Part shown: positions 1 to 64,000 of the stretch, one piece after another
Layout of the letters: every line of letters begins with the position of its first letter
How positions within the stretch are numbered: position 1 is the first letter of the stretch
From: Candidatus Altiarchaeales archaeon
GTDB taxonomy: Archaea > Altiarchaeota > Altiarchaeia > IMC4 > SCGC-AAA252-I15
DNA: 64,000 nucleotides
NCBI GenBank assembly: GCA_014727915.1
Contig: WJMO01000006.1
Location: 130,137-194,136 of the forward strand
Direction: 5' to 3'
Made by a program: the position numbers and the translations under genes
The notes under the pieces: generated by a model
What the model was told of the DNA's origin: nothing
What the model saw: only the letters and a program-made list of their open reading frames with translations
Databases searched by the model: none

Positions 1-39
1 TTTCTGTTTTTTATTCGGTTTTTCGTATATCCTACAGCC

Positions 40-1104
40 ATGAGGATAGAGCGCAAGGACCTGCGACACGGACTGGTGAGAGTGCGAAGCGAGAACCTGG
101 ACGACCTATGGTACCTCAGCCAGGTGATCGCGGTCGGAGACGGGGCGAGGAGCAAGACCCAACGCAGGATCAAGGACAAGGAAGACAAAAGATCGTCGGG
201 GGGGGAGAGAAGGACCATAACCCTCTCTATCAAAGTCGATAGGAAGGAGTTCAAATCAGAGACCAAAGTCCTGCGCATAGGAGGAGAGATAACAGACGGT
301 CCGGAAGACCTGGTGAGCATCGGCAGCCACCACACCTTCAACATAGAACCGGGAGACACCATAAGCATAAGGAAGGAAAAATGGGGTAAGACAGACCTGG
401 ACAGGTTGGAAGACGCGGTGAAGAGCACCCACCGGCCGAAGATACTCGTGGTCTCACTGGACGAGGGCGACGCAGCCGTAGGGTTGGTGAGGGAATCCAG
501 GATAGACCACTACGAGCTGGGCGGAAACATAGGAGGAAAATACGACATCAAAGGCCGGGAAGCGAGGAAGCACGAGTTCTACAGGGAGCTGACCCAGATG
601 CTCAGGAACATTATGGAGAAGGAGAACGTCTCCCACATAATACTTTCAGGTCCAGGGTTCGAGAAGAACAACTACCAAAGATTCCTGAGGGAGAACTACG
701 GGGACATGCAGGGCAAATGCATCGTCGAAGACACCGGCAGCTCAGGAAGGAACGGAATACACGAGGTCCTGAAGAGAGAGGTCATACACAAGACATTGGA
801 GGAAGTGAATTCCGTCCAGGACCTCCGCCTTGTGGAAGACATACTGAAGAACATCGCCAAGGACACTGGACTGTCAGCCTACGGGTTCGGGGAAGTAGCC
901 GACGCGGTCAACGCGGGAGCCGTGGAAACACTGCTTGTCACGGACGGTCTCTTCTTCAGCAGAAGGGAGGAGACTGAGCCGCTGATGAGCTCCGTGAGAA
1001 AGGTGAGGGGGAGGGTGCACATAATAAACAGCGAAGGAGAAGCAGGGCAGAAGCTAGACTCTCTTGGCGGGGCAGCCGCCAAACTAAGATACGCTATCAG
1101 CTAG
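40..1104 (+). CDS. pelA: Pelota/Dom34-like mRNA surveillance factor (eRF1-fold)
   Basis: 354-aa ORF with eRF1-like three-domain composition typical of archaeal pelota; A/T-rich TATA-like box just upstream. Confidence 0.8.
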   Translation: MRIERKDLRHGLVRVRSENLDDLWYLSQVIAVGDGARSKTQRRIKDKEDKRSSGGERRTITLSIKVDRKEFKSETKVLRIGGEITDGPEDLVSIGSHHTFNIEPGDTISIRKEKWGKTDLDRLEDAVKSTHRPKILVVSLDEGDAAVGLVRESRIDHYELGGNIGGKYDIKGREARKHEFYRELTQMLRNIMEKENVSHIILSGPGFEKNNYQRFLRENYGDMQGKCIVEDTGSSGRNGIHEVLKREVIHKTLEEVNSVQDLRLVEDILKNIAKDTGLSAYGFGEVADAVNAGAVETLLVTDGLFFSRREETEPLMSSVRKVRGRVHIINSEGEAGQKLDSLGGAAAKLRYAIS

Positions 1105-1409
1105 CGCTTCCTGCGCTTGCCCTTTCCACTGTCGCTGTCCGCCCAGACCGCCGAGGCATCATGGCTGTCCACGTAATGCTGGCGCCTCATGCTCTCCCGC
1201 TGGTCCTCGTACTCGTCCTTTCCAGGCTGGGATATGTTCATGAACAACTCTTCCTCCTGGTCTTTGCGCCAGTTCATCCGGTCAGCGTGGCGGGACGCAT
1301 CCTTGGAGATGGTCCTCCTGCAACTGTCACATACCGACTGGCCAGGCTTGAAAACGGGCTTTCCGCATCTGCCACAGTTCATCTTAGACAAACAATAGTA
1401 AAGCAGCAA
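1101..1409 (-). CDS. Small zinc-ribbon protein (CxxC...CxxC), acidic/basic tail
   Basis: 102-aa ORF with CGRCG...CDSC motif; converges on pelota stop. Confidence 0.4.
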   Translation of the reverse strand: MLLYYCLSKMNCGRCGKPVFKPGQSVCDSCRRTISKDASRHADRMNWRKDQEEELFMNISQPGKDEYEDQRESMRRQHYVDSHDASAVWADSDSGKGKRRKR

Positions 1410-1424
1410 ATAAAAGACAGCCTC

Positions 1425-3365
1425 TCAGACTCCGGCCCCGGAGAAACCGCCAACCAACCTCCGGTAACGGCCTGAAACCGTTTCAAACAGGTCTTTTAGG
1501 AACGACTCGTGTATGAACCAGACTATCAAGGCGGCGAGGACCAGATTCCAGTAGGGCCCCTTACCGGGCGTCTGAAGGTTGAAGGTAGTGAACACCGTCA
1601 AAGCCAGGAAGAACGCTATCGGAACGCTGCTCCTCTTCCGGGTGAAGTAGTATATGAGTATGAAAGGCATGCACCAGGTCAGCTCCTGCTGGTAGATGGC
1701 AGGCATGACAAGCATGAAAGCGGAGAAGCTGAAGGCAAGGTAGGAGTACGCATCTGGGCGGAGAAAAAACCCGACAGCCAGGCAGGCTATCCCGAACAGC
1801 ACGAACATCAGGGGGACGATTACTTCGTGTTGCATTATTGAAAAGCCCAGAGTCTCTCGAATGCCATCCAGGTAAACATACCATGAGTGCTCGTAGAAAC
1901 GTATCCTAACATGGTTGACCACGGTGTTGCCAAAAAACCCGGAAGGGTTGGAGAGGATGAAGGGCGAAAGGACCAACGCGAGCAGGACCATAGATGCCAT
2001 TAGCTGCCTTGCCTTACGGTTCGTGAGCATCCAGGGAACGAGAACTAGCGGTGCGTGCTTGACACCCACCGAAATCACATAGTATAATGCGAATCGTTTC
2101 CTGCCGAGATTCCTCAAAGCGAGCAGCAAGAAGAAAAGGAACACGGAATCGAACTTGCCCACGACCGCCGAGTGCACTATTATGAACGGGTTAAAAACCC
2201 AGAGGCTTGAGGCCAATAGGGATTCCTTGCGGTTCCTAGTCATACTGTAAACCTGGTCCCATATGAGCAGCCCGACAAGCAGGTCAGCCACTATTGAGAC
2301 CATCTTGGACATGAAGACCGTTGCGAATTCCGTCTCGCCGAAGACCAGCAGGTTTATGATGAAGGGCACCACCAGAAGGGGGGGTTTGCCTATGTTATGC
2401 GTCTTCCAAGTGTGGAAGTTATACTTGTTACCTATGGTATCGCCGTTGAGGATGTTGCGGGCGAGGCCAACGTAGTCTCGTGTGTCGACGTCCAAGGACA
2501 TGTTAGCATGCTCGACCCGGACTAGCAGCCCCAACAACAACATTATTACTAGTATGCTGTTCTTCTGGAGGGAGATGTCCGACCATCCTATGAAGGACAT
2601 GACCTTCCTTCGGAACACCATTATGAAGGCGGAGAAAGCGAGGAATAGGAACAGGAGGGATAAAGGGGAAACCTGCAGGTTCGCCAACATTGAAGCGCCG
2701 ATAGTCTGGTGCCTGTTCAACCTGTCTGACAGTGACATGTAGGAGAGGAAGAGCAGGAAAACCATGAAGGCGAGCTCCAGCCTCCGGACGCCCGGGAGGA
2801 ACTCCAGCAGACCCAACACCAAAACCGTGACTATGGCGATGAAGACCAGGCTTTGAAGGTTCAAGACGCATCCGAGGGAGGAGGGGTTAACGCGCAATCC
2901 CATGGTGCCACCGCCGGAGTTGACCATCTTCAACGCCAGGAGGTAAGGTGGTTCCTCCTTTGAGGGGGGTATCTTTATCCTCAATCCCCCGCAGTGGGTG
3001 CATGATCCGCAGTTTTCCCTCCGGTATATGAGCTGCTCGTTGGAGTAAGCCGATGCTATGCAATCGTCCGCCCGGTCTATTATGAAGCTCATCTCAGGAA
3101 GCGAGTCAACCCACATCCTAATGTACCGTGTGTCGGTGCCCTCCCACTCGACAAGCCGGCACATCTCCTGGGGACTGTAGACCTCCCAGTCACGGTCGTC
3201 AAAGCCGAGCCTTTGCCAGCCGTCAGAGTATTCGGAGGATATCTTAACCGGGTAGTTGTTGCTGGATCCGGGAAGCAACACGTACATGTAAGCCAGAAGA
3301 CAGACTGCCGCGCCAAGGAAAACCAGCAAGTAAACGGAAGGCCTGCCCTTCTCAACCGAATCCAT
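1425..3365 (-). CDS. Large polytopic membrane protein, function unknown (possible GT-C-type glycosyltransferase)
   Basis: 646-aa ORF; N-terminal TM, soluble Cys-containing segment (CGSCTHCGG), then many hydrophobic helices. Confidence 0.55.
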   Translation of the reverse strand: MDSVEKGRPSVYLLVFLGAAVCLLAYMYVLLPGSSNNYPVKISSEYSDGWQRLGFDDRDWEVYSPQEMCRLVEWEGTDTRYIRMWVDSLPEMSFIIDRADDCIASAYSNEQLIYRRENCGSCTHCGGLRIKIPPSKEEPPYLLALKMVNSGGGTMGLRVNPSSLGCVLNLQSLVFIAIVTVLVLGLLEFLPGVRRLELAFMVFLLFLSYMSLSDRLNRHQTIGASMLANLQVSPLSLLFLFLAFSAFIMVFRRKVMSFIGWSDISLQKNSILVIMLLLGLLVRVEHANMSLDVDTRDYVGLARNILNGDTIGNKYNFHTWKTHNIGKPPLLVVPFIINLLVFGETEFATVFMSKMVSIVADLLVGLLIWDQVYSMTRNRKESLLASSLWVFNPFIIVHSAVVGKFDSVFLFFLLLALRNLGRKRFALYYVISVGVKHAPLVLVPWMLTNRKARQLMASMVLLALVLSPFILSNPSGFFGNTVVNHVRIRFYEHSWYVYLDGIRETLGFSIMQHEVIVPLMFVLFGIACLAVGFFLRPDAYSYLAFSFSAFMLVMPAIYQQELTWCMPFILIYYFTRKRSSVPIAFFLALTVFTTFNLQTPGKGPYWNLVLAALIVWFIHESFLKDLFETVSGRYRRLVGGFSGAGV

Positions 3366-3552
3366 CTTACACCCAAAAAAAACCTAGTCCCCCGTAAATT
3401 TCAAAGATATTACATAAAAACAGTTAAAAACACGGGAGGAGAATCTGGAGGCGCATGTAGGACTGGGAGAACTTGCGATAGTAGTTGCGTCTATTGCAAT
3501 AATATTTTCGGGGTAATCAGGAATAATTTAGGGCTGAGAGGAGTAGACCCCT

Positions 3553-3574
3553 GCGGTTTAGCCCCAGGCGAGAA
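3553..3574 (-). repeat. 22-bp near-duplicate of the tRNA-Thr 3' end (T-loop to acceptor plus 6 nt downstream)
   Basis: ATTCTCGCCTGgGGCTAAACcG versus ATTCTCGCCTGaGGCTAAACaG at 3640-3661; 2 mismatches, 87 bp apart. Confidence 0.5.
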
Positions 3575-3646
3575 TCCCGCTCGTCTACCGACTCGCTTAT
3601 CCTCGCTTGGCGGACGACCCACCAGCTTGTCGGACAGTGCCTGTTT

Positions 3647-3793
3647 AGCCTCAGGCGAGAATTGAACTCGCGACCTTTGCCTGTTTGGGACCTTACGGAT
3701 TTTATGCTTCTTTCTTTCCGTGGACGCTTTCTTTCTTCGCGAGAAAGAAAGGGCCCTACCAAGGCAACGCTCTACCGACTGAGCTACTGAGGC
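3647..3793 (-). tRNA. tRNA-Thr (anticodon GGU) with ~74-nt intron at canonical 37/38 position
   Basis: Minus strand reads GCCTCAG-TA-GCTC-AGTCGGTA-GAGC-G-TTGCC-TTGGTA[intron]A-GGCAA-AGGTC-GCGAG-TTCAATT-CTCGC-CTGAGGC-T; all four stems pair; intron contains perfect hairpin CTTTCTTTCTCGCGAAGAAAGAAAG. Confidence 0.65.
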
Positions 3794-3887
3794 ATGCGAC
3801 TTTTGTTTTTCATCCCATCTTTGCCAGATGTTCATTTTTGGTGGATTTTCCATATTTGTAGGGTTTTATCGTTTATATTTGGTTTTT

Positions 3888-4778
3888 TCAGGGGTGGGTG
3901 ATGAATTGTATGCTTATGCCCAGTAGGAAGGCCAATATGGAGAGTGTCATGGTGAACACTAGGATTCGCTGGTTCACGTTGGGTTCTGTCCGGAAGCTGG
4001 CGAGTATTATGAAGTCTGTTACGACTATGACTATCCCATACAACAGTTCGTTGAATCCTACTGTGGGCGATAGTATGGGGGTTAGGCTTAGTGCTACTGC
4101 CGTGGCGGCTGCCAGGAAGGCCGCTCCCTTAGCCTTTTTCACCCCGTATTTTATGGGAAGGGTGGTGCTGTATGCTTTTTTGTCGCCTTCCAGGTCTTCG
4201 ATGTCCTTCACCACTTCCCTGGAGAGAGTGAGTGCGAAAGCGCATGAAGCGAGTATGACCGCGAGTTTCACGCCGTCGGGGTTCACCCAAACCCCGGGGG
4301 TCTGGGCTGAGGCAGCACCGTATATGAAAACCGAAGCCACAAGATAGCTGATTATAAGGTTGGAGGCCAGCAGGAGTCTTTTGCTGTATACAGCGTAGAC
4401 TATCAAGACGGAAGTGTTGAAAAACGCTATTAGAAAGCATATTGTGTTTATGGACTTTGCAACGCCCAACCCGATTAGGAACATTGCGAACGCCAGCATT
4501 AGCGCGTCGCTCTTGCTTATCCTGTTGGAGGGTAGGGGACGCGAGGGTTTGTTAACCTTGTCTATATCATAGTCGAAGTAGTCGTTCAACGCGTTCCCAC
4601 CTCCCAGTATCAGGGCTGCGGACACCGCGGCTGCTAGGACGTTCCACTGAGGTATCGGAGCCCCCGAAGCGAATACCACCGCTCCCAGGTATACGCCCGA
4701 GAAAGCTATCACCGCGTTTCTGAGGCGTATGAGGTCTAAAAGAGTCTTCAGACGACCTAGGAATCCGTTCAGTTTCAC
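3888..4778 (-). CDS. UbiA-family prenyltransferase, probably digeranylgeranylglyceryl phosphate synthase
   Basis: 296 aa, multi-TM; NALNDYFDYDIDKVNKPSRPLP (NDxxDxxxD) motif. Confidence 0.7.
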   Translation of the reverse strand: MKLNGFLGRLKTLLDLIRLRNAVIAFSGVYLGAVVFASGAPIPQWNVLAAAVSAALILGGGNALNDYFDYDIDKVNKPSRPLPSNRISKSDALMLAFAMFLIGLGVAKSINTICFLIAFFNTSVLIVYAVYSKRLLLASNLIISYLVASVFIYGAASAQTPGVWVNPDGVKLAVILASCAFALTLSREVVKDIEDLEGDKKAYSTTLPIKYGVKKAKGAAFLAAATAVALSLTPILSPTVGFNELLYGIVIVVTDFIILASFRTEPNVNQRILVFTMTLSILAFLLGISIQFITHP

Positions 4779-4829
4779 AGCCGATCCTCCTCTTTATCTA
4801 TCTCATACGATAAATAAAAAAGGCCTTTT

Positions 4830-5420
4830 TCAGCGGTCTTCAGCCGCCTTTTTTATCTTTGCAGCAACCTCGGGTTTTATCCCTGGCACCTGGGCGAGTT
4901 CCTCCAAGTGCATCCTCCTTATCTCGTCCACGCCCCTGACGCCCGCATCCCATAGTGCCTTTGAATTCTTCTCGTCCAAGCCCATTTCACTGTACTGTCC
5001 TAAGACTTCCTCAAGGGTTTCGCCCTCTTTCCTGCCTGAGCGGTAGTTGGCTATGGCCTTGTGAAGGGCGTCCGCTGCCAGGTTGCTGCAGTGAACCTTG
5101 TTGGGTGGCAGGCCGTCCAATGCTTCCACAACAGAATCCCGGGATATTTTAAGCGCCTCGTCGAGGGTCTTTCCCTTGGCCAGTTCGGTTGTCATGCTGG
5201 AGGTGGCTATGGCGGCCGCACAACCCATGGTCTTGAACCCTATGTCAGATATGCGGTCTCCAGCCACCTTTAGGAATATCTCCATGACATCCCCGCAGAC
5301 GGGGTTCCCGACCCGGCCCACCGCGTCCGCGCCTTTCACAGCACCCATGTTCCGAGGGTTTGTGAAGTGGTCCATTACGGTTTCAGAATACATTTTAAGA
5401 GGGTGAAATATAGGGCACAT
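4830..5420 (-). CDS. iscU: IscU/NifU-like Fe-S scaffold with C-terminal helix-hairpin-helix extension
   Basis: IscU-type N-terminus (start may be the second ATG at 5393); C-terminal ~60 aa with HhH-like GIKPEVAAKI; TATA-like box ~30 nt upstream. Confidence 0.7.
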   Translation of the reverse strand: MCPIFHPLKMYSETVMDHFTNPRNMGAVKGADAVGRVGNPVCGDVMEIFLKVAGDRISDIGFKTMGCAAAIATSSMTTELAKGKTLDEALKISRDSVVEALDGLPPNKVHCSNLAADALHKAIANYRSGRKEGETLEEVLGQYSEMGLDEKNSKALWDAGVRGVDEIRRMHLEELAQVPGIKPEVAAKIKKAAEDR

Positions 5421-5488
5421 GTCATATATTAACTTAGCGGTCGTCGTGGGCGGCCAGTATAAAAACCGTGCGCGTCTAATATGGTAGT

Positions 5489-6349
5489 ATGAGGCGGGTG
5501 CCGTTCCTTGTGTTGTTGTTGGTTGCGGGTTCTGCTTCAGCCCAGCTTAACGGAAACTACAACATAGTCCTGGAGGAGAACGGCAACTCTCTCGTCACCC
5601 TTGTGATAAATGGGGTTGGCACCATAAACATCCCCCTGCCCTTGGATGTGCGAAGCCCCGCAGTCAGGGACGCTTTGTACGTGCGCGCGAGCAACGGAGT
5701 TGAGGTGAGCATAGACGCTGATGGCCAGTCCACTATCGTCTACAAGACCGCTCTGCTGACCTCAAGGGAGGGTGGCAGGTGGCGTTACATGATGGAACTG
5801 CCCCCATTGGAATCTGCCACGGTCGTTGTTTATGTGCCGGAGACCGCAGTCATAGCCGAGACCAGCCCGCCTGCGGCCATAAGCCATGTTGGGGAGTCCA
5901 AGAGCATGATCTGGAACCTCAAACCCGTTAATGACTCGGCCATAGTGGCCGAGTACTCGTTCTCCGGGTCCGCGGGACATATGACAGAAGAGGGTGGAGG
6001 CAGGGGGTTGGATCTGAAATATGTGCTGGCTGTGGTTTTAGCCCCCCTGGCCGCGACCGCTGTGATAATCTATCTTGTAAGGCGCAGGCAGAGGGGAGAG
6101 GGGTTGGTCCTAAGCGGTGGAAAGCAAAATGTGCTGAAGACGCTGACGGGGAACGAGATGAAGATAGTCAGCCTACTGCTCCAGAACATGGGGGGTATGC
6201 AGAGGAACAAGCTGGAGAAAACGTCGGGCATACCGAAGTCCAGCCTTGCCTCGTCCCTCTACAACCTCGAGCAGAGGAAGATCATAAGGGTCGACAAGAG
6301 TTATGCGGTCCACTATGTCGAGCTGACCGAGTGGTTCAAGAGCCTCTAA
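5489..6349 (+). CDS. Membrane-anchored winged-helix transcriptional regulator with extracytoplasmic domain
   Basis: Signal peptide, ~180-aa external domain, one TM, C-terminal wHTH (KSSLASSLYNLEQRKIIRVD); paralogs at 32398, 42876, 55295. Confidence 0.6.
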   Translation: MRRVPFLVLLLVAGSASAQLNGNYNIVLEENGNSLVTLVINGVGTINIPLPLDVRSPAVRDALYVRASNGVEVSIDADGQSTIVYKTALLTSREGGRWRYMMELPPLESATVVVYVPETAVIAETSPPAAISHVGESKSMIWNLKPVNDSAIVAEYSFSGSAGHMTEEGGGRGLDLKYVLAVVLAPLAATAVIIYLVRRRQRGEGLVLSGGKQNVLKTLTGNEMKIVSLLLQNMGGMQRNKLEKTSGIPKSSLASSLYNLEQRKIIRVDKSYAVHYVELTEWFKSL

Positions 6350-6842
6350 AAAAGGAAACGCCTGTTCCATACTGTTCGGTACTGTTCTATGCCGTCTTTA
6401 TAGCCTGTTCATGCGATTTAATCCTGTGCCAAACACCAGTCCATCACCAAAGGAGCCAACCACTCGGGGGGTGGTTGGGGACAGACTTTGGGGGGGTGAA
6501 GCAAAAAAGTCCGCACCTCCGATGAGAGGGGGTGCGGCAACCCTCAAAACCAAAAAAAAACTTGCGAGGTGAGGCAGATGAGCGCTTGCGTATCCAGCAT
6601 AGGACGCCAGTGGTATGTGGTGTCTGACGGGAGGGCGAAGGCCTTCAGGGACAGGTGGAATGCCATGTTCGAGGCTTGCATAATGAACAGGAGATGAAGG
6701 ACAGCATGAGATTGTGCGATTCCCTTTATAGGATGGGGGGCGGACGGGGAAGGCCGTGCAGGGGTGATAGGAATGCCGCGAGGATACAGGGGGAGATGCA
6801 CAGGATTATGTGCTCGATCATCTTCAAATCGTGATTTAATAG

Positions 6843-7919
6843 TTGAAGACGATTAGTGTTAAGATGCTTTACGGGATATCAACGGCGGTTAAGGCTTTGA
6901 AGTCTTCCTTTATCGTGTTGGCCGCGGCCGCGATCATGCTGGGTGTTCTGTGGGTGGCTTACCCAAACCTAAGGCCTGAGAGCCTGGATTTGAGGGTTAA
7001 CGAGGTTCTGACGGACCCTGGGAGCCTTGGGTGGGATGATGGTTTCATAGAGTTGCACAACACCGGAGATTCCAAGTTAAGCCTGGAGGGTTGGAGCGTG
7101 CGCACGGAGTCGGGTTCGATCAACCTCTTTGGGCATATCGAACCAGGAGGTTATAGGGCGGTCTATGGTGGTCTTTTCTCGGGGGATGTTGAGACTGTCT
7201 CTCTGGTGGACCCACGGGGCAGGGTGGCGGACAGGTACTCCCGTGTGGGGGGGTTGGAAGCTGTTTCAGTCGGCAGAAGCCCTGATGGTATGGGTTCGTG
7301 GACGGGTTTCGTCAACCCCACGCCAGGGGCTCCCAACACGGTGGTTGAGAAGACGCCGACCACGTTGGATACGCTTCCGAAGGTGGAGGTTCCCGATTGC
7401 ATGGAAGAGGAGTACGAGGCCGTCAGGGCTGACACGGCAGAGGAAGGTTTTGGGTCGGTTGATTTCTGCAGGGCATTCGAGGAGGAGATGAGTGATTTGA
7501 ACCCCTACGTCCTACGCAGGATAAACGAGATATCTGACGAGGAGATCAGGGAGGCTATTGCCTTAGGGGTGGCCGAACGGGCTGTCGCAAGAGAGCGGGA
7601 GGAAAGAATCGTGGGTTTGGTCGTGTCGGACGCCGAGCTCATGGACAGCATAAGAGGGCTGATAGGCGATGACCTCTACTCTCTGGGATTGGATGGGGAG
7701 CTCGCCAAGATGAACGGCAGGTTCAAGAGAATGCTGTTCGACATCATACTAAACGGTACCGGCGGCGAGAGAAGGGAGATGAGACTGCAGCTGAAGTACT
7801 ACCTTGAGTCCAGGGAGTCAGGAGGGAGAAAAACGCTGAAGTTCCGACCTGACGAGGTTAGGGTCATGTTATCCGATGGCAGGAGCCTGCAGGAGATTCT
7901 CGTCGAATTGGAGGTTTGA
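6843..7919 (+). CDS. Membrane-anchored lamin-tail-domain (LTD) protein
   Basis: N-terminal TM then LRVNEVLTDPG...GFIELHNTGDSKLSLEGWSV resembling the LTD signature; acidic C-terminal region. Confidence 0.5.
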   Translation: MKTISVKMLYGISTAVKALKSSFIVLAAAAIMLGVLWVAYPNLRPESLDLRVNEVLTDPGSLGWDDGFIELHNTGDSKLSLEGWSVRTESGSINLFGHIEPGGYRAVYGGLFSGDVETVSLVDPRGRVADRYSRVGGLEAVSVGRSPDGMGSWTGFVNPTPGAPNTVVEKTPTTLDTLPKVEVPDCMEEEYEAVRADTAEEGFGSVDFCRAFEEEMSDLNPYVLRRINEISDEEIREAIALGVAERAVAREREERIVGLVVSDAELMDSIRGLIGDDLYSLGLDGELAKMNGRFKRMLFDIILNGTGGERREMRLQLKYYLESRESGGRKTLKFRPDEVRVMLSDGRSLQEILVELEV

Positions 7920-7920
7920 T

Positions 7921-8172
7921 ATGAAGTCCGCTTTAGACTCTGCCGTTGTGACTGTCAAAGTGTTCGTTCTGTTATGCCTGTTCCCTGCGTTGTTGATGGT
8001 CAGGAAGGCATATCCTATGATTAGGTGGGATGTTGCGGTTCCCATGGTTTCGTACACACTACTCGTCTTCACAGTGATGGTCCTGTTCCTGCCGGCTGCG
8101 ATGCTGGCGTGCATGTACATTCTCTACGGTATCGGAAGGGAAAGCAAGCCCGTTAATAAAGTTGACGTGTAA
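7921..8172 (+). CDS. Small membrane protein (2 TM), hypothetical
   Basis: ATG at 7921 directly after upstream stop; hydrophobic helices; track ORF 7876 starts too early. Confidence 0.35.
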   Translation: MKSALDSAVVTVKVFVLLCLFPALLMVRKAYPMIRWDVAVPMVSYTLLVFTVMVLFLPAAMLACMYILYGIGRESKPVNKVDV

Positions 8173-8181
8173 TATTTCGCA

Positions 8182-8682
8182 ATGGAGATAAGCCAGGCCT
8201 CCGAGGAGGACAGGAGAGGAATCTACAGGCTGTATGAGCAGTTCAACCAGGACCGGGAGGAATCAGGGGCTGGGAGGCTTGGTTTCAAGTATTTGGACGG
8301 TGATTCGCCGTGGGCGGAGGAGCTCACAGACGACGAGTGCGTAACACTAGTGGCAAGGGAGAAGAACATCGTCTTAGGATTCATAACCATAAGGATACCC
8401 AGGTTCAACCCGTTCAGGAAGATAAAAAAGCTGGGGGAGGTCGACTTGATAGTGGTTGAGAGAAAGCTCAGGCGCAGGTCGATCGGGACCAACCTGTTCA
8501 AAAAGGCAGTCAAGTTACTGAAGGGAAAGCATGTCTCCCATGTGCTTTTGAACGTTAAGGTGGGGAACAAGGCCGCGCATTCTTTCTGGAAGAAGATGAA
8601 GTTCAAACCCATGACAGAGTCCATCTATGAGAGGAAGGACGGCGTCGAGGAGGGCCTGATATACATGATCAAGAAGATATAA
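8182..8682 (+). CDS. GNAT-family N-acetyltransferase
   Basis: 166 aa; acetyl-CoA-binding-like motif RRRSIGTNLFKKAV and GNAT-like layout. Confidence 0.65.
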   Translation: MEISQASEEDRRGIYRLYEQFNQDREESGAGRLGFKYLDGDSPWAEELTDDECVTLVAREKNIVLGFITIRIPRFNPFRKIKKLGEVDLIVVERKLRRRSIGTNLFKKAVKLLKGKHVSHVLLNVKVGNKAAHSFWKKMKFKPMTESIYERKDGVEEGLIYMIKKI

Positions 8683-8706
8683 AAAAAAGTGTTTTGGGGT
8701 GTTTTT

Positions 8707-8892
8707 TCAGGTTTCTTCCTTTTTTCGCGGCCTATGCAGTATTATCTTCCCGTTCACGGGTACTGCGTCGACTAGCACTGTTACGGTGCCGTTTCCGTCG
8801 AATGCCACCCCAATGTTCGTCCATCTGTCTTTTCCTGTTTCAGGGTCTGTCACAACCGTGCTAGCCCTCCAGTCAGGTGTCTGTCCTTTCAT
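8707..8892 (-). CDS. Hypothetical small protein
   Basis: 61-aa ORF with non-repetitive composition; could be co-transcribed with 8955..9254. Confidence 0.3.
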   Translation of the reverse strand: MKGQTPDWRASTVVTDPETGKDRWTNIGVAFDGNGTVTVLVDAVPVNGKIILHRPRKKEET

Positions 8893-8954
8893 TTTCTAAA
8901 AGACAATTCACTAGATGCGGAAAAAAAGAGGGGCCTAGAGCAGTGGAAAAGTTA

Positions 8955-9254
8955 TTAGTGGTGTTCTTCCCCTTGGTAGTCGGGATGGTGTTCTCCCCAG
9001 TATTCCTTCTCCCATTCCTCGTGTTCAGCCTCCCTTTGCTCCTTCTCCTCCACAGCCTTCTGAAAAGCCTCCGAGTCGGACAGGCCAGAAGTAAAGTCCA
9101 TGGCAGCACCGTGGAACACCAGCATCGCCACCAGCAAAACCAGGAATATCCCCGCGGCTATGGACAGTGATATCAAACCCAGCGCCAGCGCCAACATTAC
9201 CCCGACCGAAGTCGCCAAAACGGCCACGATAGAGACTCCAAGCTTGGATGCCAT
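8955..9254 (-). CDS. Small membrane protein with acidic His-rich tail
   Basis: 99 aa, two predicted TM helices, C-terminal EHEEWEKEYWGEHHPDYQGEEHH. Confidence 0.4.
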   Translation of the reverse strand: MASKLGVSIVAVLATSVGVMLALALGLISLSIAAGIFLVLLVAMLVFHGAAMDFTSGLSDSEAFQKAVEEKEQREAEHEEWEKEYWGEHHPDYQGEEHH

Positions 9255-9294
9255 GTAAGGATATTGTATTGAAGTAATAAGTAGGTTTTTAGTG

Positions 9295-10251
9295 TCATAT
9301 AAGGCCTAATAGCTTGCCCATGAAGAAAACATAGAAGAGGGTGAGCATCCACCCCTCCCACATCGTTACCTGCTTGTCCTGAACGATAAAGAAGGCGAGG
9401 ACTGTCGCTACCAGCATCAGGGGTATCCCCAACGCCAGCATCGACTCTGCAATAGCCAGGGTGCCGAACAAGCCGGACACCCCCATGACCAGGAACGAGT
9501 TGAATATGTTGCTCCCGAGTATGTTGCCCAAGGCCAGCTCTGCCTTTCCCTTCCGGGCCGCTGTGCAGGATACCGTAAGCTCGGGAAGACACGTGCCCAA
9601 TGCTATCGCACTCGCTGCCAGAACCCCCTTCCCTATGCCGAGGAACTCTGAGAGCACGACAACGGATTCGATTGTGTACTTCGCGCCCACGTAGATGAAC
9701 AACGCGCTCAACGCCAATGTCACCCACGTGAATTGCGTTATCCTGACCTTCTTGGCCTCCTTCTCCAGCTCCTTGACTTCGGGGCTCTTCTTCCTCTTCT
9801 CAACCGCGAAAGTATAGCCCACATATATCAAGGCACCTGCGAGGGACAGGAAAGCCTCCGGCCGGGTGAAGACCCCATCGTAGGACATCAACGCCAGGAG
9901 GAAGGCTGAGGCTGCGAATATTGGAAGGTCAACGTGTATCACCTCGAAGGTAACGTCCATCTTCTTCGCCAATATGGCGACTATGCCGAGTATTAGGAAT
10001 ATGTTCGCGATGTTGGAGCCGACCACCGTGCCGGAAACTATCTCCGAGCTGCCGTTTAGGACCGCTATCACGGATGATACCATCTCGGGCAGGGATGTGC
10101 CCACGCTGACTATCGTGACACCCACTATGAAGGCGGGAACACCGTAGAAAAGGCCTATCTTCTCGGCTGCGTCAGTGAAGTGCTCCGAAGATTTCACAAG
10201 AACGAAAAGGCTCGAAGCGAACACAACAACCCACAACAGCAGGTCTAGCAT
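9295..10251 (-). CDS. Na+/Ca2+ exchanger family (CaCA) antiporter
   Basis: 318 aa; two alpha-repeat signatures GTSLPEMVSSV and GTCLPELTVS. Confidence 0.8.
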   Translation of the reverse strand: MLDLLLWVVVFASSLFVLVKSSEHFTDAAEKIGLFYGVPAFIVGVTIVSVGTSLPEMVSSVIAVLNGSSEIVSGTVVGSNIANIFLILGIVAILAKKMDVTFEVIHVDLPIFAASAFLLALMSYDGVFTRPEAFLSLAGALIYVGYTFAVEKRKKSPEVKELEKEAKKVRITQFTWVTLALSALFIYVGAKYTIESVVVLSEFLGIGKGVLAASAIALGTCLPELTVSCTAARKGKAELALGNILGSNIFNSFLVMGVSGLFGTLAIAESMLALGIPLMLVATVLAFFIVQDKQVTMWEGWMLTLFYVFFMGKLLGLI

Positions 10252-10282
10252 GATTAATAATCGGGAGACAATAAAATATACG

Positions 10283-11380
10283 ATGGAAGAGGGCTCGGCA
10301 GCGGGTATTTTTCGCGTCTTCTATGATGTGATCCTGAGACCAGGGGAGACCTTGCGCCTGCAAAAGGGGCGTTCCACCTGGAAGAAGGGTTTAACCGCCC
10401 ACTTGGCCGCGGCTGCGGTGATGATATTCTTCCACCTGCACAGGCTGCTATATTTCGAGGATGGGCCCAGCGCATTGGTTGGGGTTTCAGCTTTCGCAAT
10501 GGCATATCTGGCATATTCCTTTTTGCAGCTTTCAGGGGTCTTGATAGCCCATCTTATCTCCAGATTGTTCGGGGGGCGGGGTAGACTTGTTGAGATGCTC
10601 TGGCTGACTGGAACCTATGCTGTGCCCTTGGCTTCCGCAGCCGTTGCCGTGGGAATGCTATCCAATATGTCACTATGGTTCATGGCCATAAACATACCTC
10701 TCCTGGCCTTCGCACTGTGCCTTGACATGATCGCCATAGAGGAAGCCCACGGTCTTTCAAGACCCAAGAGCGTTGGTGCTGTGTTATCTTCTTTCCTGAT
10801 GAAGTTCATAATATTCGCTATGGTAGCGTTCTCCGCGTACTCTGCCAGCCTTATGGCATTAAATTCGGGTTTCATGGGTTTGGACCGTGCGGTGAACGCC
10901 AACAACGTGGAGATATTGGATGTCGGTCAGGCATCGGATACGATAGAGTCTGGGGGATTGGCCTTCCACATGCCAGGGGGGTGGGTCGCGGATAGGGATT
11001 CCAAGGCCCTGAGACTGTTCGGTTACAGGTACTACGTGAAGGGCGATGCTGTTATTATGATTGCGGAGGGAGGCATCATCAGCGGGCTCCTTCCAAGTGA
11101 CGGTCAAGAGTACACTGGCGAATCCTGCAGGTCCATCGAGTTCGGCATGGCCTCGGAGCCGGGGGTGAAAGCAGCCGAGTACGTGGAATACGGGCTAGTT
11201 AGGGGTTGTGAGGCGAGGATGCCCGGGGGGGACGGCGGGGTGCAGATAATATTCCAGGGTGTTGTCTGCGAAGGCCATCCGATAACTTTGACAGTGGTAG
11301 CCCCGGACGACTCCAGCATTTCCAGCGAGGAGGCGGTGTCAGACTACCTGGATCTCATGGAGAGCATATCGTGCGTGTGA
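10283..11380 (+). CDS. Membrane protein with C-terminal soluble domain, hypothetical
   Basis: Track ORF starts at 10175 but overlaps the divergent CaCA start; ATG at 10283 or later is more plausible; several TM helices. Confidence 0.45.
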   Translation: MEEGSAAGIFRVFYDVILRPGETLRLQKGRSTWKKGLTAHLAAAAVMIFFHLHRLLYFEDGPSALVGVSAFAMAYLAYSFLQLSGVLIAHLISRLFGGRGRLVEMLWLTGTYAVPLASAAVAVGMLSNMSLWFMAINIPLLAFALCLDMIAIEEAHGLSRPKSVGAVLSSFLMKFIIFAMVAFSAYSASLMALNSGFMGLDRAVNANNVEILDVGQASDTIESGGLAFHMPGGWVADRDSKALRLFGYRYYVKGDAVIMIAEGGIISGLLPSDGQEYTGESCRSIEFGMASEPGVKAAEYVEYGLVRGCEARMPGGDGGVQIIFQGVVCEGHPITLTVVAPDDSSISSEEAVSDYLDLMESISCV

Positions 11381-11419
11381 AGGTCTGCTTTTAACCATTT
11401 CAACCAAATTATTACTAGG

Positions 11420-12214
11420 ATGGCAGTTGAAGGTCAAGGCCCCGGCGGAGGAGGCGGAGGTCAGGAGCCCATGGTAGAGAGATGCCCCACGGGGATAGAA
11501 GGGCTTGATGAGCTGATCGAAGGCGGACTGCCCAAAGGCAGGGTTGTGCTGTTAGCAGGGGACTGCGGGACGGGCAAGAGCATATTCTCCACACAATTCC
11601 TCTACAACGGGGCTGTGAATTACAACGAGCCGGGGATACTGTTGAGCCTTGAGCAGACTCCGGTAAACCTCAAAAAGGACGCCCTTAACATGGGCTTCGA
11701 CCTGGACGCGCTTGAGAGGCAGGGGAAGCTGGTAATAATCGATGCGAGCCTGTCGGGGCTTGCGTTCAGGAAGTTCAACCGAAAGTACACCATAAGCCCG
11801 CAGGAATTCAGCCTCGACAAGGTGATCGCCCTAATAAACGAGTCTGTCCAGCAGATAGGTGCCAAGAGGGCTGTGGTGGACAGCTTCAGCGCTTTGGAGA
11901 CCGTCTTGGAGGCCAGCTCCGCAAAGGGCGGTGACATACAGGAAGACCTGCGGAAGACCATCGTGGGCATAAACTACAAGCTCCAGAACATGAACCTCAC
12001 ATCATTGCTCATAGGGGATATGATAGGCGGCCAGATAAGCAGGTACAACATAGAGCAGTTCATGGTGGACGGTGTGATAACGCTCGACTATGTCACAGCC
12101 GGGGCTGACGCCGGCAGGCACCTTGTAATCCAGAAGATGCGGGGCACCAAACACAGCGAGAACATACACATGATAGACATAGAGCAGGGTAAGGGCGTCA
12201 TAGTCAAGGGCTGA
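11420..12214 (+). CDS. KaiC/RadA-like RecA-superfamily ATPase (single domain)
   Basis: PTGIEGLDELIEGGLPKGRVVLLAGDCGTGKS Walker A in KaiC-type context. Confidence 0.7.
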   Translation: MAVEGQGPGGGGGGQEPMVERCPTGIEGLDELIEGGLPKGRVVLLAGDCGTGKSIFSTQFLYNGAVNYNEPGILLSLEQTPVNLKKDALNMGFDLDALERQGKLVIIDASLSGLAFRKFNRKYTISPQEFSLDKVIALINESVQQIGAKRAVVDSFSALETVLEASSAKGGDIQEDLRKTIVGINYKLQNMNLTSLLIGDMIGGQISRYNIEQFMVDGVITLDYVTAGADAGRHLVIQKMRGTKHSENIHMIDIEQGKGVIVKG

Positions 12215-13391
12215 CGTCATCGGATAGTATCATGTTTACGTATGAAGCCCAGATGCCGTAGGCTACGAACAATACCGTGTAGTCGAACAGCCCCCCGAGA
12301 TATGATGCCAGGATTGACGGCGCCATCACCGTTGCTATGAGGAGGGGGACATAGTATCGGGTGTGCCTCATCTGCCGGAGGACATAGTAGGTGGGGGCTA
12401 TCAACAGTATGTAAGAGTAGTCTTTGAAACGTGGGACAGCAATCGCGTATACTAGGCATGACATTATTATGACCTGGAGCATTCGGTCTTCGCCGCCGCG
12501 TTCCATCAGGACCTCGCAGGCTCGGAAGGAGAAGCAGAGGACCGGGATTACCAGGAGGGAGTATATCGCCTCCGCAGGTATAGGCAGATGACCCAGTTTC
12601 GAGGAGACTTCTTTCGCGAAGGCATATGAGCTGGGGTTTATGGTGCCCCTCTCCCCGGGGGATGTGACGACAAACTCGGCGTTGTGCAGGTAGCCGCTGA
12701 AGGCCTGCGGAGCAATCACGTATGGTGCCAGTAAGTAGAGTGAGAAAGCAATGGCCGAAATCGCCAGGAGCTTCCAGTGGCGAGCGTCCCCCACGAAAAG
12801 TAGCAGAGCCAGGAATGCGAGTGGTGTGAGCTTGAAGGTGGACGCCAAAACCGTGAAAAACGAGAAGAGCGCGTATCTCTTCTGCAGGAGGAAGTAGAAT
12901 GCGGACCATAGAATCACCTGCTCGAACAATGATATGTTACCTGCGAAGACGTCCTTGAAGACCGCCTCATTGTAGGCCATCAGCCAGAACAGGTAGTAGA
13001 ATACGTCGACTTCACCGTGGAATATCCTCTTCCTCCATGAGAGGAACAGGAAGACCATTGCAGCGTATTTCAGAAGTAGATATAGTTCCTGTGCGAGACC
13101 CCAGTCTAAGACTGTGAATAGCCGGAAGAACATCAGGGTTGGAGGCGGGTAAACGTAGGGGTGGACCGTCTCCCCGGCCATTATCGCAAGCGTTTCTCCG
13201 TCATATGGGTCCAGGCCGTGGCTTTGGGCTTCCGCAGCCGCATAGTATCCTTTGAAGTCCCACTGGCTTATACCGCCCGAGAAGGAGAAGACAGTGAATG
13301 CGAGGAATACAAGGTAGAAGAGCAGGGCAGCCCTGGGCAGGTCCTTGTCGGATAATGGGTCATAAGAGTCCTCCAAAGCCAATGAAACCAC
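12204..13391 (-). CDS. Polytopic membrane protein, putative GT-C-like glycosyltransferase; paralog of 36641..37864
   Basis: 395 aa; shares long blocks with 36641..37864 (NISLFEQ, FKLTPLAFLALLLFVGD, PRFKDYSYILL). Confidence 0.55.
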   Translation of the reverse strand: MVSLALEDSYDPLSDKDLPRAALLFYLVFLAFTVFSFSGGISQWDFKGYYAAAEAQSHGLDPYDGETLAIMAGETVHPYVYPPPTLMFFRLFTVLDWGLAQELYLLLKYAAMVFLFLSWRKRIFHGEVDVFYYLFWLMAYNEAVFKDVFAGNISLFEQVILWSAFYFLLQKRYALFSFFTVLASTFKLTPLAFLALLLFVGDARHWKLLAISAIAFSLYLLAPYVIAPQAFSGYLHNAEFVVTSPGERGTINPSSYAFAKEVSSKLGHLPIPAEAIYSLLVIPVLCFSFRACEVLMERGGEDRMLQVIIMSCLVYAIAVPRFKDYSYILLIAPTYYVLRQMRHTRYYVPLLIATVMAPSILASYLGGLFDYTVLFVAYGIWASYVNMILSDDVSP

Positions 13392-13451
13392 CTTTGATGT
13401 GATGGTTCATCAATTGGGTCGGAATACTTAAATGCCATTAAAAAGGGCATA

Positions 13452-14576
13452 TTGCAATTATATACCATGCGGTGGTTGGTGGCGTCAGCTCTAGTTTTAT
13501 TCGTCTCGGGTTGCATATTCGAGGATCCGGTGATATCCGAGGCTGTTGAGAAGAAGGACCCGGGACTCTGCCTGACGCTCGAGGAATACAGGAGCAGGAG
13601 GGAGTGCTTCCACAAGGTCGCGGTGGCAGCCGGGGACCGGAGCATATGCGACGAATACAGCAAGGAACTCTACGGTGACGCCTGGCAGATGTGCCTTTCA
13701 TCGGTCGCAGTGGAAAATGACGACGTAAGCATCTGCGACAGCATCAACACAACCCTGCATAAGAGCGGGTGCAAGAGCGACATAGCGATAATGCGCAACT
13801 CGACAAGCCTCTGCGAACAAGCTGAGGAAGAACGTGATAGAGACGATTGCAGGTCGCAGATATCAATCAACACAAACAACGTAAGCCTATGCCATGAGGT
13901 AGAGAACGAGTTCACTAAAGACAATTGCATGGGAAAGCTGGCCAAGAAAAACAGCAATCCACAGTTATGCCAGCACATAGAAAGCCGGGTTATGCGGGAC
14001 GTATGCTATGATGAACTGGCGGTTGTTACAGACGATCCTGGGGTCTGCGATGGCATGAGCGAGGGCAATAGCATCGCATGCAAGGCAAAAGTCACCGGAG
14101 ACTCCGGCCTATGCGACAGCCTGGACCCCGGCAAGTTCAACGTCGACCAGTGCATATTGGACGCTGCCAGGAACTCCCTGAAGGAAAGCGACTGCGCTAG
14201 GATAGGGACCGAACACATGAGGCAGATATGCTACAATAACATCGGGGGGGCATCGGGCAGGCCTGAACTCTGCGACAAATCAGGAGACTTGAAGGGGTTC
14301 TGCCTGAAAGACGCCGCCATCTCAGCAGCTAATCCAGAGTACTGCAAGGGCATCAATGAGGTTGGACAGAGAGACAAGTGCATAACGGAAGCAACGGAAG
14401 CCTCCGACACCATGAAGGGATGCGACCTCATTGAAGACGACGAGCGTCGTGAGGACTGCATGAGCAACTGGGTGGAGGAACACCCGGAAGAGCAGGGGCC
14501 TATTTACCGGACGAAGGAAAGGATAAAGGAGAAGGTGGGGGAAGTGGTTGCCAACGCACTTTTGGGTGAGAACTAA
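13452..14576 (+). CDS. Lipoprotein built from ~28-aa cysteine-pair repeats
   Basis: Signal peptide with lipobox-like SGC; recurring spaced Cys pairs across ~300 aa; acidic. Confidence 0.55.
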   Translation: MQLYTMRWLVASALVLFVSGCIFEDPVISEAVEKKDPGLCLTLEEYRSRRECFHKVAVAAGDRSICDEYSKELYGDAWQMCLSSVAVENDDVSICDSINTTLHKSGCKSDIAIMRNSTSLCEQAEEERDRDDCRSQISINTNNVSLCHEVENEFTKDNCMGKLAKKNSNPQLCQHIESRVMRDVCYDELAVVTDDPGVCDGMSEGNSIACKAKVTGDSGLCDSLDPGKFNVDQCILDAARNSLKESDCARIGTEHMRQICYNNIGGASGRPELCDKSGDLKGFCLKDAAISAANPEYCKGINEVGQRDKCITEATEASDTMKGCDLIEDDERREDCMSNWVEEHPEEQGPIYRTKERIKEKVGEVVANALLGEN

Positions 14577-14869
14577 GCTTCGCCTTCGACTTTCTCTAGT
14601 GTCCCGTATTTTCCTGAAGAAATCTGCTTATCTCCCTTGTATTCCTTGCACCAGCCCTTGGTTATCTTTACAACGTCTCCCGGCTTGTAGCTGTCTATCT
14701 GGTCGTTCCACAGTGTCAAAACCGCGTTTCCCGTCTCGTCCTCGACCGTAACCTGCTGGACGAAGCCCACGCGGGTCTCATTAGGCTCCTTGACCTCCGT
14801 CACCTTGACTACGATCTCTTCCACTGGCGTCTTGTCTCTTAATTCCTGGATTTTCATTTTACTACACAT
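14573..14869 (-). CDS. OB-fold nucleic-acid-binding protein (SSB/RPA-like)
   Basis: 98 aa; beta-rich OB-like pattern (VTVEDETGNAVLTLWNDQ...GDVVKITKG). Confidence 0.55.
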   Translation of the reverse strand: MCSKMKIQELRDKTPVEEIVVKVTEVKEPNETRVGFVQQVTVEDETGNAVLTLWNDQIDSYKPGDVVKITKGWCKEYKGDKQISSGKYGTLEKVEGEA

Positions 14870-14923
14870 ATACTACTTCATCAAATAAAACCATTTATAT
14901 TGAACAATGACTAATTATGTTGC

Positions 14924-15109
14924 ATGGAAAGCTCTGAAAGCGGGAAAAAAGACAGATATAAGTGCAAAGTATGCGGTTACGTGTACGACCCAGAGAAGGG
15001 AGACCCTATTTCTAATATAAAGCCCGGAACAGCCTTCAAGGACATTCCAGAAGGGTGGACGTGCCCGGTTTGCGGCGTTGGAAAAGACCAGTTCGAGAAG
15101 ATAGAGTAG
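14924..15109 (+). CDS. rub: Rubredoxin
   Basis: [10 protein letters not shown]...W.CPVCG signature; TATA-like TTTATATT ~20 nt upstream. Confidence 0.85.
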
Positions 15110-15157
15110 GTTACTCAGGGCATACCAGCCAGTATTTATGCACAGACAACAATAGAT

Positions 15158-15176
15158 AGTTTACAAAAGTAACCAT
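15158..15176 (+). promoter_or_regulatory. Conserved promoter motif AGTTTACAAAAGTAACCAT (copy 1), upstream of Dx-like/FDP operon
   Basis: Identical 19-mer at 18123-18141; contains inverted repeat TTAC-N4-GTAA; 55 nt upstream of GTG 15231. Confidence 0.5.
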
Positions 15177-15230
15177 ATTTTGAGTGGGTGGTGTATTCAT
15201 CCAATTTCATAGCAGATGGAGGTGACCTAA

Positions 15231-15443
15231 GTGGCCAGACAAGGCGACAGACACAAGTGCGGAGTATGTGGCGTGGAGATCATATGCGTAGAAGGCTGCG
15301 GTTGCAGGAAACCCCGTCTGGTATGCTGCGGGAAGGCGATGAGGAAAAAGACAGGCCGGAAGACAGTGAAGAAGAAGGCCGAGAAAAGCGTTAAGAAGAC
15401 CGCTAAGGCCAAGATTAGGAAGGCGGACAATAAAAGGATATGA
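15231..15443 (+). CDS. Desulforedoxin-like (CxxCG...CC) protein with lysine-rich C-terminal tail
   Basis: GDRHKCGVCGVEI...LVCCGKAM matches desulforedoxin Fe(Cys)4 motif; ~30-aa K-rich tail; GGAGGTGA SD 7 nt upstream of GTG. Confidence 0.6.
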   Translation: MARQGDRHKCGVCGVEIICVEGCGCRKPRLVCCGKAMRKKTGRKTVKKKAEKSVKKTAKAKIRKADNKRI

Positions 15444-15449
15444 GGGCGT

Positions 15450-16640
15450 ATGATGGCATGGGAGATGAAAGACGGGATACATAATGTCGGAGCGGTGGAC
15501 TGGGACAGGAGATTGTTCGACGAGCTGATACCACTGCCCGACGGCACAAGCTACAACGCATACCTGGTGAGGGGAAGCGAGAAGACCGCGCTCATAGACA
15601 CGGTAGACCCAACAAAAGAGGATGAGCTGTTCGAGAACCTGGAGAGAACAGGAGTGGACCGGCTGGACTATGTTATACCCAACCACGCTGAACAGGACCA
15701 TTCGGGGACGATACCCAAGGTCCTGGAGAGATACCCAGAAGCAAAGGTAGTGACCAACGGAAAATGCAAGGAGTTCCTGATTGACCTGCTGCACATACAA
15801 GACGACAAGTTCCAGGTGGTGGAGGACGGCGAAACCCTCTCACTTGGGGACAGGACGCTTGAATTCATAATAGCACCGTGGGTCCACTGGCCCGAGACCA
15901 TGCTCACATACCTAAGAGAGGACAGGATACTCTTCTCATGCGACCTGTTCGGGTCCCACCTGGCAACCAGCGACAAGTATGTGAAAGACGAATCCAAGGT
16001 GTTGGAAGACGCCAAGAGATACTACGCGGAGATCATGATGCCCTTCAGAAAGCTGATCAACGGGCATCTGGAGAAGCTGAGGGGATACGACATCGAAGTC
16101 ATAGCAGCCAGCCACGGACCATTGTATGACAGGCCTGAATCCATAATGGAGGCATACAGGGATTGGACCTCAGACGACGTTAAAAACGAGGTGGTGATAG
16201 CGTACGTGTCGATGCACGGAAGCACCGAGAGGATGGTTGAACGCTTCGCCAACACCCTTATCGAGCGCGGCATCCGGGTAAGGCCGTTCAACCTGGCCGG
16301 GTCTGATGTGGGAGAGCTTGCTATGGCTCTTGTGGACGCTGCAACCCTGGTTGTCGGCACCCCAACGGTCCTGGCAGGACCGCACCCCGCAGCCGTTTAC
16401 GCGGCATATCTCGCGAACGCATTGAGGCCCAAGACACGGTATGCGACGGTCATAGGATCATACGGGTGGGGGGGAAGGACAGTGGACCAGGTCAAGAGCA
16501 TGCTGCAGAACCTTAGCGTCGAATTCCTCGAGCCGGTGATAGTCAAAGGGCTTCCGAGAGCGGATGACATGAGAGAACTCGACCGGCTGGCAGACAGCAT
16601 ACTTAAAAAGCACCAGGAACATAACATCATAGGTGAATAG
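15450..16640 (+). CDS. fprA: Flavodiiron protein (metallo-beta-lactamase + flavodoxin domains)
   Basis: 396 aa; diiron site HAEQDHSG; C-terminal flavodoxin-like domain. Confidence 0.85.
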   Translation: MMAWEMKDGIHNVGAVDWDRRLFDELIPLPDGTSYNAYLVRGSEKTALIDTVDPTKEDELFENLERTGVDRLDYVIPNHAEQDHSGTIPKVLERYPEAKVVTNGKCKEFLIDLLHIQDDKFQVVEDGETLSLGDRTLEFIIAPWVHWPETMLTYLREDRILFSCDLFGSHLATSDKYVKDESKVLEDAKRYYAEIMMPFRKLINGHLEKLRGYDIEVIAASHGPLYDRPESIMEAYRDWTSDDVKNEVVIAYVSMHGSTERMVERFANTLIERGIRVRPFNLAGSDVGELAMALVDAATLVVGTPTVLAGPHPAAVYAAYLANALRPKTRYATVIGSYGWGGRTVDQVKSMLQNLSVEFLEPVIVKGLPRADDMRELDRLADSILKKHQEHNIIGE

Positions 16641-17117
16641 GTGCCTGAAATGGAAGGGGAAGAACTGCGTAAGAGCATACAGGAGTACATCGAAGGGCAC
16701 AACGTCTGCACCATAGCGGTGACAGACGGCGAGAACCCCTCGGCCCATACCATGTACTACGTGAGCCACGGCATCCACATATACCTGGAATCAGACCCCA
16801 ACTCCCAGAAGATACACGTGCTAAATGCAAACCCCAGGATATCATTGACCATAGACGAGGACTACCAGGACTGGAGGCAGATAAAGGGCATACAGCTTTT
16901 CGGACGCGCCAACCTGACGGACGAAAGGCATGCCCCAAGGCTTCAGGAAGCCTTCTCGAGGAAGTTCCCCCACATAAACGACCTCGGAGGCATACCCAAT
17001 CATCACATCTTCATAGAGGTAATACCAGAGAAGATATACTACATGGACTTCACTGAAAAGTTCGGGCAGAGGAACATATACTACGTTGACGAGAAAAAAT
17101 CCGTTATAAACTGGTGA
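16641..17117 (+). CDS. Pyridoxamine 5'-phosphate oxidase-like FMN-binding split-barrel protein
   Basis: 158 aa; PNPOx-like pattern; ATG overlaps upstream stop. Confidence 0.6.
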   Translation: MPEMEGEELRKSIQEYIEGHNVCTIAVTDGENPSAHTMYYVSHGIHIYLESDPNSQKIHVLNANPRISLTIDEDYQDWRQIKGIQLFGRANLTDERHAPRLQEAFSRKFPHINDLGGIPNHHIFIEVIPEKIYYMDFTEKFGQRNIYYVDEKKSVINW

Positions 17118-17177
17118 CCCGTCAGTTACTTGACCGTAACCCTTGCATTTATACGCCTGTAAGACGGATAATGACCT

Positions 17178-17822
17178 GTGAAAGAGGGACTGCCGCTTCT
17201 CGCGTTGCTTGTCATATTCTCAGGGTGCCTTCAGACGCAGGTAATAGGGTTGGACGGGGTTGAAGTCCGGGACTACGAGGGCAAGGACCTGTCCTCCATA
17301 AACGACTTCAGGGAGAACTCCATCCGGGGGCCGCAGCAAATAAACGCAAGCACATACAGGTTGGAGGTCACTGGATTGGTCGACAACCCGGGGGAATACA
17401 CCTACGAGGACATCCTGAACCACCAGCGATACTCCAAGATAGTAACCCTATACTGTGTTGAAGGATGGGATGTCACCATACTATGGGAGGGAGTGCTCGT
17501 CAGGGACCTGTTGGAAGAAGCGGAAGTCATGCCGGAAGCCGACACCGTGATATTCCACGCCCAAGACGGTTACAGCACGTCACTGCCCCTCAGCTACTTC
17601 ACGGAAAACGACATAATACTCGCCTACAGCATGAACAACGTCACCCTCCCGGCGGAGCGGGGGTTCCCCTTCCAGCTTGTCGCAGAGGACAAGTGGGGAT
17701 ACAAGTGGGTGAAGTGGGTTACTGAAATCGAGGTTTCGGACGAGCCGGACTACAGAGGATACTGGGAGACCCGCGGATATAACCAGGACGGGTCCGTTGA
17801 CGGCCCCGTATTCGAGAGATGA
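17178..17822 (+). CDS. Molybdopterin-dependent oxidoreductase (sulfite oxidase/MsrP-YedY family), lipoprotein
   Basis: Signal peptide + SGC; Mo-ligand context LYCVEGWDV. Confidence 0.7.
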   Translation: MKEGLPLLALLVIFSGCLQTQVIGLDGVEVRDYEGKDLSSINDFRENSIRGPQQINASTYRLEVTGLVDNPGEYTYEDILNHQRYSKIVTLYCVEGWDVTILWEGVLVRDLLEEAEVMPEADTVIFHAQDGYSTSLPLSYFTENDIILAYSMNNVTLPAERGFPFQLVAEDKWGYKWVKWVTEIEVSDEPDYRGYWETRGYNQDGSVDGPVFER

Positions 17823-17852
17823 GCTTAAATAGACAGCATCACATTCAAGACT

Positions 17853-18062
17853 ATGGCAGTGGCTGAGATCGCATACGCGGAATTCGCGGGCGTTGCGTTG
17901 ATAGTCTGGTCCGGGATATCCTCGCTGGCCCTGGTGGTTCTGACCGCCCTAACGGGCAGGAACTTGCTGCCTGTGAAATACCACAGGAAGCTGGCTTTTG
18001 CTGCGATCTTCTTCGCATTTGGCCATGGCATCCTGGCTGCAGCCGCAAACCTTGGGCTCTGA
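17853..18062 (+). CDS. Small membrane protein (2 TM), hypothetical
   Basis: 69-aa hydrophobic ORF directly after the Mo-oxidoreductase gene. Confidence 0.35.
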   Translation: MAVAEIAYAEFAGVALIVWSGISSLALVVLTALTGRNLLPVKYHRKLAFAAIFFAFGHGILAAAANLGL

Positions 18063-18122
18063 ACAAGGTAACCAATAGGATACCCCAAGGTTTATATTGG
18101 ACAACAACCAAATAGAGAATGC

Positions 18123-18141
18123 AGTTTACAAAAGTAACCAT
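18123..18141 (+). promoter_or_regulatory. Conserved promoter motif AGTTTACAAAAGTAACCAT (copy 2), upstream of glutaredoxin/TrxB operon
   Basis: Identical to 15158-15176; extended similarity (acaacaa...tagag) on the 5' side; ~42 nt upstream of ATG 18183. Confidence 0.5.
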
Positions 18142-18182
18142 GTCTGGTTTTATATGTGTTAAAAGAAGTAGGTGATGCAAGT

Positions 18183-18419
18183 ATGGACAAGATAAAAGTG
18201 TACTCGACCCCGACATGCCCCTGGTGCAAGAAGCTGAAGGGATGGTTGGACGAGAAAGGAGTCAAATACGAGGACTTTGACGTCTCCTCAGACCACGAGG
18301 CAGCCCGTGAGATGATAGAGAAGAGCGGACAGATGGGAGTGCCCCAGACAGACATCGGAGGCAAGGTCATAGTGGGATTCGACCCGGACTCCATCGAGAA
18401 GGAATTAGAAGATGCATGA
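18183..18419 (+). CDS. Glutaredoxin/NrdH-like thiol-disulfide oxidoreductase
   Basis: CPWC active site; ATG 18183 preceded by GGTGA; track start 18156 is probably too early. Confidence 0.75.
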   Translation: MDKIKVYSTPTCPWCKKLKGWLDEKGVKYEDFDVSSDHEAAREMIEKSGQMGVPQTDIGGKVIVGFDPDSIEKELEDA

Positions 18420-19314
18420 TACAGTGATCGTGGGAGGGGGAATAGCAGGTTTGACCGCGGCACTGTACGCCTCAAGGAAGCGGATGGACTACCGCATAAT
18501 CTCCTCAGAGATGGGAGGCCAATTCTACGCCAGCGGGGAGATACTCAACTACCCCGGAGTCGTCGAAACCGACGGCGTTGAATTCCAGAAGACCATGGAA
18601 GAGCAGATGAGGAAAAACGACGTCGAAGTGGTCAGAGAGACAGTCGAGAAAGTGGAAAGGGCAGGAGAAGACTTCAACGTGATTACAGACAAGAGAGAAT
18701 ACGAGACGAAGACCGTAATATTAGCAACTGGAGCCCGCCCAAGGAAGCTTGGAGTCCCAGGGGAGGAGAAGCTCCTGAAGAAGGGCGTGACATACTGTAG
18801 CATATGCGACGGACCCCTCTTCAATGCCATGGACGTGGCAGTCATAGGCGGGGGAAACTCCGCACTGGAGGCGGTGGACTTCATAGGGGACATAGCATCC
18901 AAGATATACGTGCTGACGAACGAGGCGGAATTCAGAGCGCACGAATACCTCCAGGAAAAGGCAAAGGACAACCCAAAGGTGGAGGCAATGTTCAACGCAG
19001 ATATCAAGGAGATAGCAGGTGATGAGTTCGTCAATTCGTTGAAGTACGAGGCAGACGGCAGGGAGAGGACGATAGATGTGAAAGGCGTGATAATCGAGAT
19101 AGGCAGGACGCCGAACACTGAGAATTTCAAGGACCTGGTCGAAACAGACAATGAAGGCCACATAAAAGTTGACTGCCGCGCGCAGACCAGCACAGCCGGT
19201 GTGTTCGCAGCGGGAGACTGCACGGACGGGCACGAATACCAGTACGTGATAGCCGCAGGCCAGGGCTGCATGGCCCTTCTAAAGGCCGCACGCTACCTAG
19301 CGATGAACAGGTAA
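18412..19314 (+). CDS. trxB: Thioredoxin-disulfide reductase
   Basis: Two GxGxxG/A dinucleotide motifs and redox-active CSICDG. Confidence 0.85.
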   Translation: MHDTVIVGGGIAGLTAALYASRKRMDYRIISSEMGGQFYASGEILNYPGVVETDGVEFQKTMEEQMRKNDVEVVRETVEKVERAGEDFNVITDKREYETKTVILATGARPRKLGVPGEEKLLKKGVTYCSICDGPLFNAMDVAVIGGGNSALEAVDFIGDIASKIYVLTNEAEFRAHEYLQEKAKDNPKVEAMFNADIKEIAGDEFVNSLKYEADGRERTIDVKGVIIEIGRTPNTENFKDLVETDNEGHIKVDCRAQTSTAGVFAAGDCTDGHEYQYVIAAGQGCMALLKAARYLAMNR

Positions 19315-19335
19315 ATAACATATTAGGTGATGTAA

Positions 19336-19824
19336 ATGGGCACAAGAGGACGGGAAATCGTCGGTTTGGACGTTGAAAAGCTCATAGTAGAGCTGAACAG
19401 GGCATTGTCAGACGAATGGCTGGCATACTACCAGTACTGGATAGGGTCGAAAGTCGTTGTGGGCCCGATGAGGGACGCGGTCGTGGCGGAGCTGACAGAG
19501 CACGCTAACGACGAGCTAAGGCACGCCGGAATGCTCGCCGACAGGATAATGCAGTTGGAAGGCGCGCCAGTGCTGAAACCAGAGGAATGGTATGACATGT
19601 GCAACTGCGGATACGACAGCCCAGATGACCCAGCAGTCAGGAAGATACTAGACCAGAACATCAAAGGCGAGCAGTGCGCGATAGACGTGTACAACAAGAT
19701 CATGAAGATGACAGAGGGCAAAGACCCCATAACATACCAGATGGCCTTCGAAATCATGAGAGACGAGGTAGAGCACGAAGACGACCTGCAAGCCATCGCA
19801 GAGGATATCAAAGGAATCAAATGA
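19336..19824 (+). CDS. Ferritin-like/Dps-like diiron protein
   Basis: 162 aa; four-helix-bundle ferritin-like carboxylate/His pattern. Confidence 0.65.
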   Translation: MGTRGREIVGLDVEKLIVELNRALSDEWLAYYQYWIGSKVVVGPMRDAVVAELTEHANDELRHAGMLADRIMQLEGAPVLKPEEWYDMCNCGYDSPDDPAVRKILDQNIKGEQCAIDVYNKIMKMTEGKDPITYQMAFEIMRDEVEHEDDLQAIAEDIKGIK

Positions 19825-19835
19825 GGTGAAAAAGA

Positions 19836-20219
19836 ATGAGCACAAAAGAAAGGGGCGAAGTGTACAAGTGCAACGTCTGCGGCAACATCGTTGAGGTGCT
19901 GATCGTTGGCGGTGGAGAGCTAGTATGCTGCGAAAAGCCCATGGAACTTTTAGAGGAGAAGACAGAGGATGAGGGCAACGAAAAACACGTGCCAGTCATA
20001 GAGAAGACCGAGGACGGCGTTAAGGTGAAGGTCGGGAGCGTGCCACACCCCATGGAGGAAAAGCACCACATCCAATTTATCGAAGTGCACTCTGACGGGA
20101 TGATACACCGGAGATACCTGAAGGCAGGAGACAAGCCAGAAGCGGATTTCATACTGTCCTCGGAAGTGCAGAAGGCCCGGGAATACTGCAACATACACGG
20201 CCTCTGGGGTAGCGGATAA
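19836..20219 (+). CDS. dfx: Desulfoferrodoxin (2Fe superoxide reductase)
   Basis: N-terminal desulforedoxin motif CNVCGNIV...VCCEKPM; SOR domain KHVPVIE...HH...CNIHGLW. Confidence 0.85.
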
Positions 20220-20220
20220 G

Positions 20221-20367
20221 GTGACGGGAAAGAGGCACTGGCGTTGCAACGTCTGCAACGACATACACTACGGCAACGCAGGCCCCAAAGTCTGCCCTAC
20301 CTGCAACGTGGAGAACGCATACGTCGAGGTAGACACTGAAGAAGCCAGGAAAGTGATGGGACTATGA
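20221..20367 (+). CDS. Small rubredoxin-like zinc-ribbon protein (48 aa), not in ORF track
   Basis: GTG start 2 nt after dfx stop; WRCNVCNDIHYGNAGPKVCPTCN (CxxC-x16-CxxC); stop overlaps ATG of next gene (ATGA). Confidence 0.5.
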   Translation: MTGKRHWRCNVCNDIHYGNAGPKVCPTCNVENAYVEVDTEEARKVMGL

Positions 20368-20630
20368 ACAAGGAGGAACTGCTCGAGGCCTGGAAGAGGT
20401 TCACGGAAAAGAACGACTTCAGGCTGAACCCGGACAAGGAGCACGTGGACATGATACTGGACGGCGTTCTAGCTAACGAGAAGGAACACGGCCTGAAGCT
20501 CTGCCCCTGCAGGATCCGGGACGGCACCAGAGAAAGAGACCTTCAGCTCATCTGCCCCTGCAACTTCAAAACCCACGAAACATGGGCTGAGAAGGGACAA
20601 TGCTGGTGCGGGCTTTTCGTGAAAAGATGA
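20364..20630 (+). CDS. Ferredoxin:thioredoxin reductase catalytic-subunit-like protein
   Basis: CPC...CPC...CWC spacing characteristic of FTR catalytic subunit. Confidence 0.7.
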   Translation: MNKEELLEAWKRFTEKNDFRLNPDKEHVDMILDGVLANEKEHGLKLCPCRIRDGTRERDLQLICPCNFKTHETWAEKGQCWCGLFVKR

Positions 20631-20642
20631 GCCATGCACGCC

Positions 20643-21023
20643 CTAGGTTATGGCCATGTGGCATTGGGCCCTGACAGAAGGGTCCGATATCCTATCGCAT
20701 AGTTTACGGTTGCCAGTCGCCACCCCGACCCTGCCGATGCAAAGTTCCCTATGTTCCGGTACAGAGACCTTATCGCATATTTTAACGTCCATGAGCTCAG
20801 AGGCGGTGTTAATGTAACACAGGTCCTTGAGATTTCCCTCACGCCCCTCACACGCACCCGGGTCAGTGTACTCTGCAGTGGGCTCGCCCGCGTCATCTTC
20901 CGCCCGTGGGTCCTCTGGCATCATATTCGGCCTTGAAGGCACTGCAACGGCAGCCCCGCCAACACCCTCCCCTCCAATGCACCCGCATAAGAGCAGAATA
21001 GAGAGTACTGCGAAGAATCTCAT
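20643..21023 (-). CDS. Lipoprotein with cysteine-pair repeats (same family as 13452..14576)
   Basis: Signal peptide + CGC; DLCYINTAS...KICDKV...RELCIG...RKLCDRISDP...AQC. Confidence 0.5.
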   Translation of the reverse strand: MRFFAVLSILLLCGCIGGEGVGGAAVAVPSRPNMMPEDPRAEDDAGEPTAEYTDPGACEGREGNLKDLCYINTASELMDVKICDKVSVPEHRELCIGRVGVATGNRKLCDRISDPSVRAQCHMAIT

Positions 21024-21029
21024 AGCATA

Positions 21030-21587
21030 CTATTCGACATACCTGTTCTTATATGCGAACTCGCTGGCTTCCTTCCGGGGAGGCCTCTGCTTCTCCCCCA
21101 GTCTCTGCTTCTCGCTCAGATAGTCGGGGACGGACTCACTGTGCCTGCCCACAACCAACAAGGCTATGACCTCGTATTCGCCGGGTATGCCAAGAACCTC
21201 GCGCACCTTCTTGGGGCTGTAGCCCGCGATGGGATGGGCCACCAAACCTAGTTCGGTGGCTTGGAGGATCATGAAGGCCGTCGCCAAACCGACGTCGAAG
21301 TTGTTATAAACGCGATCCTTTATCACGCAGTCATCGTCTGGCTTGCTGAAGACAGCCACTATCAGCGAAGCCTCCCTAGCCCACCTATTGCCATCTGACA
21401 GGGCCCCATGAAGCTCGGACAACACCGCAGGATCGTATGCGAGCACGTAGCGCCAGGGCTGGTTGTTGTTGCAGGAGGGAGCGAGGCGGGCGGCAGACGC
21501 AAGATCATCGACCAACTCTTCCGTTACCTCGAACTTCTCCAGGGCACGGTAAGCCCTCCTCCCCTCAATGGCCTCGCGGACATCCAC
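21030..21587 (-). CDS. Nitroreductase-family protein
   Basis: 185 aa; nitroreductase-like FMN-binding pattern (RRAYRAL...PSCNNNQPW). Confidence 0.7.
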   Translation of the reverse strand: MDVREAIEGRRAYRALEKFEVTEELVDDLASAARLAPSCNNNQPWRYVLAYDPAVLSELHGALSDGNRWAREASLIVAVFSKPDDDCVIKDRVYNNFDVGLATAFMILQATELGLVAHPIAGYSPKKVREVLGIPGEYEVIALLVVGRHSESVPDYLSEKQRLGEKQRPPRKEASEFAYKNRYVE

Positions 21588-21588
21588 T

Positions 21589-22089
21589 TTACATCGTAAC
21601 GGTCTTGAAGTCGTGGAACTCCCCCGTTTCGGTCACGAACTCCGCCTCAGACTCGAGTATGGAACGGTGCTTCTCCTCCTCCTTGACCATCTTTTCGAAG
21701 AATATCTTGGACTCGTCGTCGGGGGCGTTCGCGGACATCCAATTGTAGAGGTCGATGCTGTTCTCCTCCGCCTTTATGGCGATGTTCAGCGCATCCAAGG
21801 CGTCAGCCATGTCGTCCAAGCTGCCGCCTGGAACTTTCTCCTCGAAGACGCCGCTAGGGTCGTATTCCTTCTTCGAATCCACGTACATGCAATACTGCTC
21901 GTCGTATAACCGCTTGTATACTTCAGCGATGTTGTTAAAATGCACCCGCTCCTCGGAGGCGAGATGCTCGAACATTGCACTACCGTCCTTGTTGTATGTC
22001 TTCTTCGCGCAGCCCAGGTAGAAAGCCTCACCCTCCAACTCCAGGTCCAACGCCCTGTTAAAACCCTCGCAAACGTCCTTCACATCCAT
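21589..22089 (-). CDS. Rubrerythrin-family ferritin-like diiron protein (no rubredoxin domain)
   Basis: E..E..H diiron pairs; ATG at 22089 preferred over TTG 22110; TATA-like box ~22 nt upstream. Confidence 0.65.
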   Translation of the reverse strand: MDVKDVCEGFNRALDLELEGEAFYLGCAKKTYNKDGSAMFEHLASEERVHFNNIAEVYKRLYDEQYCMYVDSKKEYDPSGVFEEKVPGGSLDDMADALDALNIAIKAEENSIDLYNWMSANAPDDESKIFFEKMVKEEEKHRSILESEAEFVTETGEFHDFKTVTM

Positions 22090-22244
22090 TTTGAAACCAC
22101 ATTTTTTCAAATTTTTTAAAATATTTCCGAATTATTTAGGAATTTCCCAAAACAATTTATAACCCGTAGGGTATATAAAAGACTTGGTATGCGCGGAGTT
22201 ACCTGGTTCTATTTTAAAAGAGAACCACATCTGATTAAAACACG

Positions 22245-22826
22245 ATGAAACAGGCCATGACCGTCCTTTTGATGTTTTCGCTGGTGTCCATGTCGTCCGC
22301 CCAGTGGAGCGACTGCCCCTTCGACATAGTGAACGACAGCTCGCCGGGACTCTGCGGCCGATACGTCGACACCGGAGGGGACAGCATATGCGACCGCAGC
22401 CAACCATACCCGGAAGAGACCACCCCCGACTCGGAGGATGGTGAAACCCGAGGAGACGAGGTTTTGAAGTCCCAGCTGATCCCTACGATAAGCAGGAACC
22501 AGAACGCCAGGAAAGTCTACAACATGATACCTTTGGTCATATTCCTAACAGTAGTATACCTGGTGACCCTGAGGGCGGCGGACAGGGGCACAATATCACT
22601 AAGAACCCACAGGAGGATATGGAACGTGATGCTGCTGATCTCGTTCCTAGTATCCGGCCTGCTGGGAGTCCTGCTGGTGCTCAGGATAAACTATGGGATA
22701 ATCATACAACCACCATTCAACATGCTATACTGGCATGTGGAAGCCGGGATAGCTATGGCTACCGTCTCCATCTTCCATATACTCTGGCACATCCAATACT
22801 TCAAGTCCATTCTGTCGAAACCCTAG
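22245..22826 (+). CDS. Membrane protein with N-terminal Cys-rich extracytoplasmic motif, hypothetical
   Basis: Signal peptide, CPFDIVNDSSPGLCGRYVDTGGDSICD, then TM helices. Confidence 0.45.
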   Translation: MKQAMTVLLMFSLVSMSSAQWSDCPFDIVNDSSPGLCGRYVDTGGDSICDRSQPYPEETTPDSEDGETRGDEVLKSQLIPTISRNQNARKVYNMIPLVIFLTVVYLVTLRAADRGTISLRTHRRIWNVMLLISFLVSGLLGVLLVLRINYGIIIQPPFNMLYWHVEAGIAMATVSIFHILWHIQYFKSILSKP

Positions 22827-22870
22827 CCATTTATAGTCTCGGCGCCAATGGGTTAAACGGGGTGTGAAGG

Positions 22871-23518
22871 TTGGGCGAAGTCATCGTTTTCACGAAGGTC
22901 CCCGAGAGGGGTTATGTGAAGACGAAACTGCAGAAGGAGCTACAATCCCATGTAGTCGAAGAGCTCTATACGGCATTGCTGAAAGACGCTTTGGAAAAGC
23001 TCGGGGATTACACCCCATATGTGGCCTACTATCCTGAGCGGAAGCAGCAGATGCTCTGGACCATACTAGGGGACAGGAACTACATAGTCCAAAGGGGTAA
23101 GGGCATGTGGGAGCGGATAGTCAACGTCTTCAACGACTTCTACAGGATGGGATTCGACTACGTGGCGGCTGTTAACTGCGACGCCCCGTCTCTGACGAAG
23201 GGGCATGTTGAAGAGGCTTTTGCCCTGATGAGGGACAACGACCTAGTGCTAGGACCCGCCTATGACGGAGGGTTCTATCTGATCGGCGGCAGGGGTTTGA
23301 AACAGGGTTTGTTCGAGGGAGCAGAGTGGAAATCGAGGAACGCATTGGAGACGATCGCAGAGAACGCCCGCAAACAGGGTTTGAATGTGGCCTACACCGA
23401 GAGATTGAGGGACATAGACACTCCGGAGGACGTTAAAGCCGTGTGGGAGAGCCAGAAACTTGACAAGAACGGGAAAACCTATGAGATACTTGCCAGGATA
23501 AACAAACAAATCGGTTGA
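22871..23518 (+). CDS. DUF2064-like nucleotidyltransferase-fold protein
   Basis: IVFTKVPERGYVKTKL N-terminus and DIDTPEDV near C-terminus. Confidence 0.5.
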   Translation: MGEVIVFTKVPERGYVKTKLQKELQSHVVEELYTALLKDALEKLGDYTPYVAYYPERKQQMLWTILGDRNYIVQRGKGMWERIVNVFNDFYRMGFDYVAAVNCDAPSLTKGHVEEAFALMRDNDLVLGPAYDGGFYLIGGRGLKQGLFEGAEWKSRNALETIAENARKQGLNVAYTERLRDIDTPEDVKAVWESQKLDKNGKTYEILARINKQIG

Positions 23519-23587
23519 ACACCCCCCCCCACGATAACCTCAAGGTTACTATCAAGTATTTTAAACGCTCCTGCCATATCTCAGTCT

Positions 23588-24067
23588 ATGGGCAGATTGC
23601 TGGCATTCCTCATCCTAGCTTCGCTCATTGCGAGCGGATGCCTTGATAGCACCAGCGAAAACAGAAGAGACGCGGTCGAGACGCCTGCAACCCACGGTAA
23701 AGAGCCCGCCACAAACACTGAAGTTATGATCCCTGAGATAGACGGTTCCAAACACTACACTGAAGTTGACGCCCGCCAGGCCAAGAGGATATACGATGAA
23801 GTCGAAGGCGTTGTTGTTGTTGACGTCAGGGGATGGCCGCTCTACGACGCGGGACACATACCAGGAGCCATAAACATTCCCGAGAAGGAGGTCGAAGGCC
23901 TGGGCTCACTGGACAAGGAAGCAACGTACCTGATATACTGCGGCGGGAACGGGCAGAGCATACGCGTAGGGGAGGAGATGGGCAGGAGAGGGTTCAAGAA
24001 CGTCTACAGGCTAGTGGACGGGTACGCCGCCTGGAGGAGGGAGGGATACCCGAAGGAGAAGACCTAA
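23588..24067 (+). CDS. Rhodanese-domain sulfurtransferase, lipoprotein
   Basis: Signal peptide + SGC; rhodanese fold with active-site loop YCGGNGQS. Confidence 0.65.
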   Translation: MGRLLAFLILASLIASGCLDSTSENRRDAVETPATHGKEPATNTEVMIPEIDGSKHYTEVDARQAKRIYDEVEGVVVVDVRGWPLYDAGHIPGAINIPEKEVEGLGSLDKEATYLIYCGGNGQSIRVGEEMGRRGFKNVYRLVDGYAAWRREGYPKEKT

Positions 24068-24079
24068 AAGACCGGTTGA

Positions 24080-25414
24080 TCACTTAGTATATCCCTTTCG
24101 TTTCTCTCTTGTTATCTGCTTGCTGCGTTCCACCTGCGGCTGGTCCACCGGGTTGACATCCCTAACTAGGGCGGGATACACACCGAAGGCATAGTGGCTG
24201 AAAGCTAGCAGGGAGCCAACCGTCTTCGCTGTCATCTCCTTGACCTCGACCGTCACATGAGATATACCACGTTCACCAGCCTCCTCTCGGGTGCCCTCGT
24301 ATTCGAACAGCAAGGCCTTCTCCAAGGGAACCCCATCACCTGCCTTCAAGCCGGTGGAGTCGGGCGCTTTAAGGGTGAAGAATAATACTGCCATGTCCTG
24401 CTTTCCGCCGAACAGCCTTTGGTTGGTGTGATGCTGGGACTCGGGAGCAGAAGCAGCCAGAATGGTCTGCCCAGCCCCGGACTTGCAGCTGCTCTCGTGC
24501 AATAGCTGAACGATAAGGTGGGCGAAGCCATCGAAACGGTGTGAGTACATGGGCGCGAACAACGTGTTCTTACCCTCCCCTTCAAGAGCGTACAATACAG
24601 CGGCAAGGAATAATGCGGGGTTATTGCCTGCAGCGACCTTCGGCCCGATTTTCTCGTATGCTTCGCAAGCGCCGGCGTCTATCTTCTCCAGATCCTCCAA
24701 GCCCAACCCCAGAAGGGCCAGGGGGAGCATCCCGGAGGGTGTTCGTCCACTGTACCGGCCGCCAATCGGCGGATGATCGAGCGAGACCCTGTCAGCCGCC
24801 CCGCCAGTGAAAGACTTTAGCATCTTATACAATGGCCTGCTCTCGTCTTTTGCCGTTACCGCAGCCAGGTTGTATGACTTGAACTGTGAGAACGCGTCCA
24901 ACACCCCCTGCGTAGACCCTGACTTGCTGACAGCCAATACTACGGTCTCGTCTTCGCTGCATGCCCCCTTCAGATATGATATGTAGTCGGGGTCCATTGT
25001 GTCCAGGATGTGAAGTCTGCCATAGCCCGTTGAGAACTTCATAAGCGCATCATATAGTGCATGGCATGTGCTGACGGAGCCGCCGTTACCCACTAGTATG
25101 AGATCGTGTACCGCGTCCATCGAGTAGGCGTCCTTTATGCGCTCGGAGGCTATGTATACGGCTTGCATGTCAGCCTCGTACCCGTGGAAGCGGAGAAGCC
25201 CATCCTCTATGAGGTGGTTGTCTATCACGTCCAGCCGCTCCTCCTGACCGGAGGATATGAGTTGTTTATCACTACGGAAAAGGTAGCCTGTCCTTAGCTG
25301 CTGGGGTATCCTGTCCAACTGCGGGGCTGCAATGTCAAGAGGGTCCCGACCCCCAAAATCCAAACCTTTGAAATCAAGCCTTAAGCCGTTCAAGACCCTG
25401 TTGCCTGCTGGCAT
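24080..25414 (-). CDS. pgi: Glucose-6-phosphate isomerase
   Basis: 444 aa; PGI signature-like IGGRYSGRTPSGMLPLA. Confidence 0.7.
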   Translation of the reverse strand: MPAGNRVLNGLRLDFKGLDFGGRDPLDIAAPQLDRIPQQLRTGYLFRSDKQLISSGQEERLDVIDNHLIEDGLLRFHGYEADMQAVYIASERIKDAYSMDAVHDLILVGNGGSVSTCHALYDALMKFSTGYGRLHILDTMDPDYISYLKGACSEDETVVLAVSKSGSTQGVLDAFSQFKSYNLAAVTAKDESRPLYKMLKSFTGGAADRVSLDHPPIGGRYSGRTPSGMLPLALLGLGLEDLEKIDAGACEAYEKIGPKVAAGNNPALFLAAVLYALEGEGKNTLFAPMYSHRFDGFAHLIVQLLHESSCKSGAGQTILAASAPESQHHTNQRLFGGKQDMAVLFFTLKAPDSTGLKAGDGVPLEKALLFEYEGTREEAGERGISHVTVEVKEMTAKTVGSLLAFSHYAFGVYPALVRDVNPVDQPQVERSKQITREKRKGYTK

Positions 25415-25470
25415 CGGGTTAGTAATGGTATGGGGTAGAAATAAATATCCGAAGGTGCTAGAGGTATGTT

Positions 25471-26097
25471 ATGAGAAAGCTGCTTAGGGAGATCGAATCC
25501 CTAAAGGCTTCGCCCGTCGGCGATAGCATACGTGAGAGGATGGGAGAGTTCGAATCCTGCGGCAGGGAAGACTGTTGCACCCTGTTCAAAGAGCTGTGCT
25601 TCTGCATACTCACGGCGAACTTCACGGCCGAACGGTCCATCAGGATACAAGAGGCAGTCGGCGACGGCTTCATCAATCTATCGGAGAAGAAGCTGGCCAA
25701 GAAGCTGAGGGAACTGGGTCACAGGTTCCCGAACGCCCGCGCAGGATACATCGTGTCGGCGAGGAAGCACAAGAAGCCACTAGAGAAGGCGTTGAAATCC
25801 TTCAAGGACGAAACTGACCTGAGGGATTGGCTGGCCGAGAACGTCAAAGGCCTGGGCTACAAGGAGGCTAGCCACTTCCTGAGGAACGTAGGGTTCAAGA
25901 ACGTGGCGATAATTGACTTCCACATAGTGGACCTGCTGGTTAAGCACGAGCTCATAGATAGGCCGAATACTATGACGAAGAGGAGATACCTTGAGGTGGA
26001 GGAGGTGTTGAAGAGGATAGCAGAGGAGGCAGGCGTGACCCTTGCCGAGCTGGACCTCTACCTATGGTACATGGAGACCGGCAGGATATTAAAGTGA
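25471..26097 (+). CDS. 8-oxoguanine DNA glycosylase/AP lyase, Ogg2-type (HhH-GPD)
   Basis: 208 aa; FCILTANFTAE block and HhH region. Confidence 0.65.
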   Translation: MRKLLREIESLKASPVGDSIRERMGEFESCGREDCCTLFKELCFCILTANFTAERSIRIQEAVGDGFINLSEKKLAKKLRELGHRFPNARAGYIVSARKHKKPLEKALKSFKDETDLRDWLAENVKGLGYKEASHFLRNVGFKNVAIIDFHIVDLLVKHELIDRPNTMTKRRYLEVEEVLKRIAEEAGVTLAELDLYLWYMETGRILK

Positions 26098-26115
26098 GAG
26101 AGGATAATCAATTAC

Positions 26116-26985
26116 ATGGTGGATGACAGTATCAGAGAAGACATCCTGAAAGCCCAGGAGAACGAGATAACGGAGTACCTCATCTACAGGAGACTTGCGG
26201 AAGCCACCAGCGACCGGAAAAACAGCGAATTGCTTAGGAGGATAGGCGAGGACGAGCTGGCCCACTATGAATTCTGGCGAGATCACAGCGGAGAGGACGT
26301 TAAACCCGACACGTTCAAGGTGTGGCGATACACCATGGCCGCTAAGCTGTTGGGTCTGACGTTCGCGGTGAAGCTGATGGAGCAGGGTGAGGAACGGGCG
26401 CAGATAGCATACGATGATATCTCAAAGCACATCCCAGAAGCTGCTAGGATAATCGAGGAGGAGGACGAGCATGAAGGGCAGCTGCTGGGCATGTTGGACG
26501 AGGAGAGGCTGAGGTACATGGGGTCTGTCGTGCTGGGACTGAACGACGCCCTCGTGGAGTTGACCGGCGCACTGGCAGGGTTCACACTCGCCTTCCAGGA
26601 CAGCAGACTAGTTGCTGTTACGGGTTTGATAATGGGTTTCGCGGCGTCGCTTTCCATGGCAGCCAGCGAGTACCTGGCAACCAAGTCGGAGGATGATGGC
26701 AAACACCCGGTTAAAGCCTCGGTGTACACCGGCTCCGCTTATGTGCTGACCGTGGCGCTTCTGATACTGCCCTACCTAGCATTAACCAACATCTACCTGA
26801 GCCTGGCGTTCACGTTGGTGAACGCAATCCTGGTGATCGCGTTCTTCACATTCTACATCTCAGTCGCGAAGGACCTAAGCTTCAGAGAGCGGTTCCTGGA
26901 GATGGCGGGCATCAGCATGGGAGTGGCCCTGCTCACCTTCATAATCGGGTACGCTGTAAGGTCCGTGTTCGGAGTCGACTTCTAA
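26116..26985 (+). CDS. VIT1/CCC1-family Fe/Mn transporter with N-terminal ferritin-like domain
   Basis: Ferritin-like (E...EDEHEGQ) N-terminus fused to VIT1-type TM domain. Confidence 0.7.
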
Positions 26986-29426
26986 AACTTTTTGATCTTC
27001 GCCCTCCGCAGCATGTTCGCGTTGGTCACCACCGTTATGGAGCTGGTCGCCATGGCAATCTCGGCTATCACCGGATGGGCCAAACCAAGCACCGCCGCCG
27101 GCAGGGCTATAAGGTTGTAGAAGAACGCCCAGAAGAGGTTCTGCTTGATCTTGGAGAACGTAGCCCGCGAAAGTTTAACTGCCGTGACAACCGACGACAG
27201 TTCCCCGCGTACGAGAGTCACGTCCGCTGCTTCGATCGCTATGTCCGTGCCGGTCCCGATGGCTATGCCGACGTCAGCTTGGGTAAGTGCTGGGGCGTCG
27301 TTTATGCCGTCGCCGACCATCGCTACAACACCGCTCTCCCTCTGCAACCTCTTTATCTCATCTACCTTGCCGTCTGGCAGGACCTCCGCCAGAACACGTT
27401 CTATGCCCGCCCTCTCAGCTATGGCCTCAGCGGTCCTCTGGTTGTCGCCGGTTATCATTGCAGGCTCCAGTCCGAGAGCCTTCAGCTCGGCTATGGCCTC
27501 CACCGAGTCCTCCTTCAATGTGTCGGCAACCGCGATAACACCAGCCAGTTCACCGTCCACCGCGACGAACATGGCGGTTTTAGCCTCTCCCTCGAGCCTC
27601 TGGACCTCTTCGACCGCAGGATAAACGTCAACGCCCGCATCGGACATGAGACGCCGGCTGCCAACGTGAACCACCTTCCCGCTGACCTCTGCCCGGACTC
27701 CCTTGCCGGACACGGACTCGAAGCCGGTGATGTCCCTGAGTTCCGCCGAATCCGCCCGGGCCTTCTCTACTATCGCCTCGCCCAGAGGATGCTCCGAGCC
27801 GGACTCGACACTGGCCGCAAGAGAAATCAAACCACCAGCCCCGCCGTTAAATGGTATCACATCGGTCACCTCGGGCTTTCCCTTGGTTATGGTGCCGGTC
27901 TTGTCGAATACTATGGATCTAACGTCCTTCAACGCCTGCATGGCAGCGCCATTCCTTATTAGTACTCCGTTCTCAGCCCCCATCCCACTGCCGACCATCA
28001 GCGCCGTGGGGGTCGCGAGGCCGAGCGCGCAAGGGCATGCGATCACAAAGACCGCCACAGTGGCGAATACCGCGAGAGAAACCGAATCGTGAGTCAAGTC
28101 AACCCAAGGAAGATAATCCTGGAGGAGGCCTGCGCCGACCTTCATTGTGCCGGGAAACAGCATCCAGGAGGAGAAAGTCAGCAACGCCACAACCACCACT
28201 ACCGGCACGAACACGCCAGTGACCCTGTCTGCGAACTCCTGTATCGGCACCTTCGTTCCCTGAGCCTCCTCGACCATGCGGATGACATTAGCAAGGAACG
28301 TGTCCTTACCCACCCTGGTGGCTCGGACCTTCAAAAGGCCGTTCTGGTTCACCGTCGAACCAATGACCTCATCGCCTGCGTTCTTGGCGACCGGCATGGA
28401 CTCTCCCGTGGCCATGCTCTCGTCCACGGAACTCGAACCGTCGAAGACCACCCCGTCAGTTGGTATCTTCTCCCCCGGGCGGACGACCATGACATCACCC
28501 ACAGCAACATCCTTCAGCTGAACCTCTTTTTCAACCCCGTCAACGATTACACGGGCCGTCTTAGCCTCCAGTTTCAATAGCTTCTTGATCGCCTGGGACG
28601 CCCTGCCCTTCGCCCTCGCCTCAATGTACCTGCCGGTGAGGTGGAAGCTCATTATCATCGCCGAAACACCAGCGTAGTTCAATATGGGAGTGAAAAGAAC
28701 CGCGACACCCGTGAGATACGAAGACAATGTCCCCATGGCTATGAGAACGTCCATGTTGCCGCTACCATGCCGGACCGAGTTCAAGGCGCTCTTGTAGGTG
28801 GAGGAGCCGGCCCACGCGAGGACGGGAGCCGCCAACACGACCATTCCAATGTTGAACACCCGCATGTTGGGCCATGCTACCCCAATGAACATCTCGGGGA
28901 TCATCCACACCATTATCGGGACCGTGAACGCCCATGCGATGAACGCCCTCCTCCGCGCCTCGGAGTATTCGCCATCCTCGTCCTCTTCGACTTCCTCGTC
29001 TTCCACTACCTCGAAGCCAGCCGCTTCAACAGCCGATTTAAGCTCATCATAGCCGACCTTGACAGGGTCATAGTTGACGGTCGCCCTTTCGCTCGCGAAG
29101 TTCACGACCGCATCCACACCATCCAGTTTTTTCAGAGCATCCTCGGTGTTCTTGGCGCAGCTAGCACAGTGCATCCCCTTGACCTTGAAGGTTAATTTTC
29201 GATTGTCAGCTTCCTCCACGTCGTAGCCCGCGTCTTCAACGCGCTTCCTGATATCTTCCCCTCCGACCTTGTCAGGGTCGAATTCGACATATGCCTTCTC
29301 AGAGGCGTAGTTGACATTGGCGGATGAGATGCCATCCAGCTTCTTCAACGCCTTCTCTATGTTAGCGGCGCAACCCGCACAGTGCATTCCCTTAACCTTG
29401 AACGACTTCTTCATCATCTTATCCAA
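26982..29426 (-). CDS. copA: Heavy-metal (copper-type) P1B-type ATPase with two N-terminal HMA domains
   Basis: GMHCAGCA and GMHCASCA metal-binding motifs, [22 protein letters not shown]. Confidence 0.9.
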
Positions 29427-29430
29427 CCCC

Positions 29431-30054
29431 TTAATAGAATCTGACCCCCTCTTTTAAATCGTCTTTCTCGATGGTCACGAAACCATCCTCCACAGCATGC
29501 GGAAGATATGCAGGCCAGCAACCTCCTCCACGGTTCATCCCGCCCAAATCGTCTATCCTGAAGTGCCTTCCGCAGTTCACGCATTTCACGTCGGAACCAA
29601 CTTGTGCGTATCCCTTGGATCCTCCGCAGACTTCGCAGGCGTCGAATGCGGTCCTAACCTCTCCGTCACTTCCCAAGACCACGAGATACCTTATCGTCTC
29701 GCCTCCGAAGTCAAAGCTGTATTTGCCGATCTGAGAGGATATCTCAGACAAGGGTATCCTGACCACACTATCATCAGAGCCGATAGCAGACTGGGAGTCA
29801 GACCCGGATACAACACTCCCAACAACATCAGAGACTGCATTTGACTCTTCCGCTCTAGGAGCGTCATTTCCCGACCCACCGGACAAAACCGCGAACGCGG
29901 CCGCCAGGACGACCAAGCCTAACAGCAGGTGTGCGCTGCCAAAACCTCCACCTCCATCAACCGATGCCTGCCCGCCGGATTCTTCTGACACTCTCACGCT
30001 ACCGCTCTTAGATGCTCGCCCTCTATTTTTCTCCCTTTTTCCCTTTCTTGCCAT
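29431..30054 (-). CDS. Membrane-anchored protein with CxxCG...CxxCG zinc-ribbon-like motif (DUF2318-like?)
   Basis: TM helix then DACEVCGG...CVNCGRHF; start probably ATG 30054. Confidence 0.45.
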
Positions 30055-30058
30055 TTTA

Positions 30059-30421
30059 TCATTCACCAGTAAACCCGGCACCTGGACCTATGCCACAGCT
30101 GCCCTCTTCGATGTCTCCCTTGCACTGGGGGCAGACTTCATCGAATCTTCTCTGGGCTATCATCTCATCGCACCTGCATATGCCGTCATCCCAAAGCCAA
30201 TGCCCCATGAAGCACATGTCACACACCGGGCTGATACAGCACTTGTACTCCCCGGACTCAACCTTCTCGGCTATCAGAGAGTTCACCTCATCCAAGGCAT
30301 TAGCCCGCCTAACCTGGTAGCTGTCAGGATAGGGCGGGTTCCCGCCTGAAGAGTATGCCAGAATGGATGATATGCCTATCACCGCCGCCAACGCGACAAG
30401 TCTCTTATCCACCGGCACCAC
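30059..30421 (-). CDS. Secreted/anchored Cys-rich putative metal-binding protein
   Basis: Signal/TM then CCISPVCDMC...CRCDE...CPQCKG...SCG (11 Cys in ~60 aa). Confidence 0.45.
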   Translation of the reverse strand: MVPVDKRLVALAAVIGISSILAYSSGGNPPYPDSYQVRRANALDEVNSLIAEKVESGEYKCCISPVCDMCFMGHWLWDDGICRCDEMIAQRRFDEVCPQCKGDIEEGSCGIGPGAGFTGE

Positions 30422-31073
30422 CCAGCTCTGAGCCTATCACTTCCCGGAATGCGCTCATCGGCTGGGCGCCGACTACCTTCTGCCCGCCTATGAAGAACGT
30501 CGGGGTCCCGGACACCCCCCGGCTCCTTCCTTCTGAGATATGGCTTTCCACCAGCGACTCCTTCGAGCTGGAGTCCAGGCACCTGTTGAACTGCAACCTA
30601 GCTAACCCAAGGTCAGAGGCTATGGACTTCAGGACATCCGAGTCTCCGACATCATAGCCTGAACCGTGCCTTTCGAAGAGCATGTCATGGTATTCCCAGA
30701 ACATGCCCTGGTCCCTGGCGCACTCAGCGGCCTCGGCAGCCTTGTCAGCGCCCCTGTGAAAGGAGAGGGGAAACTGCCTGAAAACAACCTCAATCCGGCC
30801 CTCATACTCTTCACGTATCTGGTTGACAGTGGTCGCAGCCCTCGCGCAGTAGGGGCATTTGAAGTCGCTGTAGACGACAACCTGCAAAAGACCCCCACCG
30901 CCTGAATCAGATGCAACCACGGCATTAGGGGGCGACTGAACGCCCTCAGCCGGGGGTGTTTCTGATGGCTGCAATAGCGCGTATGCAGCCACCGCGAACA
31001 ACACGGCGATGACGACGCTCAACGCCAGTATGTTATTCCCACCGCAGCAACCGTCTGATCCTTCCCGTTTCAT
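30405..31073 (-). CDS. DsbA-like thioredoxin-fold thiol:disulfide oxidoreductase, membrane-anchored
   Basis: CPYC active site; start probably ATG 31073 overlapping upstream stop. Confidence 0.7.
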   Translation of the reverse strand: MKREGSDGCCGGNNILALSVVIAVLFAVAAYALLQPSETPPAEGVQSPPNAVVASDSGGGGLLQVVVYSDFKCPYCARAATTVNQIREEYEGRIEVVFRQFPLSFHRGADKAAEAAECARDQGMFWEYHDMLFERHGSGYDVGDSDVLKSIASDLGLARLQFNRCLDSSSKESLVESHISEGRSRGVSGTPTFFIGGQKVVGAQPMSAFREVIGSELGGAGG

Positions 31074-32356
31074 CTTCCACCTCCGCATCCGCAACCGCAT
31101 CCGCCGCCACCGCATGAACCGCCACATGAGCCCCCACCTGGGACCTCGATGGTCTCAACCGCCTCTGCAACAGCAGCAGGGTCCTCGATGTTTATGTCTT
31201 CTTTTACCACGAAAACCCCGGGTATCATCCCCATCCAGCAGCTCCAGGGTATAGTACCAGAATCGTCTGGCGTGAACTCGATCGTCTGCAAACCGGGTTC
31301 TATGTCGAATTCCAAACCTAGCTTGGGCACCTGTATGGCGTTGTTACATCCGTTTATCTCCTTGCCGTCTATTACCCACTTGACTGGAACCCCCCTTTTC
31401 AGAACGAACTTGTCCGGCTTCCAACCGTACCGGTTCACCTCCATCTCTATTACCTGGTAGCCGCCTTCAAGCTCCAATGAGAGGTTGCCTGGGTCGTCTT
31501 CCATCGCCTGAGCCGACACAAGGATGGTGTTGAAGTCCGCTCCCGTGCCAGTCAACGCCAACCCCCGGTTCACCATAACCAGGCCCAACAGTATAACTAC
31601 TACCCCAGAGTAGCGAACTATCTTATGGGTCATCCTGGAGCTAACCACCGATGTCAAAACCCCGAAGCCGAGCAGGACAGGTAGTGTGCCCAACCCGAAC
31701 ACTGCAAGGTATAGAGCGCCGTGGACTGGACTGCCAGATGATGCTGCCAGTATGTACACCGCCTGCAGTGGGCCGCAGGCTATCATCAGCCCGTTCAACA
31801 ATCCGATAACCGCGGGGCTCCTGCTCTCATTCTCCTTTTCAGACCGCCACCTGTCTATGAACGAGGGCATTGTAAGCCTGAAGCGACGGAACCATTTCAT
31901 CATTCCCAGCATGTTGAACCCGAACAAAACCAGGAACAAACCCGCGAGTATGGCCGCCGCACCCCGCATGAACGGGGTGAAAGTGAAGAAAGACCCTATG
32001 AAACCGAATACGGCACCGAAGAACGCGTAGGACACTGTCTTGGACAATCCATACGTTAGGTGGGAGCCGTAGTTGATACGCCCGTCCGCGGCCTCCTTGG
32101 CAGAGTAGCTTACCACAAAACCCCCACACATGGCAACACAGTGGAAGCCGGTCAGCAGGCCTATTATGAACAGCAACATTATTGAAGTGTCACTGTCCAA
32201 TGAGGGCATGTACACGCCAAAGCTCTCATGAAGCATATAGTATCCCCCGGCGAGGATGGCCAACACACCCAAAACCACGGAGACGTTCTTCAAGTCCGCA
32301 GTTGAAAACGCTATCCTTCTGTTGATATTAGAATTTTTCATGTTTATCCAGAGCAA
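31070..32356 (-). CDS. DsbD_2/CcdA-like transmembrane domain fused to cupredoxin-like domain with Gly/Cys-rich tail
   Basis: TM Cys pair GFHCVAMCGGF; C-terminal beta-rich domain; tail GGGSCGGSCGGGGCGCGCGGGR. Confidence 0.55.
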   Translation of the reverse strand: MLWINMKNSNINRRIAFSTADLKNVSVVLGVLAILAGGYYMLHESFGVYMPSLDSDTSIMLLFIIGLLTGFHCVAMCGGFVVSYSAKEAADGRINYGSHLTYGLSKTVSYAFFGAVFGFIGSFFTFTPFMRGAAAILAGLFLVLFGFNMLGMMKWFRRFRLTMPSFIDRWRSEKENESRSPAVIGLLNGLMIACGPLQAVYILAASSGSPVHGALYLAVFGLGTLPVLLGFGVLTSVVSSRMTHKIVRYSGVVVILLGLVMVNRGLALTGTGADFNTILVSAQAMEDDPGNLSLELEGGYQVIEMEVNRYGWKPDKFVLKRGVPVKWVIDGKEINGCNNAIQVPKLGLEFDIEPGLQTIEFTPDDSGTIPWSCWMGMIPGVFVVKEDINIEDPAAVAEAVETIEVPGGGSCGGSCGGGGCGCGCGGGR

Positions 32357-32397
32357 CTAGGATGAAACAATATAAGCCAACATAGGTGAAACTGGTT

Positions 32398-32871
32398 TCA
32401 TTTAAGGACCACTATGTTTGTCAGGCCTCTCCTACGCCTCTCTAGCAGGTTCTTGGACTCCAGCCGGTCCAGGTTCCGGGTTACCTTAACCTTTGACAGC
32501 CCGGTCTTCTCGGATATCTCACTCTGGAAGATTGTGCCTCCAGAGTCTGAGATCAGCTGGTAGACTGTCTTCTCATCCCCATCCAGGCTTCCGAGGTTCT
32601 CCAGCCACTTCTCCCTGCCTGAAGGCTCCTGATCCAATCTGCCGCCCTTCAAAGCCAGGTATATGCCGATGAAGAACAGTATCACGACACCAGCCAATCC
32701 GCCATAGAAGACGGGAGGGACCTTGAAATGGATCATCTCGCAGCTTTCCCCGCAGGTGCAGGACTGGGTGCTCATATCGGCGAGAGTGTCTAGGAGAACT
32801 GACAATAACGCCACCAGAAAGACCGCCAATAGTATCAGCACAATCCCTACTTCCCGCAATCCGGCCCTCAT
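32398..32871 (-). CDS. Membrane-anchored wHTH regulator with CxCxxxC motif
   Basis: TM - STQSCTCGESCEM - TM - C-terminal wHTH (KTGLSKVKVTRNLDRLESKNLLERRR). Confidence 0.55.
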   Translation of the reverse strand: MRAGLREVGIVLILLAVFLVALLSVLLDTLADMSTQSCTCGESCEMIHFKVPPVFYGGLAGVVILFFIGIYLALKGGRLDQEPSGREKWLENLGSLDGDEKTVYQLISDSGGTIFQSEISEKTGLSKVKVTRNLDRLESKNLLERRRRGLTNIVVLK

Positions 32872-32877
32872 CTTAAG

Positions 32878-33726
32878 CTAAACCCATTCCTCCCTTAGCT
32901 TTTCTCCTTTTATGCTTATTACCGCCGATTTCACAGGCACCTTCCGCTGAGCCCTTTCAACAGCCTCTTTCGCCATCTGCAGCAGCCCAGTGCAGCATGG
33001 GACTTCCATTGTCACCACCGTGAGCGTGTTTATCCCGGCGTCATCAATGAGTGAAACGAGCTTCTCCACGTACGTCTGCTGTTCGCTGTCCAGTTTCGGG
33101 CAGGCTATCGCCAGCCGCCTTCCCTTCAAGTACTCACCGTGGAAGCGCCCGTAAGAGTATGCCGCACAATCAGCCGACAACAGCACGTCAGCGCCCTTGA
33201 AGTAAGGTGCCAAAGGCGATACCAGGTGCATTTGGACAGGCCACTGCCTCAGCTGCGAGGAAACCTCACCAACCACTTTACCCACTACCTCCGGGTCATG
33301 GGAGAAGTCCATAGTCCTGGCTCCCGGGCAGCCCCCCGCAGACCCTGAGCAAGGCGTCTCAGGTGCTGCGGTTTCCGGGACCTCCAAACCCTTATCCTTC
33401 AGGAATCCGACAGCCTCGTTGTAGTATCCCATCTCCCCATGATCTCTCAGATGTTCAAGGTGGGCTTTTATCGTGTTATAGCCCTGCTTGACGATGTTCT
33501 CCATGACCCTGCGCTCATCGTAGGGTTCCGCCTCCCGCTCGACTATGTCTATCGCGCCTTCGGGACAGTGTCCCATGCAGGCTCCGAGCCCGTCGCAGAA
33601 GAGGTCGCTGACCAGCCGGGCCTTGCCGTCTATCATCTGCAACGCTCCCTCGGGGCAGTTGGGTATGCACAAGCCGCACCCTGTGCACTTGTCCTCGTCT
33701 ATCTCGATTATGCTACGCTTTACCAT
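32878..33726 (-). CDS. 4Fe-4S dicluster-domain protein with additional Cys-rich C-terminal domain
   Basis: CTGCGLCIPNCP and CDGLGACMGHCP ferredoxin motifs; C-terminal CAAY...CPKL...PCCTG. Confidence 0.65.
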   Translation of the reverse strand: MVKRSIIEIDEDKCTGCGLCIPNCPEGALQMIDGKARLVSDLFCDGLGACMGHCPEGAIDIVEREAEPYDERRVMENIVKQGYNTIKAHLEHLRDHGEMGYYNEAVGFLKDKGLEVPETAAPETPCSGSAGGCPGARTMDFSHDPEVVGKVVGEVSSQLRQWPVQMHLVSPLAPYFKGADVLLSADCAAYSYGRFHGEYLKGRRLAIACPKLDSEQQTYVEKLVSLIDDAGINTLTVVTMEVPCCTGLLQMAKEAVERAQRKVPVKSAVISIKGEKLREEWV

Positions 33727-33737
33727 GTTGTATCCTC

Positions 33738-34085
33738 TCAGCCGAACACGAAGGCTGATAGTGTGGGCAGCAGCAGGTACAAGACCATCAACGTCAGAGA
33801 GACATAGGTGACTATGCTAACAGCCACCATCGTCCTATGGGCTTTGACGTCGTTCAAGGTGCATGTGCCGCCGCACTGCCTTTTGATCTTGAAGTAGAGG
33901 GACAAGAGCATGAAAACCGTGCCCGCCGCTATGAAGAAGAGCTTATACCTTGGAAGCTTCAATGCTGCGGTCATGCTCCCAGCCCCCAATGTCCCGAATA
34001 TCATGACCAGTATCAGGGGCAGCGTGCAGCAGCTCGACGCTATGATCGTGGCCTTCACCCCCGTCCAGAATCCCTTCAATCCCAT
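33738..34085 (-). CDS. MerT-like heavy-metal transport membrane protein
   Basis: 115 aa, 3 TM; vicinal Cys pair in TM1 (ASSCCTLPL) and loop Cys pair (CGGTC). Confidence 0.5.
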   Translation of the reverse strand: MGLKGFWTGVKATIIASSCCTLPLILVMIFGTLGAGSMTAALKLPRYKLFFIAAGTVFMLLSLYFKIKRQCGGTCTLNDVKAHRTMVAVSIVTYVSLTLMVLYLLLPTLSAFVFG

Positions 34086-34309
34086 CCTATCCTATCAACC
34101 TCGCCTTTGAAATCCTCTCCAACAGCCTCTGCTGCCGGTGGTTCTCTCGTGTTCGGTGATTTGGCCGGCCTGCGCCGAGCCTCCTTAACGCTCTCCAAAC
34201 CGTAGAATATTAGGGCAGCCAGCAAGACCACCACTAATATTATTATGAATATCCTGTTCTCGCTGACTCCCCCGCCGCCTTCCTTTTTGTTAAGCGTCTT
34301 CAGGCTCAT
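34076..34309 (-). CDS. Small single-TM membrane protein, hypothetical
   Basis: 77 aa; stop overlaps the MerT-like start. Confidence 0.4.
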   Translation of the reverse strand: MSLKTLNKKEGGGGVSENRIFIIILVVVLLAALIFYGLESVKEARRRPAKSPNTREPPAAEAVGEDFKGEVDRIGWD

Positions 34310-34348
34310 CTTTTGAAAGTAAAAAAAAATGATGTTATAGATACTGTC

Positions 34349-34375
34349 CTAGCAGCAACCGCATCCTGGACCCAT
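34349..34375 (-). other. Candidate 8-codon Cys-rich mini-ORF (MGPGCGCC) with strong Shine-Dalgarno
   Basis: GGAGGTGA 5 nt upstream of ATG; followed by a T9 run and then the ATG of 34076..34309. Confidence 0.3.
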
Positions 34376-34458
34376 AAAGCTCACCTCCAAAGATTATAGT
34401 TACTTTTTAACACTATATGTTGTGTTCTTTGAATAAATAGGTGTTGGTAACCGGATTG

Positions 34459-34998
34459 TTACCCTACGCCAAGGTCCAACTCCACCATTATCTTATGGGA
34501 TTGGTCAAGTGGCAGTATCAGGTTGGGGTATTCCCCGAAGAAGTCCCGCGCCTCAGAGGTTGTTAGCTGCTCCCGGAGCCTTTCCGCGTGTTCGAGTATC
34601 TCCTCCTTAGTCCTCTTCTCCAGGCTGGGACAGTACTCCAGGGAATCAAGTGTAAGGTAGGCCTTACCATCCTTTTTCATGACGAAGAAGGGCCATAGAC
34701 GACACCAGAAGGGCCCGACCTCGTATACCCTGCACTTCACTCCGTCTGTGAAGGGGCAGATATAGTGGCCGTTCTCCATGATCTTGAACGTGACCCTGTG
34801 GGTGTTCTCAGACTCCCTCTTGAACAGGCCCTCGGAGAAGCCCAACGCCAAGGCAGCCTCGTATTCCTCGTCTGTGAAGACCGGAAAGAACGAGGGGTAG
34901 TGGGGGCTGAACCTGCAACAGGGATCAGTGCAGGCGAAACAATCCTCGGAGGAAGTCAGCATATCAAGGTCTGGTATTTTCATCTTTTCAAACCTCAC
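34459..34998 (-). CDS. YkgJ-family CxxCxxCC putative Fe-S/zinc-binding protein
   Basis: CFACTDPCC motif near N-terminus; additional conserved Cys. Confidence 0.6.
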   Translation of the reverse strand: MRFEKMKIPDLDMLTSSEDCFACTDPCCRFSPHYPSFFPVFTDEEYEAALALGFSEGLFKRESENTHRVTFKIMENGHYICPFTDGVKCRVYEVGPFWCRLWPFFVMKKDGKAYLTLDSLEYCPSLEKRTKEEILEHAERLREQLTTSEARDFFGEYPNLILPLDQSHKIMVELDLGVG

Positions 34999-35989
34999 CG
35001 ATCAGATGGTCTATTATGAGCTCGCAGATGTTAGCGGAGTATTCGCCGGTCCGCCTTATGCTCTCGGCTATATGGTCGACAGAGTGAATCTTCTGGGGTT
35101 CGATGCCATAGGCTTCGGCGGATATCGAATTGCAGAGGGGGTCCAGGTCTGGCAGGGATTCGATTGTCCGGTTAGCATTGAGAACATCGTTGTTGAACCA
35201 TGAGTTCATGCTCTCATTGAATATACCCATGGCCGTGTCGTTGGCTGCCCTGATAGATTCCCGCACAGGCTTGTATTTTTTACTGGTCAGGGACGGTGCG
35301 TTCTTTGCGATGGTGACCGTGTGATCGGATATCCGTTCCATTATCATGCTCGCCAGATAATGGAATCTCGCTTCCTGAGGGAGAACGCCCATGTTCTTGG
35401 AGAGCAACGGGTTGTTGACTAACAGGTTATACTGGTGCGCTATAAGCCAGTGAAGTCGGTTAACCTCAACGTCCCTGGAAACCACGTCTTCTGCCAGCTT
35501 GATGCCTTTCTTGGAGAGGGTTGAAATGGCATCCTTTCGCATCGTGGTTATCAAGACGTGCATCCTATTGAGAGTATTGGCGAATGGCATCTCAACAGGG
35601 TTGAGTAAATCCCTTATCTGTATGAAGTTATCCGTCTCCTCCACAATCTCCGGGCCCACCGCCACCTGTATGAACTCTGTCACAGCCTCCCTCTTGTCGG
35701 TGCCCATGTGAGACTCCGACTCGACATCGATCAGAGTGTATCCCATAACATAGGCGCCGACGAGAAGCCTGAATAGGTATCTTGGGCTGAAGCTGTCCCC
35801 CACAGAGATCACCTTCTTACGCACTACGCTCTCGCCGGTCAGTTTTGGGACTATTGTCAGCGTGCCGTCTGGCTGCTGGAGAACGCCAACAGGCCTGTTC
35901 TTCGTAAGATTGTTATTGTCGACCCAATCCTTAGGCAGGGTTATCATGTAGGACGACCCACCCGTAACCTGTATTTTTCTCAGATCCAC
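34988..35989 (-). CDS. PhoU-like regulator with N-terminal AbrB/SpoVT DNA-binding domain
   Basis: VDLRKIQVTGGSSYMITLPKDWV swapped-hairpin motif then PhoU-like helical repeats; GTG 35989 preferred over track start 36139; A/T-rich promoter at 36000-36060. Confidence 0.65.
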   Translation of the reverse strand: MDLRKIQVTGGSSYMITLPKDWVDNNNLTKNRPVGVLQQPDGTLTIVPKLTGESVVRKKVISVGDSFSPRYLFRLLVGAYVMGYTLIDVESESHMGTDKREAVTEFIQVAVGPEIVEETDNFIQIRDLLNPVEMPFANTLNRMHVLITTMRKDAISTLSKKGIKLAEDVVSRDVEVNRLHWLIAHQYNLLVNNPLLSKNMGVLPQEARFHYLASMIMERISDHTVTIAKNAPSLTSKKYKPVRESIRAANDTAMGIFNESMNSWFNNDVLNANRTIESLPDLDPLCNSISAEAYGIEPQKIHSVDHIAESIRRTGEYSANICELIIDHLIGEV

Positions 35990-36080
35990 CAAAACAACCC
36001 CAAATACATAATATATATATTTTATGTCGGAAAGATATATAAATGATTCAACATATATATAATCGCTCCTGTGCATTAAA

Positions 36081-36266
36081 TTGGGAAGTCTAAAAGTGGG
36101 ACCGGAAAAAATTGTTGAAAACGCAAACGTGGGTGGCAATATGAATGGATACTGTTACATACCATACCAGTGCAAACATTTCGAAAAAAAGGACGGAAAA
36201 CGATGCGAGTGCAGACACTCCATATACGGAGACTGCTTCAACCCCCAGATGATGAAGGAGGACTGA
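36081..36266 (+). CDS. Small Cys-rich protein, hypothetical
   Basis: Likely real start at internal Met (MNGYCYIPYQC...CEC...C). Confidence 0.3.
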   Translation: MGSLKVGPEKIVENANVGGNMNGYCYIPYQCKHFEKKDGKRCECRHSIYGDCFNPQMMKED

Positions 36267-36270
36267 CAGC

Positions 36271-36579
36271 ATGGACGCCATAGTGCTATACGACCAGGAC
36301 GGAAAAAGAGCATCAGAAATCTCAACATACCTGGCAGAAAAAGACAAAAAACACACTATAGCGGAGACGATAGTCGAGTGCAAGGAAAGGATAAAAGGTC
36401 ATGGTAGGGGATTCCTGATGATCGGCGAATTCGACGGAGCAGAGGACATAAAAGGTCTTGCCGAGATCATACGGGAGGAGAACATCACGCCAGTGTTCTT
36501 CGACCTCTTCGACCCCGAAGAGAAAGACTACATGAACAGACTTCAAGAATATATCAACGTCAAGACACCCCAAGGGTAG
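36271..36579 (+). CDS. Hypothetical protein, weak receiver-domain-like pattern
   Basis: 102 aa, alternating beta/alpha pattern with acidic pocket-like residues; not a canonical response regulator. Confidence 0.35.
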   Translation: MDAIVLYDQDGKRASEISTYLAEKDKKHTIAETIVECKERIKGHGRGFLMIGEFDGAEDIKGLAEIIREENITPVFFDLFDPEEKDYMNRLQEYINVKTPQG

Positions 36580-36640
36580 GGAACCGATGTGGCTGCCCTG
36601 TTTTGAGGGTGGTCAGGCTTTTAGGGCAGCCACATCAAAA

Positions 36641-37864
36641 TCACCGATCACTGAATACGTCCTTCAGGTACATCACCCAGACGGCATATGCCATGAAGAG
36701 AGGATAGTATTCGAGTAAGGTGAAGGGATACTTCAGCCCGGAGCTGAAGATGGGTATGACGAAATACGTCGCCATCACCAGGAAGTTGTAGTGCCTAACA
36801 TACTTGGGTCGGCGGAGTATGAAATAAGTAGCCGGCAACAGGAGTATGTATGAGTAGTCCTTGAACCTTGGCATAACCAGCGCGAACGCAACCGTCGACA
36901 GGAAGAGAATCATTCTGCGCCAGTCAGAGGCAGAAGAAGACCTAAGCACCATAAAAGCCTTCAAGGTCAGCAAGAGCACCGTCAGAGAAGTGAGAAGATA
37001 GATGATCTGCCATAGGATGCCCGGAGTAAATATGCCATACTCGTATCTGAGGATGTCTGACAAGTCCCCCAGGAGCTCTGGCATGCAGGGGTTCAAAACC
37101 CCCCGCTCATTGGGTATCGACACAGACAGATTAGCGCTGTTGACGTATGAATCGAACTGGGAAGGGCTTGCAAGATAGGAAAAAACGAGATAGAGCGAGA
37201 AAACAAAGGCTGAACGCAGGAAGACACGGTATCTTGCATTATCGCCAACCAACAGAACCAAGCCCAAGAAGACTATCAGGTTCAGCTTGAAAGACGAAGC
37301 AGCCAGCACGAACAGAGAGAAAAGACTGTGCCTGCCCCTAAGGAGGAAGTAGAAGCCAGACCACAGGAAAGCCTGCTCAAAAACAGAGATATTGCCCCCT
37401 ATAAGGTCCCTTATGAGAGTCATGTTATAGGCAAGCAGGCAGGCCCCATAGTAGAAAACGTCCACATCCCGTTTAAGGAAGAAATCACGCCATGAAGAGA
37501 GGAGGACCCCGACGAGCAGCAGCTTAACACCTAGGAAGACATGCTGTGCCAAGCCATATTCAAAGAATGAGAATGGCTTGAAAAAATATACGGTCAGCGG
37601 AGGATAAACGTATGTGTTGATCGGATAAGGCGCGATTTCAAGTAGAGTCTCAGAATCGTAAAGCCCAACGCCCATCGAGTGCATCTTGGCTGTGTAGTAG
37701 TAGACAGGAAAATCCCACTGTAGGTCTGCAAGGCCCGAATACATAAAAAAAGACCATAGCAAGACCAGAAGTACGGGTATGAGGGCCACAGACTCCAAAC
37801 GACCATAGGGCAGATCCTGCCTTCGATTTTCCATGTTATAGCAGTTGGAACACGGGCCAGACAC
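36641..37864 (-). CDS. Polytopic membrane protein, putative GT-C-like glycosyltransferase; paralog of 12204..13391
   Basis: 407 aa; conserved blocks shared with 12204..13391. Confidence 0.55.
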   Translation of the reverse strand: MSGPCSNCYNMENRRQDLPYGRLESVALIPVLLVLLWSFFMYSGLADLQWDFPVYYYTAKMHSMGVGLYDSETLLEIAPYPINTYVYPPLTVYFFKPFSFFEYGLAQHVFLGVKLLLVGVLLSSWRDFFLKRDVDVFYYGACLLAYNMTLIRDLIGGNISVFEQAFLWSGFYFLLRGRHSLFSLFVLAASSFKLNLIVFLGLVLLVGDNARYRVFLRSAFVFSLYLVFSYLASPSQFDSYVNSANLSVSIPNERGVLNPCMPELLGDLSDILRYEYGIFTPGILWQIIYLLTSLTVLLLTLKAFMVLRSSSASDWRRMILFLSTVAFALVMPRFKDYSYILLLPATYFILRRPKYVRHYNFLVMATYFVIPIFSSGLKYPFTLLEYYPLFMAYAVWVMYLKDVFSDR

Positions 37865-37953
37865 CCATGAAAACCCGCTGTTAAGTATTTAAATACCATG
37901 ATAAAAAAAAATCAGGGTTTTTGAAGGTTCAGAGGGGTATCTAAAAGGTTACC

Positions 37954-38856
37954 ATGAGGCTTATATTGGTTACCTGCTTATTGTCTTCGATGGTGGATAG
38001 AATAGTATTGGCCGCGGGTCTACTGTTGCTGATAGTGTTCGCAGGCCTGGTCTTGGTGAACCTTAAGGACGAGCCCCGAACCATGTTCCCAACGACCACC
38101 ACTACCGTGCCGACCACTTCAACAACAGCGACTACTTCGACGACACAGACGTCAACAACCCTCCCAAAGCCCGATTCCACTACAACCACCTCGACCACCA
38201 CCTCGACGACTTTGAGGTATGTTGAAGTGAGGTGGAGCGACCTCAGCAAATGCCGGAGCACCTCCCTGGGCAGCATGAACACGCTGCTGGCGTGGGTGGG
38301 CGACGAGCTGGAGGGGAGTTGGGGGGAGAAGCCTGAGCCCAGGGCATATGTCACATGCGACAGCCCAGAGCTAATACCCGTGGACATAGTCACACTACGC
38401 GGCGGCAGGAGCATCGAACCCGTCAACGACGTCAACGGCACCTACAGGTTCATGGTGAAATGCGGACGCAACCAGCTGGCCGAAGACCTTAACGACTGCA
38501 GGGAGCTTAAAGCCTATTTCGACAGGAACACCATAACCGGCGAAGGTTCAGACTATACGGTAGTTGCCACGTCATCCTCAACCACCACAACCTTGAAGCG
38601 TAACCCTTACCTCGACAAGTTCCGGGGTAAGGGCTATCGCAAGGTTGACATGCACATATACTGGCTGTGCCCCAGCTGCGTGCCGGCAGTGAACAACCTG
38701 GTCATCGGCGAGCCGGGGGTGAAGAGCCGCAGCCTGGCCTACAAGCAGAACGTCAGCTACGTCATATACGACCCCACAGTCGTGGACCTGGAGAGGGTGC
38801 TGGAACTATCAGGCGCGGGGGGAGACGTAGAGGTATACCAGGACCTGGAAATCTGA
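37954..38856 (+). CDS. Membrane-anchored secreted protein with poly-Thr linker
   Basis: N-terminal TM; ~45-aa Thr/Ser-rich linker; Cys-containing globular domain. Confidence 0.5.
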   Translation: MRLILVTCLLSSMVDRIVLAAGLLLLIVFAGLVLVNLKDEPRTMFPTTTTTVPTTSTTATTSTTQTSTTLPKPDSTTTTSTTTSTTLRYVEVRWSDLSKCRSTSLGSMNTLLAWVGDELEGSWGEKPEPRAYVTCDSPELIPVDIVTLRGGRSIEPVNDVNGTYRFMVKCGRNQLAEDLNDCRELKAYFDRNTITGEGSDYTVVATSSSTTTTLKRNPYLDKFRGKGYRKVDMHIYWLCPSCVPAVNNLVIGEPGVKSRSLAYKQNVSYVIYDPTVVDLERVLELSGAGGDVEVYQDLEI

Positions 38857-38862
38857 ACATAG

Positions 38863-39627
38863 TCATCTGCTGTGCTTTCTCTTAAGTTGGCCTACCGTGT
38901 ATTCCGCGAGTTTCTCCAGGTTCACCGTGTCATCGCGGTTGTACTTCACCAGAAGGTCGAGTGCTTTCTCGCCCTTCACTTTTTTGCCTGCGACTTCCAC
39001 CGTTCGATCGTTCTCGTAGGCCTTCCACAGCCGCACAGCATCGTATCCCGTCACGCCGTCCGTGTCCCTTGACATGCCCAGCCGGGATTCGATCCTCTTA
39101 AGGCCGCCGCTGAAGCCGAGGGACCTCAGGGGATACATGAGATCAAGGTGAATCTGCTTGAAACTTATGTCCAATGCGTGGGTGAGGAATGGAAGGTCAA
39201 ACCTCATTCCGTTGAATGAGACTATGTATTTGAAATCCTGCAAGTCCTTCTTCAGCTCCCCCAGGTTATCCCCTGACACATAGCTTTTGGTCTCCCTGCC
39301 GCTGTGCACGCAGACGGTTGTCACCTCGTCATAGACAGGTGACAGTCCGGTTGTCTCGATGTCGATGTAGCAGGCGTGGTCCCTGAACGCGTTATACGCC
39401 CTCCACGTCAGAGGCTTGGGCAGGCGTTCCCTGAAGTAGTGGTGGTCGAGGGCGTCGAGGCGTGCGATGCTCTCCAGACAGGCTGCCCTGAGACGCTTGC
39501 AGATGGGCGCCGGCAGTTCAACCTCTTTTTTCGCCAGATGCCTCCAGCTTTTGACACCCCTCTCCCAGAGCATCCTCTCCGTCTTCTCCCCGACCCCGGG
39601 GATATGCTGGAATGTGGACTCGATCAT
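38863..39627 (-). CDS. RNase H-like (DEDD-type) predicted exonuclease
   Basis: N-terminal HhH-like region; YIDIETTGL exonuclease motif. Confidence 0.6.
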   Translation of the reverse strand: MIESTFQHIPGVGEKTERMLWERGVKSWRHLAKKEVELPAPICKRLRAACLESIARLDALDHHYFRERLPKPLTWRAYNAFRDHACYIDIETTGLSPVYDEVTTVCVHSGRETKSYVSGDNLGELKKDLQDFKYIVSFNGMRFDLPFLTHALDISFKQIHLDLMYPLRSLGFSGGLKRIESRLGMSRDTDGVTGYDAVRLWKAYENDRTVEVAGKKVKGEKALDLLVKYNRDDTVNLEKLAEYTVGQLKRKHSR

Positions 39628-39819
39628 TCAAGACAATTAGAATTGGCAATTATTAATTGGACCCTGGACGATGAGCGTGGTGGATCCGGGAGGAGTTTCG
39701 CATCATCCGGAGTCACGATAGGGATATCGGCGGTTTTGGCTCCGGCAGCCATCACCCCGCTCATGTAGTTACCAGATGGTTACCTCAACATTATAATCCA
39801 GGGGAATAATAGTATTAAT

Positions 39820-40182
39820 ATGAAGGACCTTAGGTATCTTACGGGCGTTTTAGCCATTCTGCTCTTGTCTGCCGCGTTCTTTGCGTTGAACACCGGAGCG
39901 GACGAGACACCGCAATTACCCCAGCAGGTGGATGAAAAAGCCCACGACTGCCTTGATTTCATCGACTCTGACGGCGACGGCGTATGCGACAAGGAAGGAA
40001 CGTGCCTGAAGCACAACAGTGAAGGGGGATGCGGCAACTGCGATAGGCACAAGTACGAAGGTTCTGAAGTTGGGTGCAGTTTCGGACGCAAAGAAGGCAA
40101 GGTCGGAGGATGCACTGGAGTATGCGGGAAGCACGCCGGCAAAGACCATCTGCCCTGCGGGCGAAAAAGCGTTTTCAGTTGA
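39820..40182 (+). CDS. Secreted Cys/Gly-rich small protein, hypothetical
   Basis: Signal peptide; DxDGDGVCD and many Cys/Gly/Lys. Confidence 0.4.
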   Translation: MKDLRYLTGVLAILLLSAAFFALNTGADETPQLPQQVDEKAHDCLDFIDSDGDGVCDKEGTCLKHNSEGGCGNCDRHKYEGSEVGCSFGRKEGKVGGCTGVCGKHAGKDHLPCGRKSVFS

Positions 40183-40332
40183 AGATGGGATTGTTCTGCG
40201 GTGAATGCGGTCTGACGGAGGCGATAACGCCCCTGCTGCTTACACTGTCCGTCATACTGCCAGTGGAACTGAAGTCCAGAGTTGAACGTTACCTCGCAAG
40301 CCGCAGATGCGAAGTCAAAGAGGAAGAGCCGG

Positions 40333-41496
40333 TTAAGTGAACATGCTCAGGCTCGTCTGTACGTTATGAAGGTTCTCCCTCAGGAGAAGAGACTCTCTCT
40401 CATAGGTCTCAATAGGCAGGGTCAGCTTTCCCAAAGCCTGGTCAAGCGCCTCTATGAGGGTGTTATGCTCTGTTGGCTTGCCTTTCACCGCCGCCCGGAC
40501 GTTCTCGCGCACATTGAAAACTCCCAGAGGGACGTAGCCGGGGTAGGCTTCCCTGAGTATTATCGCTCCTGCCTGGATCTTCTCTCTGTGCAGCTGCTCC
40601 AACACAGCCATCTTGCAGCTGTAGTAGCATCCGCCCACGCAACTGTATCCTCTCTTGCCGAGGTTGGTCTCATGGTCTCCGAAGGTGTGGGTCCTGCCGC
40701 CCAAGACTTTGATGAAGGACTCAGTCCACTCGTACTGCCATGCCGTAGGCAGCAGAATCACCTGGTAGCTGTTGTTGAGGCTCTGGTGCCCGTAGACCCG
40801 GTAGCAGTCTAGGATGTCATTTTGCCTGACCTCCTCAAGGAGGTGGTTTCCGATCGTCGAATCACATGCTGTTATCGACCACCTGGTGGGCACCATCCTC
40901 CGGTTCCTCTTCAACCCGAACGCGCCTACAGACAGCGCCTTCTGCATCTTGGAGAAATGCGTCTCACGCCTGTGAAGGTCCAGTATGGCTTCTTTCGCCT
41001 TCAAGTCCGTGTCATAGTATGCTTTCTCAAGGTCCCTGTCCCAGCTGCCCTCCTCTACCCTGTATTCTTCGAGGAACGCGCTGGGTCCGTGAGGTGTGTG
41101 CTCGTCGCTCAACCTCAATCCCCTGGGCTGGTTCCTGAACTTCACCTCTCCCATGCTTGAACGCTTTGAGAGTGCGGTCTCCTGGAGTTTCACCGCGAGC
41201 CTGTCCTCAACGTCCGTGACATCCAGCTCCCGCTTGCCCCTGACCAGGTTAACCCTGTAGTTTATTATCTCATCCTGCTCGTATCCGCCTGGCACCCACT
41301 CTTCCGGGCTGTCATATATTTCCGTCGCCTCATGTTCAGCTGCCATCATGGGACCGGCGTAGACTTTGGGATAGTTCCAGGAGCCGATGAACACCGAAGG
41401 GGGAGTGCTGCCCTCCATCTCCCTGCCGACGTCAACGCTCCTGATCCTGGTCTGAGCCGTAAGCTGCTTCAGAAAATAGCCCTTACCCTTCAGCAT
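40333..41496 (-). CDS. Hypothetical protein (possibly Nre-like DNA-repair-associated family)
   Basis: 387 aa; PSVFIGSWNYPKVYAGP block and later Cys cluster SCVGGCYYSC; family assignment is from memory only. Confidence 0.45.
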   Translation of the reverse strand: MLKGKGYFLKQLTAQTRIRSVDVGREMEGSTPPSVFIGSWNYPKVYAGPMMAAEHEATEIYDSPEEWVPGGYEQDEIINYRVNLVRGKRELDVTDVEDRLAVKLQETALSKRSSMGEVKFRNQPRGLRLSDEHTPHGPSAFLEEYRVEEGSWDRDLEKAYYDTDLKAKEAILDLHRRETHFSKMQKALSVGAFGLKRNRRMVPTRWSITACDSTIGNHLLEEVRQNDILDCYRVYGHQSLNNSYQVILLPTAWQYEWTESFIKVLGGRTHTFGDHETNLGKRGYSCVGGCYYSCKMAVLEQLHREKIQAGAIILREAYPGYVPLGVFNVRENVRAAVKGKPTEHNTLIEALDQALGKLTLPIETYERESLLLRENLHNVQTSLSMFT

Positions 41497-41569
41497 ATGA
41501 AGAACTTCGACACCCTAATAAAAACAATAGGGGTTAGAGCAGCGGAAAAATAAATGTTTGGGGGGATGT

Positions 41570-41797
41570 CTATAGCATCTCCCCTATCTCTATTGTGTCG
41601 TCTTCAGGTATGAACGGGGGCATAACCTCGTCCACGTCCACATCGTCCAATGACGTGTTATCTGCGACGGTGCCGGGCTGCACTCTCGTATCCCCCTGGG
41701 GGCTGGAGTCCTCCGACATGCCGGCGTCCGTATGCGTGGACTGCATGCATCCTATGGCAAACACCACCAGCACTGCGAGGGCGACTAATGCTCTCAT
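41570..41797 (-). CDS. Small acidic lipoprotein, hypothetical
   Basis: Signal peptide with GC lipobox; stop overlaps upstream gene start. Confidence 0.35.
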   Translation of the reverse strand: MRALVALAVLVVFAIGCMQSTHTDAGMSEDSSPQGDTRVQPGTVADNTSLDDVDVDEVMPPFIPEDDTIEIGEML

Positions 41798-42783
41798 TTT
41801 CCATTGCCTCCGCCGCCGTTATTGCCCTGTGCTCCTAAACCGTTATTGCCCGGTCCTCCACCGGCGGGGTTTTCCTGGCCTGGGCCTTTCTTATCCTGTT
41901 GTTTCTGGATTATCTCCTGGCGCTTTTCCATGCGGTCCTGGAGCTTGCCCATCTGGCGGTCGAGGTTCTCCACCCTCTTCTGCAGCCGCTCCTGCGCGCC
42001 ATCCGACAGGTTCATGGCCTGGGCCTTCTCCAACCTCTTCTCAAGCCTGGCGTTAGCTCTTTCCATCTGGTTCAACGCAACCCTGTCGGCCACAGCCTTC
42101 TTGAAGACGCTCCCCTTGACATGCTCTTCCTTCATCGCAGACCATGCGTTCCTCTTCTGGGTATTGTTCATTGCCTTAAATGCGTTCTTCAATGACTTTT
42201 GTACCTGGCTCTTGTTCGCTTCGCCGTTCTCCACATCCTCGATAAGGCCAGGGTCGTCTATGCCGGCCGCGTCCATCATGTTCTGCAGCTGCTCCGCATT
42301 ATACGCGTTCCGGGCATTCCGGAACCTCTGCTTCCACTCCTGCCCGGTGCCGTTCAACTCAGCCCTAAATGACTTCCTCAAAGCCGCCGCCTCAGGACCG
42401 GAGATCAAAGTCCTCGCGGATTCCCGGAACTCCTTGGTCAAAGCCACAGACTCCTGTTTCATGTCAACAAAAGCCTTAGCCGCCGCCTCCCCGACCGCGG
42501 GCTCCGTGGACCCGACCTCGTCCAATAGCACGTTCATCTCGGCCAGAATCGCCTCCAGGCCGGACGAGTCACTCCCGTTCGCCTCAACATACCCTATTAT
42601 CTCCTCACCCCATGCGATGTTCTTCTCAAGCGCCCGCTCAAGCTGGAGCAGACGCACCTCAGAACCCCAGGTGGACCTGAAAGCCAGTGTCTCATTCTCC
42701 ACCTCTCCACCAGCATCCTCTGCGAATACAGGGTTCGCGTAAGCCAACACCACCAACAAGCTCAAAATCAATGCTTTTTTCAT
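41794..42783 (-). CDS. Secreted coiled-coil protein with Gly/Asn-rich tail
   Basis: Signal peptide; long helical K/E/Q-rich region; C-terminal GPGNNGLGAQGNNGGGGNGK. Confidence 0.5.
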   Translation of the reverse strand: MKKALILSLLVVLAYANPVFAEDAGGEVENETLAFRSTWGSEVRLLQLERALEKNIAWGEEIIGYVEANGSDSSGLEAILAEMNVLLDEVGSTEPAVGEAAAKAFVDMKQESVALTKEFRESARTLISGPEAAALRKSFRAELNGTGQEWKQRFRNARNAYNAEQLQNMMDAAGIDDPGLIEDVENGEANKSQVQKSLKNAFKAMNNTQKRNAWSAMKEEHVKGSVFKKAVADRVALNQMERANARLEKRLEKAQAMNLSDGAQERLQKRVENLDRQMGKLQDRMEKRQEIIQKQQDKKGPGQENPAGGGPGNNGLGAQGNNGGGGNGK

Positions 42784-42875
42784 ATTCCATTCACCTCACA
42801 ACATTTGTTGGTTGCTTACATCTAAGGTGGAACAGCATAAGAGCCTACGCCGGAAAACGGCGGAAAACCGCGGAA

Positions 42876-43559
42876 CTAGTTCAACTTCACCATGGCGCTC
42901 ATCCCGACCCGCCTCTTCTCGACAACGCCCATGCCCTCGAGTGTGTCTATGTTCCGTGACACGCTGGACTTGGGCAGGTTCAGCTGCTCACATATCTCCG
43001 CCTGGTTCACGGGAGCATTCCTCTCCCTGAGGAACTCGACTATCATCCTCTGCCTGTCGGTGAGCATACGATCGTCAAAGCCAGCACCTGCCTTGGAAGG
43101 CCTCCACCATAGATACATCACCGCAGAGGCGGCAGCCAACAAGGCTATGACGGCAGCATACAGTGTGCTGTTGTCAGGTGAACTTTCACGGCCGATGGTG
43201 TACTGGACCAGGACATTGAAGGGCTCATCCTCCCCAACCCCCGACACCTTAACCCTCCCATCCTCGGAGGATATCCTGAAGCCCCGGGGGGACATGGCAT
43301 AGTTGACTTCCGCCCCTTCGGGCAGCTTGACAGAGTACACGTACTCGGTGAAATCACCGTCCAAGCTGATGTTAAGCAGCCAGTAGCCGCCGCGCTTGAA
43401 CGTGTACTGGTCGTAGACCCCGTCAGCCAGCAGGGGGTGGTTGCTGGTGCCAGATATTGTAGCGGCTCCAGACCCGCTGACATCAAATGATACGTCAGCG
43501 TAGTAGGCCTCGGCCGAGGCGAAACCAACCAATAAGATGAAAAGCAAAACCCGCTTCAT
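42876..43559 (-). CDS. Membrane-anchored wHTH regulator with extracytoplasmic domain (paralog family)
   Basis: Signal peptide (start probably MKRVLLF at 43559), external beta-rich domain, TM, C-terminal wHTH. Confidence 0.55.
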   Translation of the reverse strand: MKRVLLFILLVGFASAEAYYADVSFDVSGSGAATISGTSNHPLLADGVYDQYTFKRGGYWLLNISLDGDFTEYVYSVKLPEGAEVNYAMSPRGFRISSEDGRVKVSGVGEDEPFNVLVQYTIGRESSPDNSTLYAAVIALLAAASAVMYLWWRPSKAGAGFDDRMLTDRQRMIVEFLRERNAPVNQAEICEQLNLPKSSVSRNIDTLEGMGVVEKRRVGMSAMVKLN

Positions 43560-43719
43560 CGTGGAGAATATATATGCCAGACATCCTCTTAAAGGCATAA
43601 GCCACAACCGACAGTTAAAATTATTTATAATATTTTCAAAATAATTTAAAATTTTACATTAATACTTTGTCTTCCATGTTGGGCTGGCCGGTATTTTTAT
43701 TCCCTGTTCCCATGAGTTC

Positions 43720-46314
43720 ATGTTCAATATGCGGTGGTTGGTTTTATTCATAGTGTTGGCGCTATTATCAGGCTTCACGACTGGCAGGCAGGATCAGGGC
43801 ATGATGCCCGACCTGGGAAAGCAGAAGCCCGGCGCTGGCATCCCTGAGGTAGAGACCGGCCCCGGCAGCCAGCCGGCAGACCTGCCGGAGGTGCCCGGGG
43901 AGCGGGCGCTCATCTCCGGCGTGCCACACTATTATCAGGCGACCATGGAGGGGGAGATGTGCCCCAACCTCCTGCCCCTGCTCCTGGGAAGCCCCGTGCC
44001 CGCAGGCTACAAGGACTATAAGACCGGGTGCGGGCCGGTTGCTGCAGTGGCTGTTATGGGGTGGTGGGAGCGCCGGGGGGTAGACGGCCTGCTGCTGCAT
44101 ACGGTGGAGGGGGACGGCCTGCCCCAGGACACGATAATAGAGATAGGCCAGTACGAGTACTTGAGGAGGCTGCCGGACTGTGACAGCGGCCAGGCGGCGG
44201 TGACACCCTCAAGGTTCGAGACAGGATTCCAGAACTACCTGGACGACCACGGCAGCGTGGAATTCACGGTCACAAAATACAAGATAACCAAGGACAGCGA
44301 CTTCGACCAGATATGGGATATGGTCAAGGAGGAGATAGACAACGGCCGGCCCCTCGTATACCTGCTCAGGCATGACGGTCTGCGGCAGGACGCAGCCAAC
44401 GACCAGGACAACCACAAGCTCGCAGACCACTACATCGTCATAGTAGGATATGATACGGTGGACAACCAGCGTGTTCTGGTGGGCCAGTACAACTTCGGCT
44501 ACGTCGGCTACTACGACCACTACTTCACCCACTGGCTACCCCTCGAGGTCGGAGACTACACAACAGCCTATCCAAAGTACCACCTGTTCGCCATCCGGCC
44601 TGTCTCAGAGCCGGACTACATGGGAGAGTGCAGCGGGTGGCTGCTGAACACCACCAGGTTCCACGAGGCAGACCCCTACGACGGCGTCCAGTCGGAGTAC
44701 TTCAGGCCCTACCAGGCGGAGTTCACCAACGGCAGCACATGGAAGAAGACCAACGTGTTGGAGAAGCAGGACGGCATCTGCTTCGTGGCCAGGTGGATAG
44801 ACTCCGACGAGGACGGCATCTATGACGGGGAGGACAACTGCCCCGACATCTACAACCCAGGCCAGGAGAACGGCGACGGCGACGATTACGGGGACATATG
44901 CGACTACCCGGACATCGTGTTAGAATACGGTTACAGGGACTATTCCGAGGTGGAGTTGGGTGACGGGCGGGCGAGGATATCATTCACCATCGACACGAAC
45001 CTCACCAACCAGGGAACAGACCCCATTGTAGCCGGGACTTCACTGGTTGTGAAGTGGGTGCAGGAGGCAGTGACAACAGGGGGTGAGAAGGTAACAGCCG
45101 ATGAAGATGGCGAGATTGTGCCTTTGAAGATAACCCAGGCCAAAGGAAGTAAGAAGCTGATGATCATGGAGAACATCCCGGACGAGGATGAAGGCGGCAG
45201 CGGGCCTGAACTCATTTTGAACGTGGACGGCATGTTGGACATGCCGTTGGAACGCAGCCAGCAGGTGACTTTGTCTGCCGGGCTGTTGGAAGGCGGGTCT
45301 TATAGCCTGGACTCCCAGACGTTCTCGTTGATATTGGACGAGGGCGAATGCGCCACTGTCACCCACACGATATACACCATCGATTCGGTGGATGAGATGG
45401 ACGGCCATGAGGACAATGAAGTGGTTGAAGTCCCCTACAACAAGCTCAGCGACTGCTTCGGAGTCGCTGGAATAGACCCTGACGATGTTATAGACAGCAT
45501 ACTCGGGCCTCAAGCTTCCGTGGACGGCGCGGACACCCCTGAGTTGGACAAGGACATCGCCGAAGCCGGCATAGACCAGATAATAGGGATCCTGCAGACC
45601 ATAGGACCGGAGGGCGGTACGAACCTCTACCACGACCATTTGACCGTTGACTTCCCCGCGGGCGCTGTTGACAGGCAGCTGCCGTTGAAGGTGAAGATAT
45701 TCAGGGGTAGTATGGCGGGGTTCGATCCCGTGGGGGAAGTATATGACATCCAGTTCCCGCCGGGGCAGAGGCTTAACAAGCCCGTGACATTGTCCATAGG
45801 CTATGGGGGTGAAGACCTCGCCGGGGTTGAGGAGGGTTCCCTGGCTGTTCACACTTTCTCCCAGGGCAGGTGGACTGCCCTGCCATCCGAGGTTGACACG
45901 GCATATGATGTTGTGTCAACCCAGCTGAACCATTTCACCCTATACGCACTCGCACCATTAGGTCAGGGTTCTAAGACGCCGCCGAAGCCGTTCAACAAGT
46001 CGACGGCTAAGCCATTCGACAAGCCGGATCTTGGGAAGCCAAATAGATCAGAGATGCGCGGTTTCAAAGGCCCGGAGGGTAAAACGGGCGGAGAGAAGGC
46101 TTTGCTGTTCAAGCACATGAAATCCGGCGAGCAGCTTGTGAAGGTGAAGAACGTGACAAAGGACGGCCGCCCCGCCTACCAGGTGCAGAAAAAACGCAGA
46201 GCCAGGATACTAGGCATAGTTCCTGTTGATGTGAACGTGGAGACGACAGTCGACGCCAACAGCGGGGAGAAACTGGGGGAGAATAAGCCCTGGTGGAACT
46301 TCCTGGCATTCTAA
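43720..46314 (+). CDS. Large secreted protein: N-terminal C39-like papain-fold peptidase domain, thrombospondin type-3-like Ca-binding repeats, extended beta-rich region
   Basis: Signal peptide; catalytic-type Cys (YKTGCGPVAAVAVMGWW) and His (ADHYIVIVGYD); DSDEDGIYDGEDNCPDIYNPGQENGDGDDYGDICD. Confidence 0.65.
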   Translation: MFNMRWLVLFIVLALLSGFTTGRQDQGMMPDLGKQKPGAGIPEVETGPGSQPADLPEVPGERALISGVPHYYQATMEGEMCPNLLPLLLGSPVPAGYKDYKTGCGPVAAVAVMGWWERRGVDGLLLHTVEGDGLPQDTIIEIGQYEYLRRLPDCDSGQAAVTPSRFETGFQNYLDDHGSVEFTVTKYKITKDSDFDQIWDMVKEEIDNGRPLVYLLRHDGLRQDAANDQDNHKLADHYIVIVGYDTVDNQRVLVGQYNFGYVGYYDHYFTHWLPLEVGDYTTAYPKYHLFAIRPVSEPDYMGECSGWLLNTTRFHEADPYDGVQSEYFRPYQAEFTNGSTWKKTNVLEKQDGICFVARWIDSDEDGIYDGEDNCPDIYNPGQENGDGDDYGDICDYPDIVLEYGYRDYSEVELGDGRARISFTIDTNLTNQGTDPIVAGTSLVVKWVQEAVTTGGEKVTADEDGEIVPLKITQAKGSKKLMIMENIPDEDEGGSGPELILNVDGMLDMPLERSQQVTLSAGLLEGGSYSLDSQTFSLILDEGECATVTHTIYTIDSVDEMDGHEDNEVVEVPYNKLSDCFGVAGIDPDDVIDSILGPQASVDGADTPELDKDIAEAGIDQIIGILQTIGPEGGTNLYHDHLTVDFPAGAVDRQLPLKVKIFRGSMAGFDPVGEVYDIQFPPGQRLNKPVTLSIGYGGEDLAGVEEGSLAVHTFSQGRWTALPSEVDTAYDVVSTQLNHFTLYALAPLGQGSKTPPKPFNKSTAKPFDKPDLGKPNRSEMRGFKGPEGKTGGEKALLFKHMKSGEQLVKVKNVTKDGRPAYQVQKKRRARILGIVPVDVNVETTVDANSGEKLGENKPWWNFLAF

Positions 46315-46321
46315 AAAAAAT

Positions 46322-46759
46322 TTGAAGCTTTATTTGCATACTACCAAATATGGCATAATGGTCACTGGAACAGTCCCCAAGGAGGAGGTTCCCCGGCGTA
46401 TTGGCACTGACGGAGCTATTTTGAGGAAGGACGGTGTTCTGGTGGGGCCGCGGGAGTTCGTGCGACTAAGCAGGAGTGAACGGCAGCTGTTGGACAAGCT
46501 GCTAGTGGAGTGCTATGGGGACGTGAAAGACCCGTTGGACACCTGGGCCGAGACCCCGGTTGGCAGGATCTTCTCCCTACAAGAGCGTGACTCCATAATA
46601 AAAGGTGTGAAAGACGACCTGGACCCTGAGGACGCGGGTCTGTTGTTCGACCGGCTTGAGAAGCTCAAGCACGAGAAGGAAGTCCCCCACCCCCAGGAGC
46701 ACTTCCACACGCAACTAACGCACGCTGCCAAGTACGCAAGCCAACGGCAGAGAATCTGA
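46322..46759 (+). CDS. Hypothetical protein
   Basis: 145-aa ORF, no recognisable motif. Confidence 0.35.
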   Translation: MKLYLHTTKYGIMVTGTVPKEEVPRRIGTDGAILRKDGVLVGPREFVRLSRSERQLLDKLLVECYGDVKDPLDTWAETPVGRIFSLQERDSIIKGVKDDLDPEDAGLLFDRLEKLKHEKEVPHPQEHFHTQLTHAAKYASQRQRI

Positions 46760-47118
46760 AAAAGCAGGATATATTTTTCCATATCCTACCTAGTATTCTA
46801 CCATGGGCAAGTTTAGGATGGTCTTCGGCCATAGCATCCAGGGTATTGAGGCCCGTGAGGAGCTGCGGCACAGAATACAAGTCGGGATTGAAGTGCACCG
46901 ACACAGACCTCGGACAGCACTTCTACTTCCCAGGCACCACAACAGGAAAACGATACTCCGCCTCGACCTCTGTGGACACTGAGACCGACAGCTGCGAAGG
47001 CGAGTTCATACTCAACGAATACTACTACGTCGGCGACACCCGGTACATCACACAGTACAGGTGCCCCAACGGCTGCGAAGACGGAGCCTGCAAGAGCGGT
47101 TTGTAACGTCAAGCCCTT

Positions 47119-48516
47119 CTATTTCCGGCCGTTCCAGCAGTATAGGCAGAGTTTCTCCCTGGGCAGGCCGATCGCCTCTATCATGTCTTCGAGGCGCTGG
47201 TACATTAGGGACGTGGAGCCGAGGTCATTGTTTATCCACTCTACCATCTTGGCGTATTCGTCGGAGTCGGAATCCAGGTATTTGTCCACGTTCTTTTTTA
47301 TGTCTCCTTCCAGGCTTTTTATCGCCTTCCGGGCGGCCAGCTCCTCCAGGGTCTTCGTGGAAAGGTTGTACTTGCAGGGGAACATAAGCGGGGGACAGGC
47401 CACTCTGATGTGGATCTCCCTGGCTCCGCTGTTGTATAGTTTGTTGAGGGTGTAGTTCTTCAGCTGTGTGCCGCGGACGATGCTGTCCTCGCATATCACG
47501 ATGCTCTTGCCCTTTATGATCTTCTCGTTGGGTATGAGCTTCATCAAGGCTATCTGGTCCCTTGTCTCCTGGGAAGGGGGAGTGTAGCTGCGTCCATATC
47601 CGGGTGTGTACTTGACCATGGGGCGCCTGAAGGGAACTCCAGCGCCGATCGCGTAACCGATGGCATGCGCCACCCCGGAATCGGGTATGCCCGCGGCCAT
47701 ATCAGCCTTCACACTATCGCGTGCTGCCAGGGCCTTCCCGCACCGTTCCCTGACCTCCTCCGCGTTTATTCCCTCGTAGTCAGATGCCGGGAAGCCCGTG
47801 TATATCCACATGAAAGAGCATATCCGATTGTCTTCCCCCTCTTTTTTAACCGTCTTAACGCCCTTTTCAGTGAGCAGGACTATCTCGTCCGGTCCGACGT
47901 GCTTCTTCGCCTTCAAACCCAGGTTGGAGAAGGCGCATGACTCGGATGTGACCGCGTGGAATCCATCGCCTTCGCCGACTACGAGGGGAAACCTGCCTTT
48001 CCGGTCGCGGGCAGCGTATACTCCGTCCTTGTTCAGTAGCAGCAGTGTTATAGAGCCTTGGATCTGGTCGTACATCTTGCCTATGCCGTCGACGATGTCA
48101 TCGCCTTTGCTTATCATTGTTGCCACCAGCTCGGCCGGGTTCACTCCGTCCTTGGAGTACTCTGAGAATGTCTCCCCGTTCTCGATCAGCTCGCTGGCTA
48201 TTTCAGACTTGTTCTCTATGAGCCCGTTTGTGCAGAGGGCGTAGGTGCCGAACTTCGACTCGAATACGAGGGGCTGCTCGTTGCTGTCGCTTATGACGCC
48301 GATGCCCGCTTTGCCCTCTATGTCCTGGAGGTCCTGGTAGAACTTCCCCTTGAACTGGCTCTGCTGTATGTCGTGTATCTTCTTCGTTATCCTGTTCTCG
48401 CCGTTGAGGACTGCGAGGCCCCCGTACTGTGTTCCAAGGTGGCTGTGGTAGTCCACGCCCACGAATAGTTTGCTCGTGCAATCCGCCCCGCCTATGACTC
48501 CGAACAATCCACTCAT
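47119..48516 (-). CDS. Amidophosphoribosyltransferase-like protein (PurF family) with Ser in place of the N-terminal nucleophile Cys
   Basis: Ntn-amidotransferase + PRTase layout; PRPP motif SIVICEDSIVRGTQ; N-terminus MSGLFGVIG where PurF has MCG. Confidence 0.75.
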   Translation of the reverse strand: MSGLFGVIGGADCTSKLFVGVDYHSHLGTQYGGLAVLNGENRITKKIHDIQQSQFKGKFYQDLQDIEGKAGIGVISDSNEQPLVFESKFGTYALCTNGLIENKSEIASELIENGETFSEYSKDGVNPAELVATMISKGDDIVDGIGKMYDQIQGSITLLLLNKDGVYAARDRKGRFPLVVGEGDGFHAVTSESCAFSNLGLKAKKHVGPDEIVLLTEKGVKTVKKEGEDNRICSFMWIYTGFPASDYEGINAEEVRERCGKALAARDSVKADMAAGIPDSGVAHAIGYAIGAGVPFRRPMVKYTPGYGRSYTPPSQETRDQIALMKLIPNEKIIKGKSIVICEDSIVRGTQLKNYTLNKLYNSGAREIHIRVACPPLMFPCKYNLSTKTLEELAARKAIKSLEGDIKKNVDKYLDSDSDEYAKMVEWINNDLGSTSLMYQRLEDMIEAIGLPREKLCLYCWNGRK

Positions 48517-48590
48517 CCTAAAGGAGAAGCTATTGGACAGATAGTTTAAAAAGTAATGTAATAAACCCTGACGCATAATCTCTTCCCAAT

Positions 48591-49163
48591 ATGAGAATGT
48601 CCATTGTTTTGCTGGTTATTATGTCGGGTTGCCTCGGAGGCGGGCCCGACGTGGAGGCCGAGCCGACGACGACTACCATCACCCTGCCCGAGGACTGCGG
48701 TTTAGACGTTCCAGTCAGGCTGCAGATGGATGGGGACTGGTGCGGGGTGGCGGTATCCCAGATGATCCTGGAATACTATGGGTTATACGCGGACCAGAAG
48801 ACGCTCTCGGAGGAGATAGTCGGGGACCGTGGAGGCTCCTTAACGCATATGAAGGACGTGCTTGCAGGCTATGGGCTGGAGGTCGAGGAGAAGAACTATG
48901 GTTTGGAGGGTGTCAGCGAATTGGAGAAGGCAGTCTGCGGGGAGAGGTCGCCCGTAATCGTCTTGCAGAGGATGGGCTTCGAAAACCCGAACAGCCACTA
49001 CAGGATCGTCGCAGGCTTCGACAGGAGATACGCTTATGTAATCGACCCATACTATGGGCGGGTGAGATTCACCAGGAACGAGTTCAGGGAGCTGTGGGAG
49101 TTCAACGACCCGAACAGGGTGGACAACACCGCCTTGATAGTCAGGGGAGGGGTGAGGGTTTGA
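48591..49163 (+). CDS. C39-like papain-fold peptidase-domain lipoprotein (catalytic residues present)
   Basis: Lipobox SGC; Q-x5-C (LQMDGDWCGVAV) and His (SHYRIVAGFD). Confidence 0.6.
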   Translation: MRMSIVLLVIMSGCLGGGPDVEAEPTTTTITLPEDCGLDVPVRLQMDGDWCGVAVSQMILEYYGLYADQKTLSEEIVGDRGGSLTHMKDVLAGYGLEVEEKNYGLEGVSELEKAVCGERSPVIVLQRMGFENPNSHYRIVAGFDRRYAYVIDPYYGRVRFTRNEFRELWEFNDPNRVDNTALIVRGGVRV

Positions 49164-49672
49164 TGGAGTGTAGGGGGGCTCTGGTGTTGTTGATGGTTTT
49201 CAGCGGTTGCATCGGCGTAGAGGATGGGTTGCCGGAGGAATGCGGGTTGAAGATCGAATTCCATGGCGTGGGTGATGCCGCCTTCGCCCGGGCAGTGTTG
49301 GAATACTACGGGATAAACAGGAGCTTGGAGGTGTTGGAAGGAGACCTAGCCATGGAAGCTGGAACAGGCCGGTTAGACCGGATGAAGTCTCTGCTGAGGA
49401 TGCACGGACTCCACGTTGAAGAGGGTAAGGCCATGGACTGGGAGGAGTTGGGCGTTCACGTCTGCGAAGAGGGCAATACAGCCATATTATTTCACAGAGA
49501 GGGAGAGACTTTCATGGCTGTCCTGGGTTTCGAAGGCGGCAGAGTATACGCCGAAGACCAGAGGGAGGGTCTGGTCAGGTTCACCAGGGATGAGTTCATG
49601 CTTTCAACATTGCAGGATGGTAAGTTGGTCGTTCATGGTAGGCTCTTGGAGGGTAAGCCACTCTGCATCTGA
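49163..49672 (+). CDS. C39-like domain lipoprotein paralog lacking catalytic Cys and His (predicted inactive)
   Basis: ATG overlaps upstream stop (TGATG); lipobox SGC; Gly/Asp at Cys position, Thr at His position; conserved LVRFTRDEF tail. Confidence 0.5.
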   Translation: MECRGALVLLMVFSGCIGVEDGLPEECGLKIEFHGVGDAAFARAVLEYYGINRSLEVLEGDLAMEAGTGRLDRMKSLLRMHGLHVEEGKAMDWEELGVHVCEEGNTAILFHREGETFMAVLGFEGGRVYAEDQREGLVRFTRDEFMLSTLQDGKLVVHGRLLEGKPLCI

Positions 49673-49705
49673 TCAGCGCCCCTCAACCAAAATGGCCTTT
49701 CAGAT

Positions 49706-50971
49706 TCACATTTCAGCTAGATGTCGGTGGGGGTGAACGCCCTCCTTCAACGTATCGTCTACCAGCGGCCCTAGCCTATTCATGTTCTCTGCAACCTGCC
49801 TCTTGAAGAAATGGAGTGAGGTGAAGGTGGTTAACAACGCGACAGAGACTATGAGGGAGAACACGGACTCCCCCATCAGCCCCTGTTTCAACGCCACTAC
49901 CGCGATTATCAGCTCTATGCCCCCGCGACTGTTCATCCCGTAGCCGACTGCCCGGATGGTCCCCTCCTTCAGCTTCACCATCTTCCCAGCCAGGTAGACG
50001 CCAGCGTATTTGCCGACTGCACCCAAGACCGTCAATCCAATAAGCAAGGGCATGTTCCTGAAGATGTTCGCCAAGTCGAACCTCAACCCGACGGAGATGA
50101 AGAAGAAGGGTATTATGAAACCGAAGGTTATGGCGTCCAGGTTCCGTATTATCTCCCTGCCTTCCCTCCGCTTCTTCACGGTCTGGTTTATTATGAGACC
50201 TGCTATGAACGCGCCTATCAGCGAGCTCAACCCGAACACCTGGCTGAGGAAGGTGACGAGCAATCCGAATATGAGGGATAAGGTAAGCATCTGGTTCTCG
50301 CCCCGGCGCCGCCACACAAGGCTGGCAATGTATGGGTAAACCCACAAGCCCACTACAACAGCTATCAGGAAGAACGCTAGGTATTCTGCTGCGAGCTTCC
50401 CCGCGGCAGCGACCAGTGAGTCCACCGTCAGGTCGTCAACCTTCACAGCCACAAGTATAAGCGACAACGCTACCACACCGAGTATGTCGTCGACCATGCC
50501 CGCGCCCACAATGACAGCCCCGTCCCTGGACTGTAGGAGGCCGTATTCCATCAGGATCTCCACAGCGATGGCCGCGGCTGTGACTGACATGCACAATGCA
50601 ACGATCAGCGAGGTTGAAAAGCCCAGGCCGAACAGTGAGAGGAAAGTGAACGTCAGCGTCAGAGGGCATATGAAGGCTGAAAACCCCACTGCAAGGGAGG
50701 CGGTCGACATCTCCCTCAAACGCTCAAGGTCTATTTCGGTCCCGGCCAGCAGTATGAAGAACACTATGCCCACCTCTGATAGGAACTCGAGCAAGGGCAT
50801 GAAACCCTCAGGCAGCAGGAATGCGTTAACATATGGCAGGCCGATGAAGACTCCAGCGAGTATGTATCCGAGAACCCTGGGATACCTGAGCTTGTTGAAG
50901 AACTCGGAGAACAGGAATGATACCATCAGGCAGCCGGTGAAACCCACCAGCATCGGGCTCAAAGACTCCAC
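49706..50971 (-). CDS. Cation:proton antiporter (CPA/Kef-type Na+/H+ exchanger family)
   Basis: 421 aa, ~12 TM, CPA-like Gly/Asp-containing helices. Confidence 0.75.
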   Translation of the reverse strand: MESLSPMLVGFTGCLMVSFLFSEFFNKLRYPRVLGYILAGVFIGLPYVNAFLLPEGFMPLLEFLSEVGIVFFILLAGTEIDLERLREMSTASLAVGFSAFICPLTLTFTFLSLFGLGFSTSLIVALCMSVTAAAIAVEILMEYGLLQSRDGAVIVGAGMVDDILGVVALSLILVAVKVDDLTVDSLVAAAGKLAAEYLAFFLIAVVVGLWVYPYIASLVWRRRGENQMLTLSLIFGLLVTFLSQVFGLSSLIGAFIAGLIINQTVKKRREGREIIRNLDAITFGFIIPFFFISVGLRFDLANIFRNMPLLIGLTVLGAVGKYAGVYLAGKMVKLKEGTIRAVGYGMNSRGGIELIIAVVALKQGLMGESVFSLIVSVALLTTFTSLHFFKRQVAENMNRLGPLVDDTLKEGVHPHRHLAEM

Positions 50972-51007
50972 CTAAGAAAATCACAGGAGAAGAATAAAAG
51001 AGGAAGG

Positions 51008-51685
51008 TCAGACTATCTTCCCGTCGACTATCTGTATCTTCTGCCTGGCGTTCTTGGCTATCTTCGAGTCGTGGGTGACTATCACCAAGGTCTTGCCCTC
51101 TTCCTCGTTCAACCTCTTCAGCAGGCCCATGATTGTCTTCCCGGTATTCTGGTCCAGGTTCCCGGTGGGCTCGTCGGCGAGTATAATCTGGGGATCGTTA
51201 GCCAGGCTTCTAGCTACCGCGACCCTCTGCTGCTGTCCGCCGCTCAGCTCCGACGGCCTGTTGCCCGCCTTGTCGGAGAGGCCGACCAGCTCGATTATCT
51301 CCTCTACTTTACTATTCCGCACGGGTTTTGGTGTGCCCTTGAATCTCATGGGGAGTTCGATGTTCTCGGCTGCGCTCATCGTCGGGATGAGGTTGAACTG
51401 CTGGAAAACGAACCCCAGCTTCTCCCTCCTCAACCTGGCCTTCTGAACTCCGTTCAACCCGCTTATGCCAACGTCCTCGATGTAGACCTCCCCCCGTGTG
51501 GGGGTGTCCAGGCAGCTTATCAGATTCAGCAAGGTGGATTTGCCAGAGCCTGAAGGTCCGATTATGCTAGCGAACTCCCCCAACTCAATCGTCAAGTCCA
51601 CTCCGTTCAATGCCCTGCATTCGTTAGGCTCGCCCTCGTTGTATATCTTGAACAAACCCACACAGCGTATTTCCCCGTTACTCAT
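51008..51685 (-). CDS. ABC transporter ATP-binding protein (MacB/LolD-like)
   Basis: Walker A GPSGSGKST, signature LSGGQQQR, Walker B ILADEPTGNLD. Confidence 0.9.
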   Translation of the reverse strand: MSNGEIRCVGLFKIYNEGEPNECRALNGVDLTIELGEFASIIGPSGSGKSTLLNLISCLDTPTRGEVYIEDVGISGLNGVQKARLRREKLGFVFQQFNLIPTMSAAENIELPMRFKGTPKPVRNSKVEEIIELVGLSDKAGNRPSELSGGQQQRVAVARSLANDPQIILADEPTGNLDQNTGKTIMGLLKRLNEEEGKTLVIVTHDSKIAKNARQKIQIVDGKIV

Positions 51686-52847
51686 AGCGCAACACCTCTA
51701 TAGGATCGAGCCTCGAAGCAGCCCATGCAGGATATAAGCCTGCCCCCATCCCTAGTATGAGGGAGAATGCGAATCCTATGGCGATGAGCTCAGGGCTTAA
51801 TATGGGGGTGAATGACGTGTGGGATTTCACCAGTTCACTGGCTCCATATCCGAGCATGAACCCGATGAACCCGCCTATGAGGCTCAACACCGCGGACTCC
51901 TCCAATACCTGCATGAGTATGTTGGTTGTGGTGGCGCCGATGGCCTTCATCACCCCAATCTCCCGCCTGCGTTCCATGACGCTCATGATCATCGTGTTCA
52001 TTATGCCAATGCCACCCACGATAATGGACACAGCGCCGATGCCGTAGACTGCCATCGTTATGGTGCCCAACGTGCTCTCCAAGCTCCGGACCAACGTAAT
52101 AGCAGAGAAAGCCCGGACCGTGTCGAACATGTCGCTTATCTCCTGTTGGATAGGTTCTACATTCTCGACCTCGTCCACCTTCACCTTTAACTGGGTTATC
52201 TTGTCGTCGTCTTCCAAATCCTGCATGGTTGAAAGGGGGACGAAAGCCGCCTCGTCAATTGTTGAGTCCCCGGTCTCCTCCAGGATGCCCACGACTTCGA
52301 AGTGGAAGCTATCGGTGGTGTCGTTCTCGACCCGCTGGTACTCTATCTCGTCGCCGACGTTGTACAGTTGGTTGTAGGCGGTCGTGGATCCCAGGAGCAC
52401 CACATACTGGAAGTCGTCTGATACATCAAGTTTACGACCGTCATCTGCGACTATGTTCTCGCCTATCAGGTAGTCCTGGTCTTCAGGGTTCAAGGCCGTG
52501 AACTCCAGGGTGCTGGATGAGCCGCCCATCATCCGACCCATCATCCCCCCAAAGCCTCTGTGGCCCCCGCGGCTTATCCGGTATTCGCCGATTGCCACAA
52601 CGTCCGTTACGCCTGTTATGTCCCGTATGTCCTGTATCATGTCCTCGGTTATACCGTCCTCGCTCTCGAAGTCGCGGACGTCGATGACGGCCGCCATGTC
52701 ACCGAAGGAATCCTGTATCTGCTTGTTCAACCCCTCACCTATGGCTCCGAGGGTGAGTATCAAACCTATGCCCATGGCTATGCCCAGCATGGTCAATATG
52801 CTGCGGGACTTCTGCCTGAAGACGTTCTTAAACGCGATGTCAAGCAT
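51678..52847 (-). CDS. ABC transporter permease, FtsX/MacB-type
   Basis: N-terminal TM, large extracytoplasmic domain, C-terminal 3-TM FtsX-like bundle; start probably ATG 52847. Confidence 0.8.
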   Translation of the reverse strand: MLDIAFKNVFRQKSRSILTMLGIAMGIGLILTLGAIGEGLNKQIQDSFGDMAAVIDVRDFESEDGITEDMIQDIRDITGVTDVVAIGEYRISRGGHRGFGGMMGRMMGGSSSTLEFTALNPEDQDYLIGENIVADDGRKLDVSDDFQYVVLLGSTTAYNQLYNVGDEIEYQRVENDTTDSFHFEVVGILEETGDSTIDEAAFVPLSTMQDLEDDDKITQLKVKVDEVENVEPIQQEISDMFDTVRAFSAITLVRSLESTLGTITMAVYGIGAVSIIVGGIGIMNTMIMSVMERRREIGVMKAIGATTTNILMQVLEESAVLSLIGGFIGFMLGYGASELVKSHTSFTPILSPELIAIGFAFSLILGMGAGLYPAWAASRLDPIEVLRYE

Positions 52848-52848
52848 C

Positions 52849-54531
52849 TTACTTCTTCTTACGCCTCTTGTAGAGCTTGTAACCGCCAACAACCACAACC
52901 AAGACTATAACTGCCTTCATTAACAGGGCTGCCAGCCCAGAACCAGAATTCCTATTTGAAGAGCCCGTGAAAGAGGACATCGCAGTTGAAGAACCACCCC
53001 CAAGGTTGAAGGTTTCCACCTGGGTGACTCTCTCACCGTTCAATCCAGCATACTCCAACGTCAAAGTGAACGGGCCGGACACGGTAGTGTCGAAGGTGAA
53101 GGTCGTCTGCTTCGTAGGCTTGATGTCCGACTTGTAGGAGACAATCTCCTGGCTTCCGGTTTGAGCGTATGCGGAAGTCCCACTATCAGACGTTGATTGC
53201 CTGGCACCTCCGCTGGGCCGGACCATACCCCTGCCAGACAACATGGACACCGGATTAGACTGCCTCTGGCTCGCCCTGTTTTCCCAGGCCTCATCCGTGG
53301 ACTGGGTGCTACGGTCAAACGTCCGGTTACCCAGGTCCGACGTCTTTACAGTGGCCTTGACTCCCTCCGCAGCCCGGGTGCCAATGTTAGCGACTTCTAT
53401 GCGGAGCGAACCACGCTCCTGATCGACGTTTATCACCTCCAATATGACCTGCCCCGACACATCCAATCCGATGCTCTTCTCATCCGTGTACGAAGTGCCC
53501 CCGACCGTATAGTCTATCGTCAAGGGTATCGCATAGGTTTGAATCTCAGCATCCCATGAGATGGATATCTCAAACTCTGTCTGCACATCCTCGCCGGACT
53601 CGACCGTGCCTATGTGCTTCTCCGCAGTGTCAACTGGGACGAAAGGCTCGGACAGTGTCAGGCTTGCCGTGACATCATCAGCGGCCGCAGCCCCATAGTT
53701 CTTCAAACCCATCTTCAATTCTACCGTCTCTCCCGGACCTGTCGGCTCGTAGCTGACGTTCAAAACCTTGAAGTCAATGCCCGCACTCTCAACGTTCAAG
53801 CCGAAGGACATGTTTCTGGAGGCTGAAGTGCCGGACTCGTCCGTGTAGTCTATCTTCAAAGAGACCATGCACGCCCCCTCAGCAGAAGGCTTTATCTGGT
53901 AGCCCAATGTGAAATCATCGCCTTCCTCAATGTCTCCTATGTACTTTCTGGATGAGCCTATAACGGTGAGGCAGTCAGACGATAGCGTGGCTTCCAGGTC
54001 CTCCACCGAGGAGCGCAACGTACCTTCCAGGACCAGGTCTCCGAGCGTGTCCTTATAGTATGTGGTCTTCTCCGGGTTCAACTGGAAGAGTGGGTTACCG
54101 TATATCCGCAGGGGCACGTCCCATGTGGTGAGCAGGTTGTTCACCGAAGTCCCATCGTATTTGAAACCGTCATATGATATGCGAACGTTAATCGCTGTCA
54201 AACCCGTCTTCGCTCCCTCCTTTACCCTCACAACTACGGGCACGGTCTTGGACTGCTCCGGGTCGACCCTGCCTATGTAGAATTTCTTGTCGACACTCAC
54301 GACACCAGTGCTTGGAATGTATACTTCAACGTCGTCAGCGCGAAACCCGCCAGTGTTCTCAATGGCAAGGTTGAGTATGCCACTGTCACCAGGCCTGAGA
54401 TTAGAGTCATAGTATGTCGAGTCGAAGTCAACGACCACGTTAGTTGGTGAGGTCGTGCCTGCAGTAGCAGCCAAGACACCATCTGAAAAAATGCAAAGGA
54501 ACACCATCAACAACAAAATCCTTTTCACCAT
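52849..54531 (-). CDS. Secreted surface-layer-like beta-repeat protein with C-terminal TM anchor (partner of FtsX/ABC pair)
   Basis: Signal peptide; repeated beta-rich modules; C-terminal TM + KKRRKK stop-transfer. Confidence 0.65.
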   Translation of the reverse strand: MVKRILLLMVFLCIFSDGVLAATAGTTSPTNVVVDFDSTYYDSNLRPGDSGILNLAIENTGGFRADDVEVYIPSTGVVSVDKKFYIGRVDPEQSKTVPVVVRVKEGAKTGLTAINVRISYDGFKYDGTSVNNLLTTWDVPLRIYGNPLFQLNPEKTTYYKDTLGDLVLEGTLRSSVEDLEATLSSDCLTVIGSSRKYIGDIEEGDDFTLGYQIKPSAEGACMVSLKIDYTDESGTSASRNMSFGLNVESAGIDFKVLNVSYEPTGPGETVELKMGLKNYGAAAADDVTASLTLSEPFVPVDTAEKHIGTVESGEDVQTEFEISISWDAEIQTYAIPLTIDYTVGGTSYTDEKSIGLDVSGQVILEVINVDQERGSLRIEVANIGTRAAEGVKATVKTSDLGNRTFDRSTQSTDEAWENRASQRQSNPVSMLSGRGMVRPSGGARQSTSDSGTSAYAQTGSQEIVSYKSDIKPTKQTTFTFDTTVSGPFTLTLEYAGLNGERVTQVETFNLGGGSSTAMSSFTGSSNRNSGSGLAALLMKAVIVLVVVVGGYKLYKRRKKK

Positions 54532-54586
54532 ATTTTTTCACCTTATTATCCTGAATATCAAGAATACACATCCTTAAATATAATAC

Positions 54587-54636
54587 TGAAACAGGGGATA
54601 TCCCAGCGTGAAACACCTGTAGCAGAATGTGAAACA
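54587..54636 (+). promoter_or_regulatory. Triple TGAAACA direct-repeat array (R1), upstream of surface-protein/ABC operon
   Basis: TGAAACA at 54587, 54609, 54630 (spacing 22, 21); TATA-like ttaaatataat adjacent. Confidence 0.55.
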
Positions 54637-54701
54637 TGGGTTTGGGAGGCTTCCCGGGTCGGATTAGAGTGGGAAGCCTCCGTTGTGGTGGCTGCAGTGA
54701 G

Positions 54702-55211
54702 CTATTGTTTAGTTCCTGCCGGTTGGCCTTCTGCAAAAGGGCATCCACCGCCCCGCATACCCCTACCAGGAAATCCACCCCCCATCTTCCCGGGGCATTT
54801 ATCCGGGTTCTCCTGGCAGTAGGCATGGTGGGCCTCCATTATCTCCTCGTGTGTGGCGTCCTCGCCGAGGCCGAGCTTGGATAGCATCTCACTGTGCCTT
54901 TCCTCCATCTCCTGGTGGCGTTCCTCCATACGGGCCTTCACTGCAATATGGAACTCCCCTATCGTATCGTCCTCGGTCAGGCCGAGGTCGGATAGTCTCT
55001 TCTCCCACATGGCTTCTCTTATCTCTTCTCTCGTAGCATCTTCCGTAAGCCCGAGCTCCTCCAGGTTCACAGGCTCATGTCCTTTCATAAACCCGTGTCT
55101 GGAGAATCCCTTGCTTCCCCCTGCCGCTTCCGTTGCGTTGACGGCCACCACCAGTCCTAGGACCAGCAGTGCTGCCAAGCCAGCGGCAAACAGTTTGGTT
55201 TTACCATCCAC
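54702..55211 (-). CDS. Secreted protein with three LGLTED(A/D)T..EEI repeats and Gly-rich tail
   Basis: Signal peptide; GTG start preceded by GAGGTGA. Confidence 0.5.
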   Translation of the reverse strand: MDGKTKLFAAGLAALLVLGLVVAVNATEAAGGSKGFSRHGFMKGHEPVNLEELGLTEDATREEIREAMWEKRLSDLGLTEDDTIGEFHIAVKARMEERHQEMEERHSEMLSKLGLGEDATHEEIMEAHHAYCQENPDKCPGKMGGGFPGRGMRGGGCPFAEGQPAGTKQ

Positions 55212-55239
55212 TTTGGTTCACCTCGAAGGATTCATTGGA

Positions 55240-55289
55240 TGAAACAGGGCATAAGTTTGGATGAAACAGTTGTGGCAGAAGATGAAACA
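55240..55289 (+). promoter_or_regulatory. Triple TGAAACA direct-repeat array (R2)
   Basis: TGAAACA at 55240, 55262, 55283 (spacing 22, 21), 30-80 nt upstream of GTG 55211. Confidence 0.55.
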
Positions 55290-55294
55290 TGACT

Positions 55295-55705
55295 TTAAAG
55301 CTTCAGCTTGACGAGGTTGGTGTTTCCCAGGGGCTTCTTCTCAACGACACCCCGTTGCTCCAGCTTGGACAGGACCCTTGAGACCTTCACCTTGGATATT
55401 CCGGTCTCTGCAACGAGGTACATCTGCTCCATCTTGCCCTCCTTCAACAGCACCTCTATTATCTTCCGCTCCTCAGCGGGCAATACCTTCAGCATCGAGT
55501 AGGCCTGCCTCTGGGTCACCTTCCACTGGAACATTAGTATTATCAGAGCTCCAACACCCATGGAGACAGCTGTCACCCCGTAGACCACCACAGGCATGGA
55601 CGAGCCGGTGTCTTCAATGTAGGACCCGTTAAGTATGGACAGTAGTATCCCCAAGCCGAACACTGACGTTAATGCTATCGCTAACCGCTTCTCCGAGACT
55701 TCCAT
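55295..55705 (-). CDS. Two-TM membrane-anchored wHTH regulator (paralog family)
   Basis: Two TM helices then wHTH (ETGISKVKVSRVLSKLEQRGVVEKK). Confidence 0.55.
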   Translation of the reverse strand: MEVSEKRLAIALTSVFGLGILLSILNGSYIEDTGSSMPVVVYGVTAVSMGVGALIILMFQWKVTQRQAYSMLKVLPAEERKIIEVLLKEGKMEQMYLVAETGISKVKVSRVLSKLEQRGVVEKKPLGNTNLVKLKL

Positions 55706-55708
55706 CTT

Positions 55709-55987
55709 CTATCCGCCTATGTCCTCCTTCATCTCAAGGTATGTTTTCTTGTCTATCTCCCCTGACACATACCGTTTCTTCAGCACGTCCAATGGTGTTT
55801 CAACCCTGCGGGAGCCGCGTACAAGCCACCAGAATATGAGGGCAACGACCACCACTATGACGAGATTCCACACCATGAAGGTCGGAACCAATCCGAATAT
55901 GGGCTCACGACCCAGGAAAGGATGCGGCGCCCTGCATGTGGAGAACATTGCGGCCCTGCCGCCGAACTCGGCAAAAGTCTGGTTCAT
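55709..55987 (-). CDS. SHOCT-domain small membrane protein
   Basis: TM helix followed by LKKRYVSGEIDKKTYLEMKEDI; real start may be an internal Met. Confidence 0.45.
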   Translation of the reverse strand: MNQTFAEFGGRAAMFSTCRAPHPFLGREPIFGLVPTFMVWNLVIVVVVALIFWWLVRGSRRVETPLDVLKKRYVSGEIDKKTYLEMKEDIGG

Positions 55988-56023
55988 AAGAATATCACCT
56001 CAGTACTATACAACTAATAAGAA

Positions 56024-56073
56024 TAAAAAAGGGTGAAACAGGCGATATCCAGGGTTGAAACAGCCGTATCAAA
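56024..56073 (+). promoter_or_regulatory. Triple TGAAACA direct-repeat array (R3), divergent intergenic region
   Basis: TGAAACA at 56024, 56046, 56067 (spacing 22, 21); first unit plus GATATCC flank near-identical to R1. Confidence 0.55.
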
Positions 56074-56135
56074 AAATGAAACACTGATAGGTTTTTATAG
56101 ATTTGCAGTCAAATAAGAAGGCGTGGAGGTCACAT

Positions 56136-56924
56136 ATGGACTTCATAGTATTATCGGTTTCGGGTTTTTTGATAGGGGCTTTAGGCACGATAATAGGCTC
56201 GGGAGGGGGTTTTCTTGTAGTCCCACTGCTTCTCCTGCTAACCGACCTCTCACCCCAGGTTATCGCGGGGACCTCCTTGACAGTGGCTTTGTTCACATCC
56301 CTGTCGGGTTTTGTCGCATATCACAGGCAGAGGAAGATCGACTACCTTGTCGCGGGAGTATTTGTCCTAGCTCTGATACCGGCGACTTTCATCGGCGTGG
56401 AAGTAAACCAGAGGATAGAAGCGGACCAGTTCAGGATGATACTGGGGGTCCTGCTGGTGATGATCTCAACCCTGCTATTCAAGAGGGTCAACATCCGGAT
56501 ACCGCATTATATCCCCTACCCCATCCACTATGACCGGGAGAAGACGGACAGCCAGGGAGTCACATACAAGTATCACGTGAGCATGAGGAGGGGGGCGCTC
56601 ATGAGCTTCGTTATCGGGGTGGTCTCGCCGGTTGTGGGCATCGGCGGAGGAGTCCTCAGGACGCCTGCGATGGTCGTTTTGGAAGGCATGCCAGCCCGTA
56701 TCGCAGCGCCAACAAGCCAGGTAACGACGATATTCGGGGGTGCGATTGCAGTGGCGTTGTTCGCCATGAAATCCCAGATCAACATATCATATGCCATACC
56801 GCTTATAGTGGGGGTGATAGTGGGGGCGCAGGTTGGAGCCCTATTCTCAGAGAGATACGGGCTTATGGTCCGGAAGATTACCTCAGCCGCCCTTTTCATA
56901 ACTGGGCTCTGGCTGCTGCTGTAG
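56136..56924 (+). CDS. TauE/SafE-family (DUF81) anion exporter
   Basis: Two repeated halves each with Gly-rich motif; start probably ATG 56136. Confidence 0.7.
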   Translation: MDFIVLSVSGFLIGALGTIIGSGGGFLVVPLLLLLTDLSPQVIAGTSLTVALFTSLSGFVAYHRQRKIDYLVAGVFVLALIPATFIGVEVNQRIEADQFRMILGVLLVMISTLLFKRVNIRIPHYIPYPIHYDREKTDSQGVTYKYHVSMRRGALMSFVIGVVSPVVGIGGGVLRTPAMVVLEGMPARIAAPTSQVTTIFGGAIAVALFAMKSQINISYAIPLIVGVIVGAQVGALFSERYGLMVRKITSAALFITGLWLLL

Positions 56925-56966
56925 GCTAGTGCTTTTTTTCGTGGGGTTGCATAATTATCCTCCAAG

Positions 56967-57659
56967 ATGAAAGCCTATAGGATTTTTTATCTCTCGGTTT
57001 TGGCTGTGGTGTTAGCTGCTGCCCTGCCGTCAATATTTAACCATGCCCTGTGGCTCATGGGAGGGGAGGGCCTGCCGAACATAATAGCCGGCAGGTGGGA
57101 TCTGGTGGCTTTGAACGTGGCCTTCTTCACCTTCTTCCTCCTGCTCACAACCTACAAGAGGCATGTCAACTGGCGTTCCCGTAACATCTACACCGCCTTC
57201 ATAGTCGCGTTGTTCGCGGAGATGTACGGGTTCCCGTTGACCGCGTATTTCATCGCAAACCGGTTCGGGGTCGTGGACGTGGACTACCGACCCGCATACA
57301 ATCTGACCTTCGATTTCCTGGGCGTCTGGTTCACCTTGCCCACGATGATGATCGCCGGCGCTGCGGTCACCGTATTCGGCCTCGCATTGATAGCGGCGGG
57401 GTGGTATCAGGTGTACAAGAGCGGGGGCGGGGTAGTCACCACCGGCTTGTACAGGTACTCCCGGCACCCCCAGTATGTGGGCATACTATTGGTCACCTTC
57501 GGGTGGATAATACACTGGCCCACGATCCCGACACTTGCCATGTGGCCGGTGCTGGCGGTTGTCTACTACCGGCTGGCGAGGGAGGAGGAGGCGTGGGTCG
57601 AGAAACAAAACCCCAGAGAATTCAAGGAATACCGAGAAAAAACGCCCATGTTCATCTAG
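56967..57659 (+). CDS. ICMT/PEMT-family membrane methyltransferase
   Basis: Multi-TM with C-terminal GLYRYSRHPQYVG and EE..L motif. Confidence 0.7.
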   Translation: MKAYRIFYLSVLAVVLAAALPSIFNHALWLMGGEGLPNIIAGRWDLVALNVAFFTFFLLLTTYKRHVNWRSRNIYTAFIVALFAEMYGFPLTAYFIANRFGVVDVDYRPAYNLTFDFLGVWFTLPTMMIAGAAVTVFGLALIAAGWYQVYKSGGGVVTTGLYRYSRHPQYVGILLVTFGWIIHWPTIPTLAMWPVLAVVYYRLAREEEAWVEKQNPREFKEYREKTPMFI

Positions 57660-57920
57660 GCTATTTGATTTTGTGGATGCTGTTGTCGAGGGTGTATAGC
57701 TGGGCGAACCCGGGCTTCACATCCAACAACGCGATGCACGCGTTCTTCTGCTTTATGCCCTCCGCCCCCTCCAAGGGACAACCCTCCTAAAAGAGAAATA
57801 CACCGGATTCAGACTCTTCGCAGCAGCACTGATCACAACCGGAACAATCCTGATATCCATAGCCAACTAAAAAAAAAACAGAATAATTTGAACAAAAATA
57901 CAAACAATTTATAAAATTTA

Positions 57921-58007
57921 GCCCCCGGAGCAGCCACCAACCACAACCAACAATAAGAGCCAAATAGCATATGTGCTGGTTTTAGGCTAAAAAAGGCGTT
58001 AGGGACC
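57921..58007 (+). repeat. Direct repeat A flanking hicBA cassette
   Basis: gcccccggagcagccaccaaccacaaccaa...gagccaaatagca...gttagggacc; imperfect copy at 58749-58877. Confidence 0.6.
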
Positions 58008-58069
58008 AATAAATCAAAGGTTTAACATTCTTAAATAGTATTTAATTATCTTACATTCTTATATCTTTT

Positions 58070-58303
58070 ATGATGAAAAAAACTCAATTTCCCCTTGTTA
58101 TTGAAAAAGATGAGGATGGGTTCTATGTTGTAGAATGCCCAGTGTTGGAGGGGTGTTATTCTCAGGGTAAAACCTTGGATGAGGCGATGAAGAATATTCG
58201 GGAAGTCATTGAGATCTGTCTTGAGGAATCGTCCACTAAAGATTTTCTGAAAAACTATCACCCAGTAGAGTTTAGCTTCCATACTATTACTGTTGGTTCA
58301 TGA
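58070..58303 (+). CDS. hicB: HicB-family antitoxin (UPF0150-like)
   Basis: FPLVIEKDEDGFYVVECPVLEGCYSQGKTLDEAMKNIREVIE typical of HicB N-domain. Confidence 0.7.
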   Translation: MMKKTQFPLVIEKDEDGFYVVECPVLEGCYSQGKTLDEAMKNIREVIEICLEESSTKDFLKNYHPVEFSFHTITVGS

Positions 58304-58527
58304 TGGCATCGAAGCTGCCCATCGTTTCTGGCAAACAAGCAGTCAAAGCGTTCAACAAACTTGGTTATGCTGTTATTAGAAGGAGGAGTAGCCATATTCG
58401 CCTGGAACATGAAAGTAAGAAAAAGATAACAATCCCAGACCACAAAACACTAGGAAAAGGAATACTAAGAAAACTAATCCGCGATGCTGAGATAACAATA
58501 GAAGAATTCAACAAATTACTAAAGTAA
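58300..58527 (+). CDS. hicA: HicA-family toxin (YcfA-like)
   Basis: 75 aa; SGKQAVKAFNKLGYAVIRRRSSHIRLEH pattern; start overlaps hicB stop. Confidence 0.7.
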   Translation: MMASKLPIVSGKQAVKAFNKLGYAVIRRRSSHIRLEHESKKKITIPDHKTLGKGILRKLIRDAEITIEEFNKLLK

Positions 58528-58748
58528 AATTTTCACCCCAATTCTTTAAAGGAGTTCAACACCCCCCAAATCAACGAATCCTCATCCGACTCAATGAAGC
58601 TCTCGAAGCGATCGAAAAGGAAGCCAACAAATTCTTCGTGCAATTGTCCAAGAACAAGCAGTTCAGAACTTGGCTGGAGAAGACGTTCACAGCCCCGAAG
58701 ATCGAGGCGGGGTTGAGTTTGCCCTTTTTTTCGGTTGCCGGTTTCGAA

Positions 58749-58877
58749 GCCCCAGGAGCAACCACCAACCCACAACCAAGAAAAAGAGCCAAATAGCAAA
58801 TCAGCTAGAATTAAGCTAAACCCGTCGAAACTACCAACACACAACCAAGAACAGAAGCCAACAGCGTGTTAGGGTCC
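58749..58877 (+). repeat. Direct repeat B flanking hicBA cassette (with internal partial duplication)
   Basis: gccccaggagcaaccaccaacccacaaccaag...gagccaaatagca...gttagggtcc. Confidence 0.6.
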
Positions 58878-58885
58878 TTTTTCTG

Positions 58886-59722
58886 CTATGTTTTTTTGAA
58901 TTTAAGGTGTATTATCTCTGGTTGGGCGAAGAATCTTATAGGTAGTCCTGTCACTCCTACTCCATTTGTTATTATGACTTTTGTGTGTTCTGTTTCCACG
59001 ATGCCACTTATGTATTTTTCACCGTAGTCGCTTGTCTTGTAGGGGGTCCATAAACCGAAGAAAGTGACCTGTCCACCGTGTGTGTGCCCTGCTAACATAA
59101 GGTCTATTTTGTCTGTTTTAATCTCTTCTGCGTAGTCTGGATTGTGTGAGATAAGGATTACAAAGTCCTCTTCTGAAACATTCTCTATTGTTGGTTGTAT
59201 GTCCTGTGTGTCTTCCCATATGTCTCCGACGCCACCTACCCTAATCTTGTTCCCATTATCTGTAATCCATTCACCCTGGTTGTCGACGAGCGTTATATCG
59301 GCCTCCTCTAGGGCTTTCCTTGCTTGTTCTGCATCAGCCCAATGTTCATGATTGCCTAACACACCATAGACTCCCAGAGGTGCATGGAGGTCTTTTAATT
59401 CTCCTATGCAGGGGTCAATGTATTTTATGTCATCGTAGATGTAGTCGCCACCCAACAAAATAATATCTGGTTCGAGGTCGTTAATCATCCCTATTATGTC
59501 TCTTGTCCTCTCAACTGACAACAGGGGACCGCAGTGTATGTCAGCCACGAAAACAGCAGTCTTACCATTAAACGAACTGGGAACATCCTCGTCAACAATA
59601 TCTATCTCATTAACTCGAATAAGATATGCCTCAATGAACGAATAGGCAAAACATAAAAGAAACACCATTCCCATACCGACTAGTATCCTTTTCCACCGCA
59701 TCTCAAACCATATAACCCCCAA
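58886..59722 (-). CDS. Calcineurin-like metallophosphoesterase
   Basis: N-terminal TM; motifs GDYIYDD, GNHEHW, GHTHGGQ. Confidence 0.75.
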   Translation of the reverse strand: MGVIWFEMRWKRILVGMGMVFLLCFAYSFIEAYLIRVNEIDIVDEDVPSSFNGKTAVFVADIHCGPLLSVERTRDIIGMINDLEPDIILLGGDYIYDDIKYIDPCIGELKDLHAPLGVYGVLGNHEHWADAEQARKALEEADITLVDNQGEWITDNGNKIRVGGVGDIWEDTQDIQPTIENVSEEDFVILISHNPDYAEEIKTDKIDLMLAGHTHGGQVTFFGLWTPYKTSDYGEKYISGIVETEHTKVIITNGVGVTGLPIRFFAQPEIIHLKFKKT

Positions 59723-59953
59723 TCAATAAATATTTCTGGATTTCACTCTAACAACAAACAGATATATGGCTCTAAAGGTCCATCTCCCCATCAAAAGGCT
59801 ATATTGCACCAGAACAAACAGGTGAGCTACAAGAACAAACAGGGTAGGGTGTTGTCTTGTCTTGTGAAGTCTCCTTGGCCTGTTTGGGCTGAATATTGGT
59901 TTTTATCCTGTCTTGTATGCTAGGATGATGGTTCCTTGATCCTTGCCTGTATT

Positions 59954-60415
59954 TTAAGGAATAATCTCGTTGTGGATGTAACTATGAGCAGCTAAGGAAT
60001 ATGCCCCACTAATGGCATGGACCATTACACAAGCTATCAGTGAGACTAATGAAAAGATAAAATTGAAAATAAAAACTGGGATTATTATTCGGTTACGTCT
60101 TGAATTAACTTTTTTCTCTAGATAGACATGTATGCTGGAAAAACCAATCCCATAACAGATCGGGTTAATTATCAGAAAAATTTGTTCAATCATTCCCTGC
60201 ATTAAATTCATGTTCTGTGCATCTGAGAGTAGATTGAATACTGGTTTGGTAAATGTAAGGATGATATTTCCAGCTGAGAATATGCTCTGTCCTGCAATAA
60301 TAAAAATTAGTAGATAGAACATAATCTGCAAGACAATAATAAAAAAAGCAATTAGGGCCGACTTTATCCATTTGTTTTCTTGTGAAAAAATCTTGCGCCT
60401 TAAGTTACCTAGCAT
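59954..60415 (-). CDS. Membrane protein, hypothetical (AT-rich gene)
   Basis: 153 aa, 4 predicted TM helices; low GC. Confidence 0.4.
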   Translation of the reverse strand: MLGNLRRKIFSQENKWIKSALIAFFIIVLQIMFYLLIFIIAGQSIFSAGNIILTFTKPVFNLLSDAQNMNLMQGMIEQIFLIINPICYGIGFSSIHVYLEKKVNSRRNRIIIPVFIFNFIFSLVSLIACVMVHAISGAYSLAAHSYIHNEIIP

Positions 60416-60439
60416 TTTAGCCTATATCGAGTTCCTTTT

Positions 60440-63400
60440 TTATTCGAAGTTTAGTACTCCGTCCCGCAATTTGAATGTTCCGTTGTCTAGTTCTATTTTG
60501 GAGTCTGCGATTGATACTGTCAGTTCCCTTGCAGTGAATGTTGATTCTATCACTCTCATTGTGCCGTTGACGTAGATGTCGTCTACTGTACAAGTGTTGT
60601 CTGAGGTAACATTCCAGTCTCCGTATTCGGGGCATGATTCTCCACTGCATCCTGCTTCGAGTTGGATGGTTATGTTGATTGCTTCGCTGGTTGAGTATAT
60701 GCCCTCTGTTGTCTCTATTTCTATAGTGAATTCGTAGCTGTTGCCGGATGTCCCTGTTGCGTTGACACTCCAGCTGGGACTGCATGATTGCCCGTATGTC
60801 AGTGGTCCACAGTCGTAGGGGTTTTGGCTGGTTGTGTAGAATGGTGTTCCACTATTCATCGGGATTGCTCCTTTTCCTATGGTGACCGCTGTGCTGTTTA
60901 CTGCGGTCCCGTTCATGTATTCGTCTCCTGGCGTGATTTCGCATATTATGCCATCTCCTATTGTGTAGTTGGAGTATTCCAGCGTATTGCTTGTTTCATC
61001 GCTTATCACTTCACCGTTTTTGAACCAGCGGTAATGGGCAGTTGGCGTGTCATCGTCATCCCCTAGTCCCAGGTGGTTGCATTCCAGGTTCTCGCTGTAC
61101 GGTGGCGAGGAGGGCAGTATGTATGCAAGAGTGACATAGGGTTTGCATCCTCCTCCGCTAACGCAAGATGATGTGCAGGTCACTTCTGTGTCGTTCCATG
61201 TTCCATCCCCTCCCCCTATGCATGTCCTGTAGCTTTGTCCGTCGCAGTAACGGTAGTTTTGGCTGTACTGGCTGCCGTCGTGTACGCACCCGTCTGATAG
61301 GCTTGAGCAGAATTCCCCGCTGTCGTCATAGTCGTCCGGGTAGCAGTAACCTCCACTACAGACATCATCTGGGTCGCTGCCTTCCTGTTCCTTGTCTTCA
61401 CAGTCTCCGCCATCAGATACTTGTGTTAGGCAGTCTCCGTCTTTGTTGCAGTATTCTCCTGCTGAACAGTTACTGTGCATTACACACCCGATCGTGTATT
61501 CAAGATAAATGTCTTCTGGAAGCCATTGCACTTCGTTCAGTTTAGGATCTGGCTCCCCTGGTGGTCCATCACAGTCTGTTTCTGATTCGACGTCTAGATG
61601 CAGCTTAAATCCTATTATACTCTTGTTTTCGTTTAAGTAACTGTCTTGCACTTCTGTTAGTATGTCTTCGTCAAGGCTGCAGTCACAATCATGCCATGAT
61701 CCGTCATCCCAGCTCATATCACAGATGGTCGCTATTTCAGTTGAGCCTATGCCTTTATCGTCGCATGATAGGCCTCCAAAATCTTCATCTAGAATGTTTA
61801 TTGTTAGTTCGTCTCCACTATTGCCTGAACCTATTGCAGAGCAGTCTCCACTGGAACTTCCTTTTAGCCTCATTGTTTTGACGTCTAAGGTGGCGTTTTC
61901 GATGATCTCTGAGATGTTGTATGTCCACCATCCCATGGAAAAATCCCCGTATTCCAGTGCGCTGCCTGTTGCTCTTATAAGATTGTCTCTTAAGTCGCTT
62001 CCACTGCAGTTGTTTTTATCGCAGCTTTGGAAATCTAGTTCTTCTACATCGTTGTATTCTTGAAGGGGTTTAATAGTCGGGTCTATGATGATGGGATATT
62101 CTGCTTCCAATAGCCATTTTTTCGGGAGATTCAATCGTAGGATCGTATCTCCCAACTCTTTGTAGATTGTATATGATGTGTCGAGTTTTTCACTGTGGTT
62201 GTCTGTGATGAACGGCCTCTGTATTGTGAAATACGATAATTCCACTGGTATTCTGCCTTGTTGTTTCTTTAGTTTGAATGGAATATCTTCTTCAACGAGT
62301 TTTTCACTGCCATCCCAGTTTATACCATTGACAATCGGGGTTAAGTGCTCTGGATAATCAAGGATATATGTTATTTCAAAGTCCTGTGTTGAAGATGCAA
62401 AGAGATTTGAAGAGTCTACAATGATGGATTCCTTTAGCAAATCGTCTGTTAGTTCATACTTGATGTCAACACCTTCACCAAGAATATTCGCATAAAATGG
62501 TTCGTCGTTAAACATGGATAAGCTGTTTGAATCATAGAATAATTTTTGATTAGTGGTTGGCTTTATTTTAAAGGATAGTGTTGTGTCTAATGCTGTGAAA
62601 TCAACGGTCTTATCCATGTGGAATACTGCACTATAGTGTTTTTTCTCGTATTTAATGTCCTCTTCGGCTGAAACCAGGGTGGTTGTGGTTGTTGAGGTGT
62701 CCATTGTTGTAGTGGTTAGTTCAATTAGGGTGGTGGTTGTAGTTTCAATTGTCGTGGTTGTGGTCTCTGCTGGGAGGGTTGTAGTGGTTGAGGATGGTTG
62801 GAGTGTGATAGTTGTTGTGGTATCTAATAATGGAATGGTGGTGGTTGTCTCACTCGTGGAGGTAGTTGAGGATGTGCTTGTTGTGCTTACCAGGATTTTG
62901 CTTTCATCCTGTGTTGATGAGGCCAGATCTGGATCCAGGATTACGGTAACATTACCACAGTCGTCTACCAGGCATGTCACGTTCACGGTAAAATCAAAGA
63001 ACTGATTTTGGTAAACTATTTCAGAAGATACCAAAGGATCAAGAATAGATATATCTACTTTTGGAAGTGCAAGGACCGTGTAATTGAATACTGCTACGTT
63101 GTTGGTTTCGTCCAGTTCTTCGACAGAGTCTTTGCTGTCTGCTATCACGTATACATGGTTGGTTCCTGTGTTGTTTGTGACGTTCCATGTTAAATCAACA
63201 AGATAATCTTCTCCAACGTCAAGCAGGCCCATTGATGAATTATATATTTCTTCTGCTCCGGTGGGTGTTGCTACTATAATGCTTATTTCCGCGCTTGAGG
63301 TAGTTGATGCTAGTGTCCCGTCATTTGTGACCGATGCGTTTATAGTGATGATCTGGTTTTCATAGAGGTTCTGTGGCGTGACATTCAAGGTTGAGTTGAA

Positions 63401-64000
63401 GTCGGGCATATCCGCACCGATTGCCGTGAAAATTGTGTTATGATCAATGAGCGCCCATACGTATTTATTGATGGTATCGACTCCAGTTATTGCTTCTTCA
63501 AGCCATTCTGAAGCGGTTTCATTCCACCAGTGAATTTTTAGAGTTTCTTCTGGAACGGTTAATGCACTGGAATTATAGGGGATTTTCAACAAGAAATAAT
63601 TGAATGATCCACTGATCTCAACATTCACATATTTACCTATGCTACTGTTATCACCGCCAGTTGGAGCAGAGATTATATCAAATCCTGAGAAATATGCAAG
63701 GGAATCCAAACTGTTTAGGATTCCAAGTATGCCCTCTGTTTCGTTAGTTGGTGGTTCTGGTTTTACTAGTATTGTTGCATAAGCCTGGTTATTTGCTTCA
63801 TCAGTTTCTTCAATATCATCTTGGGAGTCTATTTCTACAAATATTGTATGGTTATTTGCATCGGGGATATTCCATGATACGCCAACTTGTTTACTTCCTC
63901 CTGCTTCGACAACATCCGCAATGCTTGAACCTATGTATACTCCTCCATCACTTATGTTACCATCATAAAAACTAACATTAACGTCATATGCATTGCTACT
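60440..64000 (-). CDS. Giant surface protein (partial, N-terminus beyond window): CARDB-like repeats, ~90-aa poly-Thr linker, Cys-rich C-terminal domains
   Basis: Reading frame stays open upstream of track start (TTG 63709) to the window edge; DETNN-type motifs (ELDETNNVAVFNYTV; ETDEANNQAYATILV). Confidence 0.65.
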   Translation of the reverse strand, partial: SSNAYDVNVSFYDGNISDGGVYIGSSIADVVEAGGSKQVGVSWNIPDANNHTIFVEIDSQDDIEETDEANNQAYATILVKPEPPTNETEGILGILNSLDSLAYFSGFDIISAPTGGDNSSIGKYVNVEISGSFNYFLLKIPYNSSALTVPEETLKIHWWNETASEWLEEAITGVDTINKYVWALIDHNTIFTAIGADMPDFNSTLNVTPQNLYENQIITINASVTNDGTLASTTSSAEISIIVATPTGAEEIYNSSMGLLDVGEDYLVDLTWNVTNNTGTNHVYVIADSKDSVEELDETNNVAVFNYTVLALPKVDISILDPLVSSEIVYQNQFFDFTVNVTCLVDDCGNVTVILDPDLASSTQDESKILVSTTSTSSTTSTSETTTTIPLLDTTTTITLQPSSTTTTLPAETTTTTIETTTTTLIELTTTTMDTSTTTTTLVSAEEDIKYEKKHYSAVFHMDKTVDFTALDTTLSFKIKPTTNQKLFYDSNSLSMFNDEPFYANILGEGVDIKYELTDDLLKESIIVDSSNLFASSTQDFEITYILDYPEHLTPIVNGINWDGSEKLVEEDIPFKLKKQQGRIPVELSYFTIQRPFITDNHSEKLDTSYTIYKELGDTILRLNLPKKWLLEAEYPIIIDPTIKPLQEYNDVEELDFQSCDKNNCSGSDLRDNLIRATGSALEYGDFSMGWWTYNISEIIENATLDVKTMRLKGSSSGDCSAIGSGNSGDELTINILDEDFGGLSCDDKGIGSTEIATICDMSWDDGSWHDCDCSLDEDILTEVQDSYLNENKSIIGFKLHLDVESETDCDGPPGEPDPKLNEVQWLPEDIYLEYTIGCVMHSNCSAGEYCNKDGDCLTQVSDGGDCEDKEQEGSDPDDVCSGGYCYPDDYDDSGEFCSSLSDGCVHDGSQYSQNYRYCDGQSYRTCIGGGDGTWNDTEVTCTSSCVSGGGCKPYVTLAYILPSSPPYSENLECNHLGLGDDDDTPTAHYRWFKNGEVISDETSNTLEYSNYTIGDGIICEITPGDEYMNGTAVNSTAVTIGKGAIPMNSGTPFYTTSQNPYDCGPLTYGQSCSPSWSVNATGTSGNSYEFTIEIETTEGIYSTSEAINITIQLEAGCSGESCPEYGDWNVTSDNTCTVDDIYVNGTMRVIESTFTARELTVSIADSKIELDNGTFKLRDGVLNFE

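What the first reader, a model, noticed from the sequence alone, without database searches (positions are those of the whole stretch)
5489..6349. Family of four membrane-anchored wHTH proteins scattered through the window
ORFs at 5489, 32398, 42876 and 55295 share a C-terminal wHTH block (S.V.R.L..LE..G.V/I...) behind one or two TM helices; two also carry a ~180-aa secreted sensor-like domain. Each sits beside envelope or secreted-protein genes. Four copies in 64 kb is a striking expansion.
Basis: seen in the sequence. Interest (0 to 1): 0.6.

Follow-up and report, generated by a model that had tools for sequence, protein, structure and literature searches.

The report
Membrane-anchored archaeal regulators with adjacent operators
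The four genes are real, anciently diverged relatives encoding DNA-binding proteins anchored in the cell membrane of an uncultivated archaeon, and each sits directly in front of its own short repeated DNA motif and a conserved set of envelope or metal-resistance genes that it most likely switches on or off.

Summary
Four ORFs in a Candidatus Altiarchaeales window share a C-terminal winged-helix domain placed just after the last transmembrane helix. Three pass the Pfam DUF7343 threshold; the fourth is linked by profile comparison. They are not a local expansion. They are old paralogs (about 25-36% identity), and each has its own orthologs in Altiarchaeota or DPANN archaea.

Each subfamily has its own sensor module, partner genes and DNA repeat motif.
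- **Sensors:** A and C share a homologous secreted beta-sandwich. B has a Cys-rich loop between its two helices. D has a strongly conserved two-helix membrane module and is always preceded by a SHOCT gene.
- **DNA motifs:** The repeat array begins at or just after the regulator's stop codon and flanks a TATA-like box.
  - B and D use GTTTCA. D has three 50-bp triple repeats in the window against 0 expected. B has the palindrome TGAAAC-NN-GTTTCA, enriched at P of about 1e-24 across 80 loci.
  - C uses TGTTCCG (46 of 60 loci, P of about 1e-37).
  - A uses CTGTTC.
- **Copper link:** B-type genes lead into CopA and DsbD-cupredoxin genes in about half of 80 genomes.

These are most likely one-component transmembrane transcription regulators acting on the adjacent promoter. 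DNA binding and ligands are inferred, not shown.

The parts
5489..6349 (+). A-type regulator, 286 aa. Signal peptide (cleavage after ASA), Ost1-like beta-sandwich ectodomain (about residues 19-160), TM helix 176-201, wHTH 208-280, and a conserved ELTEWFKSL tail.
   Evidence: No Pfam or NCBIfam model reaches threshold.
6362..6412 (+). A-type repeat element. CTGTTC occurs four times (spacings 10, 10 and 23 bp), with TTTATAG before the last repeat. It starts 13 nt after the A stop codon.
   Evidence: tandem CTGTTC: 2 overlapping matches, 0.01 expected. A similar element follows the A ortholog in L003.
6843..7919 (+). Lamin-tail-domain (LTD) membrane protein. It is a recurrent neighbour of A-type genes and a candidate target.
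   Evidence: Pfam LTD. Orthologs lie within 5 kb of A orthologs in L084 and L085 (E 3e-90 and 2e-59), with a partial match in L003.
32398..32871 (-). B-type regulator, 157 aa. TM1, an outward-facing loop SCTCGESCEMIH (C38, C40, C44, M46, H48), TM2, and wHTH 89-157.
32363..32400 (-). B-type operator and promoter. The palindrome TGAAAC-CA-GTTTCA (32400-32387) includes the B stop codon. It is followed by the TATA-like TTATAT (32375-32370) and by TGTTTCA (32369-32363).
   Evidence: unique in the window. The same architecture is enriched downstream of B-type genes in 80 loci.
26982..32356 (-). Genes behind the B operator: DsbD_2-cupredoxin fusion (31070-32356, probable ATG at 32341), DsbA-like (30405-31127), unknown 120 aa, FtrD-like (29431-30081), and a CopA-type P1B ATPase with HMA domains (26982-29426).
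   Evidence: Pfam. Co-occurrence with B-type genes in 80 genomes.
32878..34085 (-). Genes upstream of B in the same tightly spaced run: a MerT-like membrane protein (33738-34085) and a 282-aa 4Fe-4S protein (32878-33726).
   Evidence: Gaps between genes are 6-11 nt. The Fer4 protein is conserved in L004 and L005.
42876..43559 (-). C-type regulator, 227 aa from ATG 43559 (the longest ORF starts at TTG 43607). Signal peptide, about 110-aa beta ectodomain with invariant YYAD, NHP, T-K and W motifs, TM helix, wHTH.
42828..42876 (-). C-type operator and promoter. GTTCCG overlaps the stop codon and is followed by TTTTCCG twice. Then come the TATA-like CTTATG (42841-42836) and TGTTCCA (42834-42828).
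   Evidence: TGTTCCG is present downstream of 46 of 60 C-type genes against 13 of 369 controls.
41570..42783 (-). C-type partner genes: a secreted helical 329-aa protein (41794-42783) and a 75-aa lipoprotein-like protein (41570-41797).
   Evidence: A homolog of the 329-aa protein lies directly downstream in 31 of 48 loci.
55295..55705 (-). D-type regulator, 136 aa. Conserved MEVSE N-terminus, two TM helices joined by a loop of about 10 aa, and wHTH 67-136.
55709..55987 (-). SHOCT-domain single-TM protein (92 aa). It is the invariant upstream partner of D, 3 nt away.
56034..56083 (-). D element 1: TGTTTCA-N14-TGTTTCA-N15-TGTTTCA, upstream of the SHOCT-D operon.
55240..55289 (-). D element 2: the same triple repeat. 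It starts 5 nt after the D stop codon and ends 28 nt before the start of the secreted 169-aa gene.
54587..54636 (-). D element 3: the same triple repeat, upstream of the CARDB-FtsX-ABC genes.
51008..55211 (-). D-type candidate regulon: a secreted His/Met-rich 169-aa protein (54702-55211), a CARDB/NEW3 protein (52849-54531), a MacB_PCD/FtsX permease (51678-52898) and an ABC ATPase (51008-51685).
   Evidence: Pfam. The cluster is conserved in L001, L003 and L087.

Best explanation
The four genes encode ancient paralogs of one archaeal family of one-component transmembrane transcription regulators (Pfam DUF7343 type). The order of parts is: an extracytoplasmic or intramembrane sensor, then a transmembrane helix, then a short linker, then a single cytoplasmic winged-helix domain.

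Proposed mechanism:
- Each regulator stays in the membrane.
- It binds an array of 3-5 short half-sites that begins at or within about 15 nt of its own stop codon.
- The half-sites are spaced by one or two helical turns, so they lie on one face of the DNA. They bracket the TATA box of the next gene's promoter.
- A signal received outside the cytoplasm therefore controls the adjacent genes.

Specificity is partitioned between the paralogs:
- B and D have recognition helix SKVKV[ST]R and use GTTTCA.
- A and C have recognition helix PKSS[LV][AS][SR] and use TGTTC(C).

Proposed roles:
- B senses copper and/or thiol-oxidative stress through an outward-facing Cys/His/Met loop. It controls a DsbD-cupredoxin / DsbA / FtrD / CopA operon.
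- D works with a SHOCT membrane partner and controls three promoters: its own operon, a secreted His/Met-rich protein, and a CARDB plus MacB-type ABC exporter.
- C controls a secreted helical protein plus a small lipoprotein.
- A probably controls a lamin-tail-domain membrane protein.

Shown here: homology, topology, fold, conserved partner genes, and conserved subfamily-specific repeat elements at promoters.

Inferred, not shown: that these proteins bind those repeats, whether they repress or activate, and what the ligands are.
For: Family and fold:
- establish the sequence family.
- AF2 models have pLDDT 86.6 and 90.5.

D-type:
- The 50-bp triple TGTTTCA element occurs 3 times in the window, against 0 in 100 shuffles. 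All three copies are in intergenic regions of the D cluster.
- Eleven elements from 5 loci align without gaps and have 22 invariant columns. No RNA structure is predicted.
- The module of His/Met-rich protein, SHOCT, D-type gene and GTTTCA repeats recurs in a Woesearchaeota genome (L023).
- SHOCT is adjacent in 5 of 5 independent contexts, with gaps of 2-6 nt.
- The membrane module is as conserved as the wHTH, at 0.79-0.82 against 0.83.

B-type:
- It has 910 representative relatives.
- In the loop, C38 is invariant and C44 is at least 90% conserved. The commonest motif is C-x-H-G-x2-C-P-M-W.
- A CopA-type ATPase is present in 37 of 80 loci and is co-directional in all 37. Among loci with at least 4 kb on both sides the figure is 24 of 43. 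None occurs in 117 kb of control loci. The binomial P is 1.6e-37 at an assumed 2.5% background.
- Downstream of the stop codon, ACTAGTTT is present in 33 of 80 loci against 51 of 1635 controls (P 4e-25). A GTTTCA pair is present downstream in 27 of 80 loci against 1 of 80 upstream.
- Loci with the operator lead into metal or thiol genes in 22 of 41 cases, against 9 of 39 without it.

C-type:
- TGTTCCG is present downstream in 46 of 60 loci against 13 of 369 controls (P 2e-37).
- A homolog of the secreted 329-aa protein lies directly downstream in 31 of 48 loci.

A-type:
- Tandem CTGTTC occurs only after the A stop codon in the window.
- A similar element follows the L003 ortholog.

Unbiased scan: the window holds 5 TGTT(T)C clusters against 0.3 expected, and 4 of them abut A or D.

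The half-site co-varies with the recognition helix.
Against: - No experiment or expression data supports the model. Binding of these proteins to these repeats is guilt by association.
- The A-type element rests on only two loci. A itself fails the Pfam threshold (15 bits).
- B and D share the same half-site within one genome. Discrimination would therefore have to come from the arrangement of sites (palindrome against direct triple repeat), or there is cross-talk.
- Only 41 of 80 B-type loci show the operator, and about half show CopA nearby. Many contigs are short.
- In D element 2 there is little room for a promoter between the last repeat and the start codon.
- A single wHTH without MarR-type dimerisation helices might bind DNA weakly on its own.
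- The B loop cysteines could form a structural disulfide rather than a metal site.
Confidence: 0.78

Rival explanations
1. The proteins are membrane-tethered precursors. On a signal, a protease cuts the linker or TM helix (regulated proteolysis). The freed soluble wHTH is then the active transcription factor at the same operators.
For: The linker between the TM helix and the wHTH is the least conserved and least confidently modelled part. Its conservation is 0.61 in D, and pLDDT dips at A residues 202-205 and in C's linker. Released-domain mechanisms are known for other membrane-bound regulators, such as CadC (PMC11484849, listed).
Against: - No protease gene is conserved next to any subfamily.
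- An operator that touches the regulator's own stop codon, with half-sites on one DNA face, fits action from the membrane well.
- A lone 65-aa wHTH without a dimerisation module would lose the avidity that membrane clustering provides.
Confidence: 0.12
2. The repeat elements are bound by some other, unidentified factor, or act as RNA or terminator elements. The membrane wHTH proteins would then have a non-transcriptional role, for example protein-protein interaction or anchoring DNA to the membrane.
For: - Binding has not been shown.
- All elements lie on the coding strand, just after a stop codon, where terminators or processing sites also occur.
- Winged helices can mediate protein contacts. 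The top sequence hits to solved structures include Z-alpha domains.
Against: - The half-site changes with the subfamily and with the recognition helix: GTTTCA for SKVKVSR and TGTTCC for PKSSVSR.
- D element 1 is not preceded by any co-directional gene.
- The elements bracket TATA-like boxes. They show no consensus RNA structure and no oligo-T terminator.
- No other DNA-binding gene is conserved in these loci.
Confidence: 0.07
3. The C-terminal similarity is only generic helix-turn-helix resemblance, and the four ORFs are unrelated membrane proteins.
For: - A fails every curated threshold.
- BLASTP finds no A-B or A-C match.
- For C, DUF7343 (37.0 bits) barely exceeds MarR_2 (36.2 bits).
Against: - Leave-one-out recovery of every member.
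- Profile-profile E-values of 4.5e-13 to 2.5e-21.
- Identical domain order and position in all four proteins.
- The A and C ectodomains are also homologous.
- All four share the same arrangement of regulator gene, operator, TATA box and half-site.
Confidence: 0.02

Closest known systems
Bacterial transmembrane transcription regulators ToxR / TcpP / CadC (with co-components ToxS / TcpH)
   Same: - They are one-component regulators that act from the membrane.
- A wHTH is linked through one TM helix to an extracytoplasmic sensor.
- They bind several sites in tandem about 10 bp apart, and also in inverted-repeat mode, near the promoter. This brings the DNA to the membrane (PMC10629549).
- A small membrane co-component is encoded next door, as SHOCT is next to D.
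   Different: - The domain order is reversed. ToxR and CadC run from an N-terminal cytoplasmic OmpR-type wHTH through the TM helix to a C-terminal sensor. Here the order is sensor, TM helix, then a C-terminal MarR/ArsR-like wHTH. A and C also have cleavable signal peptides.
- There is no sequence relationship.
- The setting is an archaeal TATA/TBP promoter.
- The operator directly abuts the regulator's own stop codon.
ArnR / ArnR1 of Sulfolobus (membrane-bound archaeal one-component regulators)
   Same: They are archaeal membrane-bound HTH regulators that bind cis boxes at a target promoter (PMC6396743).
   Different: - ArnR has an N-terminal HTH, then a HAMP-like and a sensing domain in the cytoplasm, then two C-terminal TM helices.
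- It has no extracytoplasmic sensor.
- It belongs to a different lineage (Crenarchaeota) and has a different target (the archaellum).
Pfam DUF7343 (PF24034) and automatic annotations such as 'MarR family transcriptional regulator' or 'uncharacterized membrane protein'
   Same: B, C and D score above the gathering threshold. Their homologs carry this domain in precomputed annotation.
   Different: - The family has no assigned function.
- No paper in the searchable library mentions it.
- A-type proteins are not captured by it.
- No NCBIfam model covers any of the four.
Copper regulators: archaeal CopR/CopT (Lrp + TRASH), bacterial CueR/CsoR and periplasm-sensing CusS/CopS
   Same: B-type genes sit next to CopA-type ATPase genes, as CopR does (PMC7830388). 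Like CusS/CopS, the putative metal site faces the outside of the cytoplasmic membrane.
   Different: - B has no TRASH, Lrp/RAM, MerR or histidine-kinase domain.
- Sensor and DNA-binding domain are in one 160-aa membrane protein.
- The ligand-binding candidate is a loop of about 25 aa with C-x-H-G-x2-C-P-M-W, or C-x-C-G-x2-C-x-M-x-H in Altiarchaeota.
BceRS-BceAB type modules (a sensor kinase with a minimal extracellular loop that relies on a MacB/FtsX-type ABC transporter). This comparison is from my own knowledge and was not checked in a paper.
   Same: D has two TM helices joined by a loop of about 10 aa. It is encoded with a MacB_PCD/FtsX permease and an ABC ATPase whose promoter carries the D-type element.
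   Different: - D is one component, with no kinase or response regulator.
- The invariant partner is a SHOCT protein, not the transporter, which is absent in L088.
- The system is archaeal.
Ost1 / ribophorin I luminal domain (structural analogue of the A and C ectodomains)
   Same: - Both are type I membrane proteins with an N-terminal beta-sandwich followed by a TM helix.
- The C model's best Foldseek hits are 6s7o_E (E 4.6e-5), 8b6l_O and 6c26_1.
   Different: - There is no detectable sequence similarity.
- TM-scores are low (0.13-0.32).
- M1-aminopeptidase N-domains and lpg2210 score similarly, so this may be a generic fold resemblance.
- Ost1 has no DNA-binding domain.

Membership tests
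Pfam DUF7343 (PF24034) | The whole-protein HMM score reaches the gathering threshold of 27.6 bits. | tested here: met
   B 47.2, C 37.0 and D 56.9 bits. A scores 15.2 bits and fails. A is linked to the family only by leave-one-out HMM (E 1.7e-7) and by hhalign (E about 5e-13).
Transmembrane transcription regulators (TTRs, as defined by Demey et al. 2023) | At least one predicted transmembrane region. | tested here: met
   Hydropathy gives 1-2 segments per protein with a mean of 1.95 or more. AF2 shows long helices at A 176-201 and C 131-152.
Transmembrane transcription regulators (TTRs, as defined by Demey et al. 2023) | A predicted DNA-binding domain in the same polypeptide. | tested here: met
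   [not shown]
Transmembrane transcription regulators (TTRs, as defined by Demey et al. 2023) | The protein regulates transcription while located in the membrane. | not testable with these tools
   Supported only indirectly, by subfamily-specific repeat arrays at adjacent promoters.
ToxR/CadC-type regulators | An N-terminal cytoplasmic OmpR/PhoB-type wHTH (Trans_reg_C), then a TM helix, then a C-terminal periplasmic sensor. | tested here: not met
   There is no Trans_reg_C hit. The wHTH is C-terminal and MarR/ArsR-like.
MarR family | A soluble protein of about 140-150 aa in which the wHTH is flanked by N- and C-terminal helices that form the dimer interface. | tested here: not met
   - Structural alignments to MarR proteins cover only 60-87 residues.
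- No helices follow the wing, except a 5-residue helix in A.
- MarR_2 scores are at or near threshold for B, C and D, and absent for A.
ArsR/SmtB metalloregulators | A match to the NCBIfam HTH_metalloreg model at 55 bits or more, with cytoplasmic metal sites. | tested here: not met
   Scores are 19.5-29.7 bits against a cutoff of 55.
Archaeal CopR/CopT copper regulators | An Lrp/AsnC-type HTH plus a C-terminal TRASH metal-binding domain. | tested here: not met
   B has no TRASH or AsnC_trans_reg hit. The family architecture is taken from PMC7830388.
ArnR-type archaeal membrane regulators | An N-terminal HTH, then HAMP-like and sensing domains, then two C-terminal TM helices. | tested here: not met
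   The domain order here is the opposite, and there is no HAMP hit. The ArnR architecture is taken from PMC6396743. No direct sequence comparison was run.

The most novel reading that the evidence does not exclude
DUF7343-type proteins could form a regulatory system found throughout DPANN and Altiarchaeota. In it, a membrane-tethered transcription factor is encoded immediately upstream of its own operator.

The proposed consequence is as follows. Co-translational membrane insertion of the nascent regulator would bring the adjacent promoter to the membrane. There, arrays of tethered winged helices could bind one face of the DNA. This would solve the problem of how a membrane-bound factor finds its target.

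Within this system, the roughly 160-aa B-type proteins would be the so far unidentified copper sensors of DPANN and Altiarchaeota. They would detect Cu(I), or copper-driven thiol oxidation, outside the cytoplasm through a C-x-H-G-x2-C-P-M-W loop. They would directly gate CopA, CopZ and DsbD-cupredoxin promoters.
Probability: 0.4. Interest if true: 0.75.

Novelty: new variant of a known kind. Interest (0 to 1): 0.6.

Why it matters
Almost nothing is known about gene regulation in DPANN and Altiarchaeota, which are largely uncultivated. This analysis turns four 'hypothetical' or 'MarR-like' genes into testable regulator-operator-target triplets.

- **What is now defined:** half-sites (GTTTCA, TGTTCCG, CTGTTC), promoter architecture, and candidate regulons. 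The regulons are copper/thiol defence, a MacB-type exporter with a His/Met-rich secreted protein, and secreted envelope proteins.
- **Copper sensing:** it offers a candidate for the missing copper sensor in lineages that lack the described CopR/TRASH-type regulators next to copA.
- **A general design:** it suggests that membrane-bound transcription factors place their operator at their own stop codon, with same-face half-site arrays around the TATA box. This bears on the open question of how such factors find DNA.
- **Practical use:** the motifs can be used at once for regulon prediction in metagenomes, and for EMSA or DAP-seq with small, easily expressed domains.

Tried and rejected
1. An exact-protein look-up of D in the contig index found nothing. 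Orthologs were used for context instead.
2. The search for related loci with B alone found no relatives in genomes. The 61-sequence alignment A4 succeeded.
3. The afdb50 fold library was unavailable. The PDB libraries were used instead.
4. BLASTP between the A and C ectodomains was not significant (E 0.44). Only the profile-profile comparison showed homology.
5. The first operator search looked upstream of B-type genes. It found no palindrome in at least 6 loci, and no k-mer was significant after correction for 593 tests. The signal turned out to be downstream of the stop codon.
6. Literature searches for 'DUF7343' and 'COG2512' returned nothing relevant. A search linking copA, DPANN and transmembrane regulators found no description of B-type proteins.
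7. The supplements of the TTR census contain no Altiarchaeota, so no lineage baseline for 'expansion' could be drawn. The number of paralogs in the whole source genome could not be obtained with the tools.
8. Sequence searches of the secreted 329-aa and 169-aa partner proteins against solved structures, Pfam and NCBIfam gave no meaningful hit.
9. An RNA-element reading of the D repeats was rejected, because RNAalifold predicts no pairs.
10. The 136/140-aa ORF before CARDB in L003 was considered as a second D copy. It was rejected (E 0.48). It is a homolog of the secreted 169-aa protein.
11. The idea of a conserved four-gene 'cluster' was rejected, because the spacing is not conserved.
Full report
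**1. The observation**

- A: 5489-6349 (+), 286 aa.
- B: 32398-32871 (-), 157 aa.
- C: 42876-43607 (-), 243 aa by the longest ORF. Homologs indicate the ATG at 43559, giving 227 aa.
- D: 55295-55705 (-), 136 aa.

Hydropathy and AlphaFold2 models (mean pLDDT 86.6 and 90.5) give the topology.
- A and C have a cleavable signal peptide, an all-beta ectodomain, one TM helix and a C-terminal winged helix.
- B and D have two TM helices and a C-terminal winged helix.

Basic residues follow the last TM helix. This, together with the need for the wHTH to reach DNA, puts the ectodomains and the B and D loops outside the cytoplasm. That orientation is an inference.

The window is archaeal (Pelota, Nre and KaiC). 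It comes from a Candidatus Altiarchaeales MAG, since identical proteins carry the locus tags GF416_04480 and GF416_04810.

**2. A real family rather than generic HTH**

- Pfam DUF7343 is the best hit for B, C and D and lies above threshold. A is below every threshold.
- A leave-one-out HMM recovers each omitted member (E 1.7e-7 to 5.8e-15). No other window ORF scores better than E 0.4.
- Subfamily profiles match each other at E 4.5e-13 to 2.5e-21.
- The family profile scores at most 24 bits against any solved wHTH.
- No NCBIfam model reaches its cutoff.
- The A and C ectodomains are homologous to each other (hhalign probability 96%, E 5e-9). A and C are therefore full-length paralogs.
- Structurally the ectodomains resemble the luminal domain of Ost1/ribophorin I and similar beta-sandwiches.

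**3. Not a local expansion**

Each copy has its own orthologs.
- D has more than 120 orthologs, all 136-138 aa and 64-81% identical. All the named ones are from Altiarchaeota.
- A has about 20 orthologs without any Pfam annotation.
- C has orthologs in Altiarchaeota and Woesearchaeota.
- B has 910 representative clusters and at least 576 genomic loci. These span Aenigm-, Woese-, Pace-, Micr-, Nano-, Iain- and Nanohalarchaeota and Altiarchaeota, with a few euryarchaeal MAGs.

The spacing seen in the window is not conserved.

**4. Partner genes**

*B-type.* B sits in a tightly spaced run of co-directional genes: MerT-like, 4Fe-4S protein, B, DsbD_2-cupredoxin, DsbA-like, an unknown gene, FtrD-like, and a CopA-type ATPase. 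The following counts come from 80 loci taken from different species.
- A full-length CopA-type ATPase lies within 3.3 kb in 37 loci, and is on the same strand in all 37.
- Among loci with at least 4 kb of flank on both sides, the figure is 24 of 43.
- 52 of 80 loci have CopA, DsbD-cupredoxin, DsbA or FtrD.
- None of these genes occurs in 117 kb of control loci.

The loop between the two TM helices carries an invariant Cys and a second Cys conserved in at least 90% of sequences.
- The commonest motif is C-x-[HEM]-G-x2-C-[PAS]-M-[WY], found in 41 of 80 loci.
- The window has the Altiarchaeota variant C-x-C-G-x2-C-x-M-x-H.
- Cys, His and Met are the classical Cu(I) ligands. That statement is established bioinorganic knowledge and was not tested here.

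*D-type.*
- D is always preceded, at a gap of 2-6 nt, by a single-TM SHOCT protein.
- It is usually followed by a secreted His/Met-rich protein, a CARDB/NEW3 protein and a MacB-type ABC exporter.
- Its N-terminus and TM helices are as conserved as its wHTH. This points to specific intramembrane contacts.

*C-type.* C is followed by a secreted helical protein and a small lipoprotein-like protein.

*A-type.* A lamin-tail-domain membrane protein lies nearby.

**5. Operators**

This is the main new result.

*D-type.*
- Upstream of SHOCT-D lies a 50-bp element, TGTTTCA-N14-TGTTTCA-N15-TGTTTCA.
- The same element occurs three times in the window against 0 expected. Each copy precedes a transcription unit of the D cluster.
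- Eleven such elements from five loci align without gaps. No RNA structure is predicted.
- A Woesearchaeota locus has the same module with the same repeats.

*B-type.* My first search upstream of the genes was negative. The 150 nt downstream of the stop codon are strongly enriched for the following architecture.
- A palindrome TGAAAC-TA-GTTTCA, which often uses the stop codon TGA.
- A TATA-like box.
- A third GTTTCA.
- Enrichment: ACTAGTTT is present in 33 of 80 loci against 51 of 1635 controls (P 4e-25). GTTTCA pairs occur downstream in 27 of 80 loci against 1 of 80 upstream.

The window has exactly this architecture at 32400-32363, and it is unique in the window.

*C-type.* Sixty metagenomic loci show TGTTCCG direct repeats at 10-11-bp spacing starting at the stop codon. 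A TATA-like box and then TGTTCCA follow. TGTTCCG is present in 46 of 60 loci against 13 of 369 controls (P 2e-37). The window element is at 42876-42828.

*A-type.* A is followed by four CTGTTC repeats with TTTATAG before the last one. A similar element follows the L003 ortholog.

*Pattern across the family.*
- An unbiased scan for clusters of TGTT(T)C finds 5 in the window against 0.3 expected. Four of them abut A or D.
- The half-site tracks the recognition helix: SKVKV[ST]R in B and D with GTTTCA, and PKSS[LV][AS][SR] in A and C with TGTTC(C).

**6. Mechanism**

The best explanation is a family of one-component transmembrane transcription regulators.
- Several membrane-tethered winged helices bind same-face half-sites that bracket the TATA box of the gene immediately downstream of the regulator.
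- A half-site between the TATA box and the start site is the position typical of archaeal repressors. This is from my own knowledge, and activation is not excluded.
- ToxR is the closest functional analogue. It binds in tandem about 10 bp apart and in inverted-repeat mode, and it brings DNA to the membrane. Its domain order is the reverse, and its wHTH is of a different type.
- ArnR, the studied archaeal membrane regulator, also has the opposite domain order.

B is proposed as a sensor of copper or thiol stress outside the cytoplasm. The known archaeal copper regulators are cytoplasmic Lrp-TRASH proteins.

D, with its minimal loop, probably senses through SHOCT and/or the MacB-type transporter. 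This is analogous to Bce-type modules, a comparison from my own knowledge.

Placing the operator at the regulator's stop codon suggests that co-translational insertion positions the target promoter at the membrane. This is speculation.

**7. Limits**

- No binding, expression or ligand data exist.
- The A-type operator rests on two loci.
- About half of the B-type loci lack a recognisable operator or a CopA neighbour. Short contigs explain part of this.
- The number of paralogs in the source genome is unknown.

**8. Verdict**

The general class is known (transmembrane one-component regulators; Pfam DUF7343). Three things appear undescribed in the searchable literature: the reversed architecture, the subfamily-specific operators abutting the stop codon, and the CopA-linked Cys-loop subfamily.

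Noticed in passing
window 3647-3793 (-): Rfam finds a 147-nt tRNA (58 bits, full model), presumably intron-containing. ARAGORN reported no tRNA in the window. The 120-aa ORF at 3491-3853 that overlaps it is therefore probably spurious.
   Followed up: partly
window 6413-6842 (+): About 430 nt with G-rich runs lie between the A-type repeat element and the annotated start of the LTD gene. The region has no convincing ORF and no Rfam match. It could be a long 5' leader, a small unannotated gene or an ncRNA transcribed from the A-controlled promoter.
   Followed up: no
window 31070-32356 (-), C-terminus of the DsbD_2-cupredoxin protein: The fusion protein ends in a Gly/Cys tail, GGGSCGGSCGGGGCGCGCGGGR. 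In other genomes the homologous protein also gives weak hits to the HMA-containing CopA query. It looks like a metal-handling thiol-reductase fusion.
   Followed up: partly
window 54702-55211 (-); L023 5442-5798 (-): The secreted 169-aa protein behind D element 2 is rich in His, Met and Glu, has repeated LGLTEDxT motifs, and ends in C-x4-C...GGGCPF. Its Woesearchaeota counterpart ends in GGCPMH. It may be a periplasmic metal-binding or stress protein. NCBIfam gives only a sub-threshold resemblance to Spy.
   Followed up: partly
L023 4680-6447 (Candidatus Woesearchaeota DPANNHV_H1.bin.22): A D-type module (His/Met-rich protein, SHOCT, D) and a B-type module (B, a small HMA-like ORF (CopZ-like; labelled CopA by the crude ORF scan), DsbA, FtrD, CopA ATPase) are divergently adjacent. 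They share one intergenic region that carries 4-5 GTTTCA repeats. This suggests the two subfamilies may be functionally linked.
   Followed up: partly
window 43720-46314 (+): An 864-aa secreted protein is transcribed divergently from C. It has a peptidase C39/C10-like domain and Asp-rich repeats resembling calcium-binding repeats. The shared intergenic region holds a 9-bp-arm AT-rich inverted repeat (AAATTATTT...AAATAATTT) but no TGTTCC repeats.
   Followed up: no
window 8962-9028 (+): The fifth cluster of TGTTC motifs (spacings 27 and 33 nt) lies inside a minus-strand ORF (8955-9254) and is not next to any family member. It is probably chance but remains unexplained.
   Followed up: no
L003 8420-9969: In GCA_043800255.1 an ABC-2 type transporter and an encapsulated-ferritin-like gene are inserted between the D gene and its usual downstream cluster. 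An extra triple-repeat element precedes a 155-aa gene of unknown function. The D regulon therefore varies between genomes.
   Followed up: partly
[not shown]
   Followed up: partly
L084 8303-10587: Next to an A-type ortholog lies a radical-SAM/SPASM, PqqD and ScmC-like gene set with small ORFs. This looks like a RiPP maturation cluster. It is absent from the window.
   Followed up: no

What the first reader, a model, noticed from the sequence alone, without database searches (positions are those of the whole stretch)
13452..14576. Lipoproteins built from a cysteine-pair repeat not obviously matching a known domain
The ORFs at 13452..14576 and 20643..21023 both start with a lipobox and consist of ~28-aa units with two spaced Cys each. 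They may be disulfide-stabilised surface repeat proteins; the second lies within the ROS island.
Basis: seen in the sequence. Interest (0 to 1): 0.45.

Follow-up and report, generated by a model that had tools for sequence, protein, structure and literature searches.

The report
Cysteine-pair helical repeat surface lipoproteins
Two exported, probably lipid-anchored proteins of an Altiarchaeales archaeon are built from a 26-residue two-helix repeat with one invariant cysteine pair per repeat; the repeat has no Pfam or NCBIfam model and no solved structure, and it is common in the tiny-celled DPANN archaea and CPR bacteria.

Summary
P1 (13467..14576, +) has a signal peptide and lipobox followed by 12 units. 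P2 (20643..21023, -) has a signal peptide and lipobox, a linker of about 37 aa, and 3 units. Every unit is C-x11-C, and units are joined by x13.

The repeat is not an orphan. An exhaustive profile search found 6418 cluster representatives (2263 at E<=1e-10). Every member that carries a name is called "hypothetical protein". Where the organism is known, members come mostly from DPANN archaea and CPR/Patescibacteria. Most have a signal peptide, lipobox or transmembrane anchor.

AlphaFold2 with orthologues (pLDDT 87.6) gives a solenoid of 12 units, each a short helix plus a long helix with one Cys on each.

Repeat arrays start on the first Cys and end on the second, and Cys counts are even. This points to one disulfide staple per unit. 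That pairing is inferred, not shown.

The function is probably an extracytoplasmic binding scaffold or surface protein. This is inferred from analogy and weakly supported.

I could find no comparative support for a link between P2 and the oxidative-stress island it sits in. This is a new repeat family within a known structural class, of moderate interest.

The parts
13467..13514 (+). P1 signal peptide and lipobox (MRWLVASALVLFVSGC). Cys16 is the predicted lipid-attachment residue. An alternative TTG start lies at 13452.
   Evidence: Direct reading. The NCBI protein P0001 starts at this ATG. Cys16 is conserved in at least 90% of collinear orthologues. This region has low pLDDT in the model, as expected for a signal peptide.
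13515..13553 (+). P1 conserved N-terminal capping helix (IFEDPVISEAVEK), immediately before the first unit.
   Evidence: The F-E-D-P-x-x-x-E-A-V motif is conserved in orthologues (A6). Helix 21-29 in both AF2 models.
13554..14483 (+). P1 repeat array: 12 units of about 26 aa. Each unit is a short helix carrying Cys A, a turn, and a long helix carrying Cys B (C-x11-C). Units are joined by x13.
   Evidence: Cys spacing. Unit alignment. All 24 Cys are conserved (28 invariant columns in all): 22 invariant and 2 in at least 90% of orthologues. AF2 with orthologues gives pLDDT 87.6, with most 10-residue blocks in residues 21-330 above 90, and alternating helices of 5-6 and 14-15 residues. Family HMM E=1e-52.
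14484..14576 (+). P1 acidic/basic C-terminal tail (predicted helix, low confidence) and stop codon.
   Evidence: pLDDT below 55 for residues 341-369. The tail is variable among orthologues; several end in a short hydrophobic ...GF/FF segment that P1 lacks.
20979..21023 (-). P2 signal peptide and lipobox (MRFFAVLSILLLCGC).
   Evidence: Direct reading.
20868..20978 (-). P2 low-complexity Gly/Pro/Glu/Asp-rich linker (aa 16-52), probably a flexible tether.
   Evidence: Direct reading. It contains no Cys and gives no repeat HMM match.
20643..20867 (-). P2 repeat array: 3 units (6 Cys, spacings 11/14/12/14/12), plus the stop codon.
   Evidence: Family HMM built from other organisms' proteins gives E=8e-14.
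21030..22110 (-). Two genes immediately upstream of P2 on the same strand: rubrerythrin-like (21589..22110) and nitroreductase (21030..21587). The nitroreductase stop and the P2 start are 6 nt apart, so this is probably one transcript. They are context, not demonstrated functional partners.
   Evidence: ORF coordinates. Pfam PF02915 and PF00881. No conserved synteny was found elsewhere.

Best explanation
P1 and P2 are exported proteins of an Altiarchaeales archaeon, tethered to the membrane. Their mature parts are alpha-solenoids built from a previously unannotated 26-residue repeat.

The proposed mechanism has four steps.
1. A Sec-type signal peptide ending in a lipobox directs export. The protein is probably lipid-anchored at the lipobox Cys. 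This is inferred from sequence.
2. Each unit, consensus [KN]-D-x-S-[IL]-C-[ED]-K-I-x5-[KR]-D-x-C-Y-x-x-[VI]-A-x3, folds into a short helix and a long helix. The units stack into a rod-like solenoid: 12 turns in P1, and 3 turns on a flexible linker in P2. This comes from a confident AF2 prediction.
3. The two invariant Cys of a unit, one on each helix (C-x11-C), form an intra-unit disulfide staple that stabilises the thin solenoid outside the cell. This is inferred from array architecture and Cys parity.
4. The variable, acidic, solvent-exposed surface acts as a binding or scaffolding platform on the cell surface, or in the inter-membrane space of the double-membraned Altiarchaeota. Other secreted helical-hairpin repeats such as TPR and Sel1-like proteins work this way. 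This step rests on analogy and is the weakest.

The two genes are paralogues within a very large family. The family is concentrated in DPANN archaea and CPR/Patescibacteria and is often present in several copies per genome.
For: Family membership and size:
- A repeat profile made from window sequences only (A1) found 6418 cluster representatives at E<=1e-3, 2263 at E<=1e-10 and 140 at E<=1e-30 among 1.84 billion.
- In the top 152 members, Cys-Cys spacings peak sharply at 12 (n=1391) and 14 (n=1729).
- Both Cys columns are 100% Cys in 546 full units.

Export:
- 129 of 152 top members have an N-terminal hydrophobic segment, and 78 of 152 have a lipobox-like motif.
- The rare fused domains are extracellular types: DUF5667, bacterial TSP3, PKD (a sub-threshold hit, 22.4 bits against a cutoff of 27), PG_binding_1 and Lcl_C.

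Taxonomy:
- Every member that carries a name is a 'hypothetical protein'. Where the organism is given, it is Altiarchaeota, Micrarchaeota, Iainarchaeum/Diapherotrites, Nanoarchaeota, Aenigmarchaeota, Parcubacteria, Paceibacterota or Nealsonbacteria.
- Of 79 loci in GTDB species genomes, about 32 are DPANN and about 24 are CPR. Another 15 or so are unclassified. Nine titles name other lineages: Methanosarcinales x3, Methanophagales, Hydrothermarchaeales, Bathyarchaeia, Bdellovibrionales, a Mollicutes MAG and Candidatus Oleincola secundus.

Fold:
- AF2 with 10 collinear orthologues gives pLDDT 87.6 and pTM 0.73. It shows 12 repeats of a 5-6-residue helix followed by a 14-15-residue helix. Cys A sits in the short helix and Cys B in the long one.

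Pairing:
- Arrays with no other Cys within 22 aa begin with an A-type Cys 68 times against 5.
- They end with a B-type Cys 123 times against 8.
- Isolated arrays have an even Cys count 23 times against 3.
- Mature-protein Cys counts are even in 188 of 243 proteins.
- P2 has 3 units, an odd number, so 4-Cys sites shared between neighbouring units are unlikely.

No CxxC or CxxCH motif is present.
Against: - No coordinates were available, so Cys-Cys distances in the model could not be measured.
- From the helix boundaries alone, neither the A(i)-B(i) nor the B(i)-A(i+1) pairing is geometrically obvious.
- A co-loss test for pairing was uninformative because Cys losses are too rare.
- From general knowledge, Altiarchaeales and most DPANN and CPR organisms live in anoxic, often sulfidic water. 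Extracellular disulfide formation and stability there are not assured. No disulfide-forming enzyme was looked for beyond this window.
- Archaeal lipoprotein processing was not tested.
- No conserved gene neighbour exists: at most 4 of 79 loci share any neighbour family. The binding-scaffold function therefore rests on analogy only.
Confidence: 0.55

Rival explanations
1. Redox-active thiol array. The Cys pairs are functional thiols or disulfides that buffer or sense oxidants outside the cell, for example as a sacrificial thiol shield or an extracytoplasmic redox relay. P2 would be a true component of the oxidative-stress island.
For: P2 is the last gene of a tight same-strand trio of rubrerythrin-like, nitroreductase and P2, with a 6-nt gap before P2. 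The trio sits inside a cluster that also holds rubredoxin, a flavodiiron protein, desulfoferrodoxin, ferritin, a thioredoxin-reductase-like protein and an FTR catalytic subunit. The Cys are invariant.
Against: - No CxxC or other redox-active motif is present. The two Cys lie 11 residues apart on different helices, which is typical of structural pairs.
- None of the 79 family loci from other genomes has a homologue of any ROS gene of this window beside it.
- P2 has no close relative in GTDB species genomes.
- 80 metagenomic loci carrying the nitroreductase homologue have no family member within 4 kb.
- P1 and its Altiarchaeota orthologue sit in unrelated contexts.
Confidence: 0.12
2. Metal-binding array. 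The Cys pairs, possibly with the conserved Asp residues, coordinate Fe, Zn, Cu or other thiophilic metals. This would make the proteins extracytoplasmic metal stores, chaperones or detoxifiers.
For: Two invariant Cys plus two well-conserved Asp per unit (D at position 2 in 78%, D at position 16 in 44%). Metal-homeostasis genes are nearby: a heavy-metal P-type ATPase with HMA domains, a rubrerythrin-VIT1 fusion and ferritin. The habitat is anoxic, which keeps thiols reduced (general knowledge).
Against: - Only two Cys per unit, on separate helices, with no CxxC and no conserved His.
- The first Asp is in a D-P-x-x helix N-cap position.
- Arrays with odd numbers of units, such as P2 with 3, argue against 4-Cys sites shared by unit pairs.
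- The even-Cys parity and A-first/B-last architecture are the signature expected for disulfide-bonded modules.
- The PDB profile searches returned only four chance-level hits, two of E=0.9-1.2 and two of E=1.9, three of them ferritin heavy chains.
Confidence: 0.1
3. A highly divergent member of an already curated helical repeat family, namely Sel1-like repeats (as in the Helicobacter cysteine-rich proteins) or TPR. On this view the family is not new.
Against: - No Sel1, TPR or any other Pfam repeat hit at E<=10 for P1 and P2, at E<=1 for 10 consensus-like relatives, or at E<=0.001 for 10 more.
- The period is 26 aa, against 34 for TPR and 36-44 for Sel1.
- The first helix is only 5-6 residues long.
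Confidence: 0.08

Closest known systems
Sel1-like repeat (SLR) proteins, especially the Helicobacter cysteine-rich proteins HcpA/B/C (Pfam PF08238)
   Different: - The period is 26 aa, not 36-44.
- The first helix is only 5-6 residues long.
- The Cys spacing is C-x11-C.
- The consensus is different.
- There is no PF08238 hit, even at permissive thresholds.
- The host range is DPANN and CPR rather than Proteobacteria.
TPR, PPR and designed helical repeat (DHR) alpha-solenoids
Bacterial-type lipoproteins (lipobox-dependent anchoring)
   Same: An N-terminal basic residue, a hydrophobic core and an [LVI][ASTVI][GAS]C lipobox in P1 (V-S-G-C); P2 has a near match (L-C-G-C). About half of the top family members have such a motif.
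   Different: The host is an archaeon, and lipid modification and processing were not tested here. Many family members use an uncleaved transmembrane anchor instead.

Membership tests
Sel1-like repeat / Hcp family (PF08238) | Significant match to the Sel1 profile | tested here: not met
   hmmscan against Pfam-A at E<=10 for P1 and P2, at E<=1 for 10 strong relatives and at E<=0.001 for 10 more. No Sel1 hit in any of them.
Sel1-like repeat / Hcp family (PF08238) | Repeat period of 36-44 residues with two helices of similar length | tested here: not met
   The period is 26 aa. The helices are 5-6 and 14-15 residues long.
Sel1-like repeat / Hcp family (PF08238) | One disulfide per repeat bridging the two helices (the Hcp subgroup) | tested here: inconclusive
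   Each unit has one Cys on each helix. Array-end and parity statistics favour intra-unit pairing. No coordinates or chemistry were available to confirm it.
Tetratricopeptide repeat (TPR clan) | 34-residue period, the TPR consensus and a Pfam TPR-clan match | tested here: not met
Lipobox lipoprotein | A signal peptide with a basic n-region and a hydrophobic h-region, ending in [LVI][ASTVI][GAS]-C | tested here: met
   P1 MRWLVASALVLFV-S-G-C and P2 MRFFAVLSILL-L-C-G-C. The Cys is conserved in at least 90% of P1 orthologues.
Lipobox lipoprotein | Actual diacylglyceryl or archaeal lipid modification and signal-peptide cleavage | not testable with these tools
   This needs mass spectrometry or labelling. 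The processing enzymes were not searched for outside the window.
The unannotated 26-aa Cys-pair repeat family defined here | Tandem units matching [KN]D-x-S-[IL]-C-[ED]-K-I-x5-[KR]-D-x-C-Y-x2-[VI]-A with alternating C-x11-C-x13 spacing | tested here: met
   An HMM built from other organisms' units gives P1 E=1e-52 and P2 E=8e-14. In the reciprocal direction, a profile from the window finds 6418 representatives.
The unannotated 26-aa Cys-pair repeat family defined here | An N-terminal export or anchor signal | tested here: met
   Present in P1 and P2. 129 of 152 top members have an N-terminal hydrophobic segment.

The most novel reading that the evidence does not exclude
The 26-residue Cys-pair repeat may be a genuinely undescribed extracellular domain shared across the two domains of life. 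It would be disulfide-stapled, and it has thousands of members. It has expanded mainly in the ultra-small DPANN archaea and CPR bacteria. There it could form the rod-like surface proteins that mediate attachment to host cells or to the matrix. Its shared presence in both groups would then reflect inter-domain gene transfer within a common lifestyle. P2 would additionally be a stress-regulated miniature version.
Probability: 0.25. Interest if true: 0.75.

Novelty: new variant of a known kind. Interest (0 to 1): 0.5.

Why it matters
DPANN archaea and CPR bacteria make up a large share of microbial diversity and are thought to live attached to other cells. Most of their surface proteins are still annotated as "hypothetical".

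This repeat has no Pfam or NCBIfam model, no solved structure, and no description in the literature that I could search. Yet it is found in thousands of exported proteins of exactly these lineages.

- Defining it as a family would remove a large block of "hypothetical protein" annotations.
- It would give a concrete set of candidate surface or adhesion proteins to test.
- Its short, highly idealised, Cys-stapled two-helix unit is also a natural template for repeat-protein engineering.

For this window the practical result is modest. P1 and P2 are structural surface proteins of a new repeat type. There is no evidence that P2 takes part in oxygen detoxification.

Tried and rejected
1. A word-indexed protein search with P1 alone found only 3 proteins. 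The same search with a 53-column repeat alignment found nothing, because too few 5-mer words were shared. It worked only with full-length members.
2. Aligning 93 long members so they could be scanned in bulk against Pfam failed internally. It was replaced by two 10-protein scans.
3. A Cys co-loss test for disulfide partners gave nothing. Detected units almost never lack a Cys: about 25 single losses and 4 double losses among 1554 triple-unit hits. It was replaced by the array-end and parity test.
4. A scan of GTDB genomes for close relatives of P2 found none.
5. A 24-sequence triple-unit alignment was too divergent to seed a scan. A 5-sequence subfamily alignment worked, but it biases the taxonomic sample toward that subfamily.
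6. The conserved-neighbour analysis of 79 loci found no recurrent neighbour and no ROS genes.
7. The synteny test through the nitroreductase gave 80 metagenomic loci at 55-68% identity. None had a family member, and only one had the rubrerythrin-like gene, so they are not syntenic and the test says little.
8. The AFDB50 fold library was unavailable. The viral library gave nothing.
9. Two exact-sequence cluster look-ups added almost no taxonomy.
10. Four literature searches found no description of the repeat.
11. A heme, Fe-S or thioredoxin-like function was considered and rejected, because there is no CxxC or CxxCH motif.

Full report
**1. The observation**

The ORF list confirms a 374-codon ORF at 13452..14576 (+) and a 126-codon ORF at 20643..21023 (-). 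I call them P1 and P2.

From the ATG at 13467, P1 is 100% identical over 369 aa to an NCBI entry, 'MAG: hypothetical protein GF416_04535 [Candidatus Altiarchaeales archaeon]'. The window therefore comes from an Altiarchaeales genome.

Both proteins begin with a basic residue, a hydrophobic stretch and a lipobox: P1 ...LFV-S-G-C and P2 ...LL-L-C-G-C.

After the lipobox Cys, P1 has 24 Cys whose spacings alternate about 12 and 14 residues. P2 has 6 Cys with spacings 11/14/12/14/12.

That gives 12 units in P1 and 3 units in P2.

The periodicity is far beyond chance. In P1 all 23 spacings fall within 10-15 aa, against 0 of 100000 shuffles (maximum 14). In P2 all 5 do, against 13 of 100000 shuffles.

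**2. No known family claims the repeat**

- Pfam-A and NCBIfam return nothing relevant for P1 or P2, even at E<=10.
- Twenty strong relatives, including near-consensus ones, also have no repeat-family hit in Pfam.
- Profile searches of all PDB chain sequences with two repeat alignments (A1, A2) find nothing.
- Four full-text literature searches found no description of such a repeat.

It was not met.

**3. P1 and P2 belong to a very large family**

I built a profile from seven double units taken only from the window (A1) and searched it exhaustively against 1.84 billion cluster representatives. It found 6418 proteins at E<=1e-3, 2263 at E<=1e-10 and 140 at E<=1e-30.

In the top 152 members:
- Cys-Cys spacings peak at 12 (n=1391) and 14 (n=1729).
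- 129 have an N-terminal hydrophobic segment.
- 78 have a lipobox-like motif.

From 546 complete units the consensus is [KN]-D-x-S-[IL]-C-[ED]-K-I-x5-[KR]-D-x-C-Y-x-x-[VI]-A-x3. Both Cys columns are 100% Cys.

A reciprocal test used an HMM built almost wholly from other organisms' units. Among all six-frame ORFs of the window it picks out only P1 (E=1e-52) and P2 (E=8e-14).

**4. Who has it**

Every member that carries a name is called 'hypothetical protein'. Where the organism is given, it is Altiarchaeota/Altiarchaeales, Micrarchaeota, Iainarchaeum/Diapherotrites, Nanoarchaeota, Aenigmarchaeota, Parcubacteria, Paceibacterota or Nealsonbacteria. The precomputed Pfam column is empty for almost all of them.

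A scan of one genome per GTDB species, seeded with a subfamily alignment, returned 79 loci:

| Group | Approximate number of loci | Lineages named |
|---|---|---|
| DPANN archaea | 32 | Iainarchaeum, Nano-, Woese-, Micr-, Nanohalo-, Altiarchaeota |
| CPR/Patescibacteria | 24 | Lipton-, Parcu-, Paceibacterota, Nealson-, Moranii-, Gracili-, Jorgensen-, Doudna-, 'Saccharibacteria' |
| Unclassified MAGs | 15 | - |
| Others | 9 | Methanosarcinales x3, Methanophagales, Hydrothermarchaeales, Bathyarchaeia, Bdellovibrionales, a Mollicutes MAG, Candidatus Oleincola secundus |

Copy number can be high. One Iainarchaeum MAG contributes six loci. Another Altiarchaeota contig carries a P1 orthologue and a second, 259-aa member 6.5 kb away.

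The rare fused domains are extracellular types: DUF5667, bacterial TSP3, PKD (a sub-threshold hit), PG_binding_1, Fib_succ_major and Lcl_C. The seed pattern biases this sample, so the proportions are indicative only.

**5. Structure**

P1 has collinear orthologues of 360-396 aa, one of them named as Altiarchaeota. All 24 repeat Cys, the lipobox Cys (at least 90%) and an N-terminal F-E-D-P..E-A-V helix are conserved in them (A6).

AlphaFold2 with the single sequence already gave pLDDT 74.7. With A6 it gave pLDDT 87.6 and pTM 0.73, and most 10-residue blocks in residues 21-330 are above 90.

The model is all-alpha. It has twelve repeats of a 5-6-residue helix, a 3-5-residue turn and a 14-15-residue helix. 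Cys A is in the short helix and Cys B is near the middle of the long one.

Fold comparison gives only generic alpha-solenoids:

| Search | Best results |
|---|---|
| Foldseek against PDB | Best E=0.045 |
| Foldseek against viral structures | Nothing at E<=1e-3 |

So the structural class (helical-hairpin solenoid) is known, but the repeat itself has no solved or curated relative.

**6. What the cysteines do**

Model coordinates are not returned by the tools, so Cys-Cys distances could not be measured. I used sequence statistics instead.

If the two Cys of one unit pair with each other, arrays should start with an A-type Cys, end with a B-type Cys, and contain an even number of Cys. I counted only array ends with no other Cys within 22 aa:
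- Arrays start with A 68 times and with B 5 times.
- Arrays end with B 123 times and with A 8 times.
- Isolated arrays are even 23 times and odd 3 times.
- The mature-protein Cys count is even in 188 of 243 members.

P1 (A...B, 24 Cys) and P2 (A...B, 6 Cys) follow the rule. This is the pattern expected for one intra-unit disulfide (C-x11-C) stapling the short helix to the long helix.

Three points argue against metal or redox-catalytic sites:
- There is no CxxC or CxxCH motif.
- There is no conserved His.
- Arrays with odd numbers of units exist, such as P2.

Caveats:
- A co-loss test was uninformative.
- The helix boundaries do not settle the pairing.
- These organisms live in anoxic, often sulfidic water, where disulfide formation is not guaranteed (general knowledge).

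**7. Function and context**

P1 is monocistronic. It diverges from a GT87-family membrane glycosyltransferase gene and converges on an OB-fold SSB-like gene. Its Altiarchaeota orthologue has entirely different neighbours.

Across 79 family loci, no neighbour family recurs in more than 4 loci. Gene context therefore gives no functional clue.

The best-supported reading combines the evidence already set out:
- an export signal
- lipid or transmembrane anchoring
- a rod-like stapled solenoid
- an acidic, variable surface (pI 4.6-4.7)
- expansion into paralogues
- extracellular fusion partners

Together these point to a cell-surface or inter-membrane binding and scaffolding protein, analogous to secreted TPR and Sel1-like proteins. 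This last step is inference by analogy.

**8. P2 and the ROS island**

P2 is the last gene of a tight same-strand trio of rubrerythrin-like, nitroreductase and P2, with a 6-nt gap before P2. The trio lies inside a cluster that also holds rubredoxin, a flavodiiron protein, a PNPOx-like protein, a molybdopterin oxidoreductase, a thioredoxin-reductase-like protein, ferritin, desulfoferrodoxin and an FTR catalytic subunit. Co-transcription is therefore likely.

I found no comparative support for a functional link:
- P2 has no close relative in GTDB species genomes.
- No family locus elsewhere sits beside homologues of these ROS genes.
- 80 metagenomic loci with the nitroreductase homologue have no family member within 4 kb, although those loci are not syntenic, so this is weak evidence.

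I keep a redox role as a minority rival.

**9. Verdict**

The proteins are members of a large repeat family that is so far unannotated. It is a new variant within the known class of helical-hairpin solenoids. It most likely has one disulfide staple per unit and is concentrated in DPANN archaea and CPR bacteria.

Interest is moderate. Nothing about it is mechanistically revolutionary. But it is a family with thousands of members, shared between the two domains, on the surface of organisms whose surface biology is largely unknown.

Noticed in passing
window 15231..15443 (+): A 70-aa ORF between the rubredoxin and flavodiiron genes. It has a desulforedoxin-like Cys pattern (KCGVCG...LVCCGKAM) followed by a lysine-rich basic tail. 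Its only Pfam match is sub-threshold: Desulfoferrod_N, E=0.095.
   Followed up: partly
window 14924..22110: A dense oxidative-stress cluster: rubredoxin, flavodiiron protein, PNPOx-like protein, molybdopterin oxidoreductase, thioredoxin-reductase-like protein, ferritin, desulfoferrodoxin, FTR catalytic subunit, nitroreductase and rubrerythrin-like protein. Further on come a rhodanese, an Ogg-type 8-oxoguanine glycosylase, a rubrerythrin-VIT1 fusion (26116..26985) and a heavy-metal P-type ATPase with HMA domains (26982..29426).
   Followed up: partly
A6 alignment, C-termini of P1 orthologues (P0046, P0038, P0133, P0097, P0093): Several P1 orthologues end in a Ser/Thr/Gly-rich stretch followed by a short hydrophobic segment that ends ...GF...IF or ...FF. 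P1 itself lacks this. It could be a second anchor or a sorting signal in these double-membraned archaea.
   Followed up: no
window 13425..13460, upstream of P1: The 75-bp divergent intergenic region between the GT87 gene and P1 contains an AT-rich TATA-like stretch and a short inverted repeat (AATGCC-ATTAAAAA-GGGCAT) just before the ATG. Its significance is unknown.
   Followed up: no
L160 2774..3553 (-) and 11131..13590 (+): In another Altiarchaeota contig, the P1 orthologue is accompanied by a second family member of 259 aa (HMM E=4e-32). It is directly followed by an 819-aa exported protein with no Pfam domain.
   Followed up: partly
window 6843..7919 (+) and 10175..12214 (+): A protein with a Lamin Tail Domain (PF00932, E=2.5e-10), and a Yip1-domain membrane protein followed by a KaiC-like ATPase, lie upstream of the GT87 gene.
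   Followed up: no
loci L038, L047, L066, L053, L077, L052, L028: A few family members are in MAGs labelled Methanosarcinales, Methanophagales, Bathyarchaeia, Bdellovibrionales and Mollicutes, outside DPANN and CPR. They could be real transfers or binning contamination. This was not examined.
   Followed up: no

Follow-up and report, generated by a model that had tools for sequence, protein, structure and literature searches.

Oxidative-stress gene clusters of anaerobes are already well known, and several of them are centred on rubredoxin (Rd), such as rbo-rub-roo of Desulfovibrio vulgaris, SOR-Rd-Rbr of Pyrococcus furiosus, the PerR regulon of Clostridium acetobutylicum and the five-gene cluster of Moorella thermoacetica (Rbr-FprA-Hrb / Dfx-Rd). 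The MsrPQ (YedYZ) pair of Escherichia coli is a periplasmic methionine-sulfoxide repair system. The island described here lies in a 64-kb stretch of a contig from an uncultured Altiarchaeales archaeon (hereafter the window) and, although large, is an ordinary member of this class, so that its novelty is modest. It shares with the Rd-centred clusters the neighbouring Rd, desulfoferrodoxin/superoxide reductase (Dfx/SOR), FprA and rubrerythrin (Rbr)-type diiron families, and the related island of another Altiarchaeota genome (L005) is headed by a Fur/PerR-family gene, as would be expected of a peroxide regulon. In contrast to them it is larger (15 genes), archaeal (Altiarchaeota/DPANN-related) and without a recognisable NROR or Hrb reductase, and it adds a Grx-like/TrxR-like pair, a split FTR-like pair, a DPS-like (DPSL) protein, a Moco enzyme, small membrane proteins and a desulforedoxin-like protein that we refer to as DxK. 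The literature searched yielded no description of an Altiarchaeota/DPANN-related island of this make-up. The Altiarchaeales lineage is treated as anaerobic in publications (PMC4975002, PMC8407392).

Layout of the island and its promoter-like gaps

The first-pass annotation had read positions 14924-22110 as a dense cluster of about 14 genes within about 7 kb. The dense 7-kb cluster is borne out, with the count corrected to 15 closely packed genes that form two convergent units, with 12 genes on the plus and 3 on the minus strand (Table 1); the two ORFs that had gone unlisted encode the 69-aa membrane protein and the 126-aa Cys-rich lipoprotein-like protein. All 13 functions originally named are present, each with an ORF where it had been placed, and an HMM domain search, run as a refutation test, put 12 of the 13 above the Pfam curated cut-offs, the exception being the desulforedoxin-like protein (see below). 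The catalytic modules are all intact, with their metal or redox ligands conserved.

Classical anaerobe ROS families account for 8 of the 15 island genes, and none of the 45 ORFs scanned with Pfam in the rest of the window belongs to them (Fisher p = 2.5e-6), a clustering far above chance expectation. Small Fe-S and flavin proteins are frequent in anaerobe genomes, but a chance juxtaposition of unrelated redox genes is scarcely credible given this enrichment, the overlapping or abutting starts and stops, and a gene order that recurs in independent genomes; chance clustering is effectively refuted by this synteny. Homology and synteny instead make it highly probable that an anaerobic member of the Altiarchaeales carries here a chromosomal locus for defence against oxidative stress and for repair, in line with the original proposal of a consolidated locus in an anaerobe. 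Pfam scans covering most, but not all, ORFs of the window revealed no NROR-type rubredoxin reductase, peroxiredoxin, catalase or SOD, and no recognisable rubredoxin reductase gene lies within the island.

The island is most likely a multi-promoter locus with four parts: 1) an Rd-centred set for the reduction of O2, superoxide and H2O2, comprising FprA, a 2Fe-SOR, the Rd-less Rbr-like protein and the DPSL; 2) a disulfide system of Grx-like and TrxR-like proteins in which the NADPH (HRR) motif is missing; 3) a ferredoxin:disulfide-reductase-like pair split into two genes; and, far more tentatively, 4) an MsrPQ-like association of the Moco enzyme with a small His-bearing membrane protein. Genes inside the units have an operon-like spacing of -8 to +30 nt, and longer AT-rich gaps bear TATA-like boxes; there are probably four or five promoters. 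A TATA-like TTTATATT, read from the sequence at 14894-14901, is located 5' of the rubredoxin gene, suggesting a leaderless transcript. An exact 19-nt element occurs twice in 64 kb (0.01 expected), in one case lying about 20 nt past a TATA-like box and in the other following the TATA-like TTTATATT at 18091-18098. It is a candidate operator-like repeat of two promoter-like gaps and is not conserved among the related loci examined. The inverted repeat before the Mo-enzyme gene is the sole match of its kind in the window, yet at least one match appeared in 12 of 100 shuffles, making it a weak candidate for a signal.

Table 1. Genes and sequence elements of the island and its flanks (window positions)
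Feature	Position	Strand	Basis
Rubredoxin, 61 aa	14924-15109	+	Pfam Rubredoxin 87 bits, 8.6e-25; NCBIfam RubredRD 96 bits > 90
19-nt element, copy 1, AGTTTACAAAAGTAACCAT, inverted repeat TTAC-N4-GTAA	15158-15176	+	Sequence
DxK, desulforedoxin-like, 70 aa, GTG start	15231-15443	+	Pairwise similarity, predicted fold
Class-A flavodiiron protein (FprA/ROO type)	15450-16640	+	Pfam ODP/MBL + Flavodoxin_1
PNPOx-like split-barrel flavoprotein	16641-17117	+	Pfam PNPOx_N 46 bits, 7e-12
Inverted repeat GTTAC-N6-GTAAC	17125-17140	+	Upstream of TATA-like ATTTATAC, before Mo-enzyme gene
Single-domain molybdopterin (sulfite-oxidase-fold) oxidoreductase	17178-17822	+	Pfam Oxidored_molyb 131 bits, 3e-38
69-aa two-helix membrane protein, H44-x13-H58	17853-18062	+	NCBI hypothetical GF416_04570; best codon frame
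19-nt element, copy 2, before grx	18123-18141	+	Sequence
Glutaredoxin-like, YruB family, CPWC active site	18156-18419	+	Pfam Glutaredoxin 73 bits, 3e-20
Low-Mr thioredoxin-reductase-like flavoprotein, CSIC redox disulfide	18412-19314	+	Pfam Pyr_redox_2 158 bits, 3e-46
DPSL ferritin-fold protein	19336-19824	+	Pfam Ferritin 96 bits, 2e-27
Desulfoferrodoxin, 2Fe superoxide reductase	19836-20219	+	Pfam Desulfoferrod_N 63 + Desulfoferrodox 76 bits
Stand-alone 48-aa rubredoxin-like domain, rubrerythrin type	20221-20367	+	Pfam RUBY_RBDX 33 bits, 4.8e-8
FTR catalytic-subunit-like [4Fe-4S]/disulfide protein, 88 aa	20364-20630	+	Pfam FeThRed_B 67 bits, 1.8e-18
126-aa Cys-rich lipoprotein-like protein	20643-21023	-	NCBI hypothetical GF416_04605
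FMN nitroreductase-family protein	21030-21587	-	Pfam Nitroreductase 69 bits, 9e-19
Rubrerythrin-like diiron four-helix-bundle protein, no rubredoxin domain	21589-22110	-	Pfam Rubrerythrin 46 bits, 9e-12
193-aa membrane protein, N-terminal Cys motif, DUF4405-like C-terminus (H-x13-H-x3-H)	22245-22826	+	
8-oxoguanine DNA glycosylase (Ogg)	25471-26097	+	Pfam Ogg-HhH 5e-62
VIT1-family iron transporter	26116-26985	+	Pfam VIT1 5e-12

Proposed reduction of oxygen, superoxide and peroxide

In the mechanism we propose, reduced rubredoxin would feed three terminal reductases: FprA would reduce O2 to water, desulfoferrodoxin would convert superoxide to H2O2, and the H2O2 would be consumed by the Rd-less Rbr-like protein and, with Fe2+, by the DPSL. 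FprA is by family a predicted O2 (or NO) reductase, and its diiron ligands (HxExDH, H, D, H) align with those of its PDB relatives, the top matches being Moorella FprA (1ycf, 6e-69), F420H2 oxidase (2ohh, 7e-64) and ROO (1e5d). The scores of these three types are close, so that it could alternatively be an F420H2 oxidase or NO reductase rather than an Rd:O2 oxidoreductase. The desulfoferrodoxin scores above the cut-off of the NCBIfam dfx_rbo model (TIGR00320; 193.5 > 146.9), and its translation has the EKHVP, HPMxxxHH and CNIH motifs. The DPSL best matches the Dps-like protein of B. fragilis (2vzb, 2e-44), followed by archaeal DPS/DPSL proteins, and probably functions in H2O2-consuming iron sequestration. 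The best PDB match of the Rbr-like protein is TM1526 (1vjx, 2e-6), and an orthologue (48% identical) sits between Rd and FprA in L005.

The PNPOx-like and nitroreductase proteins are the best candidates for an NAD(P)H- or F420H2-dependent entry of electrons into rubredoxin. The start of the PNPOx-like gene abuts the fprA stop, an orthologue (65% identical) lies directly 3' of fprA in L005, and the protein shows weak matches to the YhbP and F420-dependent PPOX models. The products of the maximal ORFs of this gene and of the rbr-like gene are absent from the protein collection, and both genes therefore probably start a few codons further in. The nitroreductase has orthologues in L005 and L008, and its homology to the NR domain of the Thermotoga maritima Prx-nitroreductase hybrid (4eo3 residues 145-318, 2.4e-43) is clear. 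Unlike that hybrid it is free-standing, with no peroxiredoxin in the Pfam-scanned window ORFs, whereas the related loci L010 and L011 have one.

These flavoproteins also bear on a different reading, namely that the locus serves mainly general thiol/redox homeostasis and nitrosative or xenobiotic stress. FprA would then reduce NO, xenobiotics would be the substrates of the nitroreductase and PNPOx-like proteins, and the TrxR/Grx/FTR-like proteins would take part in housekeeping redox regulation. Among NCBIfam models, the anaerobic nitric oxide reductase flavorubredoxin scores best for FprA, though far under its cut-off (254 vs 635); the nitroreductase and PNPOx families cover a wide range of functions; and TrxR/Grx systems serve housekeeping roles too (PMC5627308). 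We nevertheless regard this reading as unlikely: Dfx (SOR), Rbr-like and DPSL proteins are known only for ROS and iron-peroxide chemistry, an 8-oxoguanine glycosylase is among the neighbours, and related islands contain, in addition, Rbr, Prx, SOD and a regulator of the Fur family.

DxK falls below the Pfam threshold (12.8 bits for Desulfoferrod_N, cut-off 23, E 0.095; dfx_rbo E 0.0099). Its frame has the best codon usage, and GGAGGTGA is found 7 nt upstream of the start. BLASTP aligns it with the N-terminal part of the Dfx of the same island (E 2e-5), including the CxxC...CC cysteines, and its AF2 model (pLDDT 84-90 for residues 1-40) is matched best in the PDB by desulforedoxin of D. gigas (1dxg; TM 0.86 on target, rmsd 1.3 A, 42% identity). 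Pairwise similarity and predicted fold thus mark DxK as desulforedoxin-like despite the failed HMM threshold, restoring the initial assignment. DxK shares with desulforedoxin and the Dfx N-terminal domain the CxxC...CC pattern and a superposable predicted fold; it differs in having two more cysteines that hardly vary (CxC), an insertion of two residues and a Lys/Ala-rich tail of 10-70 residues. In the island protein the Cys-rich domain (C10, C13, C23, C25, C32, C33 plus C19) is followed by a Lys/Arg-rich tail of 33 residues (17 K+R, pI 10.4). DxK belongs to an unnamed, small family of desulforedoxin-like proteins with Lys-rich tails (15 representatives); in 6 of the 8 contexts that are informative, its members lie within clusters of antioxidant or oxidative-repair genes. 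Classical tail-less Dx genes in the same scan (L012, L019) lack its extra features. It might function as an accessory Fe(Cys)4-type protein that is tethered by its basic tail to a polyanion such as DNA.

Thiol systems and the molybdopterin enzyme

The Grx-like (CPWC) and TrxR-like (CSIC, FAD) pair would hold protein thiols and peroxidase partners reduced. The Grx-like protein exceeds the TIGR02196 cut-off (97.9 > 88.6) and has PDB matches to Grx and NrdH; its gene probably starts at ATG 18183, with AGGAG 9 nt upstream, giving a 78-aa product comparable to its homologues (77-80 aa). The TrxR-like protein (TIGR01292: 307 < cut-off 343; best PDB match 3f8p) lacks the NADPH 2'-phosphate motif, with TNEA at the HRRD position of NTRs. 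Among its 120 closest homologues none has HRR at this position and 101 have CSICDG. TrxRs without HRRD do not use NADPH, their donors being NADH, ferredoxin, F420 or unknown (PMC5627308), and the donor here would be other than canonical NADPH, most simply NADH. The TrxR of T. maritima prefers NADH and reduces a Grx-like protein, according to PMC8395237, which cites Couturier 2013 and Yang & Ma 2010 for that system and for the Prx-nitroreductase hybrid. The island likewise pairs a TrxR-like flavoprotein with a Grx-like redoxin, not a thioredoxin.

The 48-aa Rd-like and 88-aa FTR-B-like proteins, encoded by genes overlapping by 4 nt, may couple low-potential ferredoxin to disulfide reduction. 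The best PDB match of the FTR-like protein is the ferredoxin:disulfide reductase (FDR) of Methanosarcina acetivorans (4tpu, 2.6e-16), with which it shares the aligned CPC...CPC...CWC cysteines (CPC...CPC...CxC) and the association with a rubredoxin-type domain. Unlike in FDR, the Rd-like module is a separate, upstream, overlapping gene, not a C-terminal fusion, and is closer to Rbr C-terminal domains (9fj2, 1.9e-5) than to the Rd domain of FDR (0.047). The pair is found also in L005 and L008; a frameshift is ruled out as its origin, since the split is kept in three genomes.

In the weakest step of the mechanism, the membrane-associated Moco enzyme and small His-bearing membrane protein(s) might reduce oxidised envelope substrates in an MsrPQ-like manner. 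As in MsrPQ, a Moco protein of sulfite-oxidase fold, whose N-terminal segment is hydrophobic and here lipobox-like, adjoins a small membrane protein with heme-type histidines, and in L026 the Moco orthologue (64% identical) lies beside a DUF4405 cytochrome-type gene. In contrast to MsrP, the island protein has no twin-arginine (Tat) signal and comprises the Moco core only (214 aa), with PDB matches spanning just the Moco domain of SorA; it is far under the cut-offs of the NCBIfam SorA, SoxC and MsrP models (MsrP 59.7 vs 207). The partner, with 2 helices instead of 6, gives a sub-threshold Ferric_reduct match (E 0.016). It is possibly a small b-type cytochrome, a mini MsrQ/ferric-reductase-like protein; small membrane proteins of the DUF4405 and MsrQ-like kinds are cytochromes that bind heme b (PMC11334425). 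Its L008 homologue (75 aa, 40% identical, E 1.8e-14) has no Mo enzyme adjacent.

A few uncharacterised small proteins accompany the defence genes. The 126-aa protein, without a match to any family, is paralogous to a 374-aa Cys-repeat protein at 13452-14576 (BLASTP E 5e-7, many repeat HSPs). The 193-aa membrane protein, without a Pfam match, is encoded next to the island, divergently from the rbr-like unit, and is possibly associated with it; BLASTP aligns its histidines with those of the L026 DUF4405 protein (E 0.011).

Conserved synteny and the extended neighbourhood

Synteny is seen in several genomes. L005 has the order FUR-Rbr-Rd-RbrL-FprA-PNPOx-Ferritin-Grx-TrxR-Dfx-Rd48-FTRB, then nitroreductase, with orthologues of the island proteins 58-70% identical; L008 has Ferritin-Grx-TrxR-Dfx-Rd48-FTRB ... 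nitroreductase ... the 75-aa homologue-Ogg-VIT1; and L009 (Woesearchaeota) has Rbr-Grx-TrxR-Dfx, so that the Grx-TrxR-Dfx core is kept.

A mobile cassette, recently acquired from bacteria or methanogens and not typical of the lineage, could explain why the nearest relatives of FprA beyond the source genome (67-73% identity) are a mixture of Methanoculleus, WOR-3, Zixibacteria and Altiarchaeota, and why the gene content is fluid, the Mo enzyme, 69-aa ORF and DxK being missing from the L005 and L008 islands. Such a transfer is very improbable in view of the island GC of 51-56%, equal to that of the flanks, the lack of any integrase, transposase or flanking tRNA seen (nearest tRNA found about 11 kb off), and the closest relatives of the TrxR-like protein, all from DPANN or Altiarchaeota. 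The gene order is, moreover, common to three other Altiarchaeota MAGs at 55-70% identity, a range typical of vertical divergence.

An island end at 22110, as first drawn, holds for the dense cluster, but the redox and damage-repair neighbourhood runs further, to about 33 kb, with Ogg, VIT1, CopA, DsbA, DsbD and a MarR-like gene. The Ogg-VIT1 pair also follows the island in L008, and Ogg is found in L026 as well.

Composition of the probable oxidative-stress island

The island comprises 15 ORFs, 12 on the forward strand and three convergent ones on the reverse strand, which within units are spaced by only -8 to +30 nt. In order, the forward genes encode a rubredoxin, a Cys-rich 70-aa protein that we term DxK, a flavodiiron protein (FprA), a PNPOx-like protein, a Moco oxidoreductase, a 69-aa membrane ORF, a glutaredoxin-like (Grx) protein, a thioredoxin reductase-like (TrxR-like) protein, a DPS-like ferritin, a desulfoferrodoxin (Dfx), a 48-aa rubredoxin-like protein (Rd48) and an FTR-B-like protein (FTRB). 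The reverse genes encode a 126-aa Cys-rich lipoprotein-like protein, a nitroreductase and a rubrerythrin-like protein. Among the products of GF416_04550 to GF416_04620 are exact matches to FprA, to the TrxR-like protein and to the small ORFs. The GC content of the island (51-56%) equals that of its flanks.

The first-pass annotation had described a dense oxygen/ROS-detoxification island of about 14 genes with 13 named functions. This is confirmed, as 12 of those functions score above the Pfam curated cut-offs, with concordant NCBIfam assignments. Classical ROS-defence families account for 8 of the 15 island genes; of the 45 ORFs scanned with Pfam in the rest of the window, none belongs to them (Fisher p = 2.5e-6). 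Peroxiredoxin, catalase, SOD and an NROR-type rubredoxin reductase are all absent from the window's Pfam-scanned ORFs.

Gene clusters combining rubredoxin, superoxide reductase (SOR), flavodiiron protein (FDP) and rubrerythrin are familiar from anaerobes among both bacteria and archaea, such as Desulfovibrio, Moorella, Clostridium and Pyrococcus. The present island is a large, newly documented case of this kind from the Altiarchaeota: no description of it was found in the literature on Altiarchaeota with SOR, rubrerythrin or FDP, and one paper includes "genes associated with oxidative stress" among the core Altiarchaeales genes, in a mention only. It provides a compact parts list of how an uncultured, nominally strictly anaerobic archaeal lineage could survive exposure to O2, which bears on the possible habitats of Altiarchaeota and DPANN.

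Features of the island and its surroundings (window coordinates)
Feature	Position	Strand
tRNA gene, 147 nt	3647-3793	-
Cys-rich repeat protein	13452-14576	+
Oxidative-stress island	14924-22110	
19-nt element, copy before DxK	15158-15176	
DxK	15231-15443	+
GTTAC-N6-GTAAC	17125-17140	
121-aa antisense ORF (rejected)	17851-18216	
19-nt element, copy before grx	18123-18141	
DPS-like ferritin	19336-19824	+
Rd48	20221-20367	+
Cys-rich repeat protein	20643-21023	-
193-aa membrane protein	22245-22826	+
DUF2064 gene and rhodanese	22871-24067	
Further redox, metal and damage-repair genes	25471-33726	
Low-GC segment	58000-64000	

Catalytic and electron-transfer components

FprA combines the Pfam ODP and Flavodoxin_1 domains, which is the architecture of class A flavodiiron proteins, and its diiron ligands (HxExDH...H...D...H) are complete: NHAEQDHSG, HWPE, CDLFGSH and ASHG line up with the metal-binding residues in 1ycf and 2ohh. 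Its scores against PDB entries lie close together (Moorella FprA, 236 bits; F420H2 oxidase, 220; ROO, 193), and the adjacency of the rubredoxin gene favours rubredoxin over F420H2 as its electron donor; its substrate may be O2 or NO. The PNPOx-like gene begins directly at the fprA stop codon (gap 0), an adjacency also seen in L005, a related altiarchaeotal locus. Dfx is a 2Fe-SOR, scoring 193.5 bits with TIGR00320 (equivalog cut-off 146.9); both Pfam domains are present, and the translation displays the motifs of a Dx-type centre I (CxxC...CC) and of centre II (four His and a Cys, EKHVP). The rubrerythrin-like protein matches Pfam Rubrerythrin with 46 bits and contains EERVH and EEEKH; it lacks an Rd domain and thus falls outside the classical rubrerythrins (NF045767), and its closest solved relative is TM1526, a protein of unknown function. 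The closest counterpart of the island nitroreductase is the NR half of a Prx-NR hybrid from Thermotoga maritima (2.4e-43), an enzyme whose two domains are reported to work independently of each other (PMC8395237).

The ferritin-fold protein is related to the Dps-like protein of Bacteroides fragilis (2vzb, 2e-44) and to archaeal DPS/DPSL proteins (1e-16 to 1e-20), and scores 85 with NCBIfam Arch_DPS, the cut-off being 250. Judged by sequence, it is probably a ferritin of the DPSL type. Four related loci (L005, L008, L010 and L011) carry a ferritin-family gene of 170-173 aa upstream of grx. BLASTP at 1e-4 found no match between these ferritins and the window DPSL, so that they are not orthologous; the exchange of ferritin and DPSL looks like a non-orthologous replacement within the island.

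In the thiol system, the Grx-like protein belongs to the YruB family and has a CPWC site (NCBIfam). The TrxR-like protein (Pyr_redox_2, 3e-46) contains CSIC and GGGNSA and aligns over its full length with 3f8p, placing it in the broad family of low-Mr TrxR-like flavoprotein disulfide reductases; at 307 bits it lies below the 343 of the NADPH-dependent thioredoxin reductases (TIGR01292). It has TNEA where NADPH-dependent enzymes carry HRRD, and none of its 120 closest homologues has HRR at this position, HRRD/HRRxxxR being the 2'-phosphate motif in the sense of PMC5627308. The same study links TrxRs without HRRD to NADH, ferredoxin, F420 or unknown donors; for the island enzyme, NADH would be the simplest assumption.

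FTRB scores 67 bits with FeThRed_B (cut-off 22), and its cluster and disulfide cysteines (CPC...CPC...CxC) align to 4tpu and 7pwe. It thereby matches the Methanosarcina acetivorans FDR (4tpu), whereas the rubredoxin domain that is fused to the C-terminus of FDR is encoded in the island by a separate upstream gene, Rd48, which overlaps the FTRB gene by 4 nt and is nearest to rubrerythrin-type Rd domains. A frameshift or pseudogene origin of this split was rejected because the same split pair recurs in L005 and in L008, another related locus. The variable chain that partners plant-type FTR was not found.

The Moco enzyme consists of the sulfite-oxidase-fold core alone, with subfamily models far under their cut-offs, and has a hydrophobic N-terminus without a twin-arginine (RR) motif. 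It adjoins the 69-aa two-helix ORF, whose putative link to DUF4405 comes from an H-x13-H pattern and a sub-threshold Ferric_reduct match (E 0.016). An orthologue of the Moco enzyme (64% identical) in L026, a JGI metagenome contig, adjoins a DUF4405 gene, the product of which gave no BLASTP match with the 69-aa ORF. DUF4405 and small FezC-type proteins have been shown experimentally to be heme-b cytochromes related to MsrQ (PMC11334425). The island pair is not MsrPQ itself, given an MsrP model score of 59.7 against 207, the absence of a Tat signal and a partner that is not six-helix; with low confidence, the two proteins might form an electron path that works like that of MsrPQ. A 193-aa membrane protein, divergent from the rubrerythrin-like unit, carries a Cys motif (CPFD...PGLCGRYVDTGGDSICD) in its N-terminal part, resembles DUF4405 at its C-terminus (H-x13-H-x3-H) and is a possible heme-b electron conduit. 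An antisense ORF of 121 aa (17851-18216) was rejected on its worse codon score and its absence from the protein collection.

The catalytic families, and consolidated ROS loci of anaerobes in general, are already well established, and current understanding is not overturned. The accessory parts, namely DxK, the split FDR-like pair, the HRR-less TrxR, the Tat-less Moco enzyme and the small cytochrome-like proteins, are uncharacterised and not paradigm-changing.

Gene order, candidate operators and surroundings

The nearest relatives of the TrxR-like protein (60-71% identity) come from Altiarchaeota, Woesearchaeota, Aenigmarchaeota and Nanoarchaeota; among species-representative genome contigs, it found bacterial loci at 35-39% identity only and no close genome. 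In L005 the order is FUR-Rbr-Rd-RbrL-FprA-PNPOx-Ferritin-Grx-TrxR-Dfx-Rd48-FTRB, followed 3', as in the window, by a convergent nitroreductase and then DUF2064 and rhodanese genes. Its island genes are 58-70% identical to those of the window (RbrL 48%), and DUF2064 and rhodanese 36-48%. L008 has Ferritin-Grx-TrxR-Dfx-Rd48-FTRB, then a nitroreductase and, further on, a 75-aa homologue of the 69-aa ORF followed by Ogg-VIT1; the woesearchaeal L009 has Rbr-Grx-TrxR-Dfx, L006 has Grx-FprA-TrxR, and L026 has the end of FTRB followed by DUF4405 and the Mo enzyme. Taken together, these contexts argue for a lineage-typical, rearranging locus around a conserved Grx-TrxR-Dfx core.

TATA-like boxes sit in the longer AT-rich gaps of the island (54, 121, 60, 93 and 134 nt). 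An exact 19-nt sequence, AGTTTACAAAAGTAACCAT, which holds the inverted repeat TTAC-N4-GTAA, is present in two copies in the window, against 0.01 expected, in both cases about 20 nt downstream of a TATA-like box. An archaeal repressor operator that overlaps the start of transcription would occupy this position, and we infer a candidate operator shared by DxK and grx. The related GTTAC-N6-GTAAC, upstream of the TATA box of the Mo gene, has weak statistics. Neither the 19-nt element nor GTTAC/GTAAC inverted repeats were found in the related loci examined, and no Fur-family gene is present among the window's Pfam-scanned ORFs; the L005 island is headed by one.

Redox, metal and damage-repair genes extend beyond the island up to about 33 kb. 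They encode an 8-oxoguanine glycosylase (Ogg), a VIT1 iron transporter, a Cu-type P-type ATPase (CopA) with two HMA domains, an FtrD-like membrane Fe-S protein, a DsbA-like protein, a DsbD_2 protein with a cupredoxin-like domain, a MarR/DUF7343 regulator and a 4Fe-4S protein. In all, two regulators of the MarR/DUF7343 type are encoded in the window, at 32398-32871 and 42876-43607. The forward-strand unit is bracketed by two paralogous Cys-rich proteins with lipoprotein-like N-termini, whose repeat units span about 30-35 aa and have Cys at regular intervals; neither has a family match. The DUF2064 gene after the island is of the TIGR04282 "arsenosugar biosynthesis glycosyltransferase" type, and the rhodanese has a lipoprotein-like N-terminus; in L005 (16228-18656) a radical-SAM DUF3641 gene lies between the two. 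Elsewhere the window has archaeal genes, e.g. aRF1 and Nre, and a presumably intron-containing tRNA gene (Rfam tRNA, 58 bits). GC falls from about 52-55% to about 40-44% in the final 6 kb, which encode a 1089-aa CARDB-domain protein and are possibly of foreign origin or a segment for surface proteins.

The DxK family and a possible electron source for SOR

The label "desulforedoxin-like" given to DxK at first reading stood as to gene and predicted fold and failed as to the Pfam domain, with 12.8 bits (E 0.095) against the Desulfoferrod_N (PF06397) gathering score of 23. DxK is the best codon-usage frame, has GGAGGTGA at 7 nt before the GTG start codon, and matches the N-terminus of Dfx (BLASTP E 2e-5). 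Its AF2 model has desulforedoxin 1dxg as the top PDB match (TM 0.86 on target, rmsd 1.3 A), and Foldseek ranks 1dxg and the N-terminal domains of Dfx proteins highest (prob 1.00). DxK is hence a real gene with a predicted desulforedoxin fold. A complete HMMER search through 1.84 billion representatives yielded only 15 relatives at E < 1e-3. The four cysteines of the CxxC...CC pattern (C10, C13, C32 and C33) do not vary across 18 sequences. Members share the signature G[DE]xxxCxxCG-x8-CxC-x6-CCxxxM, after which comes a Lys/Ala-rich tail; in the window protein (pI 10.4) this tail has 17 K+R among its 33 residues. No description of DxK-type proteins was found in the literature.

DxK lies within clusters of antioxidant or oxidative-repair genes in six of eight informative contexts. 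It occurs as Rd-DxK-FprA in the window, DxK-Fe/Mn SOD-HxlR in P0241 (a protein-collection entry), Rbr-Rd-Prx-DxK-Ferritin-Grx in L010, Prx-DxK-Ferritin-Grx-FprA in L011, DxK-ferritin-like-Prx-Rbr in L017 and Mo enzyme-52 aa-DxK-160 aa-Ogg in L026-28. Among distant members, L021 adjoins NifU and cysteine-desulfurase genes, with Rbr a few genes off, and L023-25 have no antioxidant gene nearby.

According to PMC3553676 and PMC9239181, Lys-rich tails of other prokaryotic proteins modulate DNA binding or associate with polyphosphate granules, and for this reason the DxK tail might serve as a tether. DxK proteins would then be desulforedoxin-fold iron (or Fe-S) proteins whose Lys-rich tail binds a polyanion in oxidative-stress defence, where they might pass electrons or iron on to proteins of the DPSL/ferritin type at the nucleoid or, alternatively, form a DNA-tethered redox shield. 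Because the Grx-TrxR-Dfx triad is conserved, the HRR-less TrxR-like flavoprotein might physiologically feed SOR and rubrerythrin in Altiarchaeota and DPANN, both being without NROR; if true, this would be an electron route so far not described for SORs. These two linked readings, with DxK as an undescribed polyanion-binding family and the TrxR-like protein as the electron source, we consider rather unlikely.

A metagenome search with a four-sequence DxK alignment returned nine loci, mostly ordinary desulforedoxin or Dfx genes, among which only L013 and L017 are true members. Variants in L014/L015 (3914-4150) have a CGC-containing Dx-like domain ending in GGCCCCS or GGCCCCC, this terminal run of four to five Cys replacing the Lys-rich tail.
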